From IMG/VR virus record IMGVR_UViG_3300035703_000021, positions 32,001-96,000 of that record: a stretch of DNA of 64,000 bases, one strand, 5' to 3'. The notes below the pieces were generated by a model. The model searched no databases and was not told the DNA's origin. It was given only the letters and a program-made list of their open reading frames with translations. Within the stretch, counting starts at the first letter, position 1, and each line of letters opens with the position of its first letter. Origin of the DNA: a virus. Of the stretch, positions 1 through 64,000 are shown piece after piece. The translations under genes were made by a program, and so were the position numbers.

Positions 1-1342
1 AGGCCAGGAACCCGAACCGGATGAAACACTCGAGGGAGTTCTTGTGGATCTGGATTCCCATGTAGGGGAGAAGGGACTCGGAGTAGAAGTGGACATCATC
101 GGCCTGGAGGCACTTACTCAGGAAGAAGTCGGTGCTGTCGCGAAGCACGCGAAGATAGAGCGACATCGGGTCAGTCTCGTATTTCTCACAGAGCCACTTA
201 ATGTGGGAACCTGGATGGACGTCGTGGCCCTCCTTGTCGCTGATCTCCTCCAGCTCGAAGAGCCGGTAGGTGGAGATGGGCGCCAAGCGGCTGATCGCCC
301 CGCTGTCGAGCGAGTAGGTGATCTCTGGTTTCCATTCGTTGCAGTTCGCCAAAATTACGGTATTGGCAACCACCTCAATAGCATCAACACCCTTCTGCTC
401 GACCTTCTCCGTACCGCCGGTGACCACGGACTTGAAGCTGTGCGCTTTCAGCATCCGCTCAAGGCTATCGAGAGTCAGGTCGTCGTTGTAGGCTAGGTGG
501 GATGTCACCACGCTTCCCTGATTGAAGCGGGAGCCGAAGTCGCCCATGGAGGAGACATCGTAACCGACGTACTTCATAGCGTTGAGGATGCCATTAAGCG
601 TCAGCGTCTTGCCGACTCCGGGCTCGCCGATCACCACCCCAGCTTTACGGAATCCGTGCTCGAGGACTTTGTGAGTGCCCGGGTGGACTGCGCCCGTCCG
701 GCCAACGCACGCCCGGCCGATGATCAGCTTCATCATCTGAGCCTCGTGGTGAGGGAAGATGCGGATGATGTTCTCAAATCCTAACTTTTGCAGCTCCTCC
801 GAGAACCACTCCTTCTCCGGAACGTAAGCGTAGGTTTCCCTCACGGCGTCCTTGCGACCCTGCATAGTCGCCGGAGAGTGGGCGATACCGAGCTGGTACT
901 GTCCACCTCCGAGCTTCTTGTGCCTCATGGCTTTGAGGTTCTCGACGCCTAGCACGTGGTCGGTGATCTCGCTGCTGCGACCGGATCGGTAGACGAAGAG
1001 CGGGGTCGCAAACTCCTGCTCGTCAGCGGAGAGCTCGTGGAGAACATCCTCGTCGAGGATTGTTTCCTGAGCGGTCTCTAGGCGGATCTCTGACGCGGGA
1101 ACGAGAAACTGGAACCAGTCGGGAAACTTCACCGACTTCGGAGCCATGGGGTCCTTGCCCGGATTATGCTCCTCGTAGAGGGAGTGGTAGCCGGTGAGTT
1201 TAGCGTCGTAGTTGAATCGGAGATAGTAGCCTCTGTTCTCGGCCCAGGCCAAGATCTTCTTGTACATCCGAGATGGGCCAATGGCGTCGGACGCGAGCGT
1301 ATCCTTCGCCGATGAGTGTCCTTGATTCTTCGATTCTGCCAT
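1..1342 (-). CDS. Superfamily-3 (D5-like) helicase, 3' end runs off the window
   Basis: Not in the ORF track; translated by hand from ATG at 1342 (MAESKNQG...). Walker A VVIGEPGVGKT, Walker B LAYNDD, motif C VILANCN and Arg-finger-like SGAISRL. Confidence 0.8.
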   Translation of the reverse strand, partial: MAESKNQGHSSAKDTLASDAIGPSRMYKKILAWAENRGYYLRFNYDAKLTGYHSLYEEHNPGKDPMAPKSVKFPDWFQFLVPASEIRLETAQETILDEDVLHELSADEQEFATPLFVYRSGRSSEITDHVLGVENLKAMRHKKLGGGQYQLGIAHSPATMQGRKDAVRETYAYVPEKEWFSEELQKLGFENIIRIFPHHEAQMMKLIIGRACVGRTGAVHPGTHKVLEHGFRKAGVVIGEPGVGKTLTLNGILNAMKYVGYDVSSMGDFGSRFNQGSVVTSHLAYNDDLTLDSLERMLKAHSFKSVVTGGTEKVEQKGVDAIEVVANTVILANCNEWKPEITYSLDSGAISRLAPISTYRLFELEEISDKEGHDVHPGSHIKWLCEKYETDPMSLYLRVLRDSTDFFLSKCLQADDVHFYSESLLPYMGIQIHKNSLECFIRFGFLA

Positions 1343-1346
1343 GCAA

Positions 1347-1373
1347 TAAAAAAGTCCCATGCTAGATGGGACT
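1347..1373 (-). terminator. Intrinsic terminator-like hairpin overlapping a -10 box
   Basis: Minus strand AGTCCCAT-CTAGC-ATGGGACT followed by a T-run; TATAAT (1374-1379) lies immediately upstream. Confidence 0.6.
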
Positions 1374-1399
1374 ATTATAGATCAGTTGAGGGGCCCGAG

Positions 1400-2674
1400 T
1401 CAAGAGCCTGTGACCAGTTGTGATAGTTGCTCCTTGATGGAGGTTCGGAGGTCCTTGAGGCCGCGGAGCAGGGCTCTCAGCTCCTTAACGCACTTCTTAT
1501 CGTCGGCCTCGCGACACTGCCGCAGGTTCTCCGTCTCCTCTTTTATCTTGGAGTGCGTCTCAGAATCCTTGAGAGCGAGGTCTTTGCACTTCTCAAAAAT
1601 CTCAATGTCGGAGACTTTCTCCATGCAAAGAGTCCTATTCCGGCCGGTGAGCTCGGGGTGGGAGTTCTCGCGTCTGGACTTAGAGGCTCTGGAGAAGAAA
1701 GAGGTCTTGTCCTCGTGCCATGTTGCAGGGATTTCCGGGAGGAAAAGTCCCTTTCGTAAGAGAAAGGTTCTTGCGGACAGCATGTGATCTGACCGGTTGG
1801 ATGGAGTTGTATTGTTAAGTACTTTGAGTAGGCGTTTGGTATCTTCTTCTGTAAAACGCCATGTAGTATCTTCGTCATAAAGATCAAAAAATCGTAGCGG
1901 AGTGCCAGGGTAGAGATTATCGCCGAGGTCACCGTACTCGACTTTGAAGTCGTAGCAGCCTCTGGCGGTGGTGATATGCATTCCCTCCTTGCGGAGATAG
2001 TAATCGCAGACCTCGCGTTCCGAGCGAAGCCTAGGCAACCAGGGGCCGGTGTTGGCCCAGATGATCTGATGCTCGTCGGAGACGAGGCCCTGCCAGTCAC
2101 CATCCAAAGTCCCGAGAAGGATCTGGCGCTTGGCGAGTTTGGAGTTCTTGCGAGCTTTGCGCTTGAGCCTGCACACGTGCCCGGCGATGTCATCCGCCTC
2201 AAAGAACTCCTTGGCGAAGTAGTGGAAGGTGGAGCCGGGGGAGTTGATGTACTTGTACCCCTCGTCCTGGATGAGGTCGAAGAACTCGGTCTTCTCACCC
2301 CGCCCGCCTTTGTACTCAGCCATGTCGAGCTTGTGGGCCTCGATATGCCGCCAGTACCCCTTGCCACTCACGGAGGCTTCGGAGAAGTCCGCTGGAAGTT
2401 TGCCCTTAAGGTCGTCTGCCACAAGCCCCACGAAGGGCATGGGGCTAAGCATATCCGGCCCTCGGTTGAGGCGATAGGCCCACATGGCCTTGATTATCTT
2501 GCGAAGCTCCTCCTCAGAGCCATTCGCCACGTCCACAGCCGCTTCCGCGTAATTATTGATAAAGTGCGCACAGACCTTGAAATCGATGACGTAGACCGGA
2601 CAATAAGGATCGAGGACGGGCTCAAATACATCTTCGAGTAGGGTGGCGGTGTGGTCGTATTCGGGTAGGGGCAT
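1400..2674 (-). CDS. 5'-3' exonuclease / flap endonuclease (T4 RNase H / Pol I N-terminal family)
   Basis: Acidic motifs VIDF, YKGGR, FEADDIAG, LDGDWQGL and GDLGDNLYPG in the canonical order. Confidence 0.8.
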   Translation of the reverse strand: MPLPEYDHTATLLEDVFEPVLDPYCPVYVIDFKVCAHFINNYAEAAVDVANGSEEELRKIIKAMWAYRLNRGPDMLSPMPFVGLVADDLKGKLPADFSEASVSGKGYWRHIEAHKLDMAEYKGGRGEKTEFFDLIQDEGYKYINSPGSTFHYFAKEFFEADDIAGHVCRLKRKARKNSKLAKRQILLGTLDGDWQGLVSDEHQIIWANTGPWLPRLRSEREVCDYYLRKEGMHITTARGCYDFKVEYGDLGDNLYPGTPLRFFDLYDEDTTWRFTEEDTKRLLKVLNNTTPSNRSDHMLSARTFLLRKGLFLPEIPATWHEDKTSFFSRASKSRRENSHPELTGRNRTLCMEKVSDIEIFEKCKDLALKDSETHSKIKEETENLRQCREADDKKCVKELRALLRGLKDLRTSIKEQLSQLVTGS

Positions 2675-3519
2675 CAGTTCGCTACTTCCATCTTCGTTGC
2701 CGGGTGGGAGACGTAGTCGATGAGCTCGAAGTCGGTCTCGGGATCGAGGTCGAAGATGGGCTTCTCGTTATTGATCCATACATCGCACTGGGCCATAGGT
2801 GAGTTGGTGATGATCGACTTGATGGCGAGTTCGTTCTGGGAGTAGATGTGGTTGTTGGCCGAGGCGAACATCACGAACCGGGGAACCAGGTTGGCGTCCT
2901 GAGCCATCTTGGTGACAAGAAGGCCGTAGCGGAACATATCCAACGGCACCCCCGTCGCCATGTCGTTACTCCGGGCATTGACCATCAGATCAAGATGAGC
3001 CCCATCGCTAGAAAAAGTGAGGTTAGGATGACAAGGAGGGCAGTGAAGAGAATCGTAAGCAGGATTAAAAGTCTGAAGCACCAGTTGGCGATTGGTCGGG
3101 TTGGTGCGGAGCTGCTCCCAGATCCACTTGAGTTGGTCGAATGGTTCGGCACGGAAGTTCTCCCACTGCATATTCTGCTCGGGGCAGACTTGAGGCCAGG
3201 CCCTCCAGCTCCGGCCATAAGCCCCGGCCAGGCGTCCTTCGGCGTCGGCGAGGAAGTCCCAGAAGTGCTTGGCGGGGCCTAGATTGGTTACCTGGTAGTC
3301 GCCATTGACATCCCACATGAACTCACGGAAGAGGTTACGGACGGGCATCTTGCGGAGGGTAAGGGCTGGGAAGCCGTTCCGCAGATCGACTTTGATGGTC
3401 TGGCCGAACATCTGCTTGTATCGCAGATTGTTCCGGCCTACAACCTCGGTGCCCTCATCGAGGATCTCTCTGGCGATTTTGATGTACTGGAGGTCGAAGG
3501 ACAGGCAGGGCTGTGGCAT
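2674..3519 (-). CDS. Thymidylate synthase-family enzyme with Asn-to-Asp specificity change; putative dCMP (hydroxy)methylase
   Basis: ThyA motifs FPALTLRK, YGRSWRAW, DQL, PPCH, RSND and HIY; GVPLD in place of GxPFN (Asp codon at 2938-2940). Confidence 0.8.
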   Translation of the reverse strand: MPQPCLSFDLQYIKIAREILDEGTEVVGRNNLRYKQMFGQTIKVDLRNGFPALTLRKMPVRNLFREFMWDVNGDYQVTNLGPAKHFWDFLADAEGRLAGAYGRSWRAWPQVCPEQNMQWENFRAEPFDQLKWIWEQLRTNPTNRQLVLQTFNPAYDSLHCPPCHPNLTFSSDGAHLDLMVNARSNDMATGVPLDMFRYGLLVTKMAQDANLVPRFVMFASANNHIYSQNELAIKSIITNSPMAQCDVWINNEKPIFDLDPETDFELIDYVSHPATKMEVAN

Positions 3520-3545
3520 GGCTCACTGGTATGGGTTATGAGACC

Positions 3546-3575
3546 ATTTTACCACAGCCGGGCCGGATTTGTCTA
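3546..3575 (-). promoter_or_regulatory. Sigma70-type promoter of the ThyA-like gene
   Basis: TAGACA-18 bp-TAAAAT with TG extension (TGGTAAAAT). Confidence 0.5.
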
Positions 3576-3812
3576 GGGTCCGAAATACTTCTCAACGAGG
3601 AGGCGCTGGAGCTTGACGAACTTGCGGAGGGGGTAGTTGTATTCCATGGCCCACTGGAGCAGGGACCGACTCCCCATCTCGATGAGTTCCATCTCCGGGT
3701 CCTCGGAGATCACTTCCTCCTTGGCGACGAAGAACTTCTCTCCGTCGTGGGCTACTACGAGCCAGGGCACGTCCTTATCAAACCGGACGGGCTTTGCGAT
3801 TCTTTCGATCAT
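3573..3812 (-). CDS. Hypothetical protein (79 aa)
   Basis: ATGA overlap with the upstream gene; phage-like codon usage. Confidence 0.65.
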   Translation of the reverse strand: MIERIAKPVRFDKDVPWLVVAHDGEKFFVAKEEVISEDPEMELIEMGSRSLLQWAMEYNYPLRKFVKLQRLLVEKYFGP

Positions 3813-4285
3813 TTGTTGTTAGATTTCTTGTGGGCTTCAATGATGTCCTCGGTGGATCGGGCTTTGGATAGAGCTTGGACTTGAGCCCGTGATAGTCCGC
3901 CGAGGTCTGTTTGTTTGTACCCGGGGCCTTTCGGCGTGGCTGAGGCACCAGGGACGCACGTTTTACCAGCACGTGTCGTTCCTGCCGGGCAGCGCCCCAG
4001 CGCTTTCCCCTTATAGAATACCATGGAATCGGCGTAATTGGCACCCCCGCCTTCGACATTGGAGGCAGATGAGGCTCTCTTAGCTTTAAGAATCTCCATG
4101 TAGTCTGCCTGGGAGAGTTTTGTTAACTTATCTCCAAAGAATAGATTTACATCCTCTGGTGACATCTTCTTGATGTAGAAGTAGTTTAACAGACTTTCGT
4201 GCTTTGACATCACGGACTTGGGATCTTTTACCCCAGAATCCTTCAAATACTGAAATATGGAGTTTTTCCAGTCTTTTATTCCCAT
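3809..4285 (-). CDS. Hypothetical protein with CxxG-x4-GxxCV motif
   Basis: Translationally coupled ORF; RCPAGTTRAGKTCVP motif shared with the upstream gene. Confidence 0.65.
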   Translation of the reverse strand: MGIKDWKNSIFQYLKDSGVKDPKSVMSKHESLLNYFYIKKMSPEDVNLFFGDKLTKLSQADYMEILKAKRASSASNVEGGGANYADSMVFYKGKALGRCPAGTTRAGKTCVPGASATPKGPGYKQTDLGGLSRAQVQALSKARSTEDIIEAHKKSNNK

Positions 4286-6450
4286 TAGAATTGACTCCTG
4301 AGTATGTTGATTTCGGCATCGGAAACATTCCTTCCGATGAATTGAGAAAGTTTTTCAACTCCAGCTTTAAAGATACTCTCTGCATCTTGATTAGATGCGC
4401 CGCCTATCTTAGATAGGTATCTGTTTCCTGCCACCGTTCCTGATAGCAAAGAGGCCGCTAAAGTATTTTTGATATCTGATATCGCGTTATTTATTTCATC
4501 GAAGGATTGCCCTTCTTTGAGTTTGGAGGATATTCCTCCCCAAAGCAGATTTTGCATTGGAGAAGACATGCCTTTTTCGCTTGGGGCTGGTGCGTTGGGG
4601 TGAGAAGTTCCAAAATACGATATTCCAAGAATCTTAAGAGCCTGTTTTTTAACAAATTCTTGCACTTCCGCCGAGGATGGATCCAAAGAAGTTGCATTTG
4701 CTTCTCGAAGATCATTATCAAGAACGTTTTTTGAGATCATTCCGATGTCCTTCCGCATATCTCCAGTCAAACTACCTCTTGAATTATTAAGAGCACCCTC
4801 ACTCAATTTTTTACCAGTGCCAGCTTGCGATAATGCCACCGAGGTTCCAAATTGAGACTTATACGCGGCGCTTTGAGCGTCATTGTATAAGCGTTTTTGT
4901 TCCTCTGGATTCTCGGAAAGCTGATTAAGCCTTTCCTTCTCTCCTAATGCTGATCTATATAACCACAGGAAATTATTATCGCTTAGATGGGTGTTCAACC
5001 CTCCTCGCGTAAAGACTCCATTATCAGGATGATCCCCACCACCCCTAGCTGACGGAAGTACGTGGTCCAACGTTAAAGTAAAAGGACCCATAATAGTTGG
5101 GTCTTGGGTGTATCCATCTATTCCTCCTTGAACAAGGTATTTTTTTAGCATACCTTTACCGCGGGTTGAGGTAATTTTGTCAGCGTAAACTGGTATTTTT
5201 TTGCCATCTTGGATTTCGTATCCGCCAAATATGTTTTTCCTAGGACTTCCAACCTTATCGAATCTGCCTTTAAGAGTGGGAGGAAGAAGCGGATAAATAA
5301 TGTCAACTATTTGATCCTGCTCTTCGGGGGTTAAATCTTTGAACGAATCTAGCGGAGATCCGAAGGTCTTTCTCTCGGATTCCTGCAGGTGCTCCTGCAT
5401 TACATCGGAGGATAGGTTTTCCGCCAACGCCGCTCTTTTCTTTTCCCTCTGGTTATAGGCGGAGAGTTTTTGTTCGTATTCTGCTTTAACAGCTTCTTTC
5501 TGTTCTTTGGGGAGCCCTTTCAAATTAGGTTTCTGCGGAGGATGCTCCGATAGATCTTCCTCCGTTAATCCAGCAGCTAATAGGGCTTTCTTAATGGGGC
5601 CATTTAGTACGGACTCTAGTTCACTGTAATTTCTAAACGCTCTCTGCTCCCCTTCTTCACTTGGATCTACCTGCGATACCGATCCATCTGAATTTAATTT
5701 GTATTCTAGGCTAAATTGTTTTACGTCCTGAGCGGTTTTGCCTTCTTTTACAGTATCTCCAGATATTCTTTTTCCGTCTCCGTCTACCCACAGAGACATG
5801 AATTCTAACACGCTAGTTGCACTATTTTTAAGTTTTGGATTACTGCCTAACTTTGATTCTACGTAGTTTCTAATGGTTGTTCTTTCTTTTCCTCTACCGA
5901 CCATTTGTGTGTCTATATACATAGACGGGTTACGATTACGATCTTTTAGAAAAGCTCCTCTCTGGGAGTGGGCTTGATTTAAAGTAGTAGATCCAGTTGC
6001 TTCTCCGCTGGGCTTTGGCCGCTTTTCTGATTTAGGTTCTGGTTTTGGTTTGGGTTGCTCTTCTTGCTTAGGTTGAGATTGCGTTTCTTCAGTTGCTCCT
6101 TTTCTATCGAGAGCCTTTGACATTCCCTCCTGGATCTGCGCCCCGGTTCTTTTTTGAGGAAGAGTTCTTACATTACCTTTTGGCTTAGGAGCCGTGCTAC
6201 TTTGAACGCACTGATCCCCTTGGGCATGGAATCCAGGATCGCATTTATGGACCATAGCTGCCTGCTTCCTGTTGCCATGAGCCGGCTGTTGCTTTAGTTG
6301 CCCAACAGCAAAGCTAACTGCCTCAGAAAACCCAACAACATCCCTACCCTCAAGAGCGGGCATCCTAGCCTCACCCTCAAACAGCTGTTCCGCTACCCAT
6401 TCAGTTTTATCCGCGATTCCCCAATCCTGAGGGGCATAATCCCCGAGCAT
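4285..6450 (-). CDS. Large low-GC protein with an HNH-like nuclease motif
   Basis: LTLDHVLPSARGGGDHPDNGVFTRGGLN; N-terminal KCDPGFHAQGDQCV; visibly AT-richer than its flanks. Confidence 0.65.
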   Translation of the reverse strand: MLGDYAPQDWGIADKTEWVAEQLFEGEARMPALEGRDVVGFSEAVSFAVGQLKQQPAHGNRKQAAMVHKCDPGFHAQGDQCVQSSTAPKPKGNVRTLPQKRTGAQIQEGMSKALDRKGATEETQSQPKQEEQPKPKPEPKSEKRPKPSGEATGSTTLNQAHSQRGAFLKDRNRNPSMYIDTQMVGRGKERTTIRNYVESKLGSNPKLKNSATSVLEFMSLWVDGDGKRISGDTVKEGKTAQDVKQFSLEYKLNSDGSVSQVDPSEEGEQRAFRNYSELESVLNGPIKKALLAAGLTEEDLSEHPPQKPNLKGLPKEQKEAVKAEYEQKLSAYNQREKKRAALAENLSSDVMQEHLQESERKTFGSPLDSFKDLTPEEQDQIVDIIYPLLPPTLKGRFDKVGSPRKNIFGGYEIQDGKKIPVYADKITSTRGKGMLKKYLVQGGIDGYTQDPTIMGPFTLTLDHVLPSARGGGDHPDNGVFTRGGLNTHLSDNNFLWLYRSALGEKERLNQLSENPEEQKRLYNDAQSAAYKSQFGTSVALSQAGTGKKLSEGALNNSRGSLTGDMRKDIGMISKNVLDNDLREANATSLDPSSAEVQEFVKKQALKILGISYFGTSHPNAPAPSEKGMSSPMQNLLWGGISSKLKEGQSFDEINNAISDIKNTLAASLLSGTVAGNRYLSKIGGASNQDAESIFKAGVEKLSQFIGRNVSDAEINILRSQF

Positions 6451-6473
6451 AATTCAAGCGCTATTTACTTAGT

Positions 6474-6501
6474 CTTTAAACCCGTGTCTTTCAGTCTAAA
6501 G
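6474..6501. promoter_or_regulatory. Divergent pair of putative phage promoter motifs
   Basis: GTTTAAAG on the minus strand (6474-6481) and GTCTAAAG on the plus strand (6494-6501), each about 23 nt from a start codon. Confidence 0.5.
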
Positions 6502-6523
6502 ACCTCCGTAAACCAATTCTACC

Positions 6524-7723
6524 ATGTCATCATACACCCACGGCCACATCATCCCCCTGGTAGGAGGGAGCGTGGTCGGCACGACCCTGGCCCTGGAGAA
6601 GGATCCGGAGTGGATCGCGTCCTGGAGCGACTCATTCGGCGCCAATGATCAGTACTGCCTGAAGTACTTCGACAAGACCCCCTTCCACAATCTCGATGAG
6701 GGGAACTACCCCACAAAGTACGTCGATATTGTTACGTCCCTGCCGCCCTGCGCCGGCCTCTCGATGGCCAATACCACTTCCGGCGAGAAGGTCAACAACC
6801 CACGTGGTTGCTCGGCGCCCAGCAACATGCACATGTACCACGCAGCTGAGTTCGCCATGTCCAAGATCAAGCCTAAGGCCATGATGGTGGAGAATGCGCC
6901 GGCCCTCTACTCGAAGATGGGAGAGGAGTTCGCGGAGCGGATCAACTCACTGGCCGCGGAGCACGACTACTCCATGAGCCTGGTGAAGACCACCTCGATC
7001 AATCACGGGGTGCCCCAGGAGCGTACTCGCTCGTTCTTCTTCCTGTGGCAGGGGGACAAAGTCCCGGTGCTCTCTCCTGTGAAGCGTGACTTCGAGCCCT
7101 TCCACAAGTTCCTGAAAGCTGGTGGATTCGCTAAATCCGAGCCGGTCAACTCCAAGGGAACACCTAGCGCCGATCCGCTGTGGCAATTTATCGAGGAGAA
7201 GTACGCCGGCTACACCAAGCAGGACATTCTCTCCAAGGTGGCCTCGAAGCGCATGACGTCAGTCTGGAACGTTATCTACGAGTCGGGTTGGTTGGAGGAG
7301 GCCGCGAGAGTGGTCAAGGATGAGAAGGCCAATCGCTGGCTCAACTACACACTTGAGAAGAAGCGCGCCGGCAAGAACATCATGGACGGTAGTATGAAAC
7401 TGGCTTGGTATAGAACGCAGAGTCTGATGTGGAAGTCACTTCCGTATCTTATGCATCCCTACGAGGATCGTTGGCTAACAGTGGCCGAGGGCCTCGCGCT
7501 GATGGGGTTCCCGAAGGAGTACGCCGAGAAGGTCTCTATTCCCACCAAGCACAGCAATGTTATTGCGCAGAACGTGCCCGCGTGCACAGCCCGCGACTGG
7601 ATCCTGGAGGTGGAGGAGGCGCTCAAGGGCAATCGCGAGTGGGTGGAAAGGCCTAATGGCGCGATCCTGAGACAGAACAATACCACCTCCACTAAGCCCA
7701 TGGAGCCGATCTGGGCGCTCTGA
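6524..7723 (+). CDS. DNA cytosine-C5 methyltransferase homologue with atypical motif I
   Basis: Motif IV PPCAGLS, VI ENAP, VIII PQERTRSFF, IX RWLTVAEGLALMGFP, X IAQNVP; motif I reads IIPLVGGS. Confidence 0.85.
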   Translation: MSSYTHGHIIPLVGGSVVGTTLALEKDPEWIASWSDSFGANDQYCLKYFDKTPFHNLDEGNYPTKYVDIVTSLPPCAGLSMANTTSGEKVNNPRGCSAPSNMHMYHAAEFAMSKIKPKAMMVENAPALYSKMGEEFAERINSLAAEHDYSMSLVKTTSINHGVPQERTRSFFFLWQGDKVPVLSPVKRDFEPFHKFLKAGGFAKSEPVNSKGTPSADPLWQFIEEKYAGYTKQDILSKVASKRMTSVWNVIYESGWLEEAARVVKDEKANRWLNYTLEKKRAGKNIMDGSMKLAWYRTQSLMWKSLPYLMHPYEDRWLTVAEGLALMGFPKEYAEKVSIPTKHSNVIAQNVPACTARDWILEVEEALKGNREWVERPNGAILRQNNTTSTKPMEPIWAL

Positions 7724-7727
7724 GCGC

Positions 7728-8294
7728 TCAGTACACCAACTTATTCTTGATCTGCATCATCCCACCGAGAAGCGCCTGAGCTTCGCTCCCGTCCGGCTCG
7801 TGGAAGATGATCTCCGCTGTACTGGCCACGAACTCCTCTGGGGTCTGTGGCCTTTCCTCGTATGTTTTCTCGTAGAGCTCGATGGCCTGGTCCACTGTGG
7901 CTTCCACTCGTGCCTCGATGACCTCGTCGGTCATAGTGAAGGTTTTGTGAAGCGCCTCCGACTGTACCCACTTGCGCTGAACGAAGTCCACAAGAGCGAG
8001 AAGCTCCTTGCGGGTAAGAGTCTCGTCCTCCACGGCCTTCAGCAGCATGGAGATGATGAGCCGGGTCTGGGACTCGGAGTAGTTCCTGTGTGCAGTATTC
8101 CTCAGCCAGAAGATGTCTAACTCGTCGAAGAGGATCTTAAGGTTCTTAGCGCCGATCTTCTTTATCGCCTTTCTGTTCACGAAGTCGAGGATGAGGTCGA
8201 GCGCCGGTTCGAGCAGGCCCCACAGCACAGCGGCCTGGATGATGATTCCCCTCTCCGAGGGTCTCTTCTTCCCAAACGAAAAGTAAAAATCCAT
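7728..8294 (-). CDS. Hypothetical protein (188 aa)
   Basis: Long ORF with genome-typical codon usage; no recognised motif. Confidence 0.65.
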   Translation of the reverse strand: MDFYFSFGKKRPSERGIIIQAAVLWGLLEPALDLILDFVNRKAIKKIGAKNLKILFDELDIFWLRNTAHRNYSESQTRLIISMLLKAVEDETLTRKELLALVDFVQRKWVQSEALHKTFTMTDEVIEARVEATVDQAIELYEKTYEERPQTPEEFVASTAEIIFHEPDGSEAQALLGGMMQIKNKLVY

Positions 8295-8303
8295 CTCTGA
8301 TAC

Positions 8304-8332
8304 AAAAAAAAAGAGGGAGTCGATGCTCCCTC
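8304..8332 (-). terminator. Intrinsic terminator after the riboswitch-linked peptide
   Basis: GAGGGAGC-ATCG-ACTCCCTC followed by T9. Confidence 0.75.
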
Positions 8333-8338
8333 CGATCT

Positions 8339-8458
8339 TTAGACCACTACTGCGGCTTCTGATTTTCTAACTAACTGGGCCAGAGAGGCCGCTTGTCTGC
8401 GGTTCTCTTTCTCTTTCTGCTCCTTGATGAGCTGGAGGACGTTGATTGTTTTTGACAT
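8339..8458 (-). CDS. 39-aa peptide downstream of the glutamine riboswitch (MSKTINVLQLIKEQKEKENRRQAASLAQLVRKSEAAVVV)
   Basis: Hand-translated; GGAG RBS upstream and terminator downstream; below the ORF-track length cutoff. Confidence 0.7.
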   Translation of the reverse strand: MSKTINVLQLIKEQKEKENRRQAASLAQLVRKSEAAVVV

Positions 8459-8490
8459 TAGGTTGCTCCGTTACTTTTTAGGGTATTGGT

Positions 8491-8591
8491 GCGTTCCTTC
8501 AGTCGGCTTTTGCGGCCGTGGTGAGCGGCTGAACGATCCGTTCCGAGTCGGCTTACTTCCGTCGGAGAGGACTAACTCCCCGATGAACGAT
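8491..8591 (-). ncRNA. Tandem glnA-type (glutamine) riboswitch
   Basis: Two units: ATCGTTCA-[TCGGGGAG/CTCTCCGA stem]-CGGAAGTAAG...GGAACG and ATCGTTCA-[GCCG/CGGC stem]-CGCAAAAG...GAAGGAACGC. CGTTC/GAACG P1 pairing and GGAAGTAAG/GAAG elements match the glnA motif as I recall it. Confidence 0.75.
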
Positions 8592-8602
8592 CTATAGGTC
8601 CT

Positions 8603-9100
8603 TTAACCGAATGTGTACTGAAGCCACTCGGGAGAGCCTGAGTCAATAAGATTGAGCAGGAATCTGTTAGTGGGAACAAAAGGCTTTCTAGCGAGCTTCA
8701 TTCCGGTCTGCTCGAGAAGGGTGTCTCCCTTCTTCGTGTTGCACGTTGAGCAGGCTACCACCATATTCTCCCAGGTATCCTGACCTCCTCGGCTTCTGGG
8801 GATCACATGGTCGATGGTCAGGCGCCTTGTCGATCCGCAGTACTGGCACTTGTGCCCGTCTCGCTTGTATATAAGAGTCCGGGATGGTTTGACGGAATTG
8901 ATCTTGGTAAAAGGAATCCTTATGTACTCCACGAGCCGGATGACTTTTGCCGACACCACCGCCGCCTTCTCCTTGAGAAGCAGGATGATTGCTCTCTTCC
9001 AACTCGTGATATGAAGGGGCTCGTAGGACGCGTTGAGGACTAATACTTGTGTATTAGGCCTGATCGCTTTTACGTTTTCCGGTACCATCGCAGACTCCAC
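8603..9100 (-). CDS. HNH endonuclease (McrA-like, cyanobacterial type)
   Basis: VLVLNASYEPL N-terminus; RDGHKCQYCG, TIDHVIPRSRGG, WENMVVACSTCNTKK. Confidence 0.9.
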   Translation of the reverse strand: MESAMVPENVKAIRPNTQVLVLNASYEPLHITSWKRAIILLLKEKAAVVSAKVIRLVEYIRIPFTKINSVKPSRTLIYKRDGHKCQYCGSTRRLTIDHVIPRSRGGQDTWENMVVACSTCNTKKGDTLLEQTGMKLARKPFVPTNRFLLNLIDSGSPEWLQYTFG

Positions 9101-9236
9101 ATTCTATTACTTCGTTAGGTAGTATACGCCCGTCAGGCGTGTTTTTCTCGATAATGAGGAATCCCCTGCCAGCGCAATTCCTACAAGACGATCTGTCAAT
9201 TTTGTCGATGAGACGCTGGCGAGGGATGGGGACCAT
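9054..9236 (-). CDS. Small DnaJ-type zinc-finger protein (60 aa)
   Basis: Two CxxCxGxG motifs (CRNCAGRG, CGVCDGTG); ATG at 9236 just after the upstream stop codon. Confidence 0.6.
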   Translation of the reverse strand: MVPIPRQRLIDKIDRSSCRNCAGRGFLIIEKNTPDGRILPNEVIECGVCDGTGKRKSDQA

Positions 9237-9240
9237 TGGT

Positions 9241-9738
9241 TTAGAACGATGCTGATTCGCAGTTGCCCTGGAGCTCCTCTGCTGGGTTCGCGGTGACGGG
9301 AGCATCACCGTTCACATTGTGATCCGGCCGGACCTGATTGTAGGCTTGTTTCTCCGCGGCGACGCGAGCGAACTCCTCGCCCGTCACCCCACCATAGGCG
9401 AGGACGGCACGATGAAATAGCAGTACGTCATACATCTCAGCGATGAATTCCTTGCGAAGTTCCGCGTTATCCATGAAACTACGCTCGCCGTTCTTCCAGC
9501 TCCGACGAGGGACGTAGACGCGGGCTTCGATCATCTCCTCTCCCATGTGACCGAAGTGCTCGATCATTTTCTGGTAGCGGAAGGAGAGTCCGTCGTCGTG
9601 GCGGGGAAGGCCAAGCTCGACCATCTTGTCGATGGCGACTAGATCATCGGGACCCATTTCGCCGACCTTGGACGCGTACTTCTGCTGTGCACCGAAGCCA
9701 TCATTGATGAATTGCACGTAATCGAAGGAAGCAGTCAT
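9241..9738 (-). CDS. All-alpha dNTP pyrophosphatase (dimeric dUTPase / T4 gp56 dCTPase-like)
   Basis: EEMIE...RRSWK...EFIAEMYDVLLF...EEF...KQAYNQVR, matching the EExxE / WK / ExxD / KxxxNxxR layout. Confidence 0.7.
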   Translation of the reverse strand: MTASFDYVQFINDGFGAQQKYASKVGEMGPDDLVAIDKMVELGLPRHDDGLSFRYQKMIEHFGHMGEEMIEARVYVPRRSWKNGERSFMDNAELRKEFIAEMYDVLLFHRAVLAYGGVTGEEFARVAAEKQAYNQVRPDHNVNGDAPVTANPAEELQGNCESASF

Positions 9739-9767
9739 AGAGCTCTTAGTGAGTAAAGTTTGAATCC

Positions 9768-9796
9768 ATCATATCACAGATGGGGGAGTATGTCAA
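9768..9796 (-). promoter_or_regulatory. Near-consensus sigma70 promoter of the dNTP pyrophosphatase
   Basis: TTGACA-17 bp-TATGAT with TG extension. Confidence 0.7.
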
Positions 9797-11706
9797 CCCT
9801 CGCAGGCCACGCATTCCCCGTAGGTCTTCTCCTTAGATCCGAAGTGCTCCGATAGGTGCTTGTACCCGCCGATGTACCGGTCATTAAGCCAGATCTGGGG
9901 CACCGTTTTCCAGTGCCATTCGGAGTCGGGAACGTCGGCTCTGTCAGTCTCGTTGATCGTCCAGCCCTGGCTCTTGAGCAGGGATTTAGCCATGGAGCAG
10001 TAGGGGCACTCCTGCTTGGTGATGATCCTGGCGATCTTCTGCTGTCCCAACGGTCTCTTCTTAACAAGCAGAGACGAGCTCTTCAGGTAATAGAGGGACT
10101 TAAGCCCAGCTTTCCAGGCGCTCAGGTGGAGCTTGAAGAGGTACTCGGGTGTGGATTCTGGGTCGACGAAGAGGTTGATGGATTGGCCCTGGCAGACGTA
10201 CTTCTGGCGGTCAGCGGCTTGCCTGATAATCTCGAACTGGTCGATCTCGCGGGCGGTCTTGAATACCTCCTTGGTATGAGGATCAAGAAACTCGAGGTGC
10301 TGAACCGACCCTCTGAACTCTAGAATCGCCTCCCAGGTCTCCTCGGTGTTGCGGCCGATCCGCTCTAGGTGCTCCACCAGGTACCTGTTCTTGCGAACAA
10401 AGGTCCCCTTGGCCTGCCTAGCAACGTAGTAGTTAGCGTCGATAGGCTCGATGCCTTCGCTCCCCGCTCCGCAGATGGCGGAGTTGGACTTGGTTGGGGC
10501 GATGGCCATGAGATGGGTGTGGCGAAGGCCGGTACCCTGGCACCACTCGGGCTCGCCGTAAGCGGCAGCCATCTCACGCGAGGCCTTCTGCGCCTTCTCC
10601 TTGATGAACCTGTGCATGTCGGTGTTGAGCTGGCGAGCCTCGTCGGAGGCGAATGGGAGCCCCTTCGACTGGTAGAGGGCGTGAAGGCCCATGGTACCCA
10701 GGCCGAGTGCCCTGGACTTGCGGGCGAAACGTACGGCTCTGCCTAGGGAGGTGATGCGATCGGCCTTGTGGCAGAACTCCTCGACAACCGCGTCGAGAAG
10801 GTACACCGCTAGCTCAGGGGCAGTCTTGCCAGTTGCAGGACCTTTCCAGTCCTTCCACTCCTCCCAGCGGGAGAGATTGAGCGATGAGAGAACGCAGACG
10901 AAGGTGTGGTTCTCGTCGGTGTGAAGGAAGATCTCGGAGCAGAGATTGCTTAGCTTAACGCTAAGCCCGCGCTGAAGGTAGCACTCTGGATTGGCTTTGT
11001 TGGCGTTGTCGGTGAAGATGATGTAGGGAGACCCTGACACCAGGCGGGCCTTAAGCACCTCGCCGAACAACTTCTGCTTCTCCCGGTCTCCGGCTAGCAG
11101 CTCCTCCACCCACTCGTTGGAGACGGTGATGGCTATGTTGCTGTCGATGAAGTCACGAGGGTCACCCTGCGAGTGGTCCTTGGAGCGAAGCACTTCAGGC
11201 AGGTCCGGGTGGTCGATAGGGAGATATAGGGCAAAACTGCCCCGCCTCACCCCACCCTGGGAGACTACCGCGGCGCACTGATCGAACTGCCTCATCCAGG
11301 GCACCACTCCGGTGCTCTTGCCCCCGCTCGAGATGGGAGCCCCGGCCGGGCGGATGTCCCCGAAGTAAGTCCCCACTCCGCCGCCATGCTGCGAGAGCGC
11401 AGCCGACTCCTTGAGGTGGGAGTAGATGGAAGGAACGGAGTCGGAGATGTGGTTCGAGTAGCAGCTGATTGGCAGGCCGCGTGACGTGCCGAAGTTGCTG
11501 GCCACCGGCGTCGCTAAACCGAGAAACCCGCGCCACAGCATCTCGAAGATGTCCCCGGAGAGTTCGGGGTAGTTGAGTAGCTTGGCGGCCTGATTGGCCA
11601 CCCGCTCGTACATACCCCTAGGCGTCTCGCCCTGATAGAGATAACCCCTTGAGAGGGTGTCGATGGCTTCTTTTGACATCCACGAGGGGACTTGGGGTTC
11701 GGACAT
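9793..11706 (-). CDS. nrdA: Class I ribonucleotide reductase alpha subunit with fused glutaredoxin domain
   Basis: PISC, SNLCSEI, AIAPT, QGQSINL and SLYY motifs; then CPYC...TVPQIW (glutaredoxin) and a terminal CVACEG. Confidence 0.95.
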   Translation of the reverse strand: MSEPQVPSWMSKEAIDTLSRGYLYQGETPRGMYERVANQAAKLLNYPELSGDIFEMLWRGFLGLATPVASNFGTSRGLPISCYSNHISDSVPSIYSHLKESAALSQHGGGVGTYFGDIRPAGAPISSGGKSTGVVPWMRQFDQCAAVVSQGGVRRGSFALYLPIDHPDLPEVLRSKDHSQGDPRDFIDSNIAITVSNEWVEELLAGDREKQKLFGEVLKARLVSGSPYIIFTDNANKANPECYLQRGLSVKLSNLCSEIFLHTDENHTFVCVLSSLNLSRWEEWKDWKGPATGKTAPELAVYLLDAVVEEFCHKADRITSLGRAVRFARKSRALGLGTMGLHALYQSKGLPFASDEARQLNTDMHRFIKEKAQKASREMAAAYGEPEWCQGTGLRHTHLMAIAPTKSNSAICGAGSEGIEPIDANYYVARQAKGTFVRKNRYLVEHLERIGRNTEETWEAILEFRGSVQHLEFLDPHTKEVFKTAREIDQFEIIRQAADRQKYVCQGQSINLFVDPESTPEYLFKLHLSAWKAGLKSLYYLKSSSLLVKKRPLGQQKIARIITKQECPYCSMAKSLLKSQGWTINETDRADVPDSEWHWKTVPQIWLNDRYIGGYKHLSEHFGSKEKTYGECVACEG

Positions 11707-11727
11707 AGCGATTTGATGGGGTTCTAT

Positions 11728-11736
11728 ATTATAACA
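11728..11736 (-). promoter_or_regulatory. Extended -10 promoter of nrdA
   Basis: TGTTATAAT about 22 nt upstream of the ATG. Confidence 0.6.
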
Positions 11737-11752
11737 AGGTTAAGGCGACATA

Positions 11753-11789
11753 GTCGCTAAGTTAGTAAATAGTTTACTAACCGAGCGAC
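11753..11789. repeat. Intergenic inverted repeat
   Basis: GTCGCT-AA-GTTAGTAAA-TAG-TTTACTAAC-CG-AGCGAC. Confidence 0.7.
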
Positions 11790-11796
11790 CACGCTA

Positions 11797-12198
11797 CTAT
11801 TTTTTCTTTTTGATCAGCCCGTCATCGTGGGCCTGCTGTACGTTCTCTGAGCGCGTACCCCACTCCAGATTGGAGATGGCGTTGTTGGTTCCGTCGTTGT
11901 CCTTGTGGAGGATGACGATGTGCTCGCCCTTGGGCTTGGGAGGGCCGAATAGCTCCATCACCATCTGGTGCAGGGGCGGCTCCTCGCGTTTGCCATTCCA
12001 AGTGAGGTTGACGCGCTGGTGTTTGCGATCGTCGTCGCGGGGCTTGCGGTTCTCGCTGTCGCCTTTACGACGCACTTTGCCACTACTACTCACCTCGTAG
12101 GGAGAGTCCTTCCACTGCTTCCAGGTTTCCTTGGAGTCGGAAAAGCTCCGGCCACCCTGATCCCTTCCTTTGACCTTCCAGCCCTCGGGTACGTTCAT
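11797..12198 (-). CDS. NUMOD4-HNH homing-endonuclease-like protein between nrdB and nrdA
   Basis: YEVSSSGKVR, LHQMVMELF, ILHKDNDGTNNAISNLEWGTRSEN; start is ATG 12198 or GTG 12213. Confidence 0.85.
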   Translation of the reverse strand: MNVPEGWKVKGRDQGGRSFSDSKETWKQWKDSPYEVSSSGKVRRKGDSENRKPRDDDRKHQRVNLTWNGKREEPPLHQMVMELFGPPKPKGEHIVILHKDNDGTNNAISNLEWGTRSENVQQAHDDGLIKKKK

Positions 12199-12200
12199 GC

Positions 12201-12362
12201 TCAGATCGTCCACGCGTCGGTGATCTTCTTCTTATCCTGAAGAGCTCTCTTGTGAGCTTCGGCTAGAAGCCTATCGGCCTTGGGGTCCGTGATCAGGTAC
12301 GATGTCCCGTAGGTCTGGGACATGTACTTTTTGTCAGTGTCTGGGATCGGGTGAATTGCCAT
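12201..12362 (-). CDS. Small hypothetical protein (53 aa, MAIHPIPDTDKKYMSQTYG...)
   Basis: Hand-translated; fills the gap within the operon. Confidence 0.6.
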   Translation of the reverse strand: MAIHPIPDTDKKYMSQTYGTSYLITDPKADRLLAEAHKRALQDKKKITDAWTI

Positions 12363-12501
12363 TGGAGAGTTGTTTTTCGCGATGCTTGTTAATCAGGTAG
12401 AAGTCGTGGGCTGTTTCTCCATCCTCAAAGATCTTGGGGCCGTGGGAAGTCTCCACAAGCCACCTTCCGTTTTGAATGCTGATCGGTTTTGAAATGGACA
12501 C
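12334..12501 (-). CDS. Small hypothetical protein (55 aa)
   Basis: GTG start preceded by AGGAGG RBS; hand-translated. Confidence 0.55.
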   Translation of the reverse strand: MSISKPISIQNGRWLVETSHGPKIFEDGETAHDFYLINKHREKQLSNGNSPDPRH

Positions 12502-12516
12502 GGGTCCTCCTTGCGA

Positions 12517-13527
12517 TTAAGCGTAGGAGAGGCAAGACTCTAAATCCAAAGTTGAAAGATCCACACTCATATAATCCTGAGTGGGCTTGGCTACGTAATT
12601 GTCACCAGATTTGCTTTGAGCGAAGAAATCAGAGCTACTTGCCCCTTTGATCATAGGGTCAAACCAAGCGCTGATGGACTTTGCCCGTGAGAGCTCCTCG
12701 GTGGACAGATGGAAGATCTGCTGAAGCCCGAGCGTGATAAGCCGTTCATTAGCGCGGTTGGTTATGTAAGCTTTCAACTCGTCAGCGTCAATCGAGCTAA
12801 TATATGCAGAGTTAAAAATGTGGTCAATAAAAGCGAACTCCTTGCCCACCACAAGGCGGAAGCCCTCGTAGATCGCTTGCTCCTCGGCCTCAGTAAGCCC
12901 CGTCTCCTCGACAAGGCGGCGGAAAAGCCCGCACCCAGCTTCCGAGTGAGTCTGCTCGTCGATTGACGACCACGAGATGATCTGCGCGAGGCCTTTGTAA
13001 CGTCCATCTCTGTTAAAGCTTAGTAGTACTGCGAAGGAGCTGAATAGCGACACGCCCTCTCCGGCGCCCGAGAACACCGCGAGGGAGACTTTGTCCTGGT
13101 ACTTCTGGAAGAAGGTATCGATCTTGGAGCAGGCGACAGGGTCATTGATGAACTCCTCGTACTCCTTCAGGCCGAGGACATCATTCAGGTAGGAGTAAGC
13201 CGCGGCGTGGATCGTCTCGAAGAACGAGAAGGCGCGGGCCATGGCTTGGATCTCGGGCTTGGGGAAGATCCTGCAGACCTCATCCGCCCAGTAACAACCA
13301 ATCCCCAGCTCAGCGCTTACAAAGCCCTTTAGAATCCCGGCTATAACCGCTCTTTCGTCCGGTGTTGAGTTGAATTGCCAGTCGCGAAGATCTCCCTCCA
13401 TGGCAACCTCCTGGTGGCGCCATACGCTGGCCACGGTGCGCTCGTAGTAATCGTAGAACTCCGGAAAGTCGAATCCGTCGTCCTTCTTGAAGATCATTCT
13501 GTTGTGCTCGAGAATGCTGTTGCTCAT
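12517..13527 (-). CDS. nrdB: Ribonucleotide reductase beta subunit
   Basis: W...E, ETIHAAAY, EGVSLFSSF, DEQTH di-iron ligands; SDFF near the C-terminus. Confidence 0.95.
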   Translation of the reverse strand: MSNSILEHNRMIFKKDDGFDFPEFYDYYERTVASVWRHQEVAMEGDLRDWQFNSTPDERAVIAGILKGFVSAELGIGCYWADEVCRIFPKPEIQAMARAFSFFETIHAAAYSYLNDVLGLKEYEEFINDPVACSKIDTFFQKYQDKVSLAVFSGAGEGVSLFSSFAVLLSFNRDGRYKGLAQIISWSSIDEQTHSEAGCGLFRRLVEETGLTEAEEQAIYEGFRLVVGKEFAFIDHIFNSAYISSIDADELKAYITNRANERLITLGLQQIFHLSTEELSRAKSISAWFDPMIKGASSSDFFAQSKSGDNYVAKPTQDYMSVDLSTLDLESCLSYA

Positions 13528-14261
13528 CTGTTTTCGTGGATTGTGAGATTATGGTTATCGCAGTCGAAGACGCCGAGTGTTCCGTCTGTAGCTTCTCCGC
13601 CTGGGTCGTTAACTACGCAATTATCCTCTACGAGTACTCTGGCCCAGTGGCCGGAGCAGAGAACGTCGGAGCCGGTAGCTCCCCAGCGTTGAGGATTCCT
13701 CCAGAACCCCGTTCTCTTTGTGATCTTGCGTCCCTGCCAGAGCCAGGACGATTTTCTTCCTCTCAGTGTCAGATCCAGCTCCTCGGGAGTAACGTCTCCC
13801 TCGGAGTATTTTGCTTCGATGTCCTTCTGGTAGAAGGCGTGGGCGATCTTATATGTCTTTCCGTTACCGGAGTTATAGGTGTAAGTAAGAGGCCTTGAAT
13901 CCAACCACAGGATCATTTCGTCCCGAGTAGGTCCGTCCAAAGTCTCGATTTCGTTAATTGTATCCTTAAATCCCACGATACTCTTTCGAACATCGCGACG
14001 CTTAAGGTAGTAGTCGGTTAGGTTCTGAGCGTGATTGGAATGGAGGAGGGTGGCGTAACCCTCGTCGCAGAGCTGGCGAACCAGCTTGTACACCTTAATA
14101 AACGAGCAGTTTGGCCTGTAGAGCTTATCCCTGCAGTCGGACAGATCACCCAGAAAGACGATATGGGCTCCGGAGTTGAGCGGCTTAGAGAGCCGGTCGG
14201 TCAGGCGGAGGAGCGCGTCGTCCCTGGAGTGGACGTCGGAGACAAGCAGAACGTTGGACAA
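13524..14261 (-). CDS. Calcineurin-like metallophosphoesterase
   Basis: SDVH, FLGDLSD, SNH, AHA and SGHW motifs. Confidence 0.85.
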   Translation of the reverse strand: MSNVLLVSDVHSRDDALLRLTDRLSKPLNSGAHIVFLGDLSDCRDKLYRPNCSFIKVYKLVRQLCDEGYATLLHSNHAQNLTDYYLKRRDVRKSIVGFKDTINEIETLDGPTRDEMILWLDSRPLTYTYNSGNGKTYKIAHAFYQKDIEAKYSEGDVTPEELDLTLRGRKSSWLWQGRKITKRTGFWRNPQRWGATGSDVLCSGHWARVLVEDNCVVNDPGGEATDGTLGVFDCDNHNLTIHENR

Positions 14262-14324
14262 GGGAGCATCGGGCCTAGTACTCTCATTCTATCATGAGCT
14301 GGTCTTTACGGCCGAAGGCCGTGG

Positions 14325-14879
14325 TCACATGTGCTGCTGGCTGGCCGTGGACTTGACTACGATCTCCGTCTCCGGATACGTGTAGTGCATCTGGTCGGAG
14401 ACCGACTCCGGGAGTGTAGCGTTGAGGACCTTGTAGGCCATCTCCAGAGCCTCGGAGCGGGTGCGCTTTCTTGGGCTTCTGTACTCCTCGGACGTGCTTT
14501 TCACCTTGGGGATCACTGAGTAGAAGTACTCCTCGTCGGGGTGAGTGACTAGGAAGTAAGCGCGTCTGTGCTGAACGCCCTGCTCCACGACAATCTCACC
14601 CGGCTCAACGTGGAGCTGGCCGACATCGTAGCCGGGCTTGCCCTTGGGATTCATGTCCTTATCGTGAGGGCCTTCGTACGAAGGCTTCTCCCCACCGTCG
14701 ACCTTGGCCGCGCCGAAGGCACCCTCGGGATCGACGTACTGAGAGTGGTAGTCGTCCTCACCGGACTGCGGGCCGGGTTTCACCAGCTCGAGGTTCTTCT
14801 CTGTTTTTCCTGTGTCGGAGCCAGGCTCGGCGTAGGAGGCGATCTCCCAGCCCTCCGGAACGACTAACTCATGATCCAT
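14325..14879 (-). CDS. Hypothetical protein with N-terminal VPEGW motif
   Basis: MDHELVVPEGWEIASYAE...; GTTTAAAG motif at 14903-14910. Confidence 0.7.
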   Translation of the reverse strand: MDHELVVPEGWEIASYAEPGSDTGKTEKNLELVKPGPQSGEDDYHSQYVDPEGAFGAAKVDGGEKPSYEGPHDKDMNPKGKPGYDVGQLHVEPGEIVVEQGVQHRRAYFLVTHPDEEYFYSVIPKVKSTSEEYRSPRKRTRSEALEMAYKVLNATLPESVSDQMHYTYPETEIVVKSTASQQHM

Positions 14880-14912
14880 GGGTGTACGCGGTCTGTATGA
14901 GTCTTTAAACCC

Positions 14913-14944
14913 AAAAGAAAAAGCCCCGAGGAATCCTCGGAGCT
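14913..14944 (-). terminator. Intrinsic terminator
   Basis: AGCTCCGAGG-ATT-CCTCGGGGCT followed by TTTTCTTTT. Confidence 0.75.
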
Positions 14945-14984
14945 CCTTCGTTACTGATTCGAAGTTGGATCAGAAGTCTAGACC

Positions 14985-15923
14985 TTAAAAATCAAGGTTG
15001 AGATCGTTTTCGCCGGTCTCCTGGCGGGACAGAAGCAGAGTCGAGCGGATACGAATCTTGCCATCGGGAAGCTCCTCCTTGGAGCGCAGAGTCAGAGTCG
15101 CGGGCTTCTCGCGGTTGATCTCCGGCTTAGTGGAAAGCAGCGGGCGGATGGAGCTGTGGGCCCATGCGCCGGCGACTTGCCCTTCCTCGGGATAGTTGGC
15201 GATCATGATCCGGTACGTAAGCCCGTAGGAGGTCTTACACGGGTAGTAGTTGATCACCTCGTAGGGGAAGTTTACTTCGAGCTCGCGGAAGTCGACTTCG
15301 CTATCGGCTTCGATGCGAGGACCGCTGGAGCCCGTCCCCTTGGCGGCTACCTTCTGGATCAGAGAGACCACATCCTCGGGCTTCTTCTTGAGAAGGGCGT
15401 TCAGAGCTTTAGGCTCGGTAGGATTCTCCCAGTCGCTGAAACGAACTGCCACTGGAAGAACCAATTGGCCACTCTCAGTATCAACGCTTACGAACAGAGC
15501 GGGATCTTCGCCACGACCCGAGAAGTTATACGAGCCGAATTCAGCTTCGATCTCGGTGCCGTCGGCCTTCACAAAACCACCCTTAACGACGTTCAGGGCG
15601 ATGTAACGTGGCCCCCACTGGATGTAGAGTTGGCCATCGGAGGTGCCTTCGACTCCTTCAACGCCGGACTTCAGCACGGGGCCGAAGAGACGGAAGTAGA
15701 TGCCGTCGCGGGACTTGATGAGGAAGGTGTTCTCGTCGAGGGGAAGCTCCTCCCCGGTCAGGAACTGGAACACGGTATCGAGGTCCTTACGCAGGCCTTT
15801 AGGCAGGTTGGCGTTAGGAAGCGAGGTGTATTCCGAGGTGTATTCACGGCCACTGAGAGGGGCGAGTTGCGGAGCGTTGGTGCTCAGGTCAATGGTCGTG
15901 ACGGAAAAAGTTGCTGCGGACAT
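14985..15923 (-). CDS. Hypothetical protein, possibly ssDNA-binding
   Basis: Beta-rich, acidic/aromatic C-terminus (ENDLNLDF); own TGGTATAAT promoter (15986-15994) and terminator. Function is inference only. Confidence 0.45.
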   Translation of the reverse strand: MSAATFSVTTIDLSTNAPQLAPLSGREYTSEYTSLPNANLPKGLRKDLDTVFQFLTGEELPLDENTFLIKSRDGIYFRLFGPVLKSGVEGVEGTSDGQLYIQWGPRYIALNVVKGGFVKADGTEIEAEFGSYNFSGRGEDPALFVSVDTESGQLVLPVAVRFSDWENPTEPKALNALLKKKPEDVVSLIQKVAAKGTGSSGPRIEADSEVDFRELEVNFPYEVINYYPCKTSYGLTYRIMIANYPEEGQVAGAWAHSSIRPLLSTKPEINREKPATLTLRSKEELPDGKIRIRSTLLLSRQETGENDLNLDF

Positions 15924-16025
15924 TTGAAAAGTTCTCTTAGTAGGTGTCTCTTTGGAGCGAAAGATCTCTCTTTGACTCTCTGTATATTATACCACACAAG
16001 CTCCCACGTGTGGGGTGGTGGTATG

Positions 16026-16346
16026 TCAGTCTTTAAACTGGCTATCGTCGGATTGGAGGGTGGCGAGGTAGGTCTGGGCCTCGAGCCTGATGTCGTAGAG
16101 CTGGGAGGATAGCGGGTTGAGTGGGCAGAGCGGCGGGACGTAGAGGACGAGCCACTCCCCCCACCACACCTGCCTCTCGAACGGGCACTTAGATGGAATC
16201 GAATCTACCCACTTCTGAGCCAGTTCTGGAGTCCATGATTTAGGCCTCAGCGCGGGCACGTAGAGTCGCGGAAGATTCTCAAGCAGTATACCCCACCACC
16301 ACGGCGCTCTCGCTCTTCTTCCGGCTGAGGATCGTGTAGTCAGCAT
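16026..16346 (-). CDS. Mo-dependent nitrogenase C-terminal-domain-like protein (cyanobacterial family)
   Basis: IPSKCPFER...VPPLCPLNPL...LRxxAxxYLA-type signature. Confidence 0.75.
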   Translation of the reverse strand: MLTTRSSAGRRARAPWWWGILLENLPRLYVPALRPKSWTPELAQKWVDSIPSKCPFERQVWWGEWLVLYVPPLCPLNPLSSQLYDIRLEAQTYLATLQSDDSQFKD

Positions 16347-16364
16347 GGATCTGTACGGGCCTAT

Positions 16365-17354
16365 TTATGTAAAGGATCCTACAGCAGTTGTGGATCCTTT
16401 TACCGTTCCGCCACTATTTGTAACAGAAACCAATAAGTTGCTGGAGAGCCTAACTACAGCAGCGCCTCCTAGCCCTTTATTTCCGCCGCTTCCTAAGCTC
16501 TCCGATTCCCCGCCAAGAATCCCAGAAGTCCTTGCCGGGCAGCCATTATTTCCGTTCTCTCCCCAGTCCCCGCCATTTCCTCCATATCCTGCTCCGCCTC
16601 CCTGCCCGCCGCCGTTACAATTATTTCCAGAGGCTCTACAGAAGTTAGAAGGACCGTTTCCGCCGTCCGCGCCGTCTTGATTGTTGTACCCGGCTCCTTT
16701 TCCTCCCGCCCCTCCGCTAGCGGAGCAGGCATAGTTGCCAATAATAGCATTCTGGTTGAATGAGTACGCACCTCCTCCGCCTCCGCCGCCTCCACCGCCT
16801 TGAACCTGTCCACTGGATTCCACAAGTAACTCACATGAGTATTGCACTCCTAATGCTGGAGATCCCGCCTGTCCAGTCCCACCATTAGCCGAGCCTCCAT
16901 TCCCCCCTCTACCCCAAAGTCTGCCACTAGAAGTGACAATATACTTTAGAAGGGTTGTTGATGAGTCCCAGGTTCCGGTTTTTAATGCTGCCGCTGTGGT
17001 TGATTCAGTGGCGCCAATAACGCTTCTGACCACGTGATATACTTTTTTAGTCTGACTGCTATCTCCCCTACTAGGGCGGGGCTTAAATCCTCCGATTACA
17101 ACAGCAGAACTATCGAATTTGGATCCTGAATCTACATTTGTTTCTTCCGCTGAATAATCCACTACGCAGTTAAGAGTTTTACCTCTAAGCTGGGAGAAGG
17201 ATATCGTCCCAGAGCTAGGAATACCTTCATCCAGAGGCCAGTTCCTGCCCGCGACACTCTGACTAACTCTGTACGCTCCCAGATTCTTGCCTGGCGGAGC
17301 GCCAAACTCCGCCGTTATATTGCTCCAGCTAATCTGACCGGTAGGTGTAGTCAT
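16365..17354 (-). CDS. Glycine-rich tail-tip / adhesin-like protein
   Basis: PTGQIS...I.AEFG and IPSSGTISFSQLRG N-terminal motifs; GGxGG repeats; follows the fibre gene. Confidence 0.65.
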   Translation of the reverse strand: MTTPTGQISWSNITAEFGAPPGKNLGAYRVSQSVAGRNWPLDEGIPSSGTISFSQLRGKTLNCVVDYSAEETNVDSGSKFDSSAVVIGGFKPRPSRGDSSQTKKVYHVVRSVIGATESTTAAALKTGTWDSSTTLLKYIVTSSGRLWGRGGNGGSANGGTGQAGSPALGVQYSCELLVESSGQVQGGGGGGGGGGAYSFNQNAIIGNYACSASGGAGGKGAGYNNQDGADGGNGPSNFCRASGNNCNGGGQGGGAGYGGNGGDWGENGNNGCPARTSGILGGESESLGSGGNKGLGGAAVVRLSSNLLVSVTNSGGTVKGSTTAVGSFT

Positions 17355-17370
17355 TCAGCCAACCCTCTAC

Positions 17371-20300
17371 TCACTTGGATCTCTTTAAATCTTCAACTTC
17401 CTGCTTGAGCTCCTTCACCGCCTCGATGAGGAGCGGGATGATCCTGTCGTAGGAGACGGCCAAGTACCCACTGTCTCGGCGGGTTACGGCCTCCGGCAGA
17501 ACCTCAAGCACCTCCTGAGCGATGACACCCACATCCGGACCAGTCTTGCCTGAGTCCTCGTTCCAGTCGAAAGTGTTCCCGCTGAGCGAGGTTAGCTTGT
17601 CGAGAGGCGAAGAGATCGGTACGATGTTGTCCTTCAGTCTGGCGTCAGAGGTGTAGAACGCGTAGATGTCCCCTCGGACGTACAGGTTGCCAGAACTCGA
17701 TGGTCCTCCAGCTTCTCCGATGTAAACATTCTGCTTGAACGTGATGTCCGCGTTAGCGATCTTGTCGGATGTAACGCCTCCATCTTGGATATTGATGGTG
17801 AACTGCAGAAGATCATCACCAGTATCCTCGGTACCATCTACGTCGAACGTCTGGGACGTTACCTCTATTCCCTCCCCGGCAAGGACGGAGTTATTGAATC
17901 TCGCGTTTAGCTCCCTGGCGAGGGAGGCCGCTGTGATTACGGCTTTCTCCGAGATACCCAGAGCCGTACCGGTGGCCGTCTGGCCGGAGCTCAGTCTCCT
18001 AGTCCCCTTAATAACGGCCTCGTTCGCGATCTGGATCAGTCCAGCGGCGCTGGTGCTAGCGTACACTTCCGCGGTGCTCTCGGCCGTGATACGACCGGTG
18101 AGGGTGTTGAACGTTGTTGATGGATCGAAGTAAACCTTCGTGTCTTGGCCAAAGTACAGGCTGCTAGCGCTGTTGCCGTCGCCGATCAGAAGCGACGACT
18201 TAATAACCACGCTATTAAATACCTGGTTGGTTACCGAGCCGGGCTCGTTATCCGCCTCGAGCGGAATGGCGAATTGCTCGCCGCTTCTCAGATCGAATAC
18301 GGTGGTACCGATGTAGAAGTTACCTTCCTCGTTCATACCAGTGGCGTACACCTTGCCGCCATTGCTCTCCACGATGATTTTGCCGAGGGCAAAGTCCTGC
18401 TCCAGAGGATCGCCCTGGAAGGTCGGGAAGGCGGTGTCGTAGTTCAGGTAACCGGTCCACTCCCACGTGTGTCCAGACGCTCTGATGACGGAGGGTCTGC
18501 GGAGACCGATCAGGACACCCGTAAAACTGGAGCTATTGCTTACCTTCAAGGAGATAGGTGTTTCACTGGGCTCGATGTCCTTGTCGAAATAGAACCCGGG
18601 GCGAGACTTCATCTCCGCGATAGCGACTCTGGTGATGGAGTCGACGGGGTCGGCTGTGTTCTCCGGCTCGTCGAAATCGATATCGGGGTAGAGTTCACCG
18701 GCGATAACGCGCCGGGCTTGGGATCCCTGAGTCAGGTAGGCTACGTACCGGCCGTCGGAAGGCTGCTTATTCTCGATTCTTTTCCTGTACGCGGCGGGAT
18801 CGAATACTTCGTCCCAATCCCTGATCTGGGATACGGTCAGTGGATCGGAGAGAAGAGTAGAGCTGCCGTTGATGGGATAGCCACTCACACCGAGCTGCTT
18901 CTCCAGTACGTAGAAGTTCTGGGGTCTTCTTACTCCTTGGTCCTTGATAAATCCGGAGAGAACAACTCTGTATACTCTCTCGTCGTTCTTTCTCTTATCC
19001 AGAGTTCTTACAGTGGTGATGGTGGAGCCATCGCTTATAAACTCAAGCAGTGAGTACTGCTGCTGGAGTACTGTTCTCTGAGCTTCTGGAATGATTACGT
19101 ATTTGAAGGCAGCGTCTAGTTTCTTGAGAAGGTACCCGTCACCGTCGAGATCCTGGACCTCCTCCACCACGGTTCCCGTTCTGACGTTGAAGTACCAGCT
19201 ATTTTTTGCTGAATCCCAGATAAAGATCTTCGATTCATCGTTGAGATTCTGGAACCCAGGGCTACTAGAGGGGGCTAGTTGCAGATCCCCGCAATAGGAG
19301 ATCGGATCTCCCTCAGCGCTAAATCCCCGGATGTAGATTCTCTTTCTCTCGGCCTTTGTCCCACCGGAGAGAACGTAAGAGCCGTCGGACTTCTTCCTGG
19401 TGTAGCTGAATTGCCCGAATCCCATATCCTCTGCTGTAGGAGGAACGTTCAGGCTGTAGTCCTTTATGTAGACTCTGACGTCCACAGGAGCGATGACGTT
19501 GCCACCATTATAGCTGGCGTTATCTACGTAATACTCCTTGGTCAGATCGTAGTCTAGGACTAATCCGGTATTTACCTGCGTATCCACGAGGGTAGCAGGT
19601 TCGGAGAAACTCAGAGCCTCGTATCTCAGAGGCTTAGGAGGGATGATCTCAAGAAGCTTTGTTCCGGCGTACGCGCCTGTAGGAGCCGATTCGTCCTGGC
19701 TGAAGGACCGGGTCTTGTAGCCGATGGAGTGTAGCGAAACATCACCGAAGTCCGAGCACGAGTTGGTGATGGACAGGTCCGCTCCGCTCTCAGCCACGAA
19801 GTGGTCAGCGTTACCGATGACAAAGCAGCTAACAATCTGGATGGTGGCGTTATTGCTACCTTTGAAGCCGAAGTGGCGGTACTTGAGAGGGTCGGTTGGG
19901 CACGGTCTGTACTGCTTACCCACTCCGTCATCTTTGTTGACCGGAGGATCCAGGTAGTACGAGTCGTCGTTGAAGCAGGTCGGGTCGGTCTGCAGCGACA
20001 CCTGGGTGAAGTTGGCGGTGACCATGGACCTGAAACCTGCCACCAGAGCGCCGTCAGCGTGGAGTCCGTTGAGGCCGAAGATCGATCTCACGGAACAGTT
20101 AAAGATGTACGGTGACGACGATCTTGTGGAGTTGATGTCAGGCAGATCGAAAGCTCTCTGGTCCCCGGAACCCTGCTTGCGGATCTTTGTCGCACCAGGA
20201 TAGGCGACCGGTGAGTCGGTGCGGGAGTCCGAGAAAGGAATACCTGTCAGGTTCTCCTCGGCGTCTGTCTGCCGGAGGTCCTTGGAGTCGTAGATTGGGG

Positions 20301-22431
20301 CGACGATTGTTGTCTCGGCGGAGATGGACTCCAGTCCCTGCGATCCCCAACCATCGTACTGGGCGAATAGAGTGTTAAGTTTGGAGTAGTAGGAGGTCTC
20401 TACCGAGCTACCAGCAACCTCGGACTGGGAGGCGAATCCGACCGAGGTTACAGTGTTGTGGCTTCTCGGAATCTGAGGGTTGTCAGTAAACGTGATGAGT
20501 GAGATATAGCTACCACCCGTCACCTTGAAGATGCAGGTTTTCTCGCGCTGAGGCTCCTCCTGGATCGGGTTGAGCTCGGGCACGTACATCGGCCTTACAC
20601 GAACCTTTCTCAGATCAACGCCGTTGATGGAGATACCACGAGGGACGATCAGACCGCCACCGGTGGGGTTGATGAGGGACAGACCATCGTAGTAGAGCTT
20701 GTCGTTGAGGGAGAAGTTGCCTCTAACATACTCCAGAGTCACGCTCCAGATTGAGGAGCTCAGACTATCCTTCTGGATCTTGACGATATTGCCCACTCCT
20801 CCCGACTCGGAGTAAAGAATACGGCCAAGGTTCAGCGCCTTGGGCGGTTGGGATAGAGTGGGGTTGAGTGAGTCGACCTGGATCACGATGGCTCTGTCCA
20901 ACTCGGTCACCGCGAGCACTTCGTACCCTGTATCCACTCGCTGGATCAGGCCGGTGTCCGCTGTTAGACCGGGAACGCTTCCTGATCCCGGAGAGTTGTC
21001 AACGTAGTAATCTCCAGGGGAGAGCTCGATCACGACTCGATCGTAGCGATCGTTGTACTGACCGGCTCTGCGGCTCTCCCTTACGGCCTCGACGATGGCT
21101 CTCTCGATCGAGCGGAAGGGCTTGGACTGATTGAAACCGTTGTTGGTGAGAGCGTCGTCGCCGGTAGCGGGATCGACGTAGATGATATTGCGTACTGTTG
21201 GGTCGGCCGTGGCTCCCTGGCGGTCGCATCTGGGAGTGTTCTGGACTTTGATCAGTCCTCCCTGACCGTCAGCGTAAACAGCGACCGACGGGTAGAATTC
21301 CTTATAGCACTTGGAGGTGGAGGCTTCGTAGCGATAGACGCCCTCGGGAGGGTTAGGATAGACCGCGGGAATGGTTGATCCGTCGGGGCACTCAGTGGCG
21401 AGACGAGTGCCGATGAACTCACGGCCTCCGCAGCTCAGGAACGTACCGAGAACAGGCGAGCAGTCACCACCGGGAGTCTCCTCGAACTTCCACTCGGACG
21501 TCGCGGCGTGGAAGAACAGCTCGATGTGCGCGTCCTTGATGTTGATGATCCAGTCATCCACGGAGTTGGCGATCTTGGTATCGCCGCCTGGGCGGATAAT
21601 GATGGGGAACCGATCGAAGGTACCGGAGATGTCAACGATGGCGACTCTGTCGGAGTCAGTGGGAACGGCAGGAAGTGAGACGATGAGGGAGCCGTTTGAT
21701 GTGTCCGCGATGACTCTCTCCCAGCTCTTAGCGGCGTAGGAGTCCGACTTGATCGCCGTGTTGCGAAGGGTGCGTGGGTAGGTGTTTAGGTTGCCGACGT
21801 AAAGGTTGGGGCGAAGGTCGACGTATCCGGTTCCGACAACATCACCGTCCTCGTTGGTTGCTAGGGCGGTTCCGCTTGGCGCGAGAGTTAACTTGGCAAG
21901 AGGGACGTGAGGGATCGAAACGGACGGAAGTGCGGCACCAATAGAGATCTCTACCGGCTCATCGTCTGCGATGTTCTCCTTTGCCGCGGCCTCATTCACG
22001 TACAGGTACGTTGTCGAACTCAGGCTAGCGTCGATCAGTTTTACAATGTACCTAGGCCACGAGATAACGCTGCCGTCCGACCCGACGATACTCCCGGCCT
22101 CTACCCAAACGCCATATCCGCCGCCCGTCACAGGCACGAGCGTAGGAGGCCCTTGGATTACTTGCTGCGTTACTAAGTCCCATCCGAGCACGATACCATC
22201 GTGGGCCAGTCGTCCCAGCGCGGTCTCGTTATCCTCGCGAGGATCCGCTACTTCCCAGTCCTTGAGACTGTCCCTCTGGCCGATCTTCCAGCCGGCGTGA
22301 TCGGAACTAGTCGGTTCTGAGTAGTAGTTGTCGCGAGACGAGGTCGCCGAAAAGCTAGTGCCTTTCTGCGTCTCATTGAGATATTCTTTGGAAACGATTG
22401 TTCCATTCTGGAACTGGATCTTATCTAGCAT
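17371..22431 (-). CDS. Long tail fibre with C-terminal intramolecular chaperone (peptidase S74)
   Basis: SDARLKDNI...GVIAQEV...VSYDRIIPLLIEAVKEL; cyanophage-like NG...PFRSIERA segment. Confidence 0.85.
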   Translation of the reverse strand: MLDKIQFQNGTIVSKEYLNETQKGTSFSATSSRDNYYSEPTSSDHAGWKIGQRDSLKDWEVADPREDNETALGRLAHDGIVLGWDLVTQQVIQGPPTLVPVTGGGYGVWVEAGSIVGSDGSVISWPRYIVKLIDASLSSTTYLYVNEAAAKENIADDEPVEISIGAALPSVSIPHVPLAKLTLAPSGTALATNEDGDVVGTGYVDLRPNLYVGNLNTYPRTLRNTAIKSDSYAAKSWERVIADTSNGSLIVSLPAVPTDSDRVAIVDISGTFDRFPIIIRPGGDTKIANSVDDWIINIKDAHIELFFHAATSEWKFEETPGGDCSPVLGTFLSCGGREFIGTRLATECPDGSTIPAVYPNPPEGVYRYEASTSKCYKEFYPSVAVYADGQGGLIKVQNTPRCDRQGATADPTVRNIIYVDPATGDDALTNNGFNQSKPFRSIERAIVEAVRESRRAGQYNDRYDRVVIELSPGDYYVDNSPGSGSVPGLTADTGLIQRVDTGYEVLAVTELDRAIVIQVDSLNPTLSQPPKALNLGRILYSESGGVGNIVKIQKDSLSSSIWSVTLEYVRGNFSLNDKLYYDGLSLINPTGGGLIVPRGISINGVDLRKVRVRPMYVPELNPIQEEPQREKTCIFKVTGGSYISLITFTDNPQIPRSHNTVTSVGFASQSEVAGSSVETSYYSKLNTLFAQYDGWGSQGLESISAETTIVAPIYDSKDLRQTDAEENLTGIPFSDSRTDSPVAYPGATKIRKQGSGDQRAFDLPDINSTRSSSPYIFNCSVRSIFGLNGLHADGALVAGFRSMVTANFTQVSLQTDPTCFNDDSYYLDPPVNKDDGVGKQYRPCPTDPLKYRHFGFKGSNNATIQIVSCFVIGNADHFVAESGADLSITNSCSDFGDVSLHSIGYKTRSFSQDESAPTGAYAGTKLLEIIPPKPLRYEALSFSEPATLVDTQVNTGLVLDYDLTKEYYVDNASYNGGNVIAPVDVRVYIKDYSLNVPPTAEDMGFGQFSYTRKKSDGSYVLSGGTKAERKRIYIRGFSAEGDPISYCGDLQLAPSSSPGFQNLNDESKIFIWDSAKNSWYFNVRTGTVVEEVQDLDGDGYLLKKLDAAFKYVIIPEAQRTVLQQQYSLLEFISDGSTITTVRTLDKRKNDERVYRVVLSGFIKDQGVRRPQNFYVLEKQLGVSGYPINGSSTLLSDPLTVSQIRDWDEVFDPAAYRKRIENKQPSDGRYVAYLTQGSQARRVIAGELYPDIDFDEPENTADPVDSITRVAIAEMKSRPGFYFDKDIEPSETPISLKVSNSSSFTGVLIGLRRPSVIRASGHTWEWTGYLNYDTAFPTFQGDPLEQDFALGKIIVESNGGKVYATGMNEEGNFYIGTTVFDLRSGEQFAIPLEADNEPGSVTNQVFNSVVIKSSLLIGDGNSASSLYFGQDTKVYFDPSTTFNTLTGRITAESTAEVYASTSAAGLIQIANEAVIKGTRRLSSGQTATGTALGISEKAVITAASLARELNARFNNSVLAGEGIEVTSQTFDVDGTEDTGDDLLQFTINIQDGGVTSDKIANADITFKQNVYIGEAGGPSSSGNLYVRGDIYAFYTSDARLKDNIVPISSPLDKLTSLSGNTFDWNEDSGKTGPDVGVIAQEVLEVLPEAVTRRDSGYLAVSYDRIIPLLIEAVKELKQEVEDLKRSK

Positions 22432-22442
22432 GATGAGAAGCT

Positions 22443-23000
22443 TTATGTCTCAGGGATCGAACTCACCCAAAGTAGTCTTCCGATCCACTCAGCGCTTGGA
22501 CCGAAAGAGCACAGTTCTACGAGGATTTTTCTTCCTTGGGTTTTGTAGAAATCAATAGGATTGTCAGCTTCAAGATTAAGCTGATCGGCATCTCCGCCCC
22601 AGGTCACCATCGTCGCTCCTAGCTTCCAAGTCGTGTCGGCTCCCCAGTTCACCGGGTAGTCGAAGTAGGTCTGGAAGCTCTGGAGCGGATTCTGGACGAA
22701 CCTGAGCAGAATTCGCTGCTGTCTGTAGAAGCCTGGAGGAATGTCCAACGGATTCGTGTTCGCGATCGGAAGATTATCCGCGGTCGTAACATCGACATCC
22801 AAGTAGTTGGAGTAGAGCAACGGGCCTATGGGGGAGTTCTTCACCGCTCCGCCCAGCTCCACAGGAGTGCCGATAGAGTCACCGGCCCACATCCTTCCGT
22901 CCGCAACGTTAACGCAGACCTCGCCCTCGCTGAGGTCGCCAATGAAAGGCTCCTCGCCAGGAAGTGAGGCTGTTATCTGCTGGAGAGTCGCTTCCGCCAT
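22443..23000 (-). CDS. Putative virion/tail protein
   Basis: LSEGEVCVNVADGRMW fibre-like motif; adjacent to the fibre gene. Confidence 0.55.
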   Translation of the reverse strand: MAEATLQQITASLPGEEPFIGDLSEGEVCVNVADGRMWAGDSIGTPVELGGAVKNSPIGPLLYSNYLDVDVTTADNLPIANTNPLDIPPGFYRQQRILLRFVQNPLQSFQTYFDYPVNWGADTTWKLGATMVTWGGDADQLNLEADNPIDFYKTQGRKILVELCSFGPSAEWIGRLLWVSSIPET

Positions 23001-23068
23001 TAACAACGAACAATGTGTCTGATAACCTTTAACCTACCTTTCGCGGTTTAAATTATAAATAGACACAG

Positions 23069-24118
23069 GTGGTTTCGGCTTTGAAAACAGGGTACGTCAC
23101 AAACAGTTTTAGCACGCTAGGCGGACTAGCCTCGGTAGCCTATGGCGACCCCGAGTACTTTCGCGAGGTGCAGAACCAAGTCTACGCCCAGTCTCCGACA
23201 AGGTTTCTGGATATGCACAGGCCCTCCGCTGTGGTGGCAGACTTCTTTGGATCCTCGGAGAGAATCGTGCGAGAGATAATGGCCGCTTTGGAGTCTAGGT
23301 ATCAGACCGACTCCGTGTTCTCGGACTACGTGGATATAGAGTTCGGAGCGGATTGGAGAGACGTGCTGGAGGATAGAATCAGCGTCGAATTCTTCCTGGT
23401 CGTTGACGCTCAGGAAACCTACAACCTGACAATGTCCGACTACCTTGGAGTGACTTTCTCCAACGTCCTTCCGCTTTTCCCAGACGTCCGATCCCTGTCC
23501 GCTGGAGTGCTGGAGAGGCTGCAGGATCTCGCGGATGTGGGGGAGGATGTCCAACTTATCTCCAGAGTGGCGTCCAACAACCCACAGACGAAACTCTCCG
23601 TTCCTCCTCTGGACTCACGTGTGGATCTTGAGAGCTCGGTGGATCTAGGATCGGATTACAGAGGCGTTGAGTTCACCCTGGGTTACATAACTCCTCAGGA
23701 ATACTGGAAGGACGTAGCCTACCCAGGATTGACCAGCGCGGTTATTCCTACGGCTCTGCGAGATAGCATAAACCAGGGGTACGTAGGGTACTCCTCACAG
23801 ACACCGTTGGAGGCTCTATTCAATCCTGTCGGTGCTCAATCCGTATCCAGCACCGATCTCCCTGTAGAGAGTACATCTCCGACAAATTCTCCGGCCTCGT
23901 ATCTGAACCAGTTCCCAGAGCAGCTTCAAGCCGATAAGGACGTATATTCGATCTCGCTGATGGGAGAGACTCTCAATGGCTACACAACCTTCGACCCAGC
24001 GACCATGTCCAATGGTGACCTGATCGATCAGAGCCAAGTTCCGCAATTCGAGGAGGAGAATGCGGATCCACTGGGTGGTTTGACATCCTCATCCAGAAAC
24101 TTTACAACCGCATTCTAA
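23069..24118 (+). CDS. Putative baseplate protein (gpX/LysM-like N-terminus)
   Basis: STLGGLASVAYGDP start; directly upstream of baseplate J. Confidence 0.5.
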   Translation: MVSALKTGYVTNSFSTLGGLASVAYGDPEYFREVQNQVYAQSPTRFLDMHRPSAVVADFFGSSERIVREIMAALESRYQTDSVFSDYVDIEFGADWRDVLEDRISVEFFLVVDAQETYNLTMSDYLGVTFSNVLPLFPDVRSLSAGVLERLQDLADVGEDVQLISRVASNNPQTKLSVPPLDSRVDLESSVDLGSDYRGVEFTLGYITPQEYWKDVAYPGLTSAVIPTALRDSINQGYVGYSSQTPLEALFNPVGAQSVSSTDLPVESTSPTNSPASYLNQFPEQLQADKDVYSISLMGETLNGYTTFDPATMSNGDLIDQSQVPQFEEENADPLGGLTSSSRNFTTAF

Positions 24119-25401
24119 TGGCTAACATCTACGGTCCCATACTTCCGCTACAGCTTGACAGCAGAAATACTGAGGCTTTGGTGCGAGCCATTCAGACTCG
24201 CATATACCTGGAGTCCGGTGGGCAGCTCAACGACTTTACGCCCTCCTCACCACTTTCGGCCATTAGCGAGGGCCAAGCGTTCGCTCAGGCCGAGCTACTC
24301 TACTACTTGAATAATCTCCCTGAGGCTTTTAGTCTGCAGTGGTTGAGGCAGCTCGGCGTGCAGAGGAAGATCGGAAGCAGGGCGCTGGTCGATGTGACTT
24401 TCTACAAGGTACCGGGTTACCAGAGACCGCTGATAATCCCCAAGGGGACAAAACTCGTTGCCAGTGGCGGGCAGGTTTTTGTAACACTCGAGGAGGTTAG
24501 GGTGCTGGAGTCGCAGTTCTCTGCGTCAGCATCCTGTCAGTCCGAGAGGTGGGGCCAAGCCTACAACGTTGGGGCTGGTGAGATAAATAAGATCGAGAGG
24601 AATTTTGCTGGGTTGGAGTTTCTTAGGAACGAGTCCTCCGCGGTGGGAGGCACCGATACCGAGTCTGTATCCCAGATGAAGCAGAGAGCGTTCGAAGTTC
24701 TCAGCAGGAGAAATCTTACTACCTCAGCGGACTTTGAAAACGAAGTTAGAACCCTGGTTCCGGAGACGAGCATTGTTAAGGTTCTCACTTACGAGGAGAG
24801 AAATAATCTCTCCGAGGCGTTCTCCGGCAATGTTGTTATCTGTGTAGGCGACCAGAATGGAGGCGCGCTCAGCTCTTCCAACCTCTCCTACCTAGTCAGC
24901 TCTATGAAACCGAGAGTGACCATAGGAACTAACATCTCCTTTATCTCCCCTGACGTTGTTCCTGTAGATCTCAGAGTGCAGTTGTACTACGACCCAGCCA
25001 CGACGGAGGGGGGCGCTGACTTTCTAGCGTCACAAGTGCTAGAGGCGATGAGAACGTACTTAGACCCGCAGAACCTCTCACTAGGTTCCGATCTTTCCTA
25101 CCAGGATATGCTCAAGATCCTGTACTCCTTTGACTTTGTGGACTCGGTTAATCGGCTGGATGTTCTGAGCATGCTTAAGAACCCCGCTGTTATCGAGGGA
25201 TTCTGCGCTGGGTTCTCCGGCGAGGAGACCGATGACGGGTGCGACTACGAGTACATCGGGGCCGTAGATGAGGATAATCAGATTCAGACGGCGTTCTCCT
25301 CCATCTCGTCGTATAAGCTTTACAGAGCCCAGATAGCTTTTATCTCAGTCAAGGATTCCTCCCCTCTGACCTTCTACTATGAAAACCTGTACACCCCATG
25401 A
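24118..25401 (+). CDS. Baseplate J-like wedge protein
   Basis: NDFTPSSP, IIPKGT, WGQAYNV, AVGGTDTES...RA and TSADFE motifs. Confidence 0.9.
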   Translation: MANIYGPILPLQLDSRNTEALVRAIQTRIYLESGGQLNDFTPSSPLSAISEGQAFAQAELLYYLNNLPEAFSLQWLRQLGVQRKIGSRALVDVTFYKVPGYQRPLIIPKGTKLVASGGQVFVTLEEVRVLESQFSASASCQSERWGQAYNVGAGEINKIERNFAGLEFLRNESSAVGGTDTESVSQMKQRAFEVLSRRNLTTSADFENEVRTLVPETSIVKVLTYEERNNLSEAFSGNVVICVGDQNGGALSSSNLSYLVSSMKPRVTIGTNISFISPDVVPVDLRVQLYYDPATTEGGADFLASQVLEAMRTYLDPQNLSLGSDLSYQDMLKILYSFDFVDSVNRLDVLSMLKNPAVIEGFCAGFSGEETDDGCDYEYIGAVDEDNQIQTAFSSISSYKLYRAQIAFISVKDSSPLTFYYENLYTP

Positions 25402-27512
25402 ATCTCTCGAGTTGGAATAGTGTAAGAGCACCAGGGAGACGCAATCCAGCGCTTCTGCCCGCCCACGTGATCGTAGAGTTCGAAAGAACTAAGCAGAATA
25501 AGATATTCGCTCACAAGCTCGGCAATGTTAATTTCTCTCGCGCGAAGGATATTAACGCCGAGAGACAGAAGGTCGTAGACTATGAGATTGATAATCTGAC
25601 CACCAACGGCTTCGTGTTCAAAAATGTGGGGCACGTATACTCAGAGGAGCTCGTGACACCCGACAGCGGCTCCTACTCCTACGAGATACTGGCCCATGGT
25701 CATCCGCTCGGAGGCACCGAGCATGGGGGTATGGAGTCGTGCTCCAGAGAGGGCCTGGAGTGCGCTGGGGGCGAGGGTACAGATTCCCTATGTAATCCGG
25801 GCAAGTGCGTTATAGGAACTCTTGAGAGAGTCAGCGGGTCGAAGTGGAAGTACACCTCAGCAAACACGTACGGAGATGATGACCTCCCGCTCACTTACTA
25901 CCTCCCTGCTTCCGAATCGGTGAGGCTCCGGACAGTGACTAGAGGCAACCATGCAACCTACTCATCCACCGGCGCCGCTAGCACGATTCAGATCACCAGG
26001 CCGGCGAGCATTTCGTCGACGATCTTTTTACCACCCAAGTTCTACTTCTCTGAGGATTTTATCGACTCCGCGTTGATCCGCATAGACGAAAGGCTGAACA
26101 GTGTGGCTCAAAGCCCGCAGTCTAACGTAATCGGGATAGAAGACAGAAAGACCAGGTTCGTTCAGAAGATCATATCCTCCTCCTACTACGGCGCTTCGGA
26201 GACGTACTTAAACGAGAAGCTGTACTCCACCGCCACTGAGGAGATCAGAGATACTCTAGTGGAGGCGTTTGAGGATATAGACGAGAAGTGGAAGGAGAGG
26301 TGCCTTAGTGTCATAGACGAGGAGTTCTTGTACAGATTCGCTAGGATCTATAATGGCCTGGATTTTATCTCCGTGGTTTTTGACAGAGTAAAGGAACTCT
26401 TCGACTCCATCATCCAAGTCACCAAGAGTTCGATAAGGATGGCGTCGCTCGAGTACGAAAAAGAACTCATATCGAGGCCCGTCTACTCCAGGCTGCCTGG
26501 GATCTCCGAGGGCTACAGATCCGACCCAGCTTTCTCCGACGTGGAGACCCCTGCGCAGTGGCTGACCTCGGGCGTTGACGAGTTTCTATCCAAAAAGAAG
26601 GATTCCATAGCATCCTTCTACGCTGACTACCTCGATCCGGATTCTTGCAATCCCGCCCTACTGGACTGGTTGGCTCAGCACGTCGGGCTCTTCGGAGGTC
26701 TGTGGAACCCGGAGTGGGATGTAGAGGTGAAGAGAGCCATGCTTCGCAACGCGTTCGGCTGGTGGGATAGAGCCGCGAGCGTGAATCTGCCGGGAGAGGG
26801 CGATGTTCTCACGCCAAAGGGTGAGGCGTTGAGCAAGTTTCCGTTCAATAGCTCTGACTGGGTGGCGAGTTCCGCGTCCAACTTCCTCAACATCAAGCTC
26901 GACGAGATCGGAGTTATAAGAATCAACCAGGGAGAGGTGCAGTCTTCCTCTGAGATCGTAAGAACAAAGACGTTCTCTTCTACGACGAACAAGGTAACGG
27001 TGGGAACCGTCTCGTCGCCTAAGGTGGATAAGTCGCTCTGGAACGGCCTCATAGAGGCGAAAGGAAGCCTGCTTGGAGCTTTCTTCCTGTGTTCCGTGTT
27101 TGGGTTAAAGTCCCATAGTCCTCTTGAGCTTCGTGTTGTTGACGCTAATCGCGGCATTCTTCAGCCGAGAACGGGCCTTCGGGAGTCGGAGATACAGGCC
27201 CCAACACTGATCCCTTACAAGCAGGATGTTATTCAGGTCGGTACCCTATCCGACGCAGCGATAGGTAACTTCAACAATCAGCTCGTTGCTGATGTAAGCC
27301 TGGCCAGTAGCACCGAGGGTAGCCGCAATGTCTTCTTCAGAGTCCCCTACTACTATAACAGGGACGGGAAGTCGTGGGACCGAGTATCCTACATCGCGTC
27401 CAACTGGATGCCTTCCAATCTCAACGTGAGAGTCCAGTACGCCTACCTCTCCGCCGATCTGTGGGCGGTGGGGGACGCTTTCTTCGAAGCGAAAGTAATC
27501 ATCACTGGGTAA
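25398..27512 (+). CDS. Baseplate/tail protein with a P2 gpI-like domain
   Basis: YLDPDSCNPALLDWLAQHVG...W...KR; follows baseplate J. Confidence 0.7.
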   Translation: MNLSSWNSVRAPGRRNPALLPAHVIVEFERTKQNKIFAHKLGNVNFSRAKDINAERQKVVDYEIDNLTTNGFVFKNVGHVYSEELVTPDSGSYSYEILAHGHPLGGTEHGGMESCSREGLECAGGEGTDSLCNPGKCVIGTLERVSGSKWKYTSANTYGDDDLPLTYYLPASESVRLRTVTRGNHATYSSTGAASTIQITRPASISSTIFLPPKFYFSEDFIDSALIRIDERLNSVAQSPQSNVIGIEDRKTRFVQKIISSSYYGASETYLNEKLYSTATEEIRDTLVEAFEDIDEKWKERCLSVIDEEFLYRFARIYNGLDFISVVFDRVKELFDSIIQVTKSSIRMASLEYEKELISRPVYSRLPGISEGYRSDPAFSDVETPAQWLTSGVDEFLSKKKDSIASFYADYLDPDSCNPALLDWLAQHVGLFGGLWNPEWDVEVKRAMLRNAFGWWDRAASVNLPGEGDVLTPKGEALSKFPFNSSDWVASSASNFLNIKLDEIGVIRINQGEVQSSSEIVRTKTFSSTTNKVTVGTVSSPKVDKSLWNGLIEAKGSLLGAFFLCSVFGLKSHSPLELRVVDANRGILQPRTGLRESEIQAPTLIPYKQDVIQVGTLSDAAIGNFNNQLVADVSLASSTEGSRNVFFRVPYYYNRDGKSWDRVSYIASNWMPSNLNVRVQYAYLSADLWAVGDAFFEAKVIITG

Positions 27513-27513
27513 T

Positions 27514-30450
27514 ATGGGATTTTTCGACGAACTTCAGCAGCTCAAGGAGCTAAGCTCTCGCACCTCGGAAGCGATGGGAGGGGTGTACTCCGACCCGTTC
27601 AATGAGATCGCCGCGGTTATATCCGTGTCCGATCCCAAGAAGCTCGGTAGGGTCAAGGTCGAGTATCAAGATGGCACGACTAGCGACTGGGTGTACGTGC
27701 TGGGAAGCGGCAAAGGATTGCTTAGTGCCCAGCTCATCGGCTCGTCGTGCCTGATCGGCAAAGCCCACGGCAACTCCGGAGACGCGTTCGTATTAGGGTT
27801 CTTTAACAAGAATCCGAATGTGTCGTCGGGTGGCGCGCCGCTCCAACTCACTTTACTCGACGAGCAAGTAGACTCGTACAGAGCGCCCCAGTCCCCAGGC
27901 AAACGGGGTGACCAGGGCCTGAGATGCAATAAGGGCAATGCTGGTCGCATCTACCTCCTCCAGAACGAGACCAACCACGACGTTGTCGTCTGCATGAGAC
28001 GCAATAACCCACAGGAAGGAGGGGGAGAAGTCTGGAACTGGAAGTCACTAACTGGTGGTAAGTGGATCGAGAAAGGTTTTGATCCTGGAGTCTCCAGCCC
28101 CACCATCACAGACTACTCGGAGAAAAAAGGAATCCCCGAGTGTAGTCAGGCAATGGACGGGGATGTTAGGGACTTTGCGGAGGATAGAAAGTTTAGAACG
28201 TTCCAGATTAAGTGCGGTAAAGACGAGAACGGTACTTATAATTGGAAACCGGTCGGGGCCCCTCCTGTGCAAATTAGGCGAACTTTGCCCCCATGCACGG
28301 AAAGGACTCACGGGATAACTGCGGTGCTTGACGAGGGACTTAACTCCCAACACGTTGTCTGCTTACGGTACCAAGGACAGATGAAGTGGGTCAACGCTGG
28401 AAAGAGGGAGCCTATACAGTTTCATAGGCAGGACCCGCCTATGACAAAAGAGGAGTTTCTGAATAGTAAGAAGCCCGTACCCGCTTTCAAGGAATCCTCG
28501 GGCATGGGTGCCAATGATTACGTAGGCAATTCAGCGGCTCAGGTGCTTCAAGCCGCGGCAAAAGCCATCCCGGCAGCGATTCCGACAACACCTCTCGGAG
28601 CCGCTCTTAAAGCAGCCAACGCGCTCTCCGGGGCGTTCGATGGAGCTAAGTTGCTCAGCGATATCGCCAAGACCGTTATTGTTAATAACGGCACGGTGCC
28701 TGTGGATAGCCTAGTATCCCAGATCTCCTCCGCTCTGAACAGCGGCGGGGTTATCGATGACAGCACATCGGCCGTCCTGAGCACTCTCGGTGGGGTGGGC
28801 GCTGAGCTTCTCAGAGGTACGCAGAATGGTACGGTAGATTCAGCGCTGGAGAATATAGGTCGGCGAGCGCTCAACCAGAGCATCAGAGCCTTGTCTCCCG
28901 AGGCTTCGAGCGTTTACTTTGGGTACATGGCCGGCGGGATCGCTGGGGCGATGGACGCTACTGCGGCTCTAAAGCTTCCGTTCATACCCGAGGAAGTTGC
29001 GAGTATTATAAAACCCGCTCTCAGTATTGGAGCGTCAGTCGTGAGGCTACAGCCCAAGGCCGTGAGCTCGATGGTGAATAGCTCGGTCGGAGCCTCCGGA
29101 TCCCAGTCGCTTAACGACGCGATCGCCACCGTGTCCGGAGTTGCCCTAGCCACTCCGCAGTTAGCCACAGAGATTGTCGGGGCGATGAACTCCGGCGACC
29201 TAGGCAAGGTGGCGCAGTCTCTAGGATCTTTCTCCAACCTGGCCACTATGGCAAAGTTAGGTGGCGATCTATCTAATGTCCCCCAGATGGCATCGACCGC
29301 GCTTGAAGTGGTAGGCTTGGGAAGTGAGTTTATCAAAGCTTTCGAGGGAGGCATCTCGCTGGATGAGATCAGCGGGCTGCTCGGATCAAACCCCATAACA
29401 GGACTGCTTTCAGGCTTGGCTAAAGGCCTGGGGATTGGCGGAAGTGGAGGGGATTGCCCATGTGACCCTAAGTGCAGAAAGACGGAGCATTTTGAAGACT
29501 CAGATGGTAATGCACTTTTAGAAAAATGCGGAAACGTGGTGGCAAACAGCCACAGCTCGTACGCTCCCGAGGGTGATCCTACCGACAACAACAACAACAC
29601 GGTGGCTAAAGTCCTCGACCTGATCCCCACAAAGCTTGGAGAGGAGCTCTGCGTCCCTAACAACTTTGATCTCACTCAACTCATTCAGAATGTTAAACGG
29701 TTGAATGAGATGGCGGATAGGTTAGATAGCGCTAGAAACGCGGACTGGCCCGAACTCTGGACCGAGATGATGTACACCTTCGAGACCATCGAGAAAGCGT
29801 TCAAGCAGGCGGACAATAACATCACCAAAGTCGAGTCGGTGGAGAGGAAACTGATAGACGCGCAGTACAGGCTGATCAACAAACTCATGGTGGGAAATGG
29901 ATCATTTTTCTCAAAAACGCTTCTGAGCATTATAGAGACCTCTAAGGCTATACGAGATACTTATAACTACGTAAAGAGACTCGATAACGCCAAGAATGGA
30001 GGTAGGGTGGGCGTGGTAGCCACCGATAGCCTTCTCAACGTATTCAAAAATATCACCAGAATAGCCGCACTTAACTCCCTATCTAAGAAAGAAGCCAACT
30101 ATATCACGTCAAACTTCATATCCAAAGCGGACAAGGAGTGGAAGTCACTGGAGCCTGGAGGTGGTCTTGTCGATATCACGAGCTTTGTTCTCGGCCTTAT
30201 TCCCATCGACGTACCTCCAGTGTTTGACAAGTGCCTAACAAAAAGGGATAAGAGTAAGGCTCTTAATGACTCCCTATCCGCGAAGATAAACTCACCCACC
30301 CCTCCTCAACCGGAGTCACTATTCGACTCTAAATTGCCCAGTTACTTAACCTCACCGCAGGCTAGGGCCGATAACCCCAGTCTAGGATCCCTCCTCGATC
30401 AGATCACCTACCAACAGAACCGAGCCCAAACCGGCGAGGCGGAATGCTAA
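27514..30450 (+). CDS. gp5/gpV-like spike protein with a long atypical C-terminal extension
   Basis: N-terminal OB-fold motif VISVSDPKKLGRVKV...SDW...FVLG; then three Cys/Trp repeats, an Ala/Gly/Leu-rich region and a coiled coil. Confidence 0.65.
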   Translation: MGFFDELQQLKELSSRTSEAMGGVYSDPFNEIAAVISVSDPKKLGRVKVEYQDGTTSDWVYVLGSGKGLLSAQLIGSSCLIGKAHGNSGDAFVLGFFNKNPNVSSGGAPLQLTLLDEQVDSYRAPQSPGKRGDQGLRCNKGNAGRIYLLQNETNHDVVVCMRRNNPQEGGGEVWNWKSLTGGKWIEKGFDPGVSSPTITDYSEKKGIPECSQAMDGDVRDFAEDRKFRTFQIKCGKDENGTYNWKPVGAPPVQIRRTLPPCTERTHGITAVLDEGLNSQHVVCLRYQGQMKWVNAGKREPIQFHRQDPPMTKEEFLNSKKPVPAFKESSGMGANDYVGNSAAQVLQAAAKAIPAAIPTTPLGAALKAANALSGAFDGAKLLSDIAKTVIVNNGTVPVDSLVSQISSALNSGGVIDDSTSAVLSTLGGVGAELLRGTQNGTVDSALENIGRRALNQSIRALSPEASSVYFGYMAGGIAGAMDATAALKLPFIPEEVASIIKPALSIGASVVRLQPKAVSSMVNSSVGASGSQSLNDAIATVSGVALATPQLATEIVGAMNSGDLGKVAQSLGSFSNLATMAKLGGDLSNVPQMASTALEVVGLGSEFIKAFEGGISLDEISGLLGSNPITGLLSGLAKGLGIGGSGGDCPCDPKCRKTEHFEDSDGNALLEKCGNVVANSHSSYAPEGDPTDNNNNTVAKVLDLIPTKLGEELCVPNNFDLTQLIQNVKRLNEMADRLDSARNADWPELWTEMMYTFETIEKAFKQADNNITKVESVERKLIDAQYRLINKLMVGNGSFFSKTLLSIIETSKAIRDTYNYVKRLDNAKNGGRVGVVATDSLLNVFKNITRIAALNSLSKKEANYITSNFISKADKEWKSLEPGGGLVDITSFVLGLIPIDVPPVFDKCLTKRDKSKALNDSLSAKINSPTPPQPESLFDSKLPSYLTSPQARADNPSLGSLLDQITYQQNRAQTGEAEC

Positions 30451-32063
30451 TGAACAAAAAAGAACTCAAGCAGGAAAAAGAACAAGTCATCGAGATGGAG
30501 AAGAGCATCAAGTCTCTCTCCGCGTCCGACAAGCAGGAGCTTCTCAGGCTTAAGTGCCGCACCGACTTTCTCACCTTCGCGAGGTACATCACCTCCGAGG
30601 TGCCGATCGCGGGCAAATTCACACCATTCAAAGTCCATCACGTCATCGGCGACTTCCTACAGCATATCGGTGACGGCGAGAAGAACTACAAGCAGTCGGC
30701 CATCTCCCTACCTCCACGTACCGGAAAGTCGTTGCTCATCTCCAAAATCTTCCCAGCGTGGCAGATGGGCCGGAGCCCTACAGCGCAGTTTATCATGAGC
30801 TCCTACGCCCTTCAGCTGACGAATGAGAACTCGCGTGCCGTCATCGAGTACATCTCCCACGAGCAGTTTAAGTGGCTCTTTCCGGAGTGCGAGATCGACC
30901 GAGATAAATGTAACCTGAGCGCCATACGCAACAACAACGGCGGGCTGATTAAGATCGCCTCGGCCGGCGGTAGTGTGACGGGTTTTGGTTTTGGAGTGAT
31001 CAGCGACGACGATCTGCCGGGAGTGGGTATTCTGGACGACCTTCTGGCGGACGGTAACTCCGCCACCATCATGGAGACGACCTTTGCCTGGACTCAGGCC
31101 CAGTTCCTCACCCGTGGACTTCCCAACCACGCCATCATCTCCATGGGCACGAGGTTCCACGTCGATGATGTGATCGGCCGGTTGCTTAAGGCCGACCCCG
31201 AGGGCTGGAGAGAGCTTAATGTTCCGGCTCTGTGCGTCGACGAGGACAACGACGTTCTAGAGCGGAAGCTCGGGGAGTCGCATTGGCCCGAGTTCTTCCC
31301 CGTGGAGAACCTGGAAGCGGTTAAGAAATCCATCGGTGACCGGGACTTCAACTCCCTGTACCAGGGCAGGCCGGCTGGTGAGCAGGGCGCCATCTTCAAG
31401 GAGATGTGGTTTGATTACCACGGCAAGAATCTCGGCAAGTACGCGTTCATCTACGCCACGATCGACACGGCGTACAAAGCGGATAGGATGAACGACTACA
31501 CGGCGATATGCATCTGGGGCTACGATAGGGCTCACACCAAGCTCCACCTCATCCACTACATATTGGAGCGGTTAGAGTTTCCTGACCTGGAGAAGATCTT
31601 TCCCAACCTCATCAAGCAGTGGAAGATCAGGTGTATTTACATCGAGGGGCGGGCGCAGGGAGTCCCGCTCATCCAGACTCTGAAGCGCACCGTTAATATC
31701 TCCATCAAAGAACTGGTACCAAACAAAGATAAGGTGCTGCGAGCCAACGCCATCGCTCCCATCATCGAGGACGGCGCGGTGTCCCTCTACGAGAACCTAC
31801 CCAACCTGGCCGACAGGATCTCCGAGCTTACCTCCTTCCCGTTTATCAAGAACGATGACTTTGTCGACGCTTTCGTCTACGGCGTCACAGTTTATAGAGA
31901 TGAGATAATGGGTGGTCGAACTGTTCACGGAGGGGACAGAGGGCGCCTGCCACGTCTAGTCCACGATCCCTTCTTCCAGGGAGGAAGCAGAAGGATCTCG
32001 AGTGATATGGGCCTGGTGGGGGCTAATCGCGGCTACACAGGAAGTACTACAAAGTACCTATAG
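30444..32063 (+). CDS. terL: Terminase large subunit
   Basis: ISLPPRTGKS Walker A, ILDD Walker B, GTRFH, LYQGRP; nuclease IDTA, IEG and DDFVDA. Confidence 0.95.
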   Translation: MLMNKKELKQEKEQVIEMEKSIKSLSASDKQELLRLKCRTDFLTFARYITSEVPIAGKFTPFKVHHVIGDFLQHIGDGEKNYKQSAISLPPRTGKSLLISKIFPAWQMGRSPTAQFIMSSYALQLTNENSRAVIEYISHEQFKWLFPECEIDRDKCNLSAIRNNNGGLIKIASAGGSVTGFGFGVISDDDLPGVGILDDLLADGNSATIMETTFAWTQAQFLTRGLPNHAIISMGTRFHVDDVIGRLLKADPEGWRELNVPALCVDEDNDVLERKLGESHWPEFFPVENLEAVKKSIGDRDFNSLYQGRPAGEQGAIFKEMWFDYHGKNLGKYAFIYATIDTAYKADRMNDYTAICIWGYDRAHTKLHLIHYILERLEFPDLEKIFPNLIKQWKIRCIYIEGRAQGVPLIQTLKRTVNISIKELVPNKDKVLRANAIAPIIEDGAVSLYENLPNLADRISELTSFPFIKNDDFVDAFVYGVTVYRDEIMGGRTVHGGDRGRLPRLVHDPFFQGGSRRISSDMGLVGANRGYTGSTTKYL

Positions 32064-32074
32064 ACGTTACAATA

Positions 32075-32083
32075 TGGTATAAT
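32075..32083 (+). promoter_or_regulatory. Extended -10 promoter of the thioredoxin-sigma operon
   Basis: TGGTATAAT in the intergenic gap. Confidence 0.6.
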
Positions 32084-32119
32084 ACGTAGCGTATTACCCC
32101 TTGCAAGGATACAAAAATT

Positions 32120-32440
32120 ATGACAGATCAACAATTCAGATACAGAGTTGTTTTCTTCCAGCAGCCAGGTTGCGTGGCCTGTAACACGATGAAGCCTGTG
32201 TGGGTCGATGCCGCCAACGAGCTCTCCGAGGAGTACCCGCACTACTCCATCGGGTTCGGCGAGTGGGATGTCACGTCCGATAACTGGGCGTTCTGCGACC
32301 AGATCGAGTGCGATGGCACACCGAATTTCGCTGTGTTCGACGATGAGGCTGAGCTCCTAGGCCTAAATACCGATGGGATTCTGGCGAAGACACAACTCAA
32401 GGACTTCATCATCAGCGCCATAGAAGAAGTTAGAGAATGA
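32120..32440 (+). CDS. Thioredoxin-like protein
   Basis: FFQQPGCVACNTMKP and GTPNF (cis-Pro). Confidence 0.85.
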   Translation: MTDQQFRYRVVFFQQPGCVACNTMKPVWVDAANELSEEYPHYSIGFGEWDVTSDNWAFCDQIECDGTPNFAVFDDEAELLGLNTDGILAKTQLKDFIISAIEEVRE

Positions 32441-33189
32441 CAGCGAACTACACAGCCAAGCCTAGAAGAAGCTCCTGCCGCGAGACGGAACGAGACAAGC
32501 AGATCATCTCGCAGATGTGGAAGGCTAATCAGGTGGCCAGAAAGATCTCCAGTTTTACCGGGTTGCCATACGAGGAGCTTAGGGACGCCGCGCTCGAGTA
32601 CATCGTACGTATCTACGATTCCTGGGACCAGAGTAAGGGCGCCAACTTCTCCACATGGGTGAATAGGTGCTTGCAGTTCCACATGCTGAACTATCTTCGC
32701 GACAACTCCCGCCTCGTGAAGATTCCTCGCTCGTACTCCGATCTCTACCTCAAGATCCGTAAGTACATCATCGAAGACCCGGACATCACGGACGACCAGA
32801 TCGCGGAGAAAGTGCAGGTGTCGGTGAAGAAGATCCGGGCTGTGCGCCAGGCCTTCTCGATGAGCTTCTCGCAGATCACCGAGTACTCCAATGTGATCGA
32901 GCCGGATTACGAGACCGAGCTTACAATGGGCGATCTGATGACCTCCCATAAGGACCTGCTGCATAAGATCACAGACCTCGAGCCGGATGACGAGACTTTT
33001 CTCACGGACTACCTCGTGAAGAAGAGAAGCGTCTCCACCCTGCTTCGTAAGAACCCTCACCTTCGTAACGCGGAAGACATCAGACGCTACTCGGAGCAGC
33101 TTATAGAATTTATCCTATGCGACACTCCGTATCCATCCAAGATCATACCTACACCAAAAGTGGCTTCGAGAAAAAGTGGAGCGAAGTAA
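32437..33189 (+). CDS. Phage RNA polymerase sigma factor (SigF/SigB/FliA-like)
   Basis: Region 2 YEEL...WDQSKGANFSTW...MLNYLRDNSRLVKIPR; region 3 HTH IAEKVQVS; divergent region 4. Confidence 0.9.
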   Translation: MTANYTAKPRRSSCRETERDKQIISQMWKANQVARKISSFTGLPYEELRDAALEYIVRIYDSWDQSKGANFSTWVNRCLQFHMLNYLRDNSRLVKIPRSYSDLYLKIRKYIIEDPDITDDQIAEKVQVSVKKIRAVRQAFSMSFSQITEYSNVIEPDYETELTMGDLMTSHKDLLHKITDLEPDDETFLTDYLVKKRSVSTLLRKNPHLRNAEDIRRYSEQLIEFILCDTPYPSKIIPTPKVASRKSGAK

Positions 33190-33815
33190 CCTCGGCGACG
33201 GAGTGTAACTACTTCGTCAGGGGCGATGACGAGGCATTTCTCAACGCTGTGATCGATCTCGTGCCCAAGTGGAAGACGATCAAGGATCGTGGTCCGGTAC
33301 GTTACAAGATCCGCAATAAGAAGTTCCAGGGCAGGCCTGTGAAAGGGATCGTTATGATCACTTCCAGGTCGAAGAGAGAGGTGTGGCTAGGAAAGGGCCA
33401 GGTGGTGGGAGCGTTATTCCCGCGCACCGTGGAAGTACCCGAGTACAAGCAGAACAAGAAAGACGCTCTTGTGGCCATGAGGCAGATCATAGATCCTCAG
33501 ATCAAGACATTCAGAATGAGTGTACTTCGCCAGCTCAAAAAGAAACCGATGCGGTGCCCCGTGAAAGGTGACTTTATCGAAGCTGCGGAGTTCCACATCG
33601 ACCATAAGTACCCGTTCAAGAACCTTGTAGAGGAGTGGTGCAGGGACGAGAAGGTGGATCTGGAGAGGGTTGATGTGTACTGCAGGGGGACAAAGTGTTA
33701 CTTCAAGGACACCGATCTCGCCGAGAGATGGTTCGACTACCACATGATGAACGCACAGCTTCAGGTACTCAGCGCCAAGGCCAATCTGGAAAAAGGCTCT
33801 AAGTACTTCGGTTAG
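33117..33815 (+). CDS. Hypothetical protein with HNH-like C-terminus
   Basis: CPV...FHIDHKYPF...H...LQVLSAKANL. Confidence 0.5.
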   Translation: MRHSVSIQDHTYTKSGFEKKWSEVTSATECNYFVRGDDEAFLNAVIDLVPKWKTIKDRGPVRYKIRNKKFQGRPVKGIVMITSRSKREVWLGKGQVVGALFPRTVEVPEYKQNKKDALVAMRQIIDPQIKTFRMSVLRQLKKKPMRCPVKGDFIEAAEFHIDHKYPFKNLVEEWCRDEKVDLERVDVYCRGTKCYFKDTDLAERWFDYHMMNAQLQVLSAKANLEKGSKYFG

Positions 33816-34507
33816 CGCTTACGCTTCTTCTTCTTGCTGCTCTTAGGAGCAGATCTGGCGGGAGCAAAACCACCACCCCCGGATCTCTCGGCTATCTCAT
33901 CACCCACACCGGTGAACTTCAGGTTGGCGACTTCGGAGCTCAGATCGACATCATCGAACATCACATTGAATATCTCCAACGCCGCGTCAGCCAGCATATT
34001 CTCCAAGCCCTGAGTTGTCTTTGCCCCAGTCAACCAGGGCTTTCTCCTATCCACGCCCGCCGCGTAGCCCATGGTATTAAGCACCTCGTAGACTCCCTGG
34101 CTCCTACGGTTTACAAGGTGGGCGCCGTAGAGCCTTCCGGTGATGATCCGTACGCCCTCCTCCCTGTACCTTCTCTTGAGGAATTGAATAACCGCGCCGT
34201 CGGGGTTCTGGGCCTCCAGATACCCCTCGAGTTCCTTGATGGCATTCTCAGCGCGCATGACGAGCGCCTCGCCAGGGCGACCTTTGTACTCCACTTCGAC
34301 GTTGGCCTCGCCCAGAGCCCTGATGTACTGCGAGAAGTTATACTCTACCTCCTCGGTGTATTTTTCCGCAACGTGGGCGAGCATGGCTTTCCTCACGCCT
34401 TCCATTTGAGCCTGGAGGATCTGGGATTTGGCGGTCTCCATGATCTGCTTCTTCGAGCTGGAGAGCACCGAGCCCATGATGGCTGAGGCTAGGGCTCGGT
34501 AGATCAT
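33812..34507 (-). CDS. Putative virion morphogenesis (neck/tail-completion-like) protein
   Basis: ITGRL motif, basic C-terminus, coupled to the hub gene; function uncertain. Confidence 0.45.
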   Translation of the reverse strand: MIYRALASAIMGSVLSSSKKQIMETAKSQILQAQMEGVRKAMLAHVAEKYTEEVEYNFSQYIRALGEANVEVEYKGRPGEALVMRAENAIKELEGYLEAQNPDGAVIQFLKRRYREEGVRIITGRLYGAHLVNRRSQGVYEVLNTMGYAAGVDRRKPWLTGAKTTQGLENMLADAALEIFNVMFDDVDLSSEVANLKFTGVGDEIAERSGGGGFAPARSAPKSSKKKKRKR

Positions 34508-37500
34508 GATGGTTTATCGCATTTTATCTGCTTTACGATCTGCTCGGCAAATTGCTGACGTTTTGCTATACCTCCGCTGGCCACCTCGTACTGCCTCCTC
34601 CAGATCTCTGCGGCGGCGGACGCTGACGTAGCGCTGTTCATAGCCTGTACCGTACCTCCGCCTCTTTGCTTGATGTCCTGTACCATAAACTCGAGCTGGC
34701 ACTGCAGGGTGCTGGTCTGCCCACACTTCTGAATTGCCCGTATTTTTCTGGACCCTCCCCACTGCGCGAGTCCGTAGCATTTTTCAGGGACACCTGAGTC
34801 GGTTTTGCAGGTTACGCCTTGGATGGAGGTGTTGTGAACGTTGGGGTTGAAGTTACTCTCCTCTTGTAGATTGCCAAGTGCTCCGGCAAAAGCGTTAGGA
34901 GTGTTCAATCCGGCAGAGTATAGGGCGTTGATAATAGAGTCCTTTGTCCCGTCCCCTGTTTTGCAGTTTGCCTGGGGAAAGGACGTGGAGGTATCGCTTG
35001 GAGACGTGGAGTCACTGCCCTGGCTGAGGAAGGTGCTGAGCGCTTGGGCCTCGGGGCAACGTTCCTCGGTTGAGTCCTTGCCACTCTCGGTTATCCAGTT
35101 CAGTTCGCCTATCGACCGGATGTAGTCGTAGTAGTTGGACGAGATCTTGGCGTCTCCGCTTTTCCGCATGCTCTTCAGGTAATTTTGGAAGGTAGGTACT
35201 GTGGTTTTTATTGTTCCCCAGGCTGTGACTCCCTCGATCTGAACCCTCAGATCCCCCTCACGCCACCTGTACTCGCACTCACTCACGAACCAGTTCTTGA
35301 AGCGATTAGCGATCCAGACGCCCGGATCTCTGCTGGCCGGTCTGCCCTCTTCCACCCACGCGTCGTAGTCGGTGATGAAGGACAGGATAGTGCGGCCCGG
35401 GATGATACGCAGGGCTCTGGGCACTCCTTTGAAGCTCGTCTCGACCATAAGGCCGGAGGTTGTTGGTGAGCCCTGTATGGTCGGGTTATTCTTACCCCCT
35501 CCGGAGGAGGTAGAGAGACCTGCGATGTTTGGCGGAATAGACTTATCCTGTAGGTGCGCGAGGATCATCTCCTTGCCATCGGGACGTTTTATGATTACGG
35601 CGTTCCCGTATCCTCTCCAGTTTTCTTTGGTTTCCACGATCGTCGCCCCTCCAGTAACAGAGACTGGCTGACCGTTTATGTTCTCGCCGCCGGGTCCGGG
35701 TCCGGAGAAGTCTATACCGTAATGCATTCCCCCAGTTCTAGGACCGTAGGGTGAGTAAACGCCCCAAGCGCTGGCCGGTTTGCCCGCGATAAGAACATAC
35801 GGATCAACATCGGCTGCGGTAATAGGTTGCCCCCGGCCTCCGGGTTGAGTAAATGGGCCAAGCTCGGCGTGAAGGTGGGGACCACTGGACTCCCCGGTAG
35901 ATCCTACTCTACCAACATTGATCGAAGACGCCGCGGACGCAGACGCGGAAGAAGCAGCACCAGCAGCAGTAGTTCCAGTCCGAGCCTTTTCGGCGGCGAT
36001 GGCCCGCATTACCGGATCGCCTAATTGAGCATACAACTTCTCTCTCGTGGCTGGGTCAGAGGACCTAGACGCCGTTAACGTGGCGCTGTCCATCCTACCC
36101 AACTCTACGATCGTAACTCCCCTATCACCGGCACCAAGACACCCGGAGTGGTTCTTACCAAATGCTCCATATGAGGAGGCCAGAGTGTCATCTAGAACTC
36201 CGATGTTATTAGCGTACCTACCGCACGGAGGTATGACACCGGAGCTTCCACTCGCTTGGTCCATGTGCAGATCGATGGCTTTACCACCCGCATCAACAAC
36301 TTTTTTACCCTGAGTCCAAAGTGCGTTGGGATTATTAACGTCTGAGATATTTGTTGTTGAAGATGGTATGTTAAACTCTACGTACCCCTGAAGACCGTAC
36401 TTGGATACATTTCTCTGCATCCAAAGCGCTACCTCCCTCACCAGAGCCTTCTCCCCAGCGGCACCGGTCTGACCTGTGGTGATGTCTCCGTGGCCGGGGG
36501 TAATCAGTACCTTATTAGGTTTCTGGGTGTTATTAGCGCTCCAGTCCTTAAGATTCGCTTTCGGGGCTGCGGGTACCACCGCACCGACCGGAGATGTCGT
36601 AGGAGCGTTACTGGTAACAGAGGGAGAAGGAGCGGGTGGTATCTCGGTCTCGGGGAACGCCCAGTCCCATACGATCTTAGGGTTCAAGGTCGTTACCTGG
36701 CCGCTGTGCCCAACAATATAGAACCGGACAAACTCTTTCTTCTCGGAGGTGGATGTACCGATCTCCTGATTGATCTCGACTTTGTCCTTAGCCTTCACCT
36801 TCACCGTGGTGAGACCTGTGGACTCCTGGAGGATGGGTCTGTAGAAGCACTTCTTACTCCCCTCCTTCTCGCAGATATGCAGGGAGAAGTTGGTCTTGAT
36901 GAGAATGCGACCGTCGGCCTGGCTTGCCTCCTGTACATCACCGCTCAGAAACGAGATGGAAGTGGTGCCGTTGGGAGCAACACCGAACAGATTCAGGCCA
37001 TCCTTACTTATCTTTGTGGCCTCCTCGTTGATGACTTGGATGCCCTTGGTGTTGGCGGACGCGGACTGCTGGTCACGCCACACGTACCCGGTGGCCGTAG
37101 GCGCCCCTTTAACGTTCTTTGGTACCTTCTCGAAGAGCCCTGGAAAGTTGACCTTCTTGACCTTCTCCATCGCCTTCTTTCTCTTTTGGGGTGCTACGTC
37201 GCCGATGAAGTAGGTACTAGCCTTGAAGGCCTCGGAGACGTACGGGTCTTTATTATTTATCCTGGAGGCCATCCCGGCGTTGAGGGCCAGGGCCGTAAGC
37301 TCCGGCTGACCGGAGATCTCGTAGCCTTCGTAGAGTCCCTTGCCGAGGTAGAACACTGAGCACCCTTGGTCCACTTCGCCACGGGTGCACATCGAGATCT
37401 TGTTAGCGTACTCGCGGATGGGCAGGGAGAGCGAATTGCCGTTGACGGAGTCAAGGACTTTTTTGATAGCTTCGCCGGTAGTTATACCCGTGTAACGCAC

Positions 37501-38208
37501 AGTGCGCGGGAGTATTCTCTTTCTCTCCGGCTCCGAGTTGGAGTTAGCGCAGAACGATACGGAGTAACCCAGGCTCTCGGCGAGCTTCTTGAGCGCCTGC
37601 TCGATCTCAACGCCCTCGTCGAGGGTCATATTCACGAGGGACTGGTTGAATATCACCGACCGAGCTTCCACTCCGCGAATGGTGACGCTTGGGTACTTGG
37701 TCCCGTGGGAGACCGAGAATCCGCTCACGCGAAAGTAGAAGTCGGTGCCAAAAGACGTTCCCTTCACATCGTACCACAACGACACGAGGAGGAACGGGAA
37801 GTTCTTGATCCCAAGCCCGGAGGAGTCCTCGCCTTCGACCGCCGTGTCTACGTACTTGAAGCACTTATCAACGTACGGGTCCTGGCCTTCCTCGCATGGT
37901 GGCAGAAGAATGTTATTTGCCGCGGCTACGTTGGCCTGAGTGTACAGCTGTGCGGCGTCAAACAAAGCCGGCCAAGCCAGCCCGGTTAGGTACGGATCGG
38001 AGATGGTTACCGAGCATGTCGACTGCGAGAGGGCGTTAGTGGCCGCGGTGGCGGGTGTAGAAGCGTTCGCGTTGGCAAAGGCTAGATTGGGTTGCCACTT
38101 CAGTTTTACGCTCAGCTCCTGAACCTGTCTCTCATCGAAGACGATAAGCTGCTCCGACCCGTACGGTCTATAACCTACGCGTGCTCGGCAGCGATACAGA
38201 CTCGACAC
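34504..38208 (-). CDS. Baseplate hub-like protein with amidase_3, permuted M23 peptidase and tail-lysozyme domains
   Basis: ITPGHG/GAAGEK/DLHMD/IVELG (amidase); GPHLHAE followed by HYGIDF/GYGN/AHL (M23); GNLQEES/GLAQW (phage lysozyme 2). Confidence 0.85.
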   Translation of the reverse strand: MSSLYRCRARVGYRPYGSEQLIVFDERQVQELSVKLKWQPNLAFANANASTPATAATNALSQSTCSVTISDPYLTGLAWPALFDAAQLYTQANVAAANNILLPPCEEGQDPYVDKCFKYVDTAVEGEDSSGLGIKNFPFLLVSLWYDVKGTSFGTDFYFRVSGFSVSHGTKYPSVTIRGVEARSVIFNQSLVNMTLDEGVEIEQALKKLAESLGYSVSFCANSNSEPERKRILPRTVRYTGITTGEAIKKVLDSVNGNSLSLPIREYANKISMCTRGEVDQGCSVFYLGKGLYEGYEISGQPELTALALNAGMASRINNKDPYVSEAFKASTYFIGDVAPQKRKKAMEKVKKVNFPGLFEKVPKNVKGAPTATGYVWRDQQSASANTKGIQVINEEATKISKDGLNLFGVAPNGTTSISFLSGDVQEASQADGRILIKTNFSLHICEKEGSKKCFYRPILQESTGLTTVKVKAKDKVEINQEIGTSTSEKKEFVRFYIVGHSGQVTTLNPKIVWDWAFPETEIPPAPSPSVTSNAPTTSPVGAVVPAAPKANLKDWSANNTQKPNKVLITPGHGDITTGQTGAAGEKALVREVALWMQRNVSKYGLQGYVEFNIPSSTTNISDVNNPNALWTQGKKVVDAGGKAIDLHMDQASGSSGVIPPCGRYANNIGVLDDTLASSYGAFGKNHSGCLGAGDRGVTIVELGRMDSATLTASRSSDPATREKLYAQLGDPVMRAIAAEKARTGTTAAGAASSASASAASSINVGRVGSTGESSGPHLHAELGPFTQPGGRGQPITAADVDPYVLIAGKPASAWGVYSPYGPRTGGMHYGIDFSGPGPGGENINGQPVSVTGGATIVETKENWRGYGNAVIIKRPDGKEMILAHLQDKSIPPNIAGLSTSSGGGKNNPTIQGSPTTSGLMVETSFKGVPRALRIIPGRTILSFITDYDAWVEEGRPASRDPGVWIANRFKNWFVSECEYRWREGDLRVQIEGVTAWGTIKTTVPTFQNYLKSMRKSGDAKISSNYYDYIRSIGELNWITESGKDSTEERCPEAQALSTFLSQGSDSTSPSDTSTSFPQANCKTGDGTKDSIINALYSAGLNTPNAFAGALGNLQEESNFNPNVHNTSIQGVTCKTDSGVPEKCYGLAQWGGSRKIRAIQKCGQTSTLQCQLEFMVQDIKQRGGGTVQAMNSATSASAAAEIWRRQYEVASGGIAKRQQFAEQIVKQIKCDKPS

Positions 38209-38220
38209 ATCTTGCTCTTA

Positions 38221-38952
38221 TCAGGCGACGGCAACGACCGTGGCCAGAGCCGCGGTCTTCTGAGTAGCGCCGGTGGAGACGGCGGTGTTGACATTGAGAG
38301 CAACAACCTGACCGACCTTGAACCCACCACCGGCTGTGGTAATGGCTCCGATCGCGGTGATCTTGCCGGCTGTGACGGTGGCGGTGGCCACACCGAAGGC
38401 GTAACCTGCGGGATTGGTAGTCTCTGTCGACTCGATCTTGACCGACACTGTGCCGGAAGTCGCGGTGCCGTCTGTCGTGTAGCCGCTTCCCTGCTTAGTG
38501 AGCGAGAGGGTCACCAGGCCACCAACCGGAGCCTGTGGAGCGGGAACGACCTCGGCGATGATCGCGGAGATGACCTCGGCTAGGTTGAATGTCGCGACCA
38601 TGAAGTGGAAATCCTCCTCTCCCTCCATGCCGACGTAGCGGGTGACGTTCACGAGCAGGGCATTGATGGCTGCCTTGTCAGCGGCGGGGACATCGGCGTT
38701 AGCGTTGAGCGCTTCGCAGATATACTCGAGCAGGCCGTAGGCAAATTTCTTAGCCTCGAAGCCCATCGTGGGGCCGGCTTTAACAAACGAGTCGTAGAGA
38801 GCAAGGCGGTTAGCCGCTGTGTTCGAGCCGTTGGAGTAGGACGAGACAAGAGCGTCTGTGCGAGCCTCGTTCAGAAATTCCTGGAGCTTAATCTTGTACT
38901 CGAATTGGATTCCGAGTGTGCGATGTAGACCCTGGTTAAGAATAGTAGCCAT
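38221..38952 (-). CDS. Putative virion protein
   Basis: C-terminal QGSGY/ATATV/AGGGF repeats typical of cyanophage structural proteins; GTTTAAAG at 39004-39011. Confidence 0.55.
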   Translation of the reverse strand: MATILNQGLHRTLGIQFEYKIKLQEFLNEARTDALVSSYSNGSNTAANRLALYDSFVKAGPTMGFEAKKFAYGLLEYICEALNANADVPAADKAAINALLVNVTRYVGMEGEEDFHFMVATFNLAEVISAIIAEVVPAPQAPVGGLVTLSLTKQGSGYTTDGTATSGTVSVKIESTETTNPAGYAFGVATATVTAGKITAIGAITTAGGGFKVGQVVALNVNTAVSTGATQKTAALATVVAVA

Positions 38953-39005
38953 GGTGGAGTAATACTTCCAGATGCCCTCTGTCGTAGGGCGTAATCGATA
39001 TATCT

Positions 39006-39593
39006 TTAAACAGGGATAAGGCGATCGAGCAGGTTAAAGTCCCGGTCGGTGTCGCGAAGGACGGTGTGAGGGAGAAGGGAGTAGTGGTTGAGGTAGTTGT
39101 GCATGTAGTCGTAGTAAGCGTAGTGCTCGGCTTCCCGCGCTTTCATCTTATTCTTGATCCACCAGGCCGTGGCGTCCGGGTACTCCTCGCGTACCTCGAT
39201 GAGGTGGTGAGGCTGGCTCCACTCCCACTCCCGCTCGAGAAGGAACACTTTTACGTCCGAACTACGCTCCAGGAAGTAAGACTCAGCGGCCTGGGCCCAC
39301 TCATGGGAGATGGTGATCCGCCTCCGAAACTCGTCGTAGAAGCAGACTTCAGAGAACCCCCGATCACACAGGATGAACTCCGGCATCGTCTCCAGAACGG
39401 AGTCGAAGGGCCCGATGTACTGCTCAATGGGGTTGGAGTGGTGGGGTTGGGGGCCGGAGAAGTGCAGAGCGGTGGCGTCAAGGTCCCTGCGCCGGAACCG
39501 CTCGAGGGTATTCTCGATGATGGTGGATTTGCCAACTCTGTCGGCTCCGAGCAGAACGACTGTGACGGGCTTGGGCATTGGAAGTGAGATCAT
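39006..39593 (-). CDS. Deoxynucleotide monophosphate kinase (thymidylate kinase-like)
   Basis: P-loop LGADRVGKST and ILCDRG motif. Confidence 0.75.
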   Translation of the reverse strand: MISLPMPKPVTVVLLGADRVGKSTIIENTLERFRRRDLDATALHFSGPQPHHSNPIEQYIGPFDSVLETMPEFILCDRGFSEVCFYDEFRRRITISHEWAQAAESYFLERSSDVKVFLLEREWEWSQPHHLIEVREEYPDATAWWIKNKMKAREAEHYAYYDYMHNYLNHYSLLPHTVLRDTDRDFNLLDRLIPV

Positions 39594-39602
39594 AGTAGTC
39601 GT

Positions 39603-39632
39603 ATTATATCATGGATAGTGGCTCGTGGTCAA
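39603..39632 (-). promoter_or_regulatory. Sigma70 promoter of the dNMP kinase
   Basis: TTGACC-18 bp-TATAAT with TG extension. Confidence 0.65.
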
Positions 39633-39757
39633 GAGTGCGCGCTCGCGCGCTGGCGCCCGTAGCCCAGTGCATAGTAACTTTTTAACTATTACTTTTGACT
39701 AACGTACTAAAATACTAAAGTTTAAAGTAGAGATATACGATCGCGCAGAGCCGGAAC

Positions 39758-40099
39758 ATGCCCGCCACCCCACAACCTCCTTTCCATCGCTGGGGAGTCA
39801 GATTCACAGCCGACTCCACTCATAACCTATCCTACCTCCAGACAGAGCACGACGAGAACGAGGATTTTGCCTACAGAGGGGAACTTTTCCTCAACGAGAC
39901 GCTGGACCAGGCGTACTACGTCGACAGCACCGGAGTGGCGAGGAAGTTGGGTGGCAGAGACCCGATCCCCTTCTCCCAGATCGACTTCACCGGGCTTCGT
40001 AACTTCGCCGACGACGCCGCAGCCGCCGCTGCTTCTCCCGCAGTGGCGCTGGGTGGGATGTATAGGACCGGAAGCACATTAAAGATCCGAGTGGTTTAA
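39758..40099 (+). CDS. Putative small virion protein
   Basis: GELFLN and FADDAAAAA...GGMYRTG fibre-like motifs; GTTTAAAG at 39720-39727. Confidence 0.6.
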   Translation: MPATPQPPFHRWGVRFTADSTHNLSYLQTEHDENEDFAYRGELFLNETLDQAYYVDSTGVARKLGGRDPIPFSQIDFTGLRNFADDAAAAAASPAVALGGMYRTGSTLKIRVV

Positions 40100-40161
40100 A
40101 GATTGTCAGGATGTGAAAACACTTCTACATGTCCCATAAGCATGAGTCAGAGTGACCCGAA

Positions 40162-40195
40162 GGCCCGAGGAGTTAGTAACTCCCGGGTCTTTTTT
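40162..40195 (+). terminator. Intrinsic terminator upstream of phoH
   Basis: GGCCCG-A-GGAGTT-AGT-AACTCC-CGGGTC followed by T6. Confidence 0.65.
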
Positions 40196-40220
40196 CGCAC
40201 CTACACTAGACGTAAATCTC

Positions 40221-40964
40221 ATGGCCAGAAAATCAACACGGAAACAGCGCCAGCTCGAAGATAACAATCTGCTCTCGTCAGAGAGCACAGCTCCGCAGCC
40301 TAAGTTCCAAGAAAATCGTGTTATTATGCCTCGCAATCCCAACCAGGTGGACGCGATGAGATACCTACGCACGAGAACTCTCACGCTTCTCTCCGGGCCT
40401 CCTGGCACCGCTAAGACCCTTCTTGCTACCTACGTAGCCTGCGAGAAGATGCAGAAGCGCGAGATCGACAAAATCTACTACGTGAAGCCCGTTGTCAACG
40501 TCCCCGGTGAGCAGGGCCTCGGCTTCCTACCTGGCAACCTAGATGAGAAGATCGCTCCGCACATCAGCCCGATCCGCGACTCGTTGGAGGTGTTCATGCC
40601 CAAAGGCAAGGCCGAGTACCTCCTCTCAAAGAAGCACATCGAGTTTCTCCCCATCGAGCACCTCAGGGGGCGTTCGCTCCACCGCTGCATGATCATCGCC
40701 GACGAGATGCAGAACGCCACCACTCATAGCGTCATGACCATTCTCACCCGTCTCGGAGACGGATCGAGCGTGGCGGTACTGGGCGACGTAGTCCAGCGTG
40801 ACCTGGCCAACCGATTTGGCGGAGATGGCCTATCCGACGCCCTCAATCGCCTTCGCTTCCTTCCTGACGTCGGGCATGTTGAGTTCGGGTTTGATGACAT
40901 TGTTCGTTCGGAGTTTGTTCAGTCGGTGATCAGAGCGTACTCCGATCTCTACCAGTCAAAATAG
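40221..40964 (+). CDS. phoH: PhoH-like ATPase
   Basis: GPPGTAKT, LGFLPG, LRGRS, DEMQN, LTRLG, GDVVQRD, DIVRS; ATG 40221 preferred over GTG 40152. Confidence 0.95.
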   Translation: MARKSTRKQRQLEDNNLLSSESTAPQPKFQENRVIMPRNPNQVDAMRYLRTRTLTLLSGPPGTAKTLLATYVACEKMQKREIDKIYYVKPVVNVPGEQGLGFLPGNLDEKIAPHISPIRDSLEVFMPKGKAEYLLSKKHIEFLPIEHLRGRSLHRCMIIADEMQNATTHSVMTILTRLGDGSSVAVLGDVVQRDLANRFGGDGLSDALNRLRFLPDVGHVEFGFDDIVRSEFVQSVIRAYSDLYQSK

Positions 40965-41024
40965 TATCGAGACCTTACTCGACGAGTTGAAAGCTTAATA
41001 TAATAGAGATGTTGTGTTAAACCC

Positions 41025-44000
41025 ATGGCCACAAAAATAAGTGGAAGTTTTAATCTTTCAGGTCAGTCACTAATCAGTGCACTTAGAAAGAGGGCGGGTA
41101 GACGCGAAGGCAATTCTAATTTCATAGGACTGCAGCGTTCCCTGGCGTTATCGGATGTTAACGATCCGACAAAGTCGCTGAACAACGTTCTCGACAAGAT
41201 CAGCCTTCTGCTTTCCGCGGAGCGTAATCAATACGGTTCCGGATTCAACGCCGTGGACTGGGACGTAACACGCGATTTCATAAACGAGAGGATCGACAAG
41301 GCGTTCCTCAGCCGCTTGGCCAACGCCTCCATCGGGGGCGGAAGTCTCGGTAGCACGGTGTCCATAACACCGAGAATAAGGATCCAGGACAGACTGAACT
41401 TCCTTAACTCGTTCTATGGTGAGGGGAGCTTTGCTGGGCTGCACAGCGGCCCAGACGCTCAGTTCTACAAGGCTCCAACACCCCTCCATATAGGGTTTAT
41501 CAAGTTCTCATTTAATGAGATCACCGGCTCCATGACTGTTACCGAGCTCAAGGGACCCGATGGCACCTCCGATATTACCGCCTCGAGCGTGCTTGGATCG
41601 GAGTCAGTGGTAGTGCTCGATCTCTCGCAGTACAGCAGCACCGGTTTTGAGGTGGATCTTGAGGGGCTAGGGATATCCGCCAGGCTACAGTCCCCGTCAA
41701 CCTGGACCGTGGAGGGTGATTCTGCCCTTGAAAAACTAAATAAGATCAAACTAGCGGTAGGAGGAGCGGGAACTTTCGCCACTCTCAGATTCAGGCTGGT
41801 GAGACCCTACTCGTTCCTCAACGCGCCGAGATGGTTCTACGAGTCCCCCTCGGTTTCGTCGGAGAGCGTGGCCGAAAGCGCCGACGATCTGAACCCAACC
41901 ACATCCCCCCGGGTACTCAAAAACGACAACGGCACCATTGTTCCTTTCGTGCAGAAGGGCTACTGGTACAGTCGTGGGTACGTTGAGACCAGATGGTCGC
42001 CAACGGAACTGTCCCTCGTTACAAACAACGGTGCCAATCCCTCTACTGTGGTGGAGGACTCCAATATGAGATGGCAGGAGCCTCCGTCGAAGCTTCGCAC
42101 TCAGACATACAACTGGGGGGTTAGGTGGGACGGATTTTTGCGCGTCACTGAGGGTACATACGCCTTCGAGATTCAGACAAACGCGCAGGTGAAGATCGAC
42201 ATGGCCATCGCCTCTGGTGGTGGCTGGGGGAACGTGTTCAACACTTCCACCGCCCCTAAGCAGGGAGACCAACTGTACATCTCATCGAGTACTTTTAATA
42301 CGTCGGCGTTGGATGACAGGTATAAGTATTTTCAGGCTACGGGCTGGGTGGCGTACGTTCCCATTACGATAAGAATGTACCACGGCGGCCCGGACAAGGT
42401 CCAGCCTGAGGAGGTGATCTCGCCTGAGCCCAACCTATTCATCAAGACCACGTCGCTCCCGTCTACTAAGACTTTCTACAGCAGAGACTACTCGGTGACG
42501 CTCGCGGGAACCGACGGCGCTTGGACTCTTACCAGTTCCAACCTTGCCGCTCTCATCTCCATCCTGCAGGACGCGAATGCTTCCGTGTCCTACTCATTGA
42601 CCGCTCTGGGGACCCAGGTGCTCGCGACCCCATTGGCTATCTCGCTGACAACCAACGGCACCACTGTCAGCAGCGCGACGACAGGACTCGCCGCCGGAAC
42701 TTACACTCTCGCAATCAGACCTAACCGCCCTACGGAGTTCAACGCGAACCTGTACGCCCTGTGGAAGGGTCGTATAGCGTCCCCTCAGTCCACTCATAAG
42801 AGTTACGCGGATTTGATCGATGGCTCATTTACTCCCGATATTCAGAAGATCGCCTTTGACTCTAGGCCGGAGTGGTGGAAAGTGAGTGAAGGCCACTCCT
42901 ACAACAACCAGCAGTTGCCTTCGTCGAGCAACGACCCTCTGGACGGATTCGTACGTAATTCATTTAAGAGCGTTCTGAAGTCAGACGCGCCAGGCGTCGG
43001 GCTTTACGGAAACGGAGGCAGCCCAGTCACGTATACCTCGCGCCCGAATATGATCCTGGGCGAGGCTCGGTTTGGTGTTACAGATACGTTAGGGTCCAAT
43101 TACATCGGTGTTCGGATCGTTCCTAATCTTCTCGGGGAGGGCGGAAAGTTCACTATTAACGCTCTGCCTGTTAATAATGCTACCTTTACCGACTCAACGC
43201 TTCTGGGCCAGAATGACCTTGGAGGTGGCTCTAATCACCTTACTTTCGCGGGGGATAAGCTTAATCCTAGGGTGATGCAGGTCTACCTATGGACCAACCC
43301 GACCATACCTTCAACTTCTACGTACAATAAGTACTTTCTTCACATCAATCTTACTAACGTAACGCAGTCAGATAACCCAGTTACTTACGGACTACCACCA
43401 TTCAGCAGCAATGAGTGGTTGTCTCCTATCACGATCATGGGCACCAGAGTGGCTAGTGATTCGGCATTTACAACGCCGTCGAATTTTGTCTCGCCCCTAC
43501 CTCTCACGGCGGAGAAGATCACTCTTGGAGCGTACGATCTTCTAGCGTTCTCCGTGAATCTTTCGTCTATCCTCGTCGGTGGTGGAGAGGTGAATCAATT
43601 TTCAGGTAAGTACCTTCAGTTTTTCACTGAAGACGACCTTGCGTTCCAGTACTCCAGAGTGGATACAGGGGAGTCGCTTTCGTTCGCTGACGTTCTAAAG
43701 CTAACTTACACGGGCACTGCACCTAACTACGTATTTCAAGGAGCGAGCAGCGAGATCCCCAGACCACCATCCGACCGCGTTACTCCGTTTGGATTCGATA
43801 AATCTCAATTCAGCACCGGACTGTGCTATCCTCCATACAGTATCGGCAATCCGCTGCTCAGTAGCGTTGCGATAGAGGACACTCCTCTGTACACAACTCC
43901 CAGCGGCAATTACGACGTGTTCTGGGGAGATCCTACCAAGTCGGGTCTGGGAGGTAATACCCTAACACTTACGGAGAAGATCGAGTTTCAGAGCGCCGAC

Positions 44001-44174
44001 GCCACGGGCATCGAAACGCTCAGCTCTCCTCCGACCGTGCTGTACTCCCAGTACACTCACAGACTGAAGATAGACTCCCCGCTCCAGGGTTCCTTCGACG
44101 AGGACGTGCTGGAGCACATCGGCAACGGTGAGAAGGTTAAGGAGTCCTACTACGCCTACGTTCAGCTGGCCTAA
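41025..44174 (+). CDS. Large virion protein with a PA14-like segment
   Basis: N-terminal GL..SLALSDV motif; WGVRWDGFLRVTEGTYAF; GTTGAAAG upstream (40986-40993). Confidence 0.6.
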   Translation: MATKISGSFNLSGQSLISALRKRAGRREGNSNFIGLQRSLALSDVNDPTKSLNNVLDKISLLLSAERNQYGSGFNAVDWDVTRDFINERIDKAFLSRLANASIGGGSLGSTVSITPRIRIQDRLNFLNSFYGEGSFAGLHSGPDAQFYKAPTPLHIGFIKFSFNEITGSMTVTELKGPDGTSDITASSVLGSESVVVLDLSQYSSTGFEVDLEGLGISARLQSPSTWTVEGDSALEKLNKIKLAVGGAGTFATLRFRLVRPYSFLNAPRWFYESPSVSSESVAESADDLNPTTSPRVLKNDNGTIVPFVQKGYWYSRGYVETRWSPTELSLVTNNGANPSTVVEDSNMRWQEPPSKLRTQTYNWGVRWDGFLRVTEGTYAFEIQTNAQVKIDMAIASGGGWGNVFNTSTAPKQGDQLYISSSTFNTSALDDRYKYFQATGWVAYVPITIRMYHGGPDKVQPEEVISPEPNLFIKTTSLPSTKTFYSRDYSVTLAGTDGAWTLTSSNLAALISILQDANASVSYSLTALGTQVLATPLAISLTTNGTTVSSATTGLAAGTYTLAIRPNRPTEFNANLYALWKGRIASPQSTHKSYADLIDGSFTPDIQKIAFDSRPEWWKVSEGHSYNNQQLPSSSNDPLDGFVRNSFKSVLKSDAPGVGLYGNGGSPVTYTSRPNMILGEARFGVTDTLGSNYIGVRIVPNLLGEGGKFTINALPVNNATFTDSTLLGQNDLGGGSNHLTFAGDKLNPRVMQVYLWTNPTIPSTSTYNKYFLHINLTNVTQSDNPVTYGLPPFSSNEWLSPITIMGTRVASDSAFTTPSNFVSPLPLTAEKITLGAYDLLAFSVNLSSILVGGGEVNQFSGKYLQFFTEDDLAFQYSRVDTGESLSFADVLKLTYTGTAPNYVFQGASSEIPRPPSDRVTPFGFDKSQFSTGLCYPPYSIGNPLLSSVAIEDTPLYTTPSGNYDVFWGDPTKSGLGGNTLTLTEKIEFQSADATGIETLSSPPTVLYSQYTHRLKIDSPLQGSFDEDVLEHIGNGEKVKESYYAYVQLA

Positions 44175-45844
44175 ATGGCCAGCATTTTCGCATCCTTGAT
44201 TGTCGTACCTTCCATATAGGAGAAGAGAGGCCACAGTTTCAGTTGAGCCGTCAGGCTGTCCACTGTCAGGGTCCTGTGGAACACGAATCCACCGGCCCCG
44301 GCCGTTGAGGATATATTCTGGATCAGAGTGGAGATCTGCGTATTGAATCCTCTGATTGAGGCTGTGGTTAACGGCTCACCTGGCTTATAGTAGGATGCAC
44401 TTACGGAGTACTTGTAGGCTCCGGATTCCGCCAGCGCGGCTCCGGAGATGTTATAAATTGCCGGACTGAGATACAACCTGCCGTTCTGGCTCATGAACGC
44501 CTTGTCGTCGGAACTGAATGCTCTCTGATACTTCTCTCCGGTCCACAGCCAGATTCCTGGCACGGCCTGACCGCTAAGAGTGACCTGACCGGGTTGGCTA
44601 AGTGAGGCCAGAGCGAAGAAGTCTACGGACGACTGGTCCAGCACTCCGTCCGGGTCCCTGAACACCATTCTGTGTTCCGTGGAGATATTTCGTCCTTCGA
44701 TGATATTGTACTTAGAACCCAAGTTGTTTGTCTTGTCAAATTCCGTCTTCTGCACACGTTTGTTCTGAATGAAGTACTTGAATCCGTCCCTTAGCGTCTC
44801 AGTGGCGCCTGAGAGGTTTCTTAGGCTGCCGCTAATGTCCTCGGCGGACTCGTAACCGTCTTCGTACGACCAGAAGAAGGACCGACCGTTGAGATTGTAG
44901 AGCTGGATCAGGTTATCTGATGAGATCTGGTCCTGTCTCTTGAGTACAAGGGAGGGTGATGGAGCCGGGTTTATAACCTGCGCGGTGTCGTAGGCCAGGC
45001 CAAGATACACGTACTTGGAAGTTTTGTCGTCGAATAGGAAGAACCCATCCCTGTCCGCGAACTTCACTCGGTAGGTGTACCTCTCGTTCTTTAGCAAGGC
45101 TTTTGTGGACACCTCACCGTTGGCGTAGCTATCATGATACAGGGCGTTACCGGAGTAGTTAAAGCACTTATCCTCGGCCGGGTCTTCGTAGGATTCGCAC
45201 GACGGTAGAAGCTCTAGGGCCTCACCGGCTATGTACTTACTACCGCCCGAGACTATATCGAAGGTGGAGGTGCGGCTTATGGTCCCGTCGGAGTTAACCG
45301 TAACAGTCACCACCGCGTCCTTAGATCCAGACTCCCTACCCACTACGCGGGCATTGACTGTTGCCGGGAGGGTCACAGCCACGCCATTGGCGTCTTTCAC
45401 GGAGTACTGCTCGCCCGAACCGAGCACACTAACAGCGACGATGGAGCCATTGACTGAGGACTTAATTGGAGCACCAACGCTTAGCTCAGCACCACTACGT
45501 AGATCCAGAGCTACGGGGAATTTATCAAACCAGACTCTGTTCTCGTCGGAGAACGTGTACAGCGCTTGCACTAGGCTATCGGCCCCGCTTCCCAGCTTTC
45601 CCTGCGTGATGAATTTGGTTCTGAGCGACACGACTCCCGCGGAGTCTGCCAGAGGTTCGTTGATAAGCCCGTAGATCTGATTGTCGGACTGCGTGCTTGG
45701 GGAGTACACAGCGGACTCCAATCTGCTCGCGAACGCGAACAGCAGAAGATCCTGGTGTACCTGCGGAGCGTATAGCTTCTGGAGCGCGTCCGTGGCATTC
45801 AAGCCCGCCTCGGATAGGTTATTTCTGGTATAGAGTCCTGACAT
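44171..45844 (-). CDS. Putative tail/virion protein
   Basis: GL..RNNLSE...ALQKL fibre-type N-terminus; GSGEQY/SGGSKY repeats. Confidence 0.6.
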   Translation of the reverse strand: MSGLYTRNNLSEAGLNATDALQKLYAPQVHQDLLLFAFASRLESAVYSPSTQSDNQIYGLINEPLADSAGVVSLRTKFITQGKLGSGADSLVQALYTFSDENRVWFDKFPVALDLRSGAELSVGAPIKSSVNGSIVAVSVLGSGEQYSVKDANGVAVTLPATVNARVVGRESGSKDAVVTVTVNSDGTISRTSTFDIVSGGSKYIAGEALELLPSCESYEDPAEDKCFNYSGNALYHDSYANGEVSTKALLKNERYTYRVKFADRDGFFLFDDKTSKYVYLGLAYDTAQVINPAPSPSLVLKRQDQISSDNLIQLYNLNGRSFFWSYEDGYESAEDISGSLRNLSGATETLRDGFKYFIQNKRVQKTEFDKTNNLGSKYNIIEGRNISTEHRMVFRDPDGVLDQSSVDFFALASLSQPGQVTLSGQAVPGIWLWTGEKYQRAFSSDDKAFMSQNGRLYLSPAIYNISGAALAESGAYKYSVSASYYKPGEPLTTASIRGFNTQISTLIQNISSTAGAGGFVFHRTLTVDSLTAQLKLWPLFSYMEGTTIKDAKMLAI

Positions 45845-45853
45845 AGTGATCTT

Positions 45854-48800
45854 TTAGTTGAGTCTTAGGATCTGGTTGGAAGCGTTTCTCCAGCAGATTC
45901 CGCTGATGCCGGATGGGCAGGAGGCGAGGGAGGTTAGGCCCGAGTCCGTGATCGACTGGTTTCGAGTCGTAACAACCTCGTAAGTTGTTGATACTGTCGT
46001 CGGGGATGTAAGTGGGGCCACGTAGGTAAATCCCATATCAAACCTGATGCCGGACAGGTTTCTGAACTTAGTGCCCAGTGGGCTCTCAGTTACTATCTGT
46101 GTTTTGTTCCTCTGTATCTTGTGATAAGCTCCGTTCACGAAGGCTCCTGGAACCTGCCTTGTTGTCGTACCGGCAGCCACCAGCTTGGTTTCGGAAGCAC
46201 CGGCTTCATTTGTAACGGTGACCTGATTGAATACGTCAAGTGTCTCCGATCTGAAAAGCGAAGTAACCACGTCCGGGCCGGGGGCAACTGTGGTGGGAAA
46301 GATCTCCTGCTGCGTATAGTTAGAGTACTTGCCAGCCGAAGAGAGCTTGTTTCCCGAGAGTCTCACTAAGCAGTTAGTGAATCTCCGCAGTTTATCTATA
46401 TCAACAACCTGGGATATGAGTCTCTGCACCACGGAGACGGGAAGGTTGTTCTCTGACAGATCCACGGTTATCTTCCTGGAGCCACCAGAGAAGATTTTTG
46501 ATAGCGTCGAGGAAGAGCAGTCCGTGAGCATATTCCTACCAAAATCCACCGCGGAGTACGAGTCGTCAGCCACCTTGCCGAATCCGTTTCTGATATCCAG
46601 AGTCCCAGAGAGCCTGCAGTTTCTTGCTCTGAACCTCGATACTTCCGAGAACCCTGACTTGAACCACCCGGAGATGTCAACAGTATTTCTGGTGAATACG
46701 AGAGTGCTGGATAGCGGATCAGGAATATTGCTGCTGATGGTCACGGTTGTATCTGTCACCGAGAGCACTCTGGCCAGCTCCGGCCCCGTGGCACTGGCCC
46801 TCACGGAGTCATTTACCAGCACCTTCTGCCTCATCGCTGAGCCACCGGTCAGTGTGAATACGGCATCATCCGGATCGGCGCTCGAGGCCGGAATAGCTCT
46901 GGAGATGCTCAGGCCACTTACCGACGTGCCCGAATGCGAACCGGATACGCAAGCGTCTCTCAACTCCGGTACTCCCCAGTCGCTTCTGTAAACACTCTCA
47001 AGGCAGTTATTCACATCCACCACCTGAACTTCCGTAGTTGATGTGCCCTCGAAATCGGGAGGAAGGGCCCCTCCGTTCTCCGCGTTGCAACTCCAGGCGA
47101 CTACGGAAACGATATCGCGGGCAAAGTAGAAATTGGACGGGGCGATAGACAGCGTTCTGAGGTCGTAGAAATCCGACCGGTTAATGTCCACTCCGATCTG
47201 CTTTCTGTCCGTCTCGTAAAGTCTCGTGGTTGGGAAGATGGGGAATCTTCCGGTCAGTCTACTGGCCACAGATTCAAATGATGTCAGGCTGTACAGATTC
47301 TTCAAGTCGTTCTTCCTGAATCTATATGCCGGACCGAAGTACCCTATCGAGAATCCTGTGAGCTTGTGCTCGGCTCCTAAAGCCCGGTCGGGAGCAAAAT
47401 TACCGGGAAGAAGGAAGCTTACACCGTTATCCACAATCGCGGACAGACTATTGCATCTCCCAATGCTTATAGCGACGAGGTTTCCGGTCTCAGTGGCCGG
47501 ATTACTACCGAGCGAGGGCATGACCCCCGTGGTGTTAGATTCGTACAGGTAGAGACCCGTTAGCTTCGGTGCCCTGAGAGCCGAGGACACATTGTCGAAC
47601 TTAGCGCCGCCGGAGAACGACGCGTCAAGAGACGTAAGAGAACTCCACTGTCCGGACTGAAGATTGATTGAGACACCCGTTCTGTTGATATCGATGGAGA
47701 CGGTGTTCAGCAGCCAAGTGCTCCAGCTGGTGTCCGATGGGTTATTGATGTAACCAACGATATTGTGATGCTGCCCGTACCTTCCTCCAACATTAAATGA
47801 TCTCATCAAGTACCGTGATACGTGATTACTGTTGGTATGGTCGGCTGAAGTTCCGACGTTCGAGATATTCCCCTCCGCCCCTGAGCCGTAGATGTTGTAA
47901 TCGATCAGAAAGCCGTTATTTTTGATCCTAGGAAGACTACCGAACAGGTATCTGTAAAGCCGGTCTGGATCGAAGTTAGACCAGTCAAGAGACCTCAGAT
48001 TCGGGAACACATCGTCGAATCTAGGGCTTCTGCCATAGAATCGGTCCCCTAGCCTAAGTGACTCCATCGCTGAGAACTCCCTGAAGTCGGTTCCAGCGAC
48101 CCGGCTCTCGTTGCGAATGTACTTTCTGAATATCGGATCCGACCAGTCATTGCCGTCCTCGTTGAGGAATACGCCTTTCTTAGGAACGGTTAAGTAGCTG
48201 ATTCCGGTGTACAGCTGGCCAAACCCAGTTGCAACTGCCGAGGAATCTCGTATATCAAACCATCCCATCGGCCCGCTTCTCCAGACGTCTCCGGAGTTGC
48301 CTAGATCCAGGACTCTCAGCTTATTCTTTAGGGTCTTAAGCCACAGCGGAAGGATCGTTATCGATCCCTCGGACATTCTAAAGACCTCGAGGTTGTTAAA
48401 TCCAATGAGTCCTAAGTCCTTGCGATCGGGGAACTCCTTCACGTCTATGCCGGAAAACTCCAGCCCCTTAACCTTCTCGGGGTTTACGTAGATGTACAGG
48501 TACAGATCGTAGAGATTCTGGTATCCGGTTTTTGTGATGTCTAGGTTCAGAGTGTATGTCAGCGATCCCTCTTGCTGACTTGCCGACGAAACCGGCAGGA
48601 ACTCCACCGGCGCGGCGTTAGGACGGGCTTGGGCCGGCTGGATCTGGAATCCGTAGAAGTACGGAGCGTTAGCGTCGGTAAACGTAAACGTGATAGAGCC
48701 TGTGGCCATACGGCAGAATATTCTCAGTGGCGTATTCTTGGTGGCCAAAAGCCTAACGGGTGCGCTTGTTCCCGTGTTGCCGTTATCTATGTCAACTCTG

Positions 48801-49444
48801 AGCGCGTGGGTGGGGGACTCAGCAACATCGGACTTCTTGAGAAAGTTTGTCTTGGGGATGAAGATTCGATTAACATGCGAGCGTTTACGAACTCTAATGC
48901 TCCCCGAGTACTTCGCGCTCTTAAAATACCCAACGTTGGTCGTATCCATCTCGGCGTTGAACAGGCTAGCGCGGGATGTGGACATCGCTACGGTTTGCCT
49001 TACAGGACTACCGAATAGGCTTTCGCCGATCGTGTTCGCCTTGTAATTAACTCCCTCGCACTGCAGGGATCCGTTATAAATGATTACGTTGGAGGTTTTC
49101 ACCTGGGGCGAACCCACCCCACCGAGCGGATACTCGGGGGAGTAAAAGTCCTTATTAACGTACAAGCTCGTGGGTATTCTGTCTAAGAATACCTCCGTAA
49201 GCTGGTTCAGCGACGGAAGAAGCAACTTTTCCAGGCCAGAAGCCGATCTCAGGTCCTCTGCGGAATTGAGTTTTGTGTGAAGTCCGTACAGCGAATCGAG
49301 AATCTCAGGTTTGATCTGAATGTTTCTCAGAGCGCTTCGCTTATCTGACTCAAAAATCTCCGACAGGTTCTGAAAGCTATCGGAGATAAGGCCGATACTC
49401 GGTCTAGAAAACTGCCCAAAACCTAGAAAAGATGACTCACTCAT
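45854..49444 (-). CDS. Virion-region protein with leucine-rich repeats
   Basis: QNLSEI...ALRNI N-terminus; LRVLDLGN, LRSLDWSN, LTSLDAS, LTGLYLYE and VDLSENNL repeats. Confidence 0.6.
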   Translation of the reverse strand: MSESSFLGFGQFSRPSIGLISDSFQNLSEIFESDKRSALRNIQIKPEILDSLYGLHTKLNSAEDLRSASGLEKLLLPSLNQLTEVFLDRIPTSLYVNKDFYSPEYPLGGVGSPQVKTSNVIIYNGSLQCEGVNYKANTIGESLFGSPVRQTVAMSTSRASLFNAEMDTTNVGYFKSAKYSGSIRVRKRSHVNRIFIPKTNFLKKSDVAESPTHALRVDIDNGNTGTSAPVRLLATKNTPLRIFCRMATGSITFTFTDANAPYFYGFQIQPAQARPNAAPVEFLPVSSASQQEGSLTYTLNLDITKTGYQNLYDLYLYIYVNPEKVKGLEFSGIDVKEFPDRKDLGLIGFNNLEVFRMSEGSITILPLWLKTLKNKLRVLDLGNSGDVWRSGPMGWFDIRDSSAVATGFGQLYTGISYLTVPKKGVFLNEDGNDWSDPIFRKYIRNESRVAGTDFREFSAMESLRLGDRFYGRSPRFDDVFPNLRSLDWSNFDPDRLYRYLFGSLPRIKNNGFLIDYNIYGSGAEGNISNVGTSADHTNSNHVSRYLMRSFNVGGRYGQHHNIVGYINNPSDTSWSTWLLNTVSIDINRTGVSINLQSGQWSSLTSLDASFSGGAKFDNVSSALRAPKLTGLYLYESNTTGVMPSLGSNPATETGNLVAISIGRCNSLSAIVDNGVSFLLPGNFAPDRALGAEHKLTGFSIGYFGPAYRFRKNDLKNLYSLTSFESVASRLTGRFPIFPTTRLYETDRKQIGVDINRSDFYDLRTLSIAPSNFYFARDIVSVVAWSCNAENGGALPPDFEGTSTTEVQVVDVNNCLESVYRSDWGVPELRDACVSGSHSGTSVSGLSISRAIPASSADPDDAVFTLTGGSAMRQKVLVNDSVRASATGPELARVLSVTDTTVTISSNIPDPLSSTLVFTRNTVDISGWFKSGFSEVSRFRARNCRLSGTLDIRNGFGKVADDSYSAVDFGRNMLTDCSSSTLSKIFSGGSRKITVDLSENNLPVSVVQRLISQVVDIDKLRRFTNCLVRLSGNKLSSAGKYSNYTQQEIFPTTVAPGPDVVTSLFRSETLDVFNQVTVTNEAGASETKLVAAGTTTRQVPGAFVNGAYHKIQRNKTQIVTESPLGTKFRNLSGIRFDMGFTYVAPLTSPTTVSTTYEVVTTRNQSITDSGLTSLASCPSGISGICWRNASNQILRLN

Positions 49445-49482
49445 CTGCTTGTATTCCGTTACTAGTTAACTTTCAACAAGAC

Positions 49483-52400
49483 TTACTGCTCACTGTAATT
49501 CAGCGACATGTAAATCTCGTTATTTGTCTCGTCGTGATTGCCCAGGGCCCTCGCGATGAAGAAGGTCGCTAGGTTGCCATCATCCTCGTTGACAATGCTT
49601 TCGGCCGAAACATTGAACACGGTGTTCAGATCTATCTCAGTTGGGGTGTTGGCGGAGACGTAGTAAGTGGCAAGAGGAGTACCCTGGTTGCTTGTTAGCC
49701 ATCTGATGGGGTAGTCGGAAGCTGTGAAGATACCCGCCGAGTTTACGCCTCCAGGTGACAGGAAGCTTCCGCACTTCTTAGGAGATGTGTGGATGGACTT
49801 GTAGGTGTCCAGATTGGCCTCGCTCGCGTTCACCGTGGGCGCTGTGGATTTACCCAGGCTGTCGATGTGAGTGTAGGAGCTGATCACTTTCACCGGGCCG
49901 CCGGCCTGAGGGTTCGATGACCATTCACTGTGGAAATCGGTTTGGTCATCGGAGATGGAGACGGTGCTTCTGTGCGGGCTGAATGGCTCGACTTTGACAC
50001 CATTGGGGGTCTTCTGCCCGATCCATACCCCACCCAGAGATGCCCCCTGTCTGCCCTGGATAAATACGCGGATGAACGGTACGTTCCCCGGAGCGATCTT
50101 GGATACGAGAATCTGACGGACTTCAGACTTCTTGTTCATGGTGGCGATGTAGACGATGTTGTAAGATACGTCCACAGTGCCTGTAAAGATTCCGCCTGGC
50201 AACGAGGTGCCAATGGGCAGAAGGTACTGAGTCACTTCTCCAACGGTCCTGACGATACCGCCACTCGTTACGCTATTGACCGAAACCCCACTCTGGACTA
50301 TAGTAACAGTGAACGTATCAGTTCCCAGGTTAGGCCACGGGCCCGATGGGTCACTGACATAGTACTGGATGGTTCCCGGCGCTTCCGGGTCTTCCTCGGA
50401 GATAATCGTAACGTTCTCCCGGAGTTCTCTTCCAGCTTTACAGTACAGTCCTCTGCACAGTCCTCCCTCTGTCCCTGGGACGCTCAATCGACTATCGAAG
50501 TAGTCGATATCGGTAAAGTAATAGTTCTGGTACTCTCCTACTTCCAAGTTGTAGGTGTCCGTAGCGACAGTGGGACTCGTCTCCATGTACAGAGTATTGT
50601 TCGCGTAGGTGGCGGAGGTGAAATCGTACGGTAGGCCCTCGTAGAAAGTTTGGCCGTCGTAGGATGCGTTAGCTTGGATTCCCCAGTTAGGACCGGAGTT
50701 ATCCTCGTGCAGAGGATCCCCAGGAGTCGTGCTTGGCCACACGAACCCTACTCTAAAAGAGGAGGCGTGGGACCCATCACCTAGCCCGGAGAGCTCGCCT
50801 CCGACCCAGTACACGTAGAATTCGCTGCTTAGAACGTCGATAGTACTCAGAAGGATCTGATCACGTCTGAAGTAGTCGAACTCGATGTCGTAACCCGTCT
50901 CATACGGAGAGACGGGGGCGTACGTGAACGGTAGGTAGACCTTATCCGCTGTTGGGAGCGGTTTTCTGCTTGACAGGTACTCACTGCTCTGACCATCTCT
51001 CTGCAGTTTGAGAGCGACCGTATTGGGAACACTGAAATCCTTCTGGGAGGCGGGGAACAGGCCGTAGAGGTCATCCCCGATGATCCTGATCGCTTGGTTG
51101 CCTATAACCGACCAGTTGGATTGGATGGTAGGGTTTCTGAAGTCTCCTGATGAAGCTTGGCTGTAGGCCGCGACTGCGGTGTGAGTCGAAGCGTTATCCT
51201 CGGAGATACCCAGGGCCGGGAAGTTCAGCTCGTAGTACGGGCTGATCGCGAACTTACCTTTGAGCCTTCTTTGCTCTGGCAACGGATTCCAGACGTACCC
51301 TTCCTGGTGCGAGTAGGCCCACTCGGGACATCCTTTCTGCCTGACGATCTTAACCTCGCAATCACGCTGGCTGTGCACAAAAAGGTTCTGAGGAAATATC
51401 TCCTTCTTGTTGTAGAGTTCCGTTCCGAACCTATTCACTAGGAGCTGGCGAGGCTTAACGCCCATCACCGTCGTCCAGTCGATTGCATTGAGTCGAGTTT
51501 TGGACTGGGAGAACCCGGGGTTGGGAAGGTTTCTGACCTTGGACTGGGCGTTGAGGCTGTACAGAGTACCCTCGTCGTATCCATCAATATAGTATGATGC
51601 TCCGAACTTATTAACGTACTGATCAACTCTAATGGCGGAGGAGTCCTGGACTTTGAGTCTGTACTTGAAATAAAAGAACGGATCTGCTAAGCAGGGCTGA
51701 CCGAGTTGGTTCTCGATGACGAGAGTGTGCATCGTCACCCATCTACACTCGTTATTCTCCACCGGAACGTACGCGTAGAACCTGGCCCCAATGGCTCCGT
51801 ACCATCCGAACTCGATCTTGTACATGGTTACGGTGTCCGGATTGAGCAGGTAACCTGTCTCGCCCTCGCCGCTGAGGGAGTCCCCGTTCATTATCTTCTG
51901 CTCGATAACGGTCTCGTACTGAACTTTGCCGTTTCTAACTATCGTTTTTGTATTCTCTGCGTACTCAGCCTCGCTGAGAAACTGCGTATCCTCCAGGGGA
52001 ACGGTGGATCTTCTCACGATGGAGAAGAGGGCGCCATTGGCGAGCCTGAACATGTAGGAGTCGGTATCGTTTTCCACTCCGAACTCCAGGATGGTTCCGG
52101 GTCCAGCTCCGATCTCGCTTACTTTAACACCGTAGGTGAAACCGCTGATCCGACCCGGCTGGTAACGGAAAGCCCTGATGGACTTCAGAGTTATCTCGGA
52201 GTACACTCCTTGGACTCCGCCAATTCTATTACCGTTTGTGGGAAGGTCGATCTGCTCCCCAAACGCTTGGGACGGCCACGCGTTTGTAAAGGTGTTGTTA
52301 TTTCGATCAGCCACAGTGGGTGTGTCTAGCACAAAATAGGGAAGCTTCAGGTCTCTCTCGAGCTGGGTTACAGTGGACTGGTTCTTGTGAATCGTGAACT

Positions 52401-53517
52401 CCCAGTCCTTAAGGTCCTGACGGATCTCACTCCACCGGAGTCCGTGATACTTTTCCCAGAGTTCCGCGATGGGATTTGTTTTGATTCGGAAGTGCCCGCG
52501 ATCCTCCGCACGGCCCTCAGGGTAGTATACGCGAGTGGTGCCGAAGAAGAAGCTATCCCATGTTGCGCTGAGATTACCCGGAAGGTTGATATTAGCTTCT
52601 GTGATAAATACGTTTGAGGTCCCCCACAGAGAGGCTACGGATCTCCAGTTCTCTATTTCCGCGATGTTGAAGTTGTACGCGCGGCCGCTGGGAATGATGG
52701 GGTAGTTGGTTGCGGAGCCGAAACGCAACTGCTGGATATCCAGCCAAAGCTTATCCCAGTACAGCTCATTGAAGGAGAAAGTTCCGTCTCCGTTGTCGAT
52801 AGGAGGATACTTGCCGAGAGTCGGCAGAAGGTTGAACTCTCCCCACTGATTAGGCGTGAACTCATTAACCATGTACCTGAATAGGTACAGCGCGACCACG
52901 CTGTTGATATACTGCCCCCAGGTGGTGTATCTTTCCGCTCCGCCAGGATTCACAAGTTGGTCCTGGATCGAAGGTCTTGGGGGCTCTAGGAACGGTGTAG
53001 GATTCGCGGATAAAACAATGGCGGAATTTTTACTATCCTCGTTGTACGCTACGGGGTAGTAATTACCGGTGGAACTCGGCCTTCTCGTCCACCACCATCT
53101 GAATACGTCGTCAGGGTATCCCGCGGAATCGACTCTCCAGTCCTTTGGATCTAAGCCATAGGACGATACGTTTCCAAACAATCCCTGCTGAGACGTCTCC
53201 CGGTTAACCCCGAGAAGAGACCTGGAGACTTCGCTCTGCTCCGCAAACTGCTCCACCATTGGCAAAGCCGCCGGATCCCCTTTGCTGAAAGCATTGGCCA
53301 CGCTCCGGCCGTCATTCTTGTAGGAGTCGGAGTCGAGCACGACGCTAGGCGCCCTGCTCTGACCATACTCGCTCCGTCTGTAGGCGTCCTTCTCGGTGAC
53401 AAGAGGGGCCCCCTGCTCGGTTGTCAGAGGGAAGCCTCTGATGTCGACCATCTGCTTTACGCTTCGCGTTTTACGCGGTGGCGTTTTATCCGCTCTTAGA
53501 CTCTTTTTTCTTGCCAT
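49483..53517 (-). CDS. Large virion protein (paralogue of 53521-56592)
   Basis: SEVSRSLLG, FRYQPGR, VTMYKIEFGWYGA, FGASYYIDG and terminal YSEQ. Confidence 0.7.
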   Translation of the reverse strand: MARKKSLRADKTPPRKTRSVKQMVDIRGFPLTTEQGAPLVTEKDAYRRSEYGQSRAPSVVLDSDSYKNDGRSVANAFSKGDPAALPMVEQFAEQSEVSRSLLGVNRETSQQGLFGNVSSYGLDPKDWRVDSAGYPDDVFRWWWTRRPSSTGNYYPVAYNEDSKNSAIVLSANPTPFLEPPRPSIQDQLVNPGGAERYTTWGQYINSVVALYLFRYMVNEFTPNQWGEFNLLPTLGKYPPIDNGDGTFSFNELYWDKLWLDIQQLRFGSATNYPIIPSGRAYNFNIAEIENWRSVASLWGTSNVFITEANINLPGNLSATWDSFFFGTTRVYYPEGRAEDRGHFRIKTNPIAELWEKYHGLRWSEIRQDLKDWEFTIHKNQSTVTQLERDLKLPYFVLDTPTVADRNNNTFTNAWPSQAFGEQIDLPTNGNRIGGVQGVYSEITLKSIRAFRYQPGRISGFTYGVKVSEIGAGPGTILEFGVENDTDSYMFRLANGALFSIVRRSTVPLEDTQFLSEAEYAENTKTIVRNGKVQYETVIEQKIMNGDSLSGEGETGYLLNPDTVTMYKIEFGWYGAIGARFYAYVPVENNECRWVTMHTLVIENQLGQPCLADPFFYFKYRLKVQDSSAIRVDQYVNKFGASYYIDGYDEGTLYSLNAQSKVRNLPNPGFSQSKTRLNAIDWTTVMGVKPRQLLVNRFGTELYNKKEIFPQNLFVHSQRDCEVKIVRQKGCPEWAYSHQEGYVWNPLPEQRRLKGKFAISPYYELNFPALGISEDNASTHTAVAAYSQASSGDFRNPTIQSNWSVIGNQAIRIIGDDLYGLFPASQKDFSVPNTVALKLQRDGQSSEYLSSRKPLPTADKVYLPFTYAPVSPYETGYDIEFDYFRRDQILLSTIDVLSSEFYVYWVGGELSGLGDGSHASSFRVGFVWPSTTPGDPLHEDNSGPNWGIQANASYDGQTFYEGLPYDFTSATYANNTLYMETSPTVATDTYNLEVGEYQNYYFTDIDYFDSRLSVPGTEGGLCRGLYCKAGRELRENVTIISEEDPEAPGTIQYYVSDPSGPWPNLGTDTFTVTIVQSGVSVNSVTSGGIVRTVGEVTQYLLPIGTSLPGGIFTGTVDVSYNIVYIATMNKKSEVRQILVSKIAPGNVPFIRVFIQGRQGASLGGVWIGQKTPNGVKVEPFSPHRSTVSISDDQTDFHSEWSSNPQAGGPVKVISSYTHIDSLGKSTAPTVNASEANLDTYKSIHTSPKKCGSFLSPGGVNSAGIFTASDYPIRWLTSNQGTPLATYYVSANTPTEIDLNTVFNVSAESIVNEDDGNLATFFIARALGNHDETNNEIYMSLNYSEQ

Positions 53518-53520
53518 AAA

Positions 53521-56500
53521 TCACTGCTCCTCCCAGGTAAGGGAGTTTACAACTGAGAGTTGGGTTGAAGGTTCCGTACTTGACGAAGTTGACTCCCACA
53601 TCGCGTAAGCGCAGAGGATATCCACCTCATTAGTAAGAGGATAGGAGATATATTCCTTATTATACGCGAAGTAGTCAGCCAGATCAAATTGAGCGCCTCC
53701 CTCATTACAGTACAAGGAGAAGATCGTGTTTCCTGTCCCCGCTACTGGCGCCAGTTGGAAGTCCTGCGAAACGGAAGCTCCGGAGAGCTGGGCGATGGAC
53801 TCAAAAGTTCCAATGATGTCCGACTCGTTCCACTTCTTCTGATCCTCGTATTTAGAGTGCGTAAAATCTCCTGAGAACTGCGTGATACTTCCCTGAGTGT
53901 TAAAATTGTACATTTTTACAGGAAGAAGTCCGCCAAAAACAGTGAAAGGTTCGTTTTTTGCCTCGTAATTCTGGATCCAGTAATCGGACCCCTTGCGGAA
54001 AAGTCTGACAAGCACGGCGCTCTCAGACACTCCCGGCGAGGCTGGGAATCCGCCAGGGGGAATGGATCCCGTCGCGATGCCTCTCATATAGCAGTGAATG
54101 TACGCGCCATCGAAGGACAGAAGACTCTGTAGACTTGTAAAGTCGGGAGCAGAGATATTAGCTCCCGTGCCAGAGGCAAAGATCTTCCTAGGTACAGTTC
54201 CTGATCCCAGGTTAAATCCATTTGAGGTATTAGTGCTAGAACTATAAAGTGAGATGGGGTAACTCTGGTTTAGCGAGGAGTTATTTAAGTTGTTGGTAAT
54301 GAGTAGCGGATTTTTGATGAAGTTAATGGTAAGGATATTGCTATCGGATGATGGGTCAGTCACCCCGATCCCGTACTTAATCGGATAGAGCTGTATTCTG
54401 TTTCTGATGCCAACTCCTGCTCCGTTACTAACCTCGTCCTTAGCTCTTAGAGCAATCATAGCTCGCTGGCGACGTGGGACGATTAACTCTATGTCAGTAC
54501 CCACCCCAAAAGCGGTTACGGCTTTATTGAAGTACAGCCTGATTTTATCAGGAGAGTCATTCTCAACCCAGATAACTCTCATCGTTGTATCCGACTTCAG
54601 ATACGCCCCTACAAGTTGATCTTTTTGCGCTTGAGGAACAGCCTCTGAGGTATCAACGCTAAAGTAATTCGAGGTTGAAACTCCGGAGACTTCGGCTCTG
54701 ATTCCACTATACGCAACGCTCTTGGAGTAATCGGAAGACTTGGAAAGTAGTTTCACGGTTCCCTTGTCCCCACCATCGATATAGTAGGAAGCGCCGTACT
54801 TGACAAGCTTGCTCTTTCCACTGTCTGGTAGGCCATTGCTCAGGCCCGCGTGAGTCATGTACGTGATGGGTAGAGTAGCGTTACCCAGTGAGGCCACATC
54901 AAGCTGGTTAGAAGCTCTCATATGGTGCACTCTCACCCACCTTGCTTCTCCGTTGCCTACAGGAACGTAGCAGAGGAACAGAGCACCGACCGCACCATAC
55001 CAGGAAAACTCGATCTTCCACATGGTTACCTTGGTGAAGTCGATATCGTACACGGAGGTATCCGTTAAGATGTTGCCAGCAACATCAATAACAACGGGAT
55101 CACCCGGGCGCTTGATGCCGGTATCCGCGGGGTCCACGTTAGCCGTAGAGACGTCGCTCCAGCGGACGGTGTTGGTGAGGCCATTGAGTTGGTCGTTGCT
55201 GAACATTGCACGGACAGGCCTCCACTCGTACACCACTCTGTACTGAGGAGGAACACAAATCTTAAACCACTCTTTGAGGGTTAGATTTTTGCGTCCAACG
55301 TCGGAGTTGGCAACGTCGTAGGACGAGACTCTATGCGCGGAAGGGAAGGCCGTGGAGTATTCTCCGTTCTGCACTTGGGTGCTTCCCTGAACCGATACGA
55401 GTAGATTCCACACTTTAACAGCACTATCGGTGGCGTTAGGAGCGGTATCGTATCCGAATCTCGCGTTGGAGGTGTCTACGTTCAGGATGTTCAAACCCTC
55501 TTCTGTAGTAGTTGTTCCGATCTGGTCTGTAAATCCAACCCCACCTCCTCTGCTCAGATTGGTGACAATGTCCTCCCAGCGGCAGTGGGCGTCTAGACGA
55601 ATATAATTCGTATTAGGCTTCATATAGTCCTGTTTGCTGTAGCCTCTATACTCATCGCTATCTTTACTAATATCTTTTTGATCAAAGGGAAACTGAAACT
55701 TCCTACCGGAGAAGTGCTCCACAAATGCACCAGCGGCGTCGCGATAAGCTAGCCTCACAGCGTAGCCTTCGTTGTAATTGTAATCTGACAGCGTGTTGGG
55801 AGCCGCTTCGATGGCCCTAACGTCCGCCGGAGCGTAGCAAAGACTAGGATCGTGAATCGCCGCGGCTACGTAGCACAAGCCGTTTCGGTAGATGACCGGA
55901 TCGACTCCAACGACTCCCCAGTTACCCTCTTTGATATTGGTGCTGCCTGTCGAACCCGTGATAGCGTTCCAGCGCTCTGGAGTCGTCTCCACTCCGGTGG
56001 GCTGGGTGTAAGTCAGAGCCTGCGTGCGGCGAACGCACCTAAAGTCGTTACTATCTCCACCGTTTACCATCTCGAAGTAGTAGCCATCGTACTTGTCGAA
56101 AATGCCCCACTTCTTGATGGTAGGGGCGCCTTTCATAGTGTTACGAGCCGGGGTGGCGGCCTCGTAGGTGGACTTGGTGCGGTTCATCTTTACACCCATG
56201 GTCGAGGATGACACACGACCAGGTTGGTATCTGAAGAACCTCTTCGAGGTCAGCACGGCGGTTCTTCCTGTGGAGGCCACTACCTCCGCCCCAGCTTCCT
56301 CCGCGAGGTGGTTCACTCCGGTGCCAGTGTCCGGGTCGTTCTCCAGAGGAACCTGAGACCACTCGGATGGGTTGACGTCGTACGTGTTAACGTCAGCAAA
56401 AATGCCCAAAGCCACTTCGGCTCTAGGGATTCCGAGCAAGCTAAGAGCGACCTCGGACTGAATCTTGTTCTGCTCCTCCACGGGGATAGGAGGCTGGTCC

Positions 56501-56592
56501 TCAGCGAATACTACTGGGAGGGAGTTAACCGCCTTCTGCTGACCTAGGGGTACCGGGGCGGTTTTGCCGATGATAGTCTGTTTGTTAGCCAT
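53521..56592 (-). CDS. Large virion protein (paralogue of 49483-53517)
   Basis: SEVALSLLG, FRYQPGR, VTMWKIEFSWYGA, YGASYYIDG and terminal WEEQ. Confidence 0.7.
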   Translation of the reverse strand: MANKQTIIGKTAPVPLGQQKAVNSLPVVFAEDQPPIPVEEQNKIQSEVALSLLGIPRAEVALGIFADVNTYDVNPSEWSQVPLENDPDTGTGVNHLAEEAGAEVVASTGRTAVLTSKRFFRYQPGRVSSSTMGVKMNRTKSTYEAATPARNTMKGAPTIKKWGIFDKYDGYYFEMVNGGDSNDFRCVRRTQALTYTQPTGVETTPERWNAITGSTGSTNIKEGNWGVVGVDPVIYRNGLCYVAAAIHDPSLCYAPADVRAIEAAPNTLSDYNYNEGYAVRLAYRDAAGAFVEHFSGRKFQFPFDQKDISKDSDEYRGYSKQDYMKPNTNYIRLDAHCRWEDIVTNLSRGGGVGFTDQIGTTTTEEGLNILNVDTSNARFGYDTAPNATDSAVKVWNLLVSVQGSTQVQNGEYSTAFPSAHRVSSYDVANSDVGRKNLTLKEWFKICVPPQYRVVYEWRPVRAMFSNDQLNGLTNTVRWSDVSTANVDPADTGIKRPGDPVVIDVAGNILTDTSVYDIDFTKVTMWKIEFSWYGAVGALFLCYVPVGNGEARWVRVHHMRASNQLDVASLGNATLPITYMTHAGLSNGLPDSGKSKLVKYGASYYIDGGDKGTVKLLSKSSDYSKSVAYSGIRAEVSGVSTSNYFSVDTSEAVPQAQKDQLVGAYLKSDTTMRVIWVENDSPDKIRLYFNKAVTAFGVGTDIELIVPRRQRAMIALRAKDEVSNGAGVGIRNRIQLYPIKYGIGVTDPSSDSNILTINFIKNPLLITNNLNNSSLNQSYPISLYSSSTNTSNGFNLGSGTVPRKIFASGTGANISAPDFTSLQSLLSFDGAYIHCYMRGIATGSIPPGGFPASPGVSESAVLVRLFRKGSDYWIQNYEAKNEPFTVFGGLLPVKMYNFNTQGSITQFSGDFTHSKYEDQKKWNESDIIGTFESIAQLSGASVSQDFQLAPVAGTGNTIFSLYCNEGGAQFDLADYFAYNKEYISYPLTNEVDILCAYAMWESTSSSTEPSTQLSVVNSLTWEEQ

Positions 56593-56601
56593 AGTGGGAG
56601 A

Positions 56602-58872
56602 TTAGAATGTGTGAACAAAGAGATTTCCGTCGGCGATGAAGTAGTTCGGACGGAGGATGGAGAGGCTGCCGCCAAGAAACTCGACGGTGTCTGTCAGTGT
56701 AAGGCCAGATATAGTATTTAGAAGGATCGAGTTGGTTCCGACGTCCAGTCCCACAATGGGATACGCGTTGTTCTGATTCCACCCCGCCAGGTTAGTGTTC
56801 GAGAACCCACTGATGATGAGTCTATCACTCTGGGAAACGTTGCTCTCACCGTAGATCTGAAAGCCAAGGATATCGCTGGAATTGCGAAGTCTGATGGCCA
56901 CATACTGGCTGGTGCCGATGGTGACCTGACGGATAGACAGCGGGCGAAAATCACCGATTAGCACGTTCCCTTTAACCTCGTACATGTAACCGTTTGGATT
57001 GTCCAGATTACCAGTGGCCAGCACGATCTTGCCACCCACGCTCAGATTGGCTGTTCCTCCGGGTAGAGTAAGGGAGAAGATACCAGCTTCCAGCTGATCA
57101 GCTGTCTGCAGCACTCTGAAAGAACCTGCCGCTGTTCCGGTTTTCACGCCCTCGGCGTTAAGCCCGTATATGAAGGCTTCTACGCTATCTTTAGAGATAC
57201 CAACTGACTCCCCGCCGTAGGTCACGGTCATGTAGATGGGGTCTAAGGAGTATCCCTTTCTGACCTCGATGGTCGCCCTACTGTACTCGTTGTTGTACGT
57301 ATCGATCGAGCGGATGATGGAGTCATTGTCGCTGTACGCCAGGTTGCCCTGTGCGTTCCACTGGCTCGAGGTCTCCAGCACAAGCCCGCGATCACCACAA
57401 CCTCGGATAATGTTGCTGTTGATAGTGCTGTACTCCGTGCTGATGATCTGAGGCCCTGTAGTAGCAAACTCCATCAGGTTGCCCTGGGCGATGACGCTCT
57501 CGCTGGTATCTACCAGAAGCGGAGACACCGCCTGCTCGTAGGATCTGCCCGTTCTAACAATCTTATTATTGAGAAGGCTTATGCCCTTGGAGTTGTAGAT
57601 CGCGACTCCACCTCCACCATTATCGACTACCGTGCAGTCTGACACAACCACGTCATCGGCATTGCGAACCAGAAGAGTTACCTCCGAAGTCACAGGGGAA
57701 GTCAGAGAGAACGACTCGTTGCGATTGCCATCGAGTGCAACCGATCTGATTCTCAGGCCAGAGATTCTGGGCGTCACCGATTGGCCCGTGAAGTTGATGA
57801 GTCCTGAGGCCGAAGGGTTCGCCAGAGTGGACGGAAGTCTGCGAAGTACGGACCCTCCACCGACTCCTCTAATGGAGATGTTGGAGTAGTCGATCTCTGC
57901 AGTGTTACTAAAGGAACTGTCCCTCATATTATACACGCCAGCGGGCAAGAACACCTCCTTGATCTGGCTTGCTGAAGCTAGGTTGATGGCCTGACGGATA
58001 TACTTGGTGTCGTCGATGGTAAATCTCACGGTGTTCCCGATCGCCATCGAGCTGCTGGGTGAGAGGTTTTTGCACTGAATATACGCTTGCTGTGTCCCCT
58101 CGGCGATCGGAAGGATCTCCAAAGTCTCCTTCGACGTCATCTTCTTCACCAGAGCTACCTCTCCGGCTCCTGTAGCGAACAGGTCGGACATGTACGAGGG
58201 AACTTGCGCTTCCAGCTCCCACGCCGGAATCTCAGTGGGGCCCAAGTCCCTGAATATGAGCGCTCCTGCTCCGGGGTAACCGATCTTGTTGTTTCCGATC
58301 ACGCCGAGAAACTCCACCCTGTTGCCCCAGACCCTGTAGATGATCGGAAGCACGTACTGAGAAGTCCTGGAAAAGCTCAGTTGGACGTACTGCTCCGTGT
58401 TCCAGAGATCCGGATTGAGAATCTTCGACCCTACGTTGGCGTTTGGTCTGACAATGTAGGAGTTGCGGTAGCTTGGAATCACACCTTTGCTCGCGTTGTA
58501 CCCGAACACGTAGTACGTCAGAGGAGCGAGATTGGCATTGGTAACGGTGGAGGTGGAGAAGTCAACATTTCCAGCTACCACGTGGCCTGTCACGGTAAGA
58601 TTTGCCGTTTCAGGCAGAACGTTAGTGCTGTAGCTAAATGCCTGGATCTCTACTCCCCCTTTGAGGATATCTAGGTACTGAAACAAGGTACCTCCAGAGC
58701 CGTCCGTTATGTTGCTGATAGTGACCGTATCCCCACTTATGTTGGATACGGTACCAGTAAACTCGAGTTCTCCACGCCCAGACGCTCCGATATTTCTCGC
58801 GTTGATATACGCGTTTCTATCCTCCGGGACTTGTACAATGACCTCTGAGGTCAGTTGTGGAATGTAGCGCAT
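56602..58872 (-). CDS. Tailspike-like protein with a right-handed beta-helix (pectate-lyase-like)
   Basis: DDTKYIRQAI...VFLPAGVY...IRGVG, LDGN and repeated I.NN.I turns. Confidence 0.75.
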   Translation of the reverse strand: MRYIPQLTSEVIVQVPEDRNAYINARNIGASGRGELEFTGTVSNISGDTVTISNITDGSGGTLFQYLDILKGGVEIQAFSYSTNVLPETANLTVTGHVVAGNVDFSTSTVTNANLAPLTYYVFGYNASKGVIPSYRNSYIVRPNANVGSKILNPDLWNTEQYVQLSFSRTSQYVLPIIYRVWGNRVEFLGVIGNNKIGYPGAGALIFRDLGPTEIPAWELEAQVPSYMSDLFATGAGEVALVKKMTSKETLEILPIAEGTQQAYIQCKNLSPSSSMAIGNTVRFTIDDTKYIRQAINLASASQIKEVFLPAGVYNMRDSSFSNTAEIDYSNISIRGVGGGSVLRRLPSTLANPSASGLINFTGQSVTPRISGLRIRSVALDGNRNESFSLTSPVTSEVTLLVRNADDVVVSDCTVVDNGGGGVAIYNSKGISLLNNKIVRTGRSYEQAVSPLLVDTSESVIAQGNLMEFATTGPQIISTEYSTINSNIIRGCGDRGLVLETSSQWNAQGNLAYSDNDSIIRSIDTYNNEYSRATIEVRKGYSLDPIYMTVTYGGESVGISKDSVEAFIYGLNAEGVKTGTAAGSFRVLQTADQLEAGIFSLTLPGGTANLSVGGKIVLATGNLDNPNGYMYEVKGNVLIGDFRPLSIRQVTIGTSQYVAIRLRNSSDILGFQIYGESNVSQSDRLIISGFSNTNLAGWNQNNAYPIVGLDVGTNSILLNTISGLTLTDTVEFLGGSLSILRPNYFIADGNLFVHTF

Positions 58873-58889
58873 TTGTTTTAACCTCTTTT

Positions 58890-59072
58890 CTAGCTTTCAA
58901 CAAAAAATCTTCCGAGGAGCGGGTGGGAGTCAAGTCCCGACTCGCGGATCTCTTCCAGAGATTTTTTGTACTCAGCCTCTAGACCCTCGGAGTTTTTAAG
59001 AGCGTTGAGTTTATCCTCGATCTGGTGGGGATCCGGGTACTTGCCGTCGATCCTGTATATATCAGATATCAT
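58890..59072 (-). CDS. Hypothetical protein (60 aa)
   Basis: Coupled ORF within the operon. Confidence 0.55.
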   Translation of the reverse strand: MISDIYRIDGKYPDPHQIEDKLNALKNSEGLEAEYKKSLEEIRESGLDSHPLLGRFFVES

Positions 59073-59511
59073 AAGTGGTCAACGGGGTGTGCAGAGTGTA
59101 CGAGAGTAGAGCGTCAAGGGAGTTGACGGCGGAGCTATCGTGCCAGACGTAGAGTTTATCACCCTCCTTAAGAGTGATCTTGTTCCCGCTGATAATATCA
59201 TAGGAGATATTAGGAGGAAGATTAAGACCGTTGAGGATGTAAGCGGTGGTGGAACCGTTGGTTACTTTTGCGAAAACACCGATATTAGAGGCCGTTTTAT
59301 TGCAGACCAGAAGTGAAGTCACCAGAGCGAATCGCTTCTGGTAGTCGTATTGCACACCGGCTGTAACAGGCACATCGATCATAAGCCCGGCGGTAGCTCC
59401 CTCAACGTTTGTAGGGGAGGCTAGTTTGTTTGTGGAAACGTTAGAGGGGAGAAACATAGCTCGATTAGCTCCAAAGGATAGAGTTAATAAATTGTGAGGC
59501 GTGAAGGCCAA
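59062..59511 (-). CDS. Small putative virion protein
   Basis: LVCN...GNKITLKEGDKL beta-sandwich motif typical of cyanophage virion proteins. Confidence 0.6.
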   Translation of the reverse strand: MAFTPHNLLTLSFGANRAMFLPSNVSTNKLASPTNVEGATAGLMIDVPVTAGVQYDYQKRFALVTSLLVCNKTASNIGVFAKVTNGSTTAYILNGLNLPPNISYDIISGNKITLKEGDKLYVWHDSSAVNSLDALLSYTLHTPLTTYDI

Positions 59512-59773
59512 TAATGTCAGCCCGGCGAATTACCGAGTAGGCTGTGATGGGTTCGGATTCGACCTCCACAGCGTTACGCCCGAGAACGAGAGGTACCTCG
59601 GTGCCAAATCCGTCCTGGATACGCCCCTGGTTTCTAAGAGTTAGATTACCCGTGCGCCGAGCAGGAATGAAGGAGATAGCTACACCATCAGTATCCGGCG
59701 AACCGGTTACGTTAGTGAGAATAACGTTGTTAAACGTTTTTGATATTTCAAAATCTTTGATGTTGAGCGCCAT
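59465..59773 (-). CDS. Hypothetical protein
   Basis: ORF preceded by GTTTAAAG (59816-59823). Confidence 0.55.
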   Translation of the reverse strand: MALNIKDFEISKTFNNVILTNVTGSPDTDGVAISFIPARRTGNLTLRNQGRIQDGFGTEVPLVLGRNAVEVESEPITAYSVIRRADIIGLHASQFINSILWS

Positions 59774-59845
59774 CAGGTAATAAACCTCAGATTTCTAGTT
59801 TATAGGTCTTAGTAACTTTAAACAAATCCTCAGGAGATGTAAACA

Positions 59846-60007
59846 ATGGGTAAGAAAGAACTAGCGACTTTAGTCGATGCCTACGCTGACGCTAAAGCGT
59901 CCGGAAATAAGCACCTTATCCAGAGCATGATCGCCCAGCTCGAGGCCGCTCTGGACGAGATCTTCGGTAAGGAGCCTGATGTCGAAGCCGAGACCGACGA
60001 GGATTGA
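59846..60007 (+). CDS. Small acidic hypothetical protein (53 aa, MGKKELATLVDAYADAK...)
   Basis: Hand-translated; AGGAG upstream. Confidence 0.6.
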   Translation: MGKKELATLVDAYADAKASGNKHLIQSMIAQLEAALDEIFGKEPDVEAETDED

Positions 60008-60028
60008 AGCTAACGGAATCCTCCACAG

Positions 60029-60388
60029 ATGAAGATCACAAGGCTTAGAGGCGGTAACTCCCAGTTCCCCGACGAGAAGGAGATCGGAGACGTAGTGCTG
60101 TTCGCGCTGGGAGATGTATTCTGCTGGGATGGCGGGATGTGGCAGCTCGTGGGAGGAAGATTTGTCCCAGTGGCGATGAGAGAGAGTTTTATCTCCTACG
60201 TTTCCAATGGGTGGCCGAGTGCTAATGACGCACGTTTCGACCTACCGACTCTGCTTGATCTGTCCGTGTTCACGGACTACGGTCCCTACGACGTTGTCCC
60301 TGCGGACAAAAAGATGATCGAGAAGTTCGTCAAGAGAGTCGTAGAGGTCGCTGAGAGGTGCGAGAGAAATCTCCAAGCTCAGAACTAA
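60029..60388 (+). CDS. Hypothetical protein
   Basis: ORF followed by a terminator. Confidence 0.55.
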   Translation: MKITRLRGGNSQFPDEKEIGDVVLFALGDVFCWDGGMWQLVGGRFVPVAMRESFISYVSNGWPSANDARFDLPTLLDLSVFTDYGPYDVVPADKKMIEKFVKRVVEVAERCERNLQAQN

Positions 60389-60395
60389 ACGTACT

Positions 60396-60448
60396 AAAAG
60401 AGCGACGCTCCATCCGAACAGAGGATGGAAACATCGCCTTTTTTTTTT
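60396..60448. terminator. Terminator between convergent genes
   Basis: TCCATCC-GAACAGA-GGATGGA core stem, extended by GCGA/TCGC and followed by T10. Confidence 0.7.
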
Positions 60449-60468
60449 GCCGACTTTAGGAACAGAGC

Positions 60469-60810
60469 CTACCAGGGAGTACCGGACGCTCTGGACGGAA
60501 AGGCTTGCTCGTCGAGTTGGAGCGTGAGCGCCGCCTCAATCTCAGCCACCTTCTCGATGCCTCCTAGGGCTTCCTGGGTCCACTGCAGGACGAGTTCTGG
60601 GGTGAGTTCGTTGTAGGGTACGAAATCCTCAGACTCCGGATCACCCGCGGGTAAGCCAATAGAGCCGTAGGTGGAGGAGGTTAGAACCGCGCCGCCATCT
60701 CCTTCACGCGTAGCGGTAACGATCCAGTGGACGGAGTAGACCTCGCCCGAGGGAAGATTACGATCTAGCGAGGCAATACCCCAAGTAAAAGTGTCTTGAG
60801 CCGCTGTCAT
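60469..60810 (-). CDS. Conserved phage protein (tail-fibre associated)
   Basis: TWGIASL...VHW...FVPYNELT..VLQW...GTPW, a common phage family pattern. Confidence 0.65.
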   Translation of the reverse strand: MTAAQDTFTWGIASLDRNLPSGEVYSVHWIVTATREGDGGAVLTSSTYGSIGLPAGDPESEDFVPYNELTPELVLQWTQEALGGIEKVAEIEAALTLQLDEQAFPSRASGTPW

Positions 60811-60816
60811 GGTGGA

Positions 60817-61026
60817 TTAAGCGGTAGCTTCGGCGGTCTCAGCGGCCTCGGCACTGAAATCCCCAGCATCATCTTCGGGGAGTTGAAGGGCCATAGCCTC
60901 CACCGCGCCCTGAAGCTTGAGCACGAGGGTCTCGCGTTGAGCCAGAGCCTGGCGAAGTTGAGCGAGTTCACCCTGGGCTTTTTCCAGCTGGGCGGTGAAA
61001 TTTTCTTTGAGTTCTTTGGGGTCCAT
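60817..61026 (-). CDS. Small coiled-coil protein
   Basis: LKLQGAVEA heptads; TGATATAAT at 61047-61055. Confidence 0.65.
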   Translation of the reverse strand: MDPKELKENFTAQLEKAQGELAQLRQALAQRETLVLKLQGAVEAMALQLPEDDAGDFSAEAAETAEATA

Positions 61027-61084
61027 AGTTTTCTGCGGAGGATACTATTATATCACATAGATACTTAAACCGAGCGAGCAGTTT

Positions 61085-61789
61085 TTAGCGAGAAGCGTCG
61101 AAAGCGCAGTGGGACCTGATCCCGTCCGCTAGCACGTAGTGAAAGAACACCTGGTGATAGTACGTGGTGGTTGCTTTGTCTCCGAAGTCTCTGGGGTAGG
61201 GCATTGGATCCCTCCAGTGGGGTCTCTCGCACCCCTTATACACCATACCATCTCCAGGGGAGAGAATAACGGACCGATTCTCGCCACGCTTGGCGATAGC
61301 GGTCTTCTCCTCGTCCGTGTAGGTGTCGGGTGTTTTGATGTGAATCGGCCACGGATCCTCGACATTGGAGCCGATGTGCACCGTCACCGATATCTCGCAG
61401 GCGTCACGGTCAGCGTGGCGAGCCAGCGCCTGGCCGGGGAAGTAGAAACGATCGTAGTAGTAGGTGTTGTAGAGCTTGCGCCCTATCTCCTTCTCGAGTT
61501 TTAATCTGATCTCTGAGTGAATGGAGCGGTACTGCGGATGCCAGTAGCAGGCGTGAGATCCCTCCACTTGCGCCTCGACTTCCGTGTAAGTGTACTGATC
61601 GAGTTTCTTCCCCCAGTAGTTGACCTGGCCCCTTCTGTCGGGGACCGGGCGGTGAAGCTCCTGCGGATCGTATAGATCTTTCAGTACCAGGTAACCGTCG
61701 GCATCAAACTGAGGGTTTCGTGTCCAAGACGTCCCCGAGTTCTTTCTCTCCTGCTCGAAGAGTGCCTCCTCTGTCATGTGCTCTGCCAT
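61085..61789 (-). CDS. 2OG-Fe(II) oxygenase-like protein
   Basis: RHADRDACEISVT (HxD), PGD...Y.G, HWR and QVFFHY; start ATG 61789 overlaps the upstream TGA. Confidence 0.8.
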   Translation of the reverse strand: MAEHMTEEALFEQERKNSGTSWTRNPQFDADGYLVLKDLYDPQELHRPVPDRRGQVNYWGKKLDQYTYTEVEAQVEGSHACYWHPQYRSIHSEIRLKLEKEIGRKLYNTYYYDRFYFPGQALARHADRDACEISVTVHIGSNVEDPWPIHIKTPDTYTDEEKTAIAKRGENRSVILSPGDGMVYKGCERPHWRDPMPYPRDFGDKATTTYYHQVFFHYVLADGIRSHCAFDASR

Positions 61790-62409
61790 CACTTCCACCT
61801 CGGTCCGACTACCCAACCGACAAGGCTCTTACGTGTCCCTTTTGTGACTTTGACAACGCGATGCTGAGTTCGGGAATCGAAGACTACAACTGTTCCGCGC
61901 TTTCTGGGAGCGAAGTAGGACTTTCCGTCCTCGGCGAGGAGCTGGAGATTCCCGCCCTCGTAGTCATCGGGGTCAGAGAGCTGGATGACGAAGGAGAGCT
62001 TCCTCACCAACTCCAGTTTCTCGTTGAGGTAGTCCTGCGTTCTGCCCTCGTGGTGGTTACCGACGCTTACGGGCTTGTAGTGCCCCGAGATACCGGCGTC
62101 ATTATGCCAGCCGTAGAACTCACCGACATCGTACTGGGTAAATTGCATGGCCTCCCCATCGATGTTCCGTATGTCGTAGAGGAAGTTCTCGCGATTAGCC
62201 CTCTCGATGTAGTGCCACGCGAACCCGGCGGTCCAGTGAGTTGTCGGGACCCAGGCGTTCTTCGAGTTTCTCTTGTCGCGATTCAGAGCGTCTCCCATAA
62301 GCTTGGAGTCGCCCATCTGGTCTTGGAAATTCTCCGTGAGGCTTTTTTCGATGCTTTCTACAACTTCTTTTGGTATGTCACTAAAATACCAAGTTGACTG
62401 ATATGCCAT
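61789..62409 (-). CDS. 2OG-Fe(II) oxygenase (prolyl-4-hydroxylase-like)
   Basis: YGWHND, RKLS, YEGG and HRV...GTRKSLVGW; TGGTATAAT at 62437-62445. Confidence 0.9.
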   Translation of the reverse strand: MAYQSTWYFSDIPKEVVESIEKSLTENFQDQMGDSKLMGDALNRDKRNSKNAWVPTTHWTAGFAWHYIERANRENFLYDIRNIDGEAMQFTQYDVGEFYGWHNDAGISGHYKPVSVGNHHEGRTQDYLNEKLELVRKLSFVIQLSDPDDYEGGNLQLLAEDGKSYFAPRKRGTVVVFDSRTQHRVVKVTKGTRKSLVGWVVGPRWK

Positions 62410-62451
62410 AGATTCCGCGGTTAGTAGCGTAAACCTATTATACCATAAGTG

Positions 62452-62850
62452 TTACTGCGCTGGGGTGGTCATAATCACCCACTCCTGGGAGTCCTCGTTC
62501 CACTCGTAGTAGTTTCCGGCGATCCTCTGCTCCTCAGTGAGCTCGGGCTGTGGGGTAGGTGGATCCCACTCGAAAGTCTCGGTATTTAGTACCCACGAAG
62601 AATAGGGTCGGGGGAATAGAAACACGTCGTGCTCCACGTTATAGACCATTCCTATCCCGGCGTAGCGATACCTGAAATTGTTGTTATACGACGTCTGGAT
62701 CCACATCGTCGCGGGGCCATGTACAGATCTAAGGTACTGCACTCCGAGCTCCTCGTTTTCGTCCCCGTTCTCGTCGAGGATATCCTCGTTTCTCACAACC
62801 GAGACACGCATAACAGTGTTGTCGTAGTCGATCTGCGCAAAGTGTGCCAT
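62452..62850 (-). CDS. Conserved phage hypothetical protein (MAHFAQI family)
   Basis: WIQTSYNNNFR..YAGIG, PYSSW and WDPP motifs; usually follows glycine-rich tail genes. Confidence 0.7.
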   Translation of the reverse strand: MAHFAQIDYDNTVMRVSVVRNEDILDENGDENEELGVQYLRSVHGPATMWIQTSYNNNFRYRYAGIGMVYNVEHDVFLFPRPYSSWVLNTETFEWDPPTPQPELTEEQRIAGNYYEWNEDSQEWVIMTTPAQ

Positions 62851-62865
62851 ATAAATTTTACCTCC

Positions 62866-64000
62866 TTATTCTGGGTATTGGATAATGACAATTCCTGGCC
62901 CACCGGTCCCTCCAAATAGCCCCGGAGCACCGCATCCACCTCCTCCTCCGGTGTTTGCCTGTGCCTGAGTGGGACTCAACGGTCTACCAGCACCACCACC
63001 TCCAGCCAATGGTGCAGGGCCTGCGGGCCAACCACCTCCACCACCAGCAAAATATCTTTGCCCAGCTACAGGCCCGGGCGTTCCGTACGCGGGCGGAGAT
63101 ATAACCGAGTACCATCCAGTACCTCCTACTAATGGACCACCGGGGCTTCCGCCAGCACCTCCGCCTGCGCCTCCGCTAACAGCTGCCGGGAATCCCACTG
63201 GTCCACCATTATTGCCTTGAGTGCCCAAGCTATCCGGCGAAGTCGGTGTTGCAGAACCGTTGCCACTACCGCCGGGAATGGCAGGCTTAGCGCCTCCGCC
63301 GCCTGAACCACCAGATCCGCCGGTGACTACAGTAGCAGTAGGACCTGCATTGGCCCCTCCACCACCACCGTAAGCGATAATTTGCGTAGGGCCTGGGGCA
63401 CCGATAGTTGTTGGAGTGCCCGCAGCAGCCGTTCCTCCGGCAGTTCCACCAGGATTTCCTCCGGAGCCTATAGAAATTGGATAAGGCCCGGCGCCCACGG
63501 GCATCTGCTCTCCAACTCGGACGGAGTACCCGGGGTTCCAAGGATGTGAATTGGTCGGTACGGCAGTGGTGGTATCAGAAGCTTGAATAGAAGTCACAAA
63601 TCCACCGCCGCCACCACCACCACCAATTCCAGGTCCTACTCCTCCTCCTCCTGCTCCACCTCCTCCCACGGCGAGGTAATCAATCCACTGAAGGGTCGGG
63701 TCCGTAATCGTGAAAGTTCCTGGCGCGGTGAAGATGTGCCTCCAGACTCCGGGATGGTTGGGGTCTGTGCTTGGTTCAATGATTCCTCCCGTCGCTCTCT
63801 GGTAGGGCGCCACTTTTTTATATCTTATACAGACAATCCCTGAGCCGCCAGTAAACCCAGTGTTTGATCCACCGTATCCGCTGTTAGCCGGTGACGTTCT
63901 AGATGCAGGTGCTGGAGTCGGGAATCCCCATCCACCAGCAGAGTAACCACCGGAAGAGACCAACGGATTCCATCCGGGTAGAACGCCTGGGGAAATCGCT
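62866..64000 (-). CDS. Glycine-rich tail protein, 5' end outside the window
   Basis: Frame open to the window edge; ATGG...HIFTAPGTF, YLAVGGGG and GGSGIVxIRY repeats. Confidence 0.75.
   Translation of the reverse strand, partial: AISPGVLPGWNPLVSSGGYSAGGWGFPTPAPASRTSPANSGYGGSNTGFTGGSGIVCIRYKKVAPYQRATGGIIEPSTDPNHPGVWRHIFTAPGTFTITDPTLQWIDYLAVGGGGAGGGGVGPGIGGGGGGGGFVTSIQASDTTTAVPTNSHPWNPGYSVRVGEQMPVGAGPYPISIGSGGNPGGTAGGTAAAGTPTTIGAPGPTQIIAYGGGGGANAGPTATVVTGGSGGSGGGGAKPAIPGGSGNGSATPTSPDSLGTQGNNGGPVGFPAAVSGGAGGGAGGSPGGPLVGGTGWYSVISPPAYGTPGPVAGQRYFAGGGGGWPAGPAPLAGGGGAGRPLSPTQAQANTGGGGGCGAPGLFGGTGGPGIVIIQYPE

What the first reader, a model, noticed from the sequence alone, without database searches (positions are those of the whole stretch)
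2674..3519. ThyA homologue with the dCMP-specificity Asp: candidate cytosine-substitution pathway
Seen: the enzyme keeps a canonical ThyA scaffold (PPCH, YGRSWRAW, HIY) but reads RSNDMATGVPLD where dUMP-specific ThyA has RSxDxxLGxPFN. Established: this Asn (E. coli N177) selects dUMP; T4 dCMP hydroxymethylase has Asp there, and the Asn-to-Asp mutant of ThyA methylates dCMP. Also seen: a gp56/dimeric-dUTPase-like pyrophosphatase (9241-9738) and a dNMP kinase (39006-39593); all three genes have their own sigma70-type promoter. Inference: the phage makes 5-methyl- or 5-hydroxymethyl-dCMP, phosphorylates it and depletes dCTP, substituting cytosine genome-wide, using an enzyme that looks more like ordinary ThyA than like T4 gp42.
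Basis: partly seen in the sequence, partly recalled or inferred. Interest (0 to 1): 0.85.

Follow-up and report, generated by a model that had tools for sequence, protein, structure and literature searches.

The report
Cyanophage ThyA-like enzyme aimed at dCMP
A marine cyanophage carries, besides a normal thymidylate synthase (ThyX), a second ThyA-type enzyme whose base-reading residue is switched from Asn to Asp, so it most likely modifies cytosine nucleotides to build protected phage DNA, as phage T4 does.

Summary
Window 2674-3519 (-) encodes a 281-aa ThyA-fold protein (PF00303, 3e-55) whose Asp194 aligns with E. coli Asn177. The window belongs to a TIM5-like cyanophage (Aurunvirus relative). 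The Asp is not a stray change. All 114 database homologues (39-95% identity) share Asp177, Asp169, Cys146-His147, Leu83, Leu176 and Asn205, and 108 of them have Cys143. The same genome also encodes ThyX and a dCMP deaminase, so this enzyme is not needed to make dTMP. A thymidylate-kinase-fold kinase (39006-39593) lies directly upstream of the ThyA-like gene in 16 of 16 informative loci of a second virus lineage. A T4-type DNA alpha-glucosyltransferase is present in all 5 TIM5-like isolate records and in 2 of 17 metagenomic relatives, including the only complete one. The region where it would lie is missing from this contig. My best reading is a dCMP C5 one-carbon transferase feeding modified cytosine into phage DNA, most likely 5-hydroxymethyl-dCMP that is then glucosylated. 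5-methyl-dCMP is the main rival, because the enzyme lacks the T4-type Asp/Glu at Cys-3. The "gp56-like" pyrophosphatase is only weakly supported. A conserved, intact C5 DNA methyltransferase next door argues against complete substitution. I rate it a new variant of a known kind.

The parts
2674..3519 (-). ThyA-fold enzyme, 281 aa, predicted dCMP C5 one-carbon transferase
   Evidence: PF00303 3e-55; alignment to E. coli ThyA; 81.6% identical to the 'ThyA' of cyanophages S-TIM5/61/66
2938..2940 (-). Codon of Asp194, the residue at the position of E. coli ThyA Asn177 (pyrimidine-specificity determinant)
   Evidence: invariant in 114 of 114 homologues
3028..3045 (-). HCPPCH: catalytic Cys163 (= C146), His164 (= H147) and Cys160 at the position of E. 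coli Leu143
   Evidence: Cys at position 143 in 108 of 114 homologues
3546..3575 (-). Sigma70-like promoter match (TAGACA-18-TAAAAT, TG-extended) about 27 bp upstream of the ThyA-like start
   Evidence: consensus match only
9241..9738 (-). 165-aa all-helical protein with conserved EExxE...ExxD motifs; probable MazG-type (all-alpha) NTP pyrophosphohydrolase and candidate dCTPase. It lies directly downstream of the presumed NrdA gene.
   Evidence: Family alignment invariants; AF2 pLDDT 87.8; weak Foldseek hits to iMazG/DR2231/DCTPP1 at E 0.2-1.5; language-model lead; no Pfam or PHROG hit; 71%-identical homologue about 1 kb from the dCMP deaminase in the second-lineage record G023
9768..9796 (-). 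Sigma70-like promoter match (TTGACA-17-TATGAT, TG-extended) upstream of 9241-9738
39006..39593 (-). 195-aa thymidylate-kinase-fold (d)NMP kinase, P-loop GADRVGKST; candidate kinase for the modified dCMP
   Evidence: AF2 pLDDT 94.7; Foldseek best hits are thymidylate kinases, 1.2e-5, TM 0.59; homologue directly upstream of the ThyA-like gene in 16 of 16 informative second-lineage loci
39603..39632 (-). Sigma70-like promoter match (TTGACC-18-TATAAT, TG-extended) upstream of the kinase
6524..7723 (+). C5 cytosine DNA methyltransferase with catalytic motifs present (PPC, ENA, QxRxR, QNVP). This is context that conflicts with complete cytosine replacement.
   Evidence: PF00145 1e-18; phrog_116 3.2e-27; TIGR00675 1.6e-12, below cut-off; sequence; conserved at 70-99% identity in 18 of 20 TIM5-like loci, the other 2 having short flanks
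1400..2674 (-). Flap-endonuclease-like replication gene immediately downstream of, and overlapping by one base with, the ThyA-like gene
   Evidence: phrog_26716 2.2e-97; annotated as flap endonuclease in S-TIM61
9793..13527 (-). Presumed ribonucleotide reductase genes nrdA (9793-11706) and nrdB (12517-13527), with an HNH endonuclease between them (11797-12213)
   Evidence: Named by synteny and length against the S-TIM61 annotation. The HNH is supported by PHROG. I did not run nrdA or nrdB against a family library.

Best explanation
The gene encodes a ThyA-fold enzyme that has been re-aimed from dUMP to dCMP. It keeps the chemistry of one-carbon transfer from methylene-tetrahydrofolate to C5: the catalytic Cys, Glu58, Tyr94, Arg21/126/166, Ser167, Asp169, and His207/Tyr209 for the deoxyribose. 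It reads the base with Asp instead of Asn. The proposed pathway follows the logic of phage T4 but uses unrelated or distant parts. First, a MazG-type pyrophosphatase (9241-9738) returns dCTP to dCMP; this step is inferred and is the weakest. Second, the ThyA-like enzyme converts dCMP to a C5-modified dCMP. Third, a thymidylate-kinase-fold kinase (39006-39593) phosphorylates it, and host NDP kinase completes the triphosphate. Fourth, the phage's Pol-gamma-like DNA polymerase incorporates it. Meanwhile ThyX and the dCMP deaminase, encoded elsewhere in the genome, supply dTMP. The product is most likely 5-hydroxymethyl-dCMP. In TIM5-like phages a T4-type alpha-glucosyltransferase would then glucosylate it on DNA. 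My odds are about 0.8 that the substrate is dCMP, about 0.55 for a hydroxymethyl product and about 0.3 for a methyl product. The confidence given for this entry (0.55) is for the full statement with the hydroxymethyl product. What is shown: the fold, the residue pattern and its conservation, and the gene content and linkage. What is inferred: the substrate, the product, the dCTPase role and the extent of substitution.
For: Asp194 aligns with E. coli N177. N177D switching ThyA to dCMP is established (Liu & Santi 1992 and Hardy & Nalivaika 1992, as cited in passages read in PMC8670742, and PMC13326640). The signature is fixed in 114 of 114 homologues: D177, D169, C146, H147, L83, L176 and N205, with non-Gln at 165 (A 103, G 8, S 2, C 1) and C143 in 108. 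The 15 best full-length 50%-cluster representatives all carry D177 and 14 of them N205; canonical N177/L143/W83/Q165 enzymes start only at about rank 18. Asp169 is retained, so by the D169N rule of PMC13326640 it is not a 5-hydroxy-dCMP synthase. The same genome has ThyX (2e-44), a dCMP deaminase (2.7e-24) and only one PF00303 gene. The trio recurs in the second lineage's largest record, G023. A P0002-like kinase is directly upstream of the ThyA-like gene in 16 of 16 second-lineage loci that have upstream DNA, at E 1e-10 to 1e-20. There it is preceded by a Pol-gamma-like polymerase (PF18136 5.7e-58). An alpha-glucosyltransferase homologue (PF11440 2.7e-9, 37 bits, above the cut-off; 24% identity to T4 a-gt over 86% of its length, E 1e-11) is in 5 of 5 TIM5-like isolate records. 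It is also in 2 of 17 IMG/VR relatives, including the only 100%-complete one and a 73%-complete record whose ThyA-like gene is about 95% identical to this one. Loss of both Leu143 and Trp83, which PMC6400193 links to solvent exclusion in E. coli ThyA, fits water attack. There is no DHFR in 5 of 5 phage records searched, and a methylase would produce dihydrofolate. The three pathway genes carry the window's only three TG-extended strong sigma70-like sites.
Against: There is no biochemical or DNA-composition datum for any TIM5-like phage in what I could read. The enzyme lacks the published hydroxymethylase signature: Cys rather than Asp/Glu at Cys-3, where D145N kills T4 dCH, and Gly rather than Ser/Thr at Tyr-2. 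It keeps His147, a position at which MetaGPA found modified-DNA contigs to differ from unmodified ones, and T4 gp42 and the Xp12 enzyme have Thr and Pro there. It also keeps a ThyA-length C-terminal tail. An intact, conserved C5 DNA methyltransferase lies 3 kb away and would have no substrate on fully 5-substituted cytosine. The alpha-glucosyltransferase was not found in this genome. That is uninformative, because the contig ends before the syntenic region: only 1 of 15 S-TIM61 marker proteins, the DNA polymerase, is found, at 130.5-133.1 kb of 138.9 kb. The second lineage's 150-kb record shows no PF11440 hit, while two positive controls ring. The dCTPase assignment is weak.
Confidence: 0.55

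Rival explanations
1. It is a dCMP methyltransferase of the Xp12 type. It makes 5-methyl-dCMP, and the phage DNA carries 5-methylcytosine in place of cytosine. The alpha-glucosyltransferase homologue of the relatives would then act on something else.
For: Asp177 is shared with the Xp12 enzyme, and BLASTP similarity to it (8e-22, 27%) is higher than to T4 gp42 (9e-6, 20%). There is no acidic residue at Cys-3. A ThyA-like C-terminal tail and His147 are retained. Five of seven tested Asp177 ThyA homologues from viromes made 5mdCMP (passages read in bioRxiv 10.1101/2024.12.05.627091). The second lineage has no detectable alpha-GT.
Against: Xp12-type systems have the deaminase in cis, a DHFR, and no second thymidylate synthase (passages). 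Here the deaminase is about 83 kb away, ThyX is present, and no DHFR was found in 5 of 5 records. Leu143 and Trp83 are both lost. A T4-type DNA alpha-GT conserved in all complete TIM5-like genomes needs a hydroxyl acceptor, and no Tet/JBP oxygenase was found in 5 of 5 records (that search had no positive control).
Confidence: 0.27
2. It is an ordinary thymidylate synthase (dUMP to dTMP) that tolerates Asp at position 177 and is redundant with ThyX.
For: It is a full-length, high-scoring ThyA match. It scores above the TIGR03284 thymidylate synthase cut-off (137.9 vs 108.35 bits). It is annotated ThyA / thymidylate synthase in all isolate records. Most catalytic residues are kept.
Against: Asp177 is invariant across a clade down to 39% identity, together with co-varying changes at 83, 143, 165, 176 and 205. 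Canonical enzymes keep Asn/Gln/Leu/Trp there. It scores below the cut-off of the other seven NCBIfam thymidylate synthase equivalog models. ThyX is present in the same genome and in the second lineage. The gene is linked to a dedicated kinase.
Confidence: 0.07
3. It modifies dCMP, but cytosine in DNA is not replaced wholesale. Either substitution is partial, or 5-methyl/5-hydroxymethyl-dCMP serves pool metabolism (for example deamination to dTMP or 5hmdUMP), and the C5 DNA methyltransferase supplies site-specific protection.
For: The conserved, apparently functional C5 DNA methyltransferase sits beside the gene. The candidate dCTPase is unproven. A dCMP deaminase is present, and virome deaminases that act on C5-modified cytosine nucleotides are known.
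Against: ThyX already covers dTMP supply. The dedicated kinase and the polymerase-kinase-ThyA-like cluster point to incorporation into DNA. The alpha-GT acts on DNA in T4 (annotation).
Confidence: 0.12

Closest known systems
Phage T4 gp42, dCMP hydroxymethylase, with its pathway partners gp56 dCTPase, gp1 dNMP kinase, cd deaminase, td/frd and alpha/beta-glucosyltransferases
   Same: ThyA fold. Asp at the N177 position. The strand reads (V)N-x-RSND, with Asn at positions 164 and 168 in both. The bulky residues at 83 and 143 are lost. The pathway logic matches: a separate thymidylate synthase, a dCMP deaminase, a kinase and, in relatives, an alpha-GT homologue.
   Different: Only 20% identity, E 9e-6. 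Cys rather than Asp at Cys-3, and Gly rather than Ser at Tyr-2. His147 and the C-terminal tail are retained. The kinase is thymidylate-kinase-like; I did not compare it with gp1. The thymidylate synthase is ThyX, not ThyA/td, and there is no DHFR. The polymerase is a Pol-gamma-like family A enzyme, not family B.
Xanthomonas phage Xp12 thymidylate synthase homologue (dCMP methyltransferase; 5mC replaces C)
   Same: ThyA fold with Asp at position 177, Asp169 retained, and a comparable length with a C-terminal tail.
   Different: 27% identity. Xp12 has Phe83, Pro147, Leu165 and Tyr176, against Leu83, His147, Ala165 and Leu176 here. In Xp12 the enzyme sits next to a deaminase and a DHFR, and the bioRxiv passages say the deaminase route spares Xp12 a second thymidylate synthase. 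Here ThyX is present and the deaminase is distant.
Canonical bacterial/phage ThyA (E. coli ThyA, EC 2.1.1.45)
   Same: Best overall sequence match, with PDB hits from 1.4e-35. The same length and C-terminus. R21, E58, W80, Y94, R126, C146, H147, R166, S167, D169, H207 and Y209 are kept.
   Different: N177D, Q165A, L143C, W83L, F176L, D205N and R127Q, all fixed or nearly fixed across the clade.
5-hydroxy-dCMP synthases (RB69 gp48, DLP3 gp80; PMC13326640)
   Same: A phage ThyA homologue with Asp at position 177 that feeds glycosylated cytosine.
   Different: The diagnostic D169N is absent: Asp186 is retained in 114 of 114 homologues.

Membership tests
Thymidylate synthase ThyA superfamily (PF00303) | Full-length match above the Pfam gathering score, with a catalytic Cys in the P-C-H context | tested here: met
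   187.7 bits vs a 24.3-bit cut-off, residues 11-280; Cys163 aligned to C146
Canonical dUMP-methylating ThyA (EC 2.1.1.45) | Asn at E. coli position 177 (dUMP selection), oriented by Gln165 (the Gln165 role is recalled, not from a call) | tested here: not met
   Asp194 and Ala182 at these positions; D177 in 114 of 114 homologues, and position 165 is A/G/S/C in all 114
Canonical dUMP-methylating ThyA (EC 2.1.1.45) | Bulky hydrophobic Leu143 (and Trp83) shielding the exocyclic-methylene intermediate, so that hydride transfer gives a methyl group | tested here: not met
   Cys160 and Leu90 at these positions; the rule is as stated in PMC13326640 and PMC6400193
T4 gp42-type dCMP hydroxymethylase | Asp at the N177-equivalent position (T4 Asp179) | tested here: met
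T4 gp42-type dCMP hydroxymethylase | [quoted passage not shown] | tested here: not met
   Cys160 here; across the clade C 108, T 4, I 2 of 114; the criterion is from PMC6400193
T4 gp42-type dCMP hydroxymethylase | Ser/Thr two residues before the catalytic-base Tyr (T4 Ser94-x-Tyr96) | tested here: not met
   The motif is LAGAYGRSW, with Gly99 at Tyr-2. Many wider-clade members have Ser at Tyr-1 instead. Xp12 also has Ser at Tyr-2, so this criterion discriminates poorly.
Xp12-type dCMP methyltransferase system | The ThyA homologue with Asp177 is the only thymidylate-synthase-type gene, with the deaminase (and DHFR) in cis | tested here: not met
   ThyX is present. The deaminase is about 83 kb from the ThyA-like gene. 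No DHFR in 5 of 5 records. Xp12 layout; description.
5-hydroxy-dCMP synthase (RB69 gp48 type) | Asn at E. coli position 169 (D169N) | tested here: not met
   Asp186 is retained; D169 in 114 of 114
All-alpha NTP pyrophosphohydrolase (MazG / dimeric dUTPase / T4 gp56), for 9241-9738 | Significant match to a family model or solved member, with paired acidic metal-binding motifs on a four-helix bundle | tested here: inconclusive
   The motifs EExxE (67-71) and ExxxExxD (97-104) are invariant in 27 of 27 sequences, and the model is all-helical. However, there is no Pfam or PHROG hit for the protein and only 1 of 27 family members hits PF04447, at 0.063. The profile search against PDB sequences found no relevant hit (one chance-level match to a sigma factor, E 0.36). 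The best Foldseek E is 0.23. hhalign against gp56 gives probability 5%.
Thymidylate kinase / dNMP kinase fold, for 39006-39593 | P-loop NMP-kinase fold closest to TMPK, with a P-loop G-x-D-R-x-GK-S/T-T and a DR motif | tested here: met
   Top Foldseek hits are thymidylate kinases, 1.2e-5, probability 1.0, TM 0.5-0.6. GADRVGKST and CDR are invariant. Sequence-level membership is only marginal: the profile against P. falciparum TMPK gives E 0.007, and there is no Pfam TMPK hit. The substrate is untested.
T4 DNA alpha-glucosyltransferase (PF11440), as pathway partner | The gene is present in the same genome | not testable with these tools
   No hit in the 138.9-kb contig, but the contig lacks the syntenic region. 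It is present in 5 of 5 isolate records and in 2 of 17 IMG/VR relatives, most of which are fragments.

The most novel reading that the evidence does not exclude
The Cys143/Leu83/Asn205/Asp177 clade is a third, independently evolved solution for C5 modification of dCMP. It does not follow the current Leu143 (methyl) versus Asp/Glu143 (hydroxymethyl) rule. Either it hydroxymethylates without an acidic water-activating residue, or it makes a different C5 adduct. With a dedicated thymidylate-kinase-like kinase and a Pol-gamma-like polymerase, it would form a portable 'modified-cytosine replication module' shared by at least two lineages of marine and aquatic phages. That would make TIM5-like cyanophages the first cyanophages with (glucosyl-)hydroxymethylcytosine DNA.
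Probability: 0.2. Interest if true: 0.8.

Novelty: new variant of a known kind. Interest (0 to 1): 0.58.

Why it matters
TIM5-like cyanophages are a widespread ocean lineage infecting Synechococcus (PMC10087341, abstract). Their ThyA gene is annotated as an ordinary thymidylate synthase in every record I saw. If their DNA carries modified, possibly glucosylated, cytosine, several things change. Their resistance to host restriction and CRISPR would need to be understood differently. Sequencing or enzymatic methods that are sensitive to modified cytosine could be biased against them, which I did not examine. Cytosine hypermodification would extend to cyanophages with a family A polymerase. The clade also tests the residue rules now used to predict products of ThyA homologues from metagenomes, because it fits none of the three published classes at position 143.

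Tried and rejected
1. DNA-level similarity of window 1-20000 to known phages found only a 34-bp match. The phage was identified through protein similarity instead.

2. 5-hydroxy-dCMP synthase was rejected, because Asp169 is retained.

3. A post-replicative route to hmC (C5 methyltransferase, then TET, then GT) was considered. No Tet_JBP hit was found in 5 of 5 records. That search had no positive control, so this is only a weak negative.

4. The search for the alpha-GT in the own genome was negative but uninformative.

5. A PF11440 search of 19 second-lineage records found nothing, and nothing rang in the controls either. I repeated it with two positive controls, which did ring, and the second lineage stayed negative.

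6. Sequence-level family assignment of 9241-9738 failed: Pfam, PHROG and NCBIfam, a profile against PDB sequences, and BLASTP and hhalign against T4 gp56.

7. Calling the product from Tyr-2/Tyr-1 serine patterns was abandoned, because the Xp12 methylase also has Ser at Tyr-2.

8. I did not build a phylogenetic tree with characterised enzymes. T4 td is split by an intron, and I did not fetch RB69 gp48 or the SP8 enzyme. I used the rank order of the representative search instead.

9. Papers: Sabehi et al. 2012 (PNAS), the S-TIM5 genome paper, is not held. It may already comment on the alpha-glucosyltransferase or on DNA modification. Searches, and passages read, found no statement linking a TIM5-like ThyA to cytosine modification. 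Supplementary files were not opened. The supplementary alignments of PMC13326640, PMC8670742 and the 2024 bioRxiv preprint could contain members of this clade.


Full report
**What is there.** Window 2674-3519 on the minus strand is a 281-aa ORF. It matches Pfam Thymidylat_synt end to end (3e-55) and the PHROG thymidylate synthase family phrog_160 (3.6e-63). It hits 120 solved ThyA sequences at E<=0.01, the best at 1.4e-35. In those alignments, and in MAFFT alignments with E. coli ThyA taken from the K-12 record, the stretch RSNDMATGVPLD (window 2938-2973) pairs with E. coli RSCDVFLGLPFN. Asp194 therefore occupies the position of Asn177. The residues kept, in E. coli numbering, are R21, E58, W80, Y94, R126, C146, H147, R166, S167, D169, H207 and Y209, together with a C-terminal tail of ThyA length. 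The residues changed are N177D, Q165A, L143C (the first Cys of HCPPCH, 3028-3045), W83L, F176L, D205N and R127Q.

**Whose gene it is.** The window is bases 32001-96000 of a 138,862-bp IMG/VR virus record estimated to be 86% complete. The protein is 80.5-81.6% identical to the "ThyA" of cyanophages S-TIM5, S-TIM54, S-TIM61 and S-TIM66 (genus Aurunvirus, hosts marine Synechococcus). The next-best phage hits fall to 33%. Gene order around it matches S-TIM61: NrdB, an HNH endonuclease, NrdA, a small hypothetical gene, a DNA methylase, a structural protein, ThyA and a flap endonuclease.

**The Asp is a fixed family trait.** The Asp is present in the window protein, in S-TIM61 and in 17 of 17 IMG/VR relatives. 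I aligned the 114 database homologues of at least 240 aa among the 120 listed (39-95% identity). All 114 have D177, D169, C146, H147, L83, L176 and N205. Position 143 is Cys in 108, Thr in 4 and Ile in 2. Position 165 is Ala, Gly, Ser or Cys and never Gln. In an exhaustive search of 1.84 billion 50%-identity cluster representatives, the 15 best full-length hits all have Asp177 and 14 of them Asn205. Canonical Asn177/Leu143/Trp83/Gln165/Asp205 enzymes appear only from about rank 18 (E about 1e-34, about 32% identity). The gene therefore belongs to a distinct subfamily that branches next to ordinary ThyA. It is not in the T4 gp42 group (BLASTP 9e-6, 20% identity) and is not especially close to the Xp12 dCMP methylase (8e-22, 27%).

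**What the residues predict.** It is established that N177D converts ThyA to a dCMP enzyme, and the rule is used routinely to call products of phage ThyA homologues (passages read in PMC8670742; PMC13326640; bioRxiv 10.1101/2024.12.05.627091). PMC13326640 adds two further rules. D169N marks 5-hydroxy-dCMP synthases; that change is absent here. Position 143 is said to correlate with product: Leu for methyl, Asp/Glu for hydroxymethyl. PMC6400193 gives the hydroxymethylase signature as Asp/Glu at Cys-3 plus Ser/Thr at Tyr-2. It reports that D145N abolishes T4 dCH activity. It describes Trp83 and Leu143 as the residues that control solvent access in E. coli ThyA. From memory, the cited Fritz et al. 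2002 paper concerns Trp80 and Leu143. This clade has Cys at Cys-3, Gly at Tyr-2 and Leu at position 83. It has lost the shielding residues of a methylase but has not gained the acidic residue of the T4-type hydroxymethylase. The substrate call (dCMP) is therefore well grounded. The product call from sequence alone is open.

**Genome context.** The same record encodes ThyX (2e-44, G000:C1:10197-10799) and a dCMP deaminase (2.7e-24, G000:C1:117591-117908), and it has no second PF00303 gene. S-TIM61 has the same trio. The S-TIM5 deaminase has been crystallised as a dCMP deaminase (mentioned). dTMP supply is thus covered without the ThyA-like enzyme. This is the T4 arrangement, with a modifier plus a separate thymidylate synthase and deaminase. 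It is unlike the Xp12 arrangement, where the single ThyA homologue sits beside a deaminase and a DHFR and the deaminase replaces a second synthase. No DHFR was found in 5 of 5 records of this family, whereas 10 of 14 control genomes rang. That mildly favours a reaction that releases tetrahydrofolate.

**The kinase.** The product of 39006-39593 has no significant family hit. Its 32-sequence family keeps a GADRVGKST P-loop and a CDR motif. The AF2 model (pLDDT 94.7) matches thymidylate kinases best (1.2e-5, TM 0.59; 126 PDB chains at E<=1e-3). A profile-based search of IMG/VR found a second virus lineage (19 loci, L034-L052) whose ThyA-like gene is 37-43% identical and carries the same signature. 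In all 16 of those loci that include upstream DNA, a homologue of this kinase (25-30% identity, E 1e-10 to 1e-20, nearly full length) lies immediately upstream of the ThyA-like gene. The other 3 loci begin at a contig edge. In L039 the order is Pol-gamma-like family A polymerase (PF18136, 5.7e-58), then the kinase, then the ThyA-like gene. Gene linkage conserved across lineages this far apart is the strongest single argument that the two enzymes act in one pathway.

**The pyrophosphatase.** The product of 9241-9738 lies directly after the presumed NrdA gene. Its family (27 sequences aligned from the 120 listed; 387 at E<=1e-3) has invariant EExxE and ExxxExxD motifs and a K-x3-N-x2-R-x-D tail. 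The model is an all-helical bundle (pLDDT 87.8). Every formal test is weak. There is no Pfam or PHROG hit, and 1 of 27 members touches PF04447 at 0.063. The profile search against PDB sequences gave nothing relevant. Foldseek gave no hit at E<=1e-3, although iMazG, the MazG-like dUTPase DR2231 and mammalian dCTPase DCTPP1 lead the list at E 0.2-1.5 among unrelated helical bundles. BLASTP against T4 gp56 gives E 0.29, and hhalign gives probability 5% in the same motif register. A language-model look-up also points to MazG-type clusters, which is a lead only. Context helps a little. A 71%-identical homologue lies about 1 kb from the dCMP deaminase in the second-lineage record G023, and homologues lie 4-7 kb from the ThyA-like gene in L044 and L048. 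I rate it a probable all-alpha NTP pyrophosphohydrolase with unproven specificity.

**The glucosyltransferase.** The S-TIM61 "DNA alpha-GT" passes the Pfam AGT cut-off (37 vs 25 bits, 2.7e-9). It aligns with T4 a-gt over 86% of its length (24% identity, 1e-11). In the phage collection its 650 matching records are the 5 TIM5-like records, Bacillus phage G, and records that by organism name are mostly enterobacterial (Escherichia 343, Klebsiella 134, Shigella 62), with T4 and its relatives prominent among the rows listed. Among the 17 IMG/VR relatives it is found in 2. One is the only 100%-complete record (G010). The other is G005, 73% complete, whose ThyA-like gene is about 95% identical to this one. 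The remaining 15 records are estimated at 7-84% complete. It is not in this contig. However, only 1 of 15 S-TIM61 marker proteins, the DNA polymerase, is found, at 130.5-133.1 kb. The contig therefore stops before the syntenic region. The spacing in G005 would put the gene at about 142 kb, just past the 138.9-kb end. A DNA glucosyltransferase needs a hydroxyl on a base. The only candidate enzyme to provide one is the Asp177 ThyA-like protein, and no Tet/JBP oxygenase was detected (0 of 5 records, no positive control). This tips my estimate toward 5-hydroxymethyl-dCMP for the TIM5-like lineage. The second lineage's 150-kb record, which has terminal repeats, shows no AGT hit while two positive controls ring. 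Glucosylation is therefore not universal in the enzyme clade.

**Evidence that does not fit.** A C5 cytosine DNA methyltransferase (6524-7723, PF00145 1e-18) has its PPC, ENA, QxRxR and QNVP motifs present. It is conserved at 70-99% identity in 18 of 20 TIM5-like loci; the other 2 loci have short flanks. On DNA whose cytosines are all 5-substituted it would have no target. Substitution may be incomplete, or the enzyme may act on other DNA, or its role may differ. I could not resolve this. The enzyme also keeps His147, one of the two positions at which the MetaGPA study found modified and unmodified contigs to differ, and T4 gp42 and the Xp12 enzyme carry Thr and Pro there.

**Regulation.** Sigma70-like sites with a TG-extended -10 lie 10-30 bp upstream of the three genes. 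In the whole window only 8 sites reach 10 of 12 matches, and only these 3 have the TG. The overall count of promoter-like sites in 2000-12000 is not above the shuffled expectation (4 vs 5.5). The point is therefore their placement, not their number. It suggests shared early expression by host RNA polymerase. This is an inference.

**Novelty.** Phage ThyA homologues with Asp177 that make 5m-, 5hm- or 5ho-dCMP are well known and are mined at scale. What appears new is the following set of points:
- This particular subfamily has a Cys143/Leu83/Asn205 signature that fits none of the published product classes.
- It occurs in a widespread cyanophage lineage where it is annotated as plain ThyA.
- It travels with a conserved companion set: a TMPK-like kinase, a Pol-gamma-like polymerase, ThyX, a deaminase and a MazG-like protein.

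I found no paper making this link (searches; passages). In the main text of the 2022 TIM5-like genome paper, word searches found the alpha-GT named only in a figure legend and no occurrence of thymidylate, ThyA or ThyX. The 2012 S-TIM5 paper and all supplements were not available to me.

**Verdict.** It is open for the product, for the dCTPase and for the completeness of substitution.

Noticed in passing
window 1-64000 (composition), especially 4001-6000: The window is about 50-59% G+C. A review table lists S-TIM5 at 40.5%, so this TIM5-like virus belongs to a much G+C-richer branch. The bin 4001-6000 drops to 42% G+C and covers the 721-aa ORF 4285-6450, which holds an HNH-like motif and matches only phrog_3561, of unknown function. 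The syntenic gene in S-TIM61 is annotated as a virion structural protein.
   Followed up: no
window 8603-9100 (-) and 11797-12213 (-): Two HNH endonuclease genes are interspersed among the presumed ribonucleotide reductase genes and the candidate pyrophosphatase (PF01844 3e-17; phrog_59 2.4e-28). S-TIM61 has HNH genes at similar places. This looks like homing-endonuclease traffic in the nucleotide-metabolism module.
   Followed up: no
window 8530-8563: A 33-34-bp stretch is 100% identical to unannotated intergenic DNA of Synechococcus phages DSL-LC02 and DSL-LC03. It is the only nucleotide-level match of window 1-20000 in the phage collection.
   Followed up: no
L039 5716-10831 (record G023) and loci L034-L051: A second virus lineage has a Pol-gamma-like family A polymerase, the kinase and the ThyA-like gene in a row, followed by a Mu-type portal gene. 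Its records are estimated at 4-69% complete, and the largest is 150 kb with direct terminal repeats. One record is classed as a provirus (G028). A weak HhH-GPD glycosylase-like ORF lies nearby (3.9e-5, below the cut-off).
   Followed up: partly
L029 (G005:C1:111247-112521): The alpha-glucosyltransferase homologue of the closest long relative is reported with one TAG inside the matched stretch and an open frame of 430 aa. It may simply be the stop at the gene's end, or it may be a break. I did not inspect it.
   Followed up: no
representative hits P0344, P0346, P0347: A sub-branch of the Asp177/Asn205 clade keeps Trp83, has Ile143 and has Trp at position 176. One member is 447 aa, with the ThyA domain at residues 175-441, so it carries an N-terminal extension or fusion.
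   Followed up: no
window 39006-39593: A protein database holds this kinase starting at residue 6, read as Met. The true start may therefore be the second Met, which would lengthen the gap to the promoter-like site.
   Followed up: no
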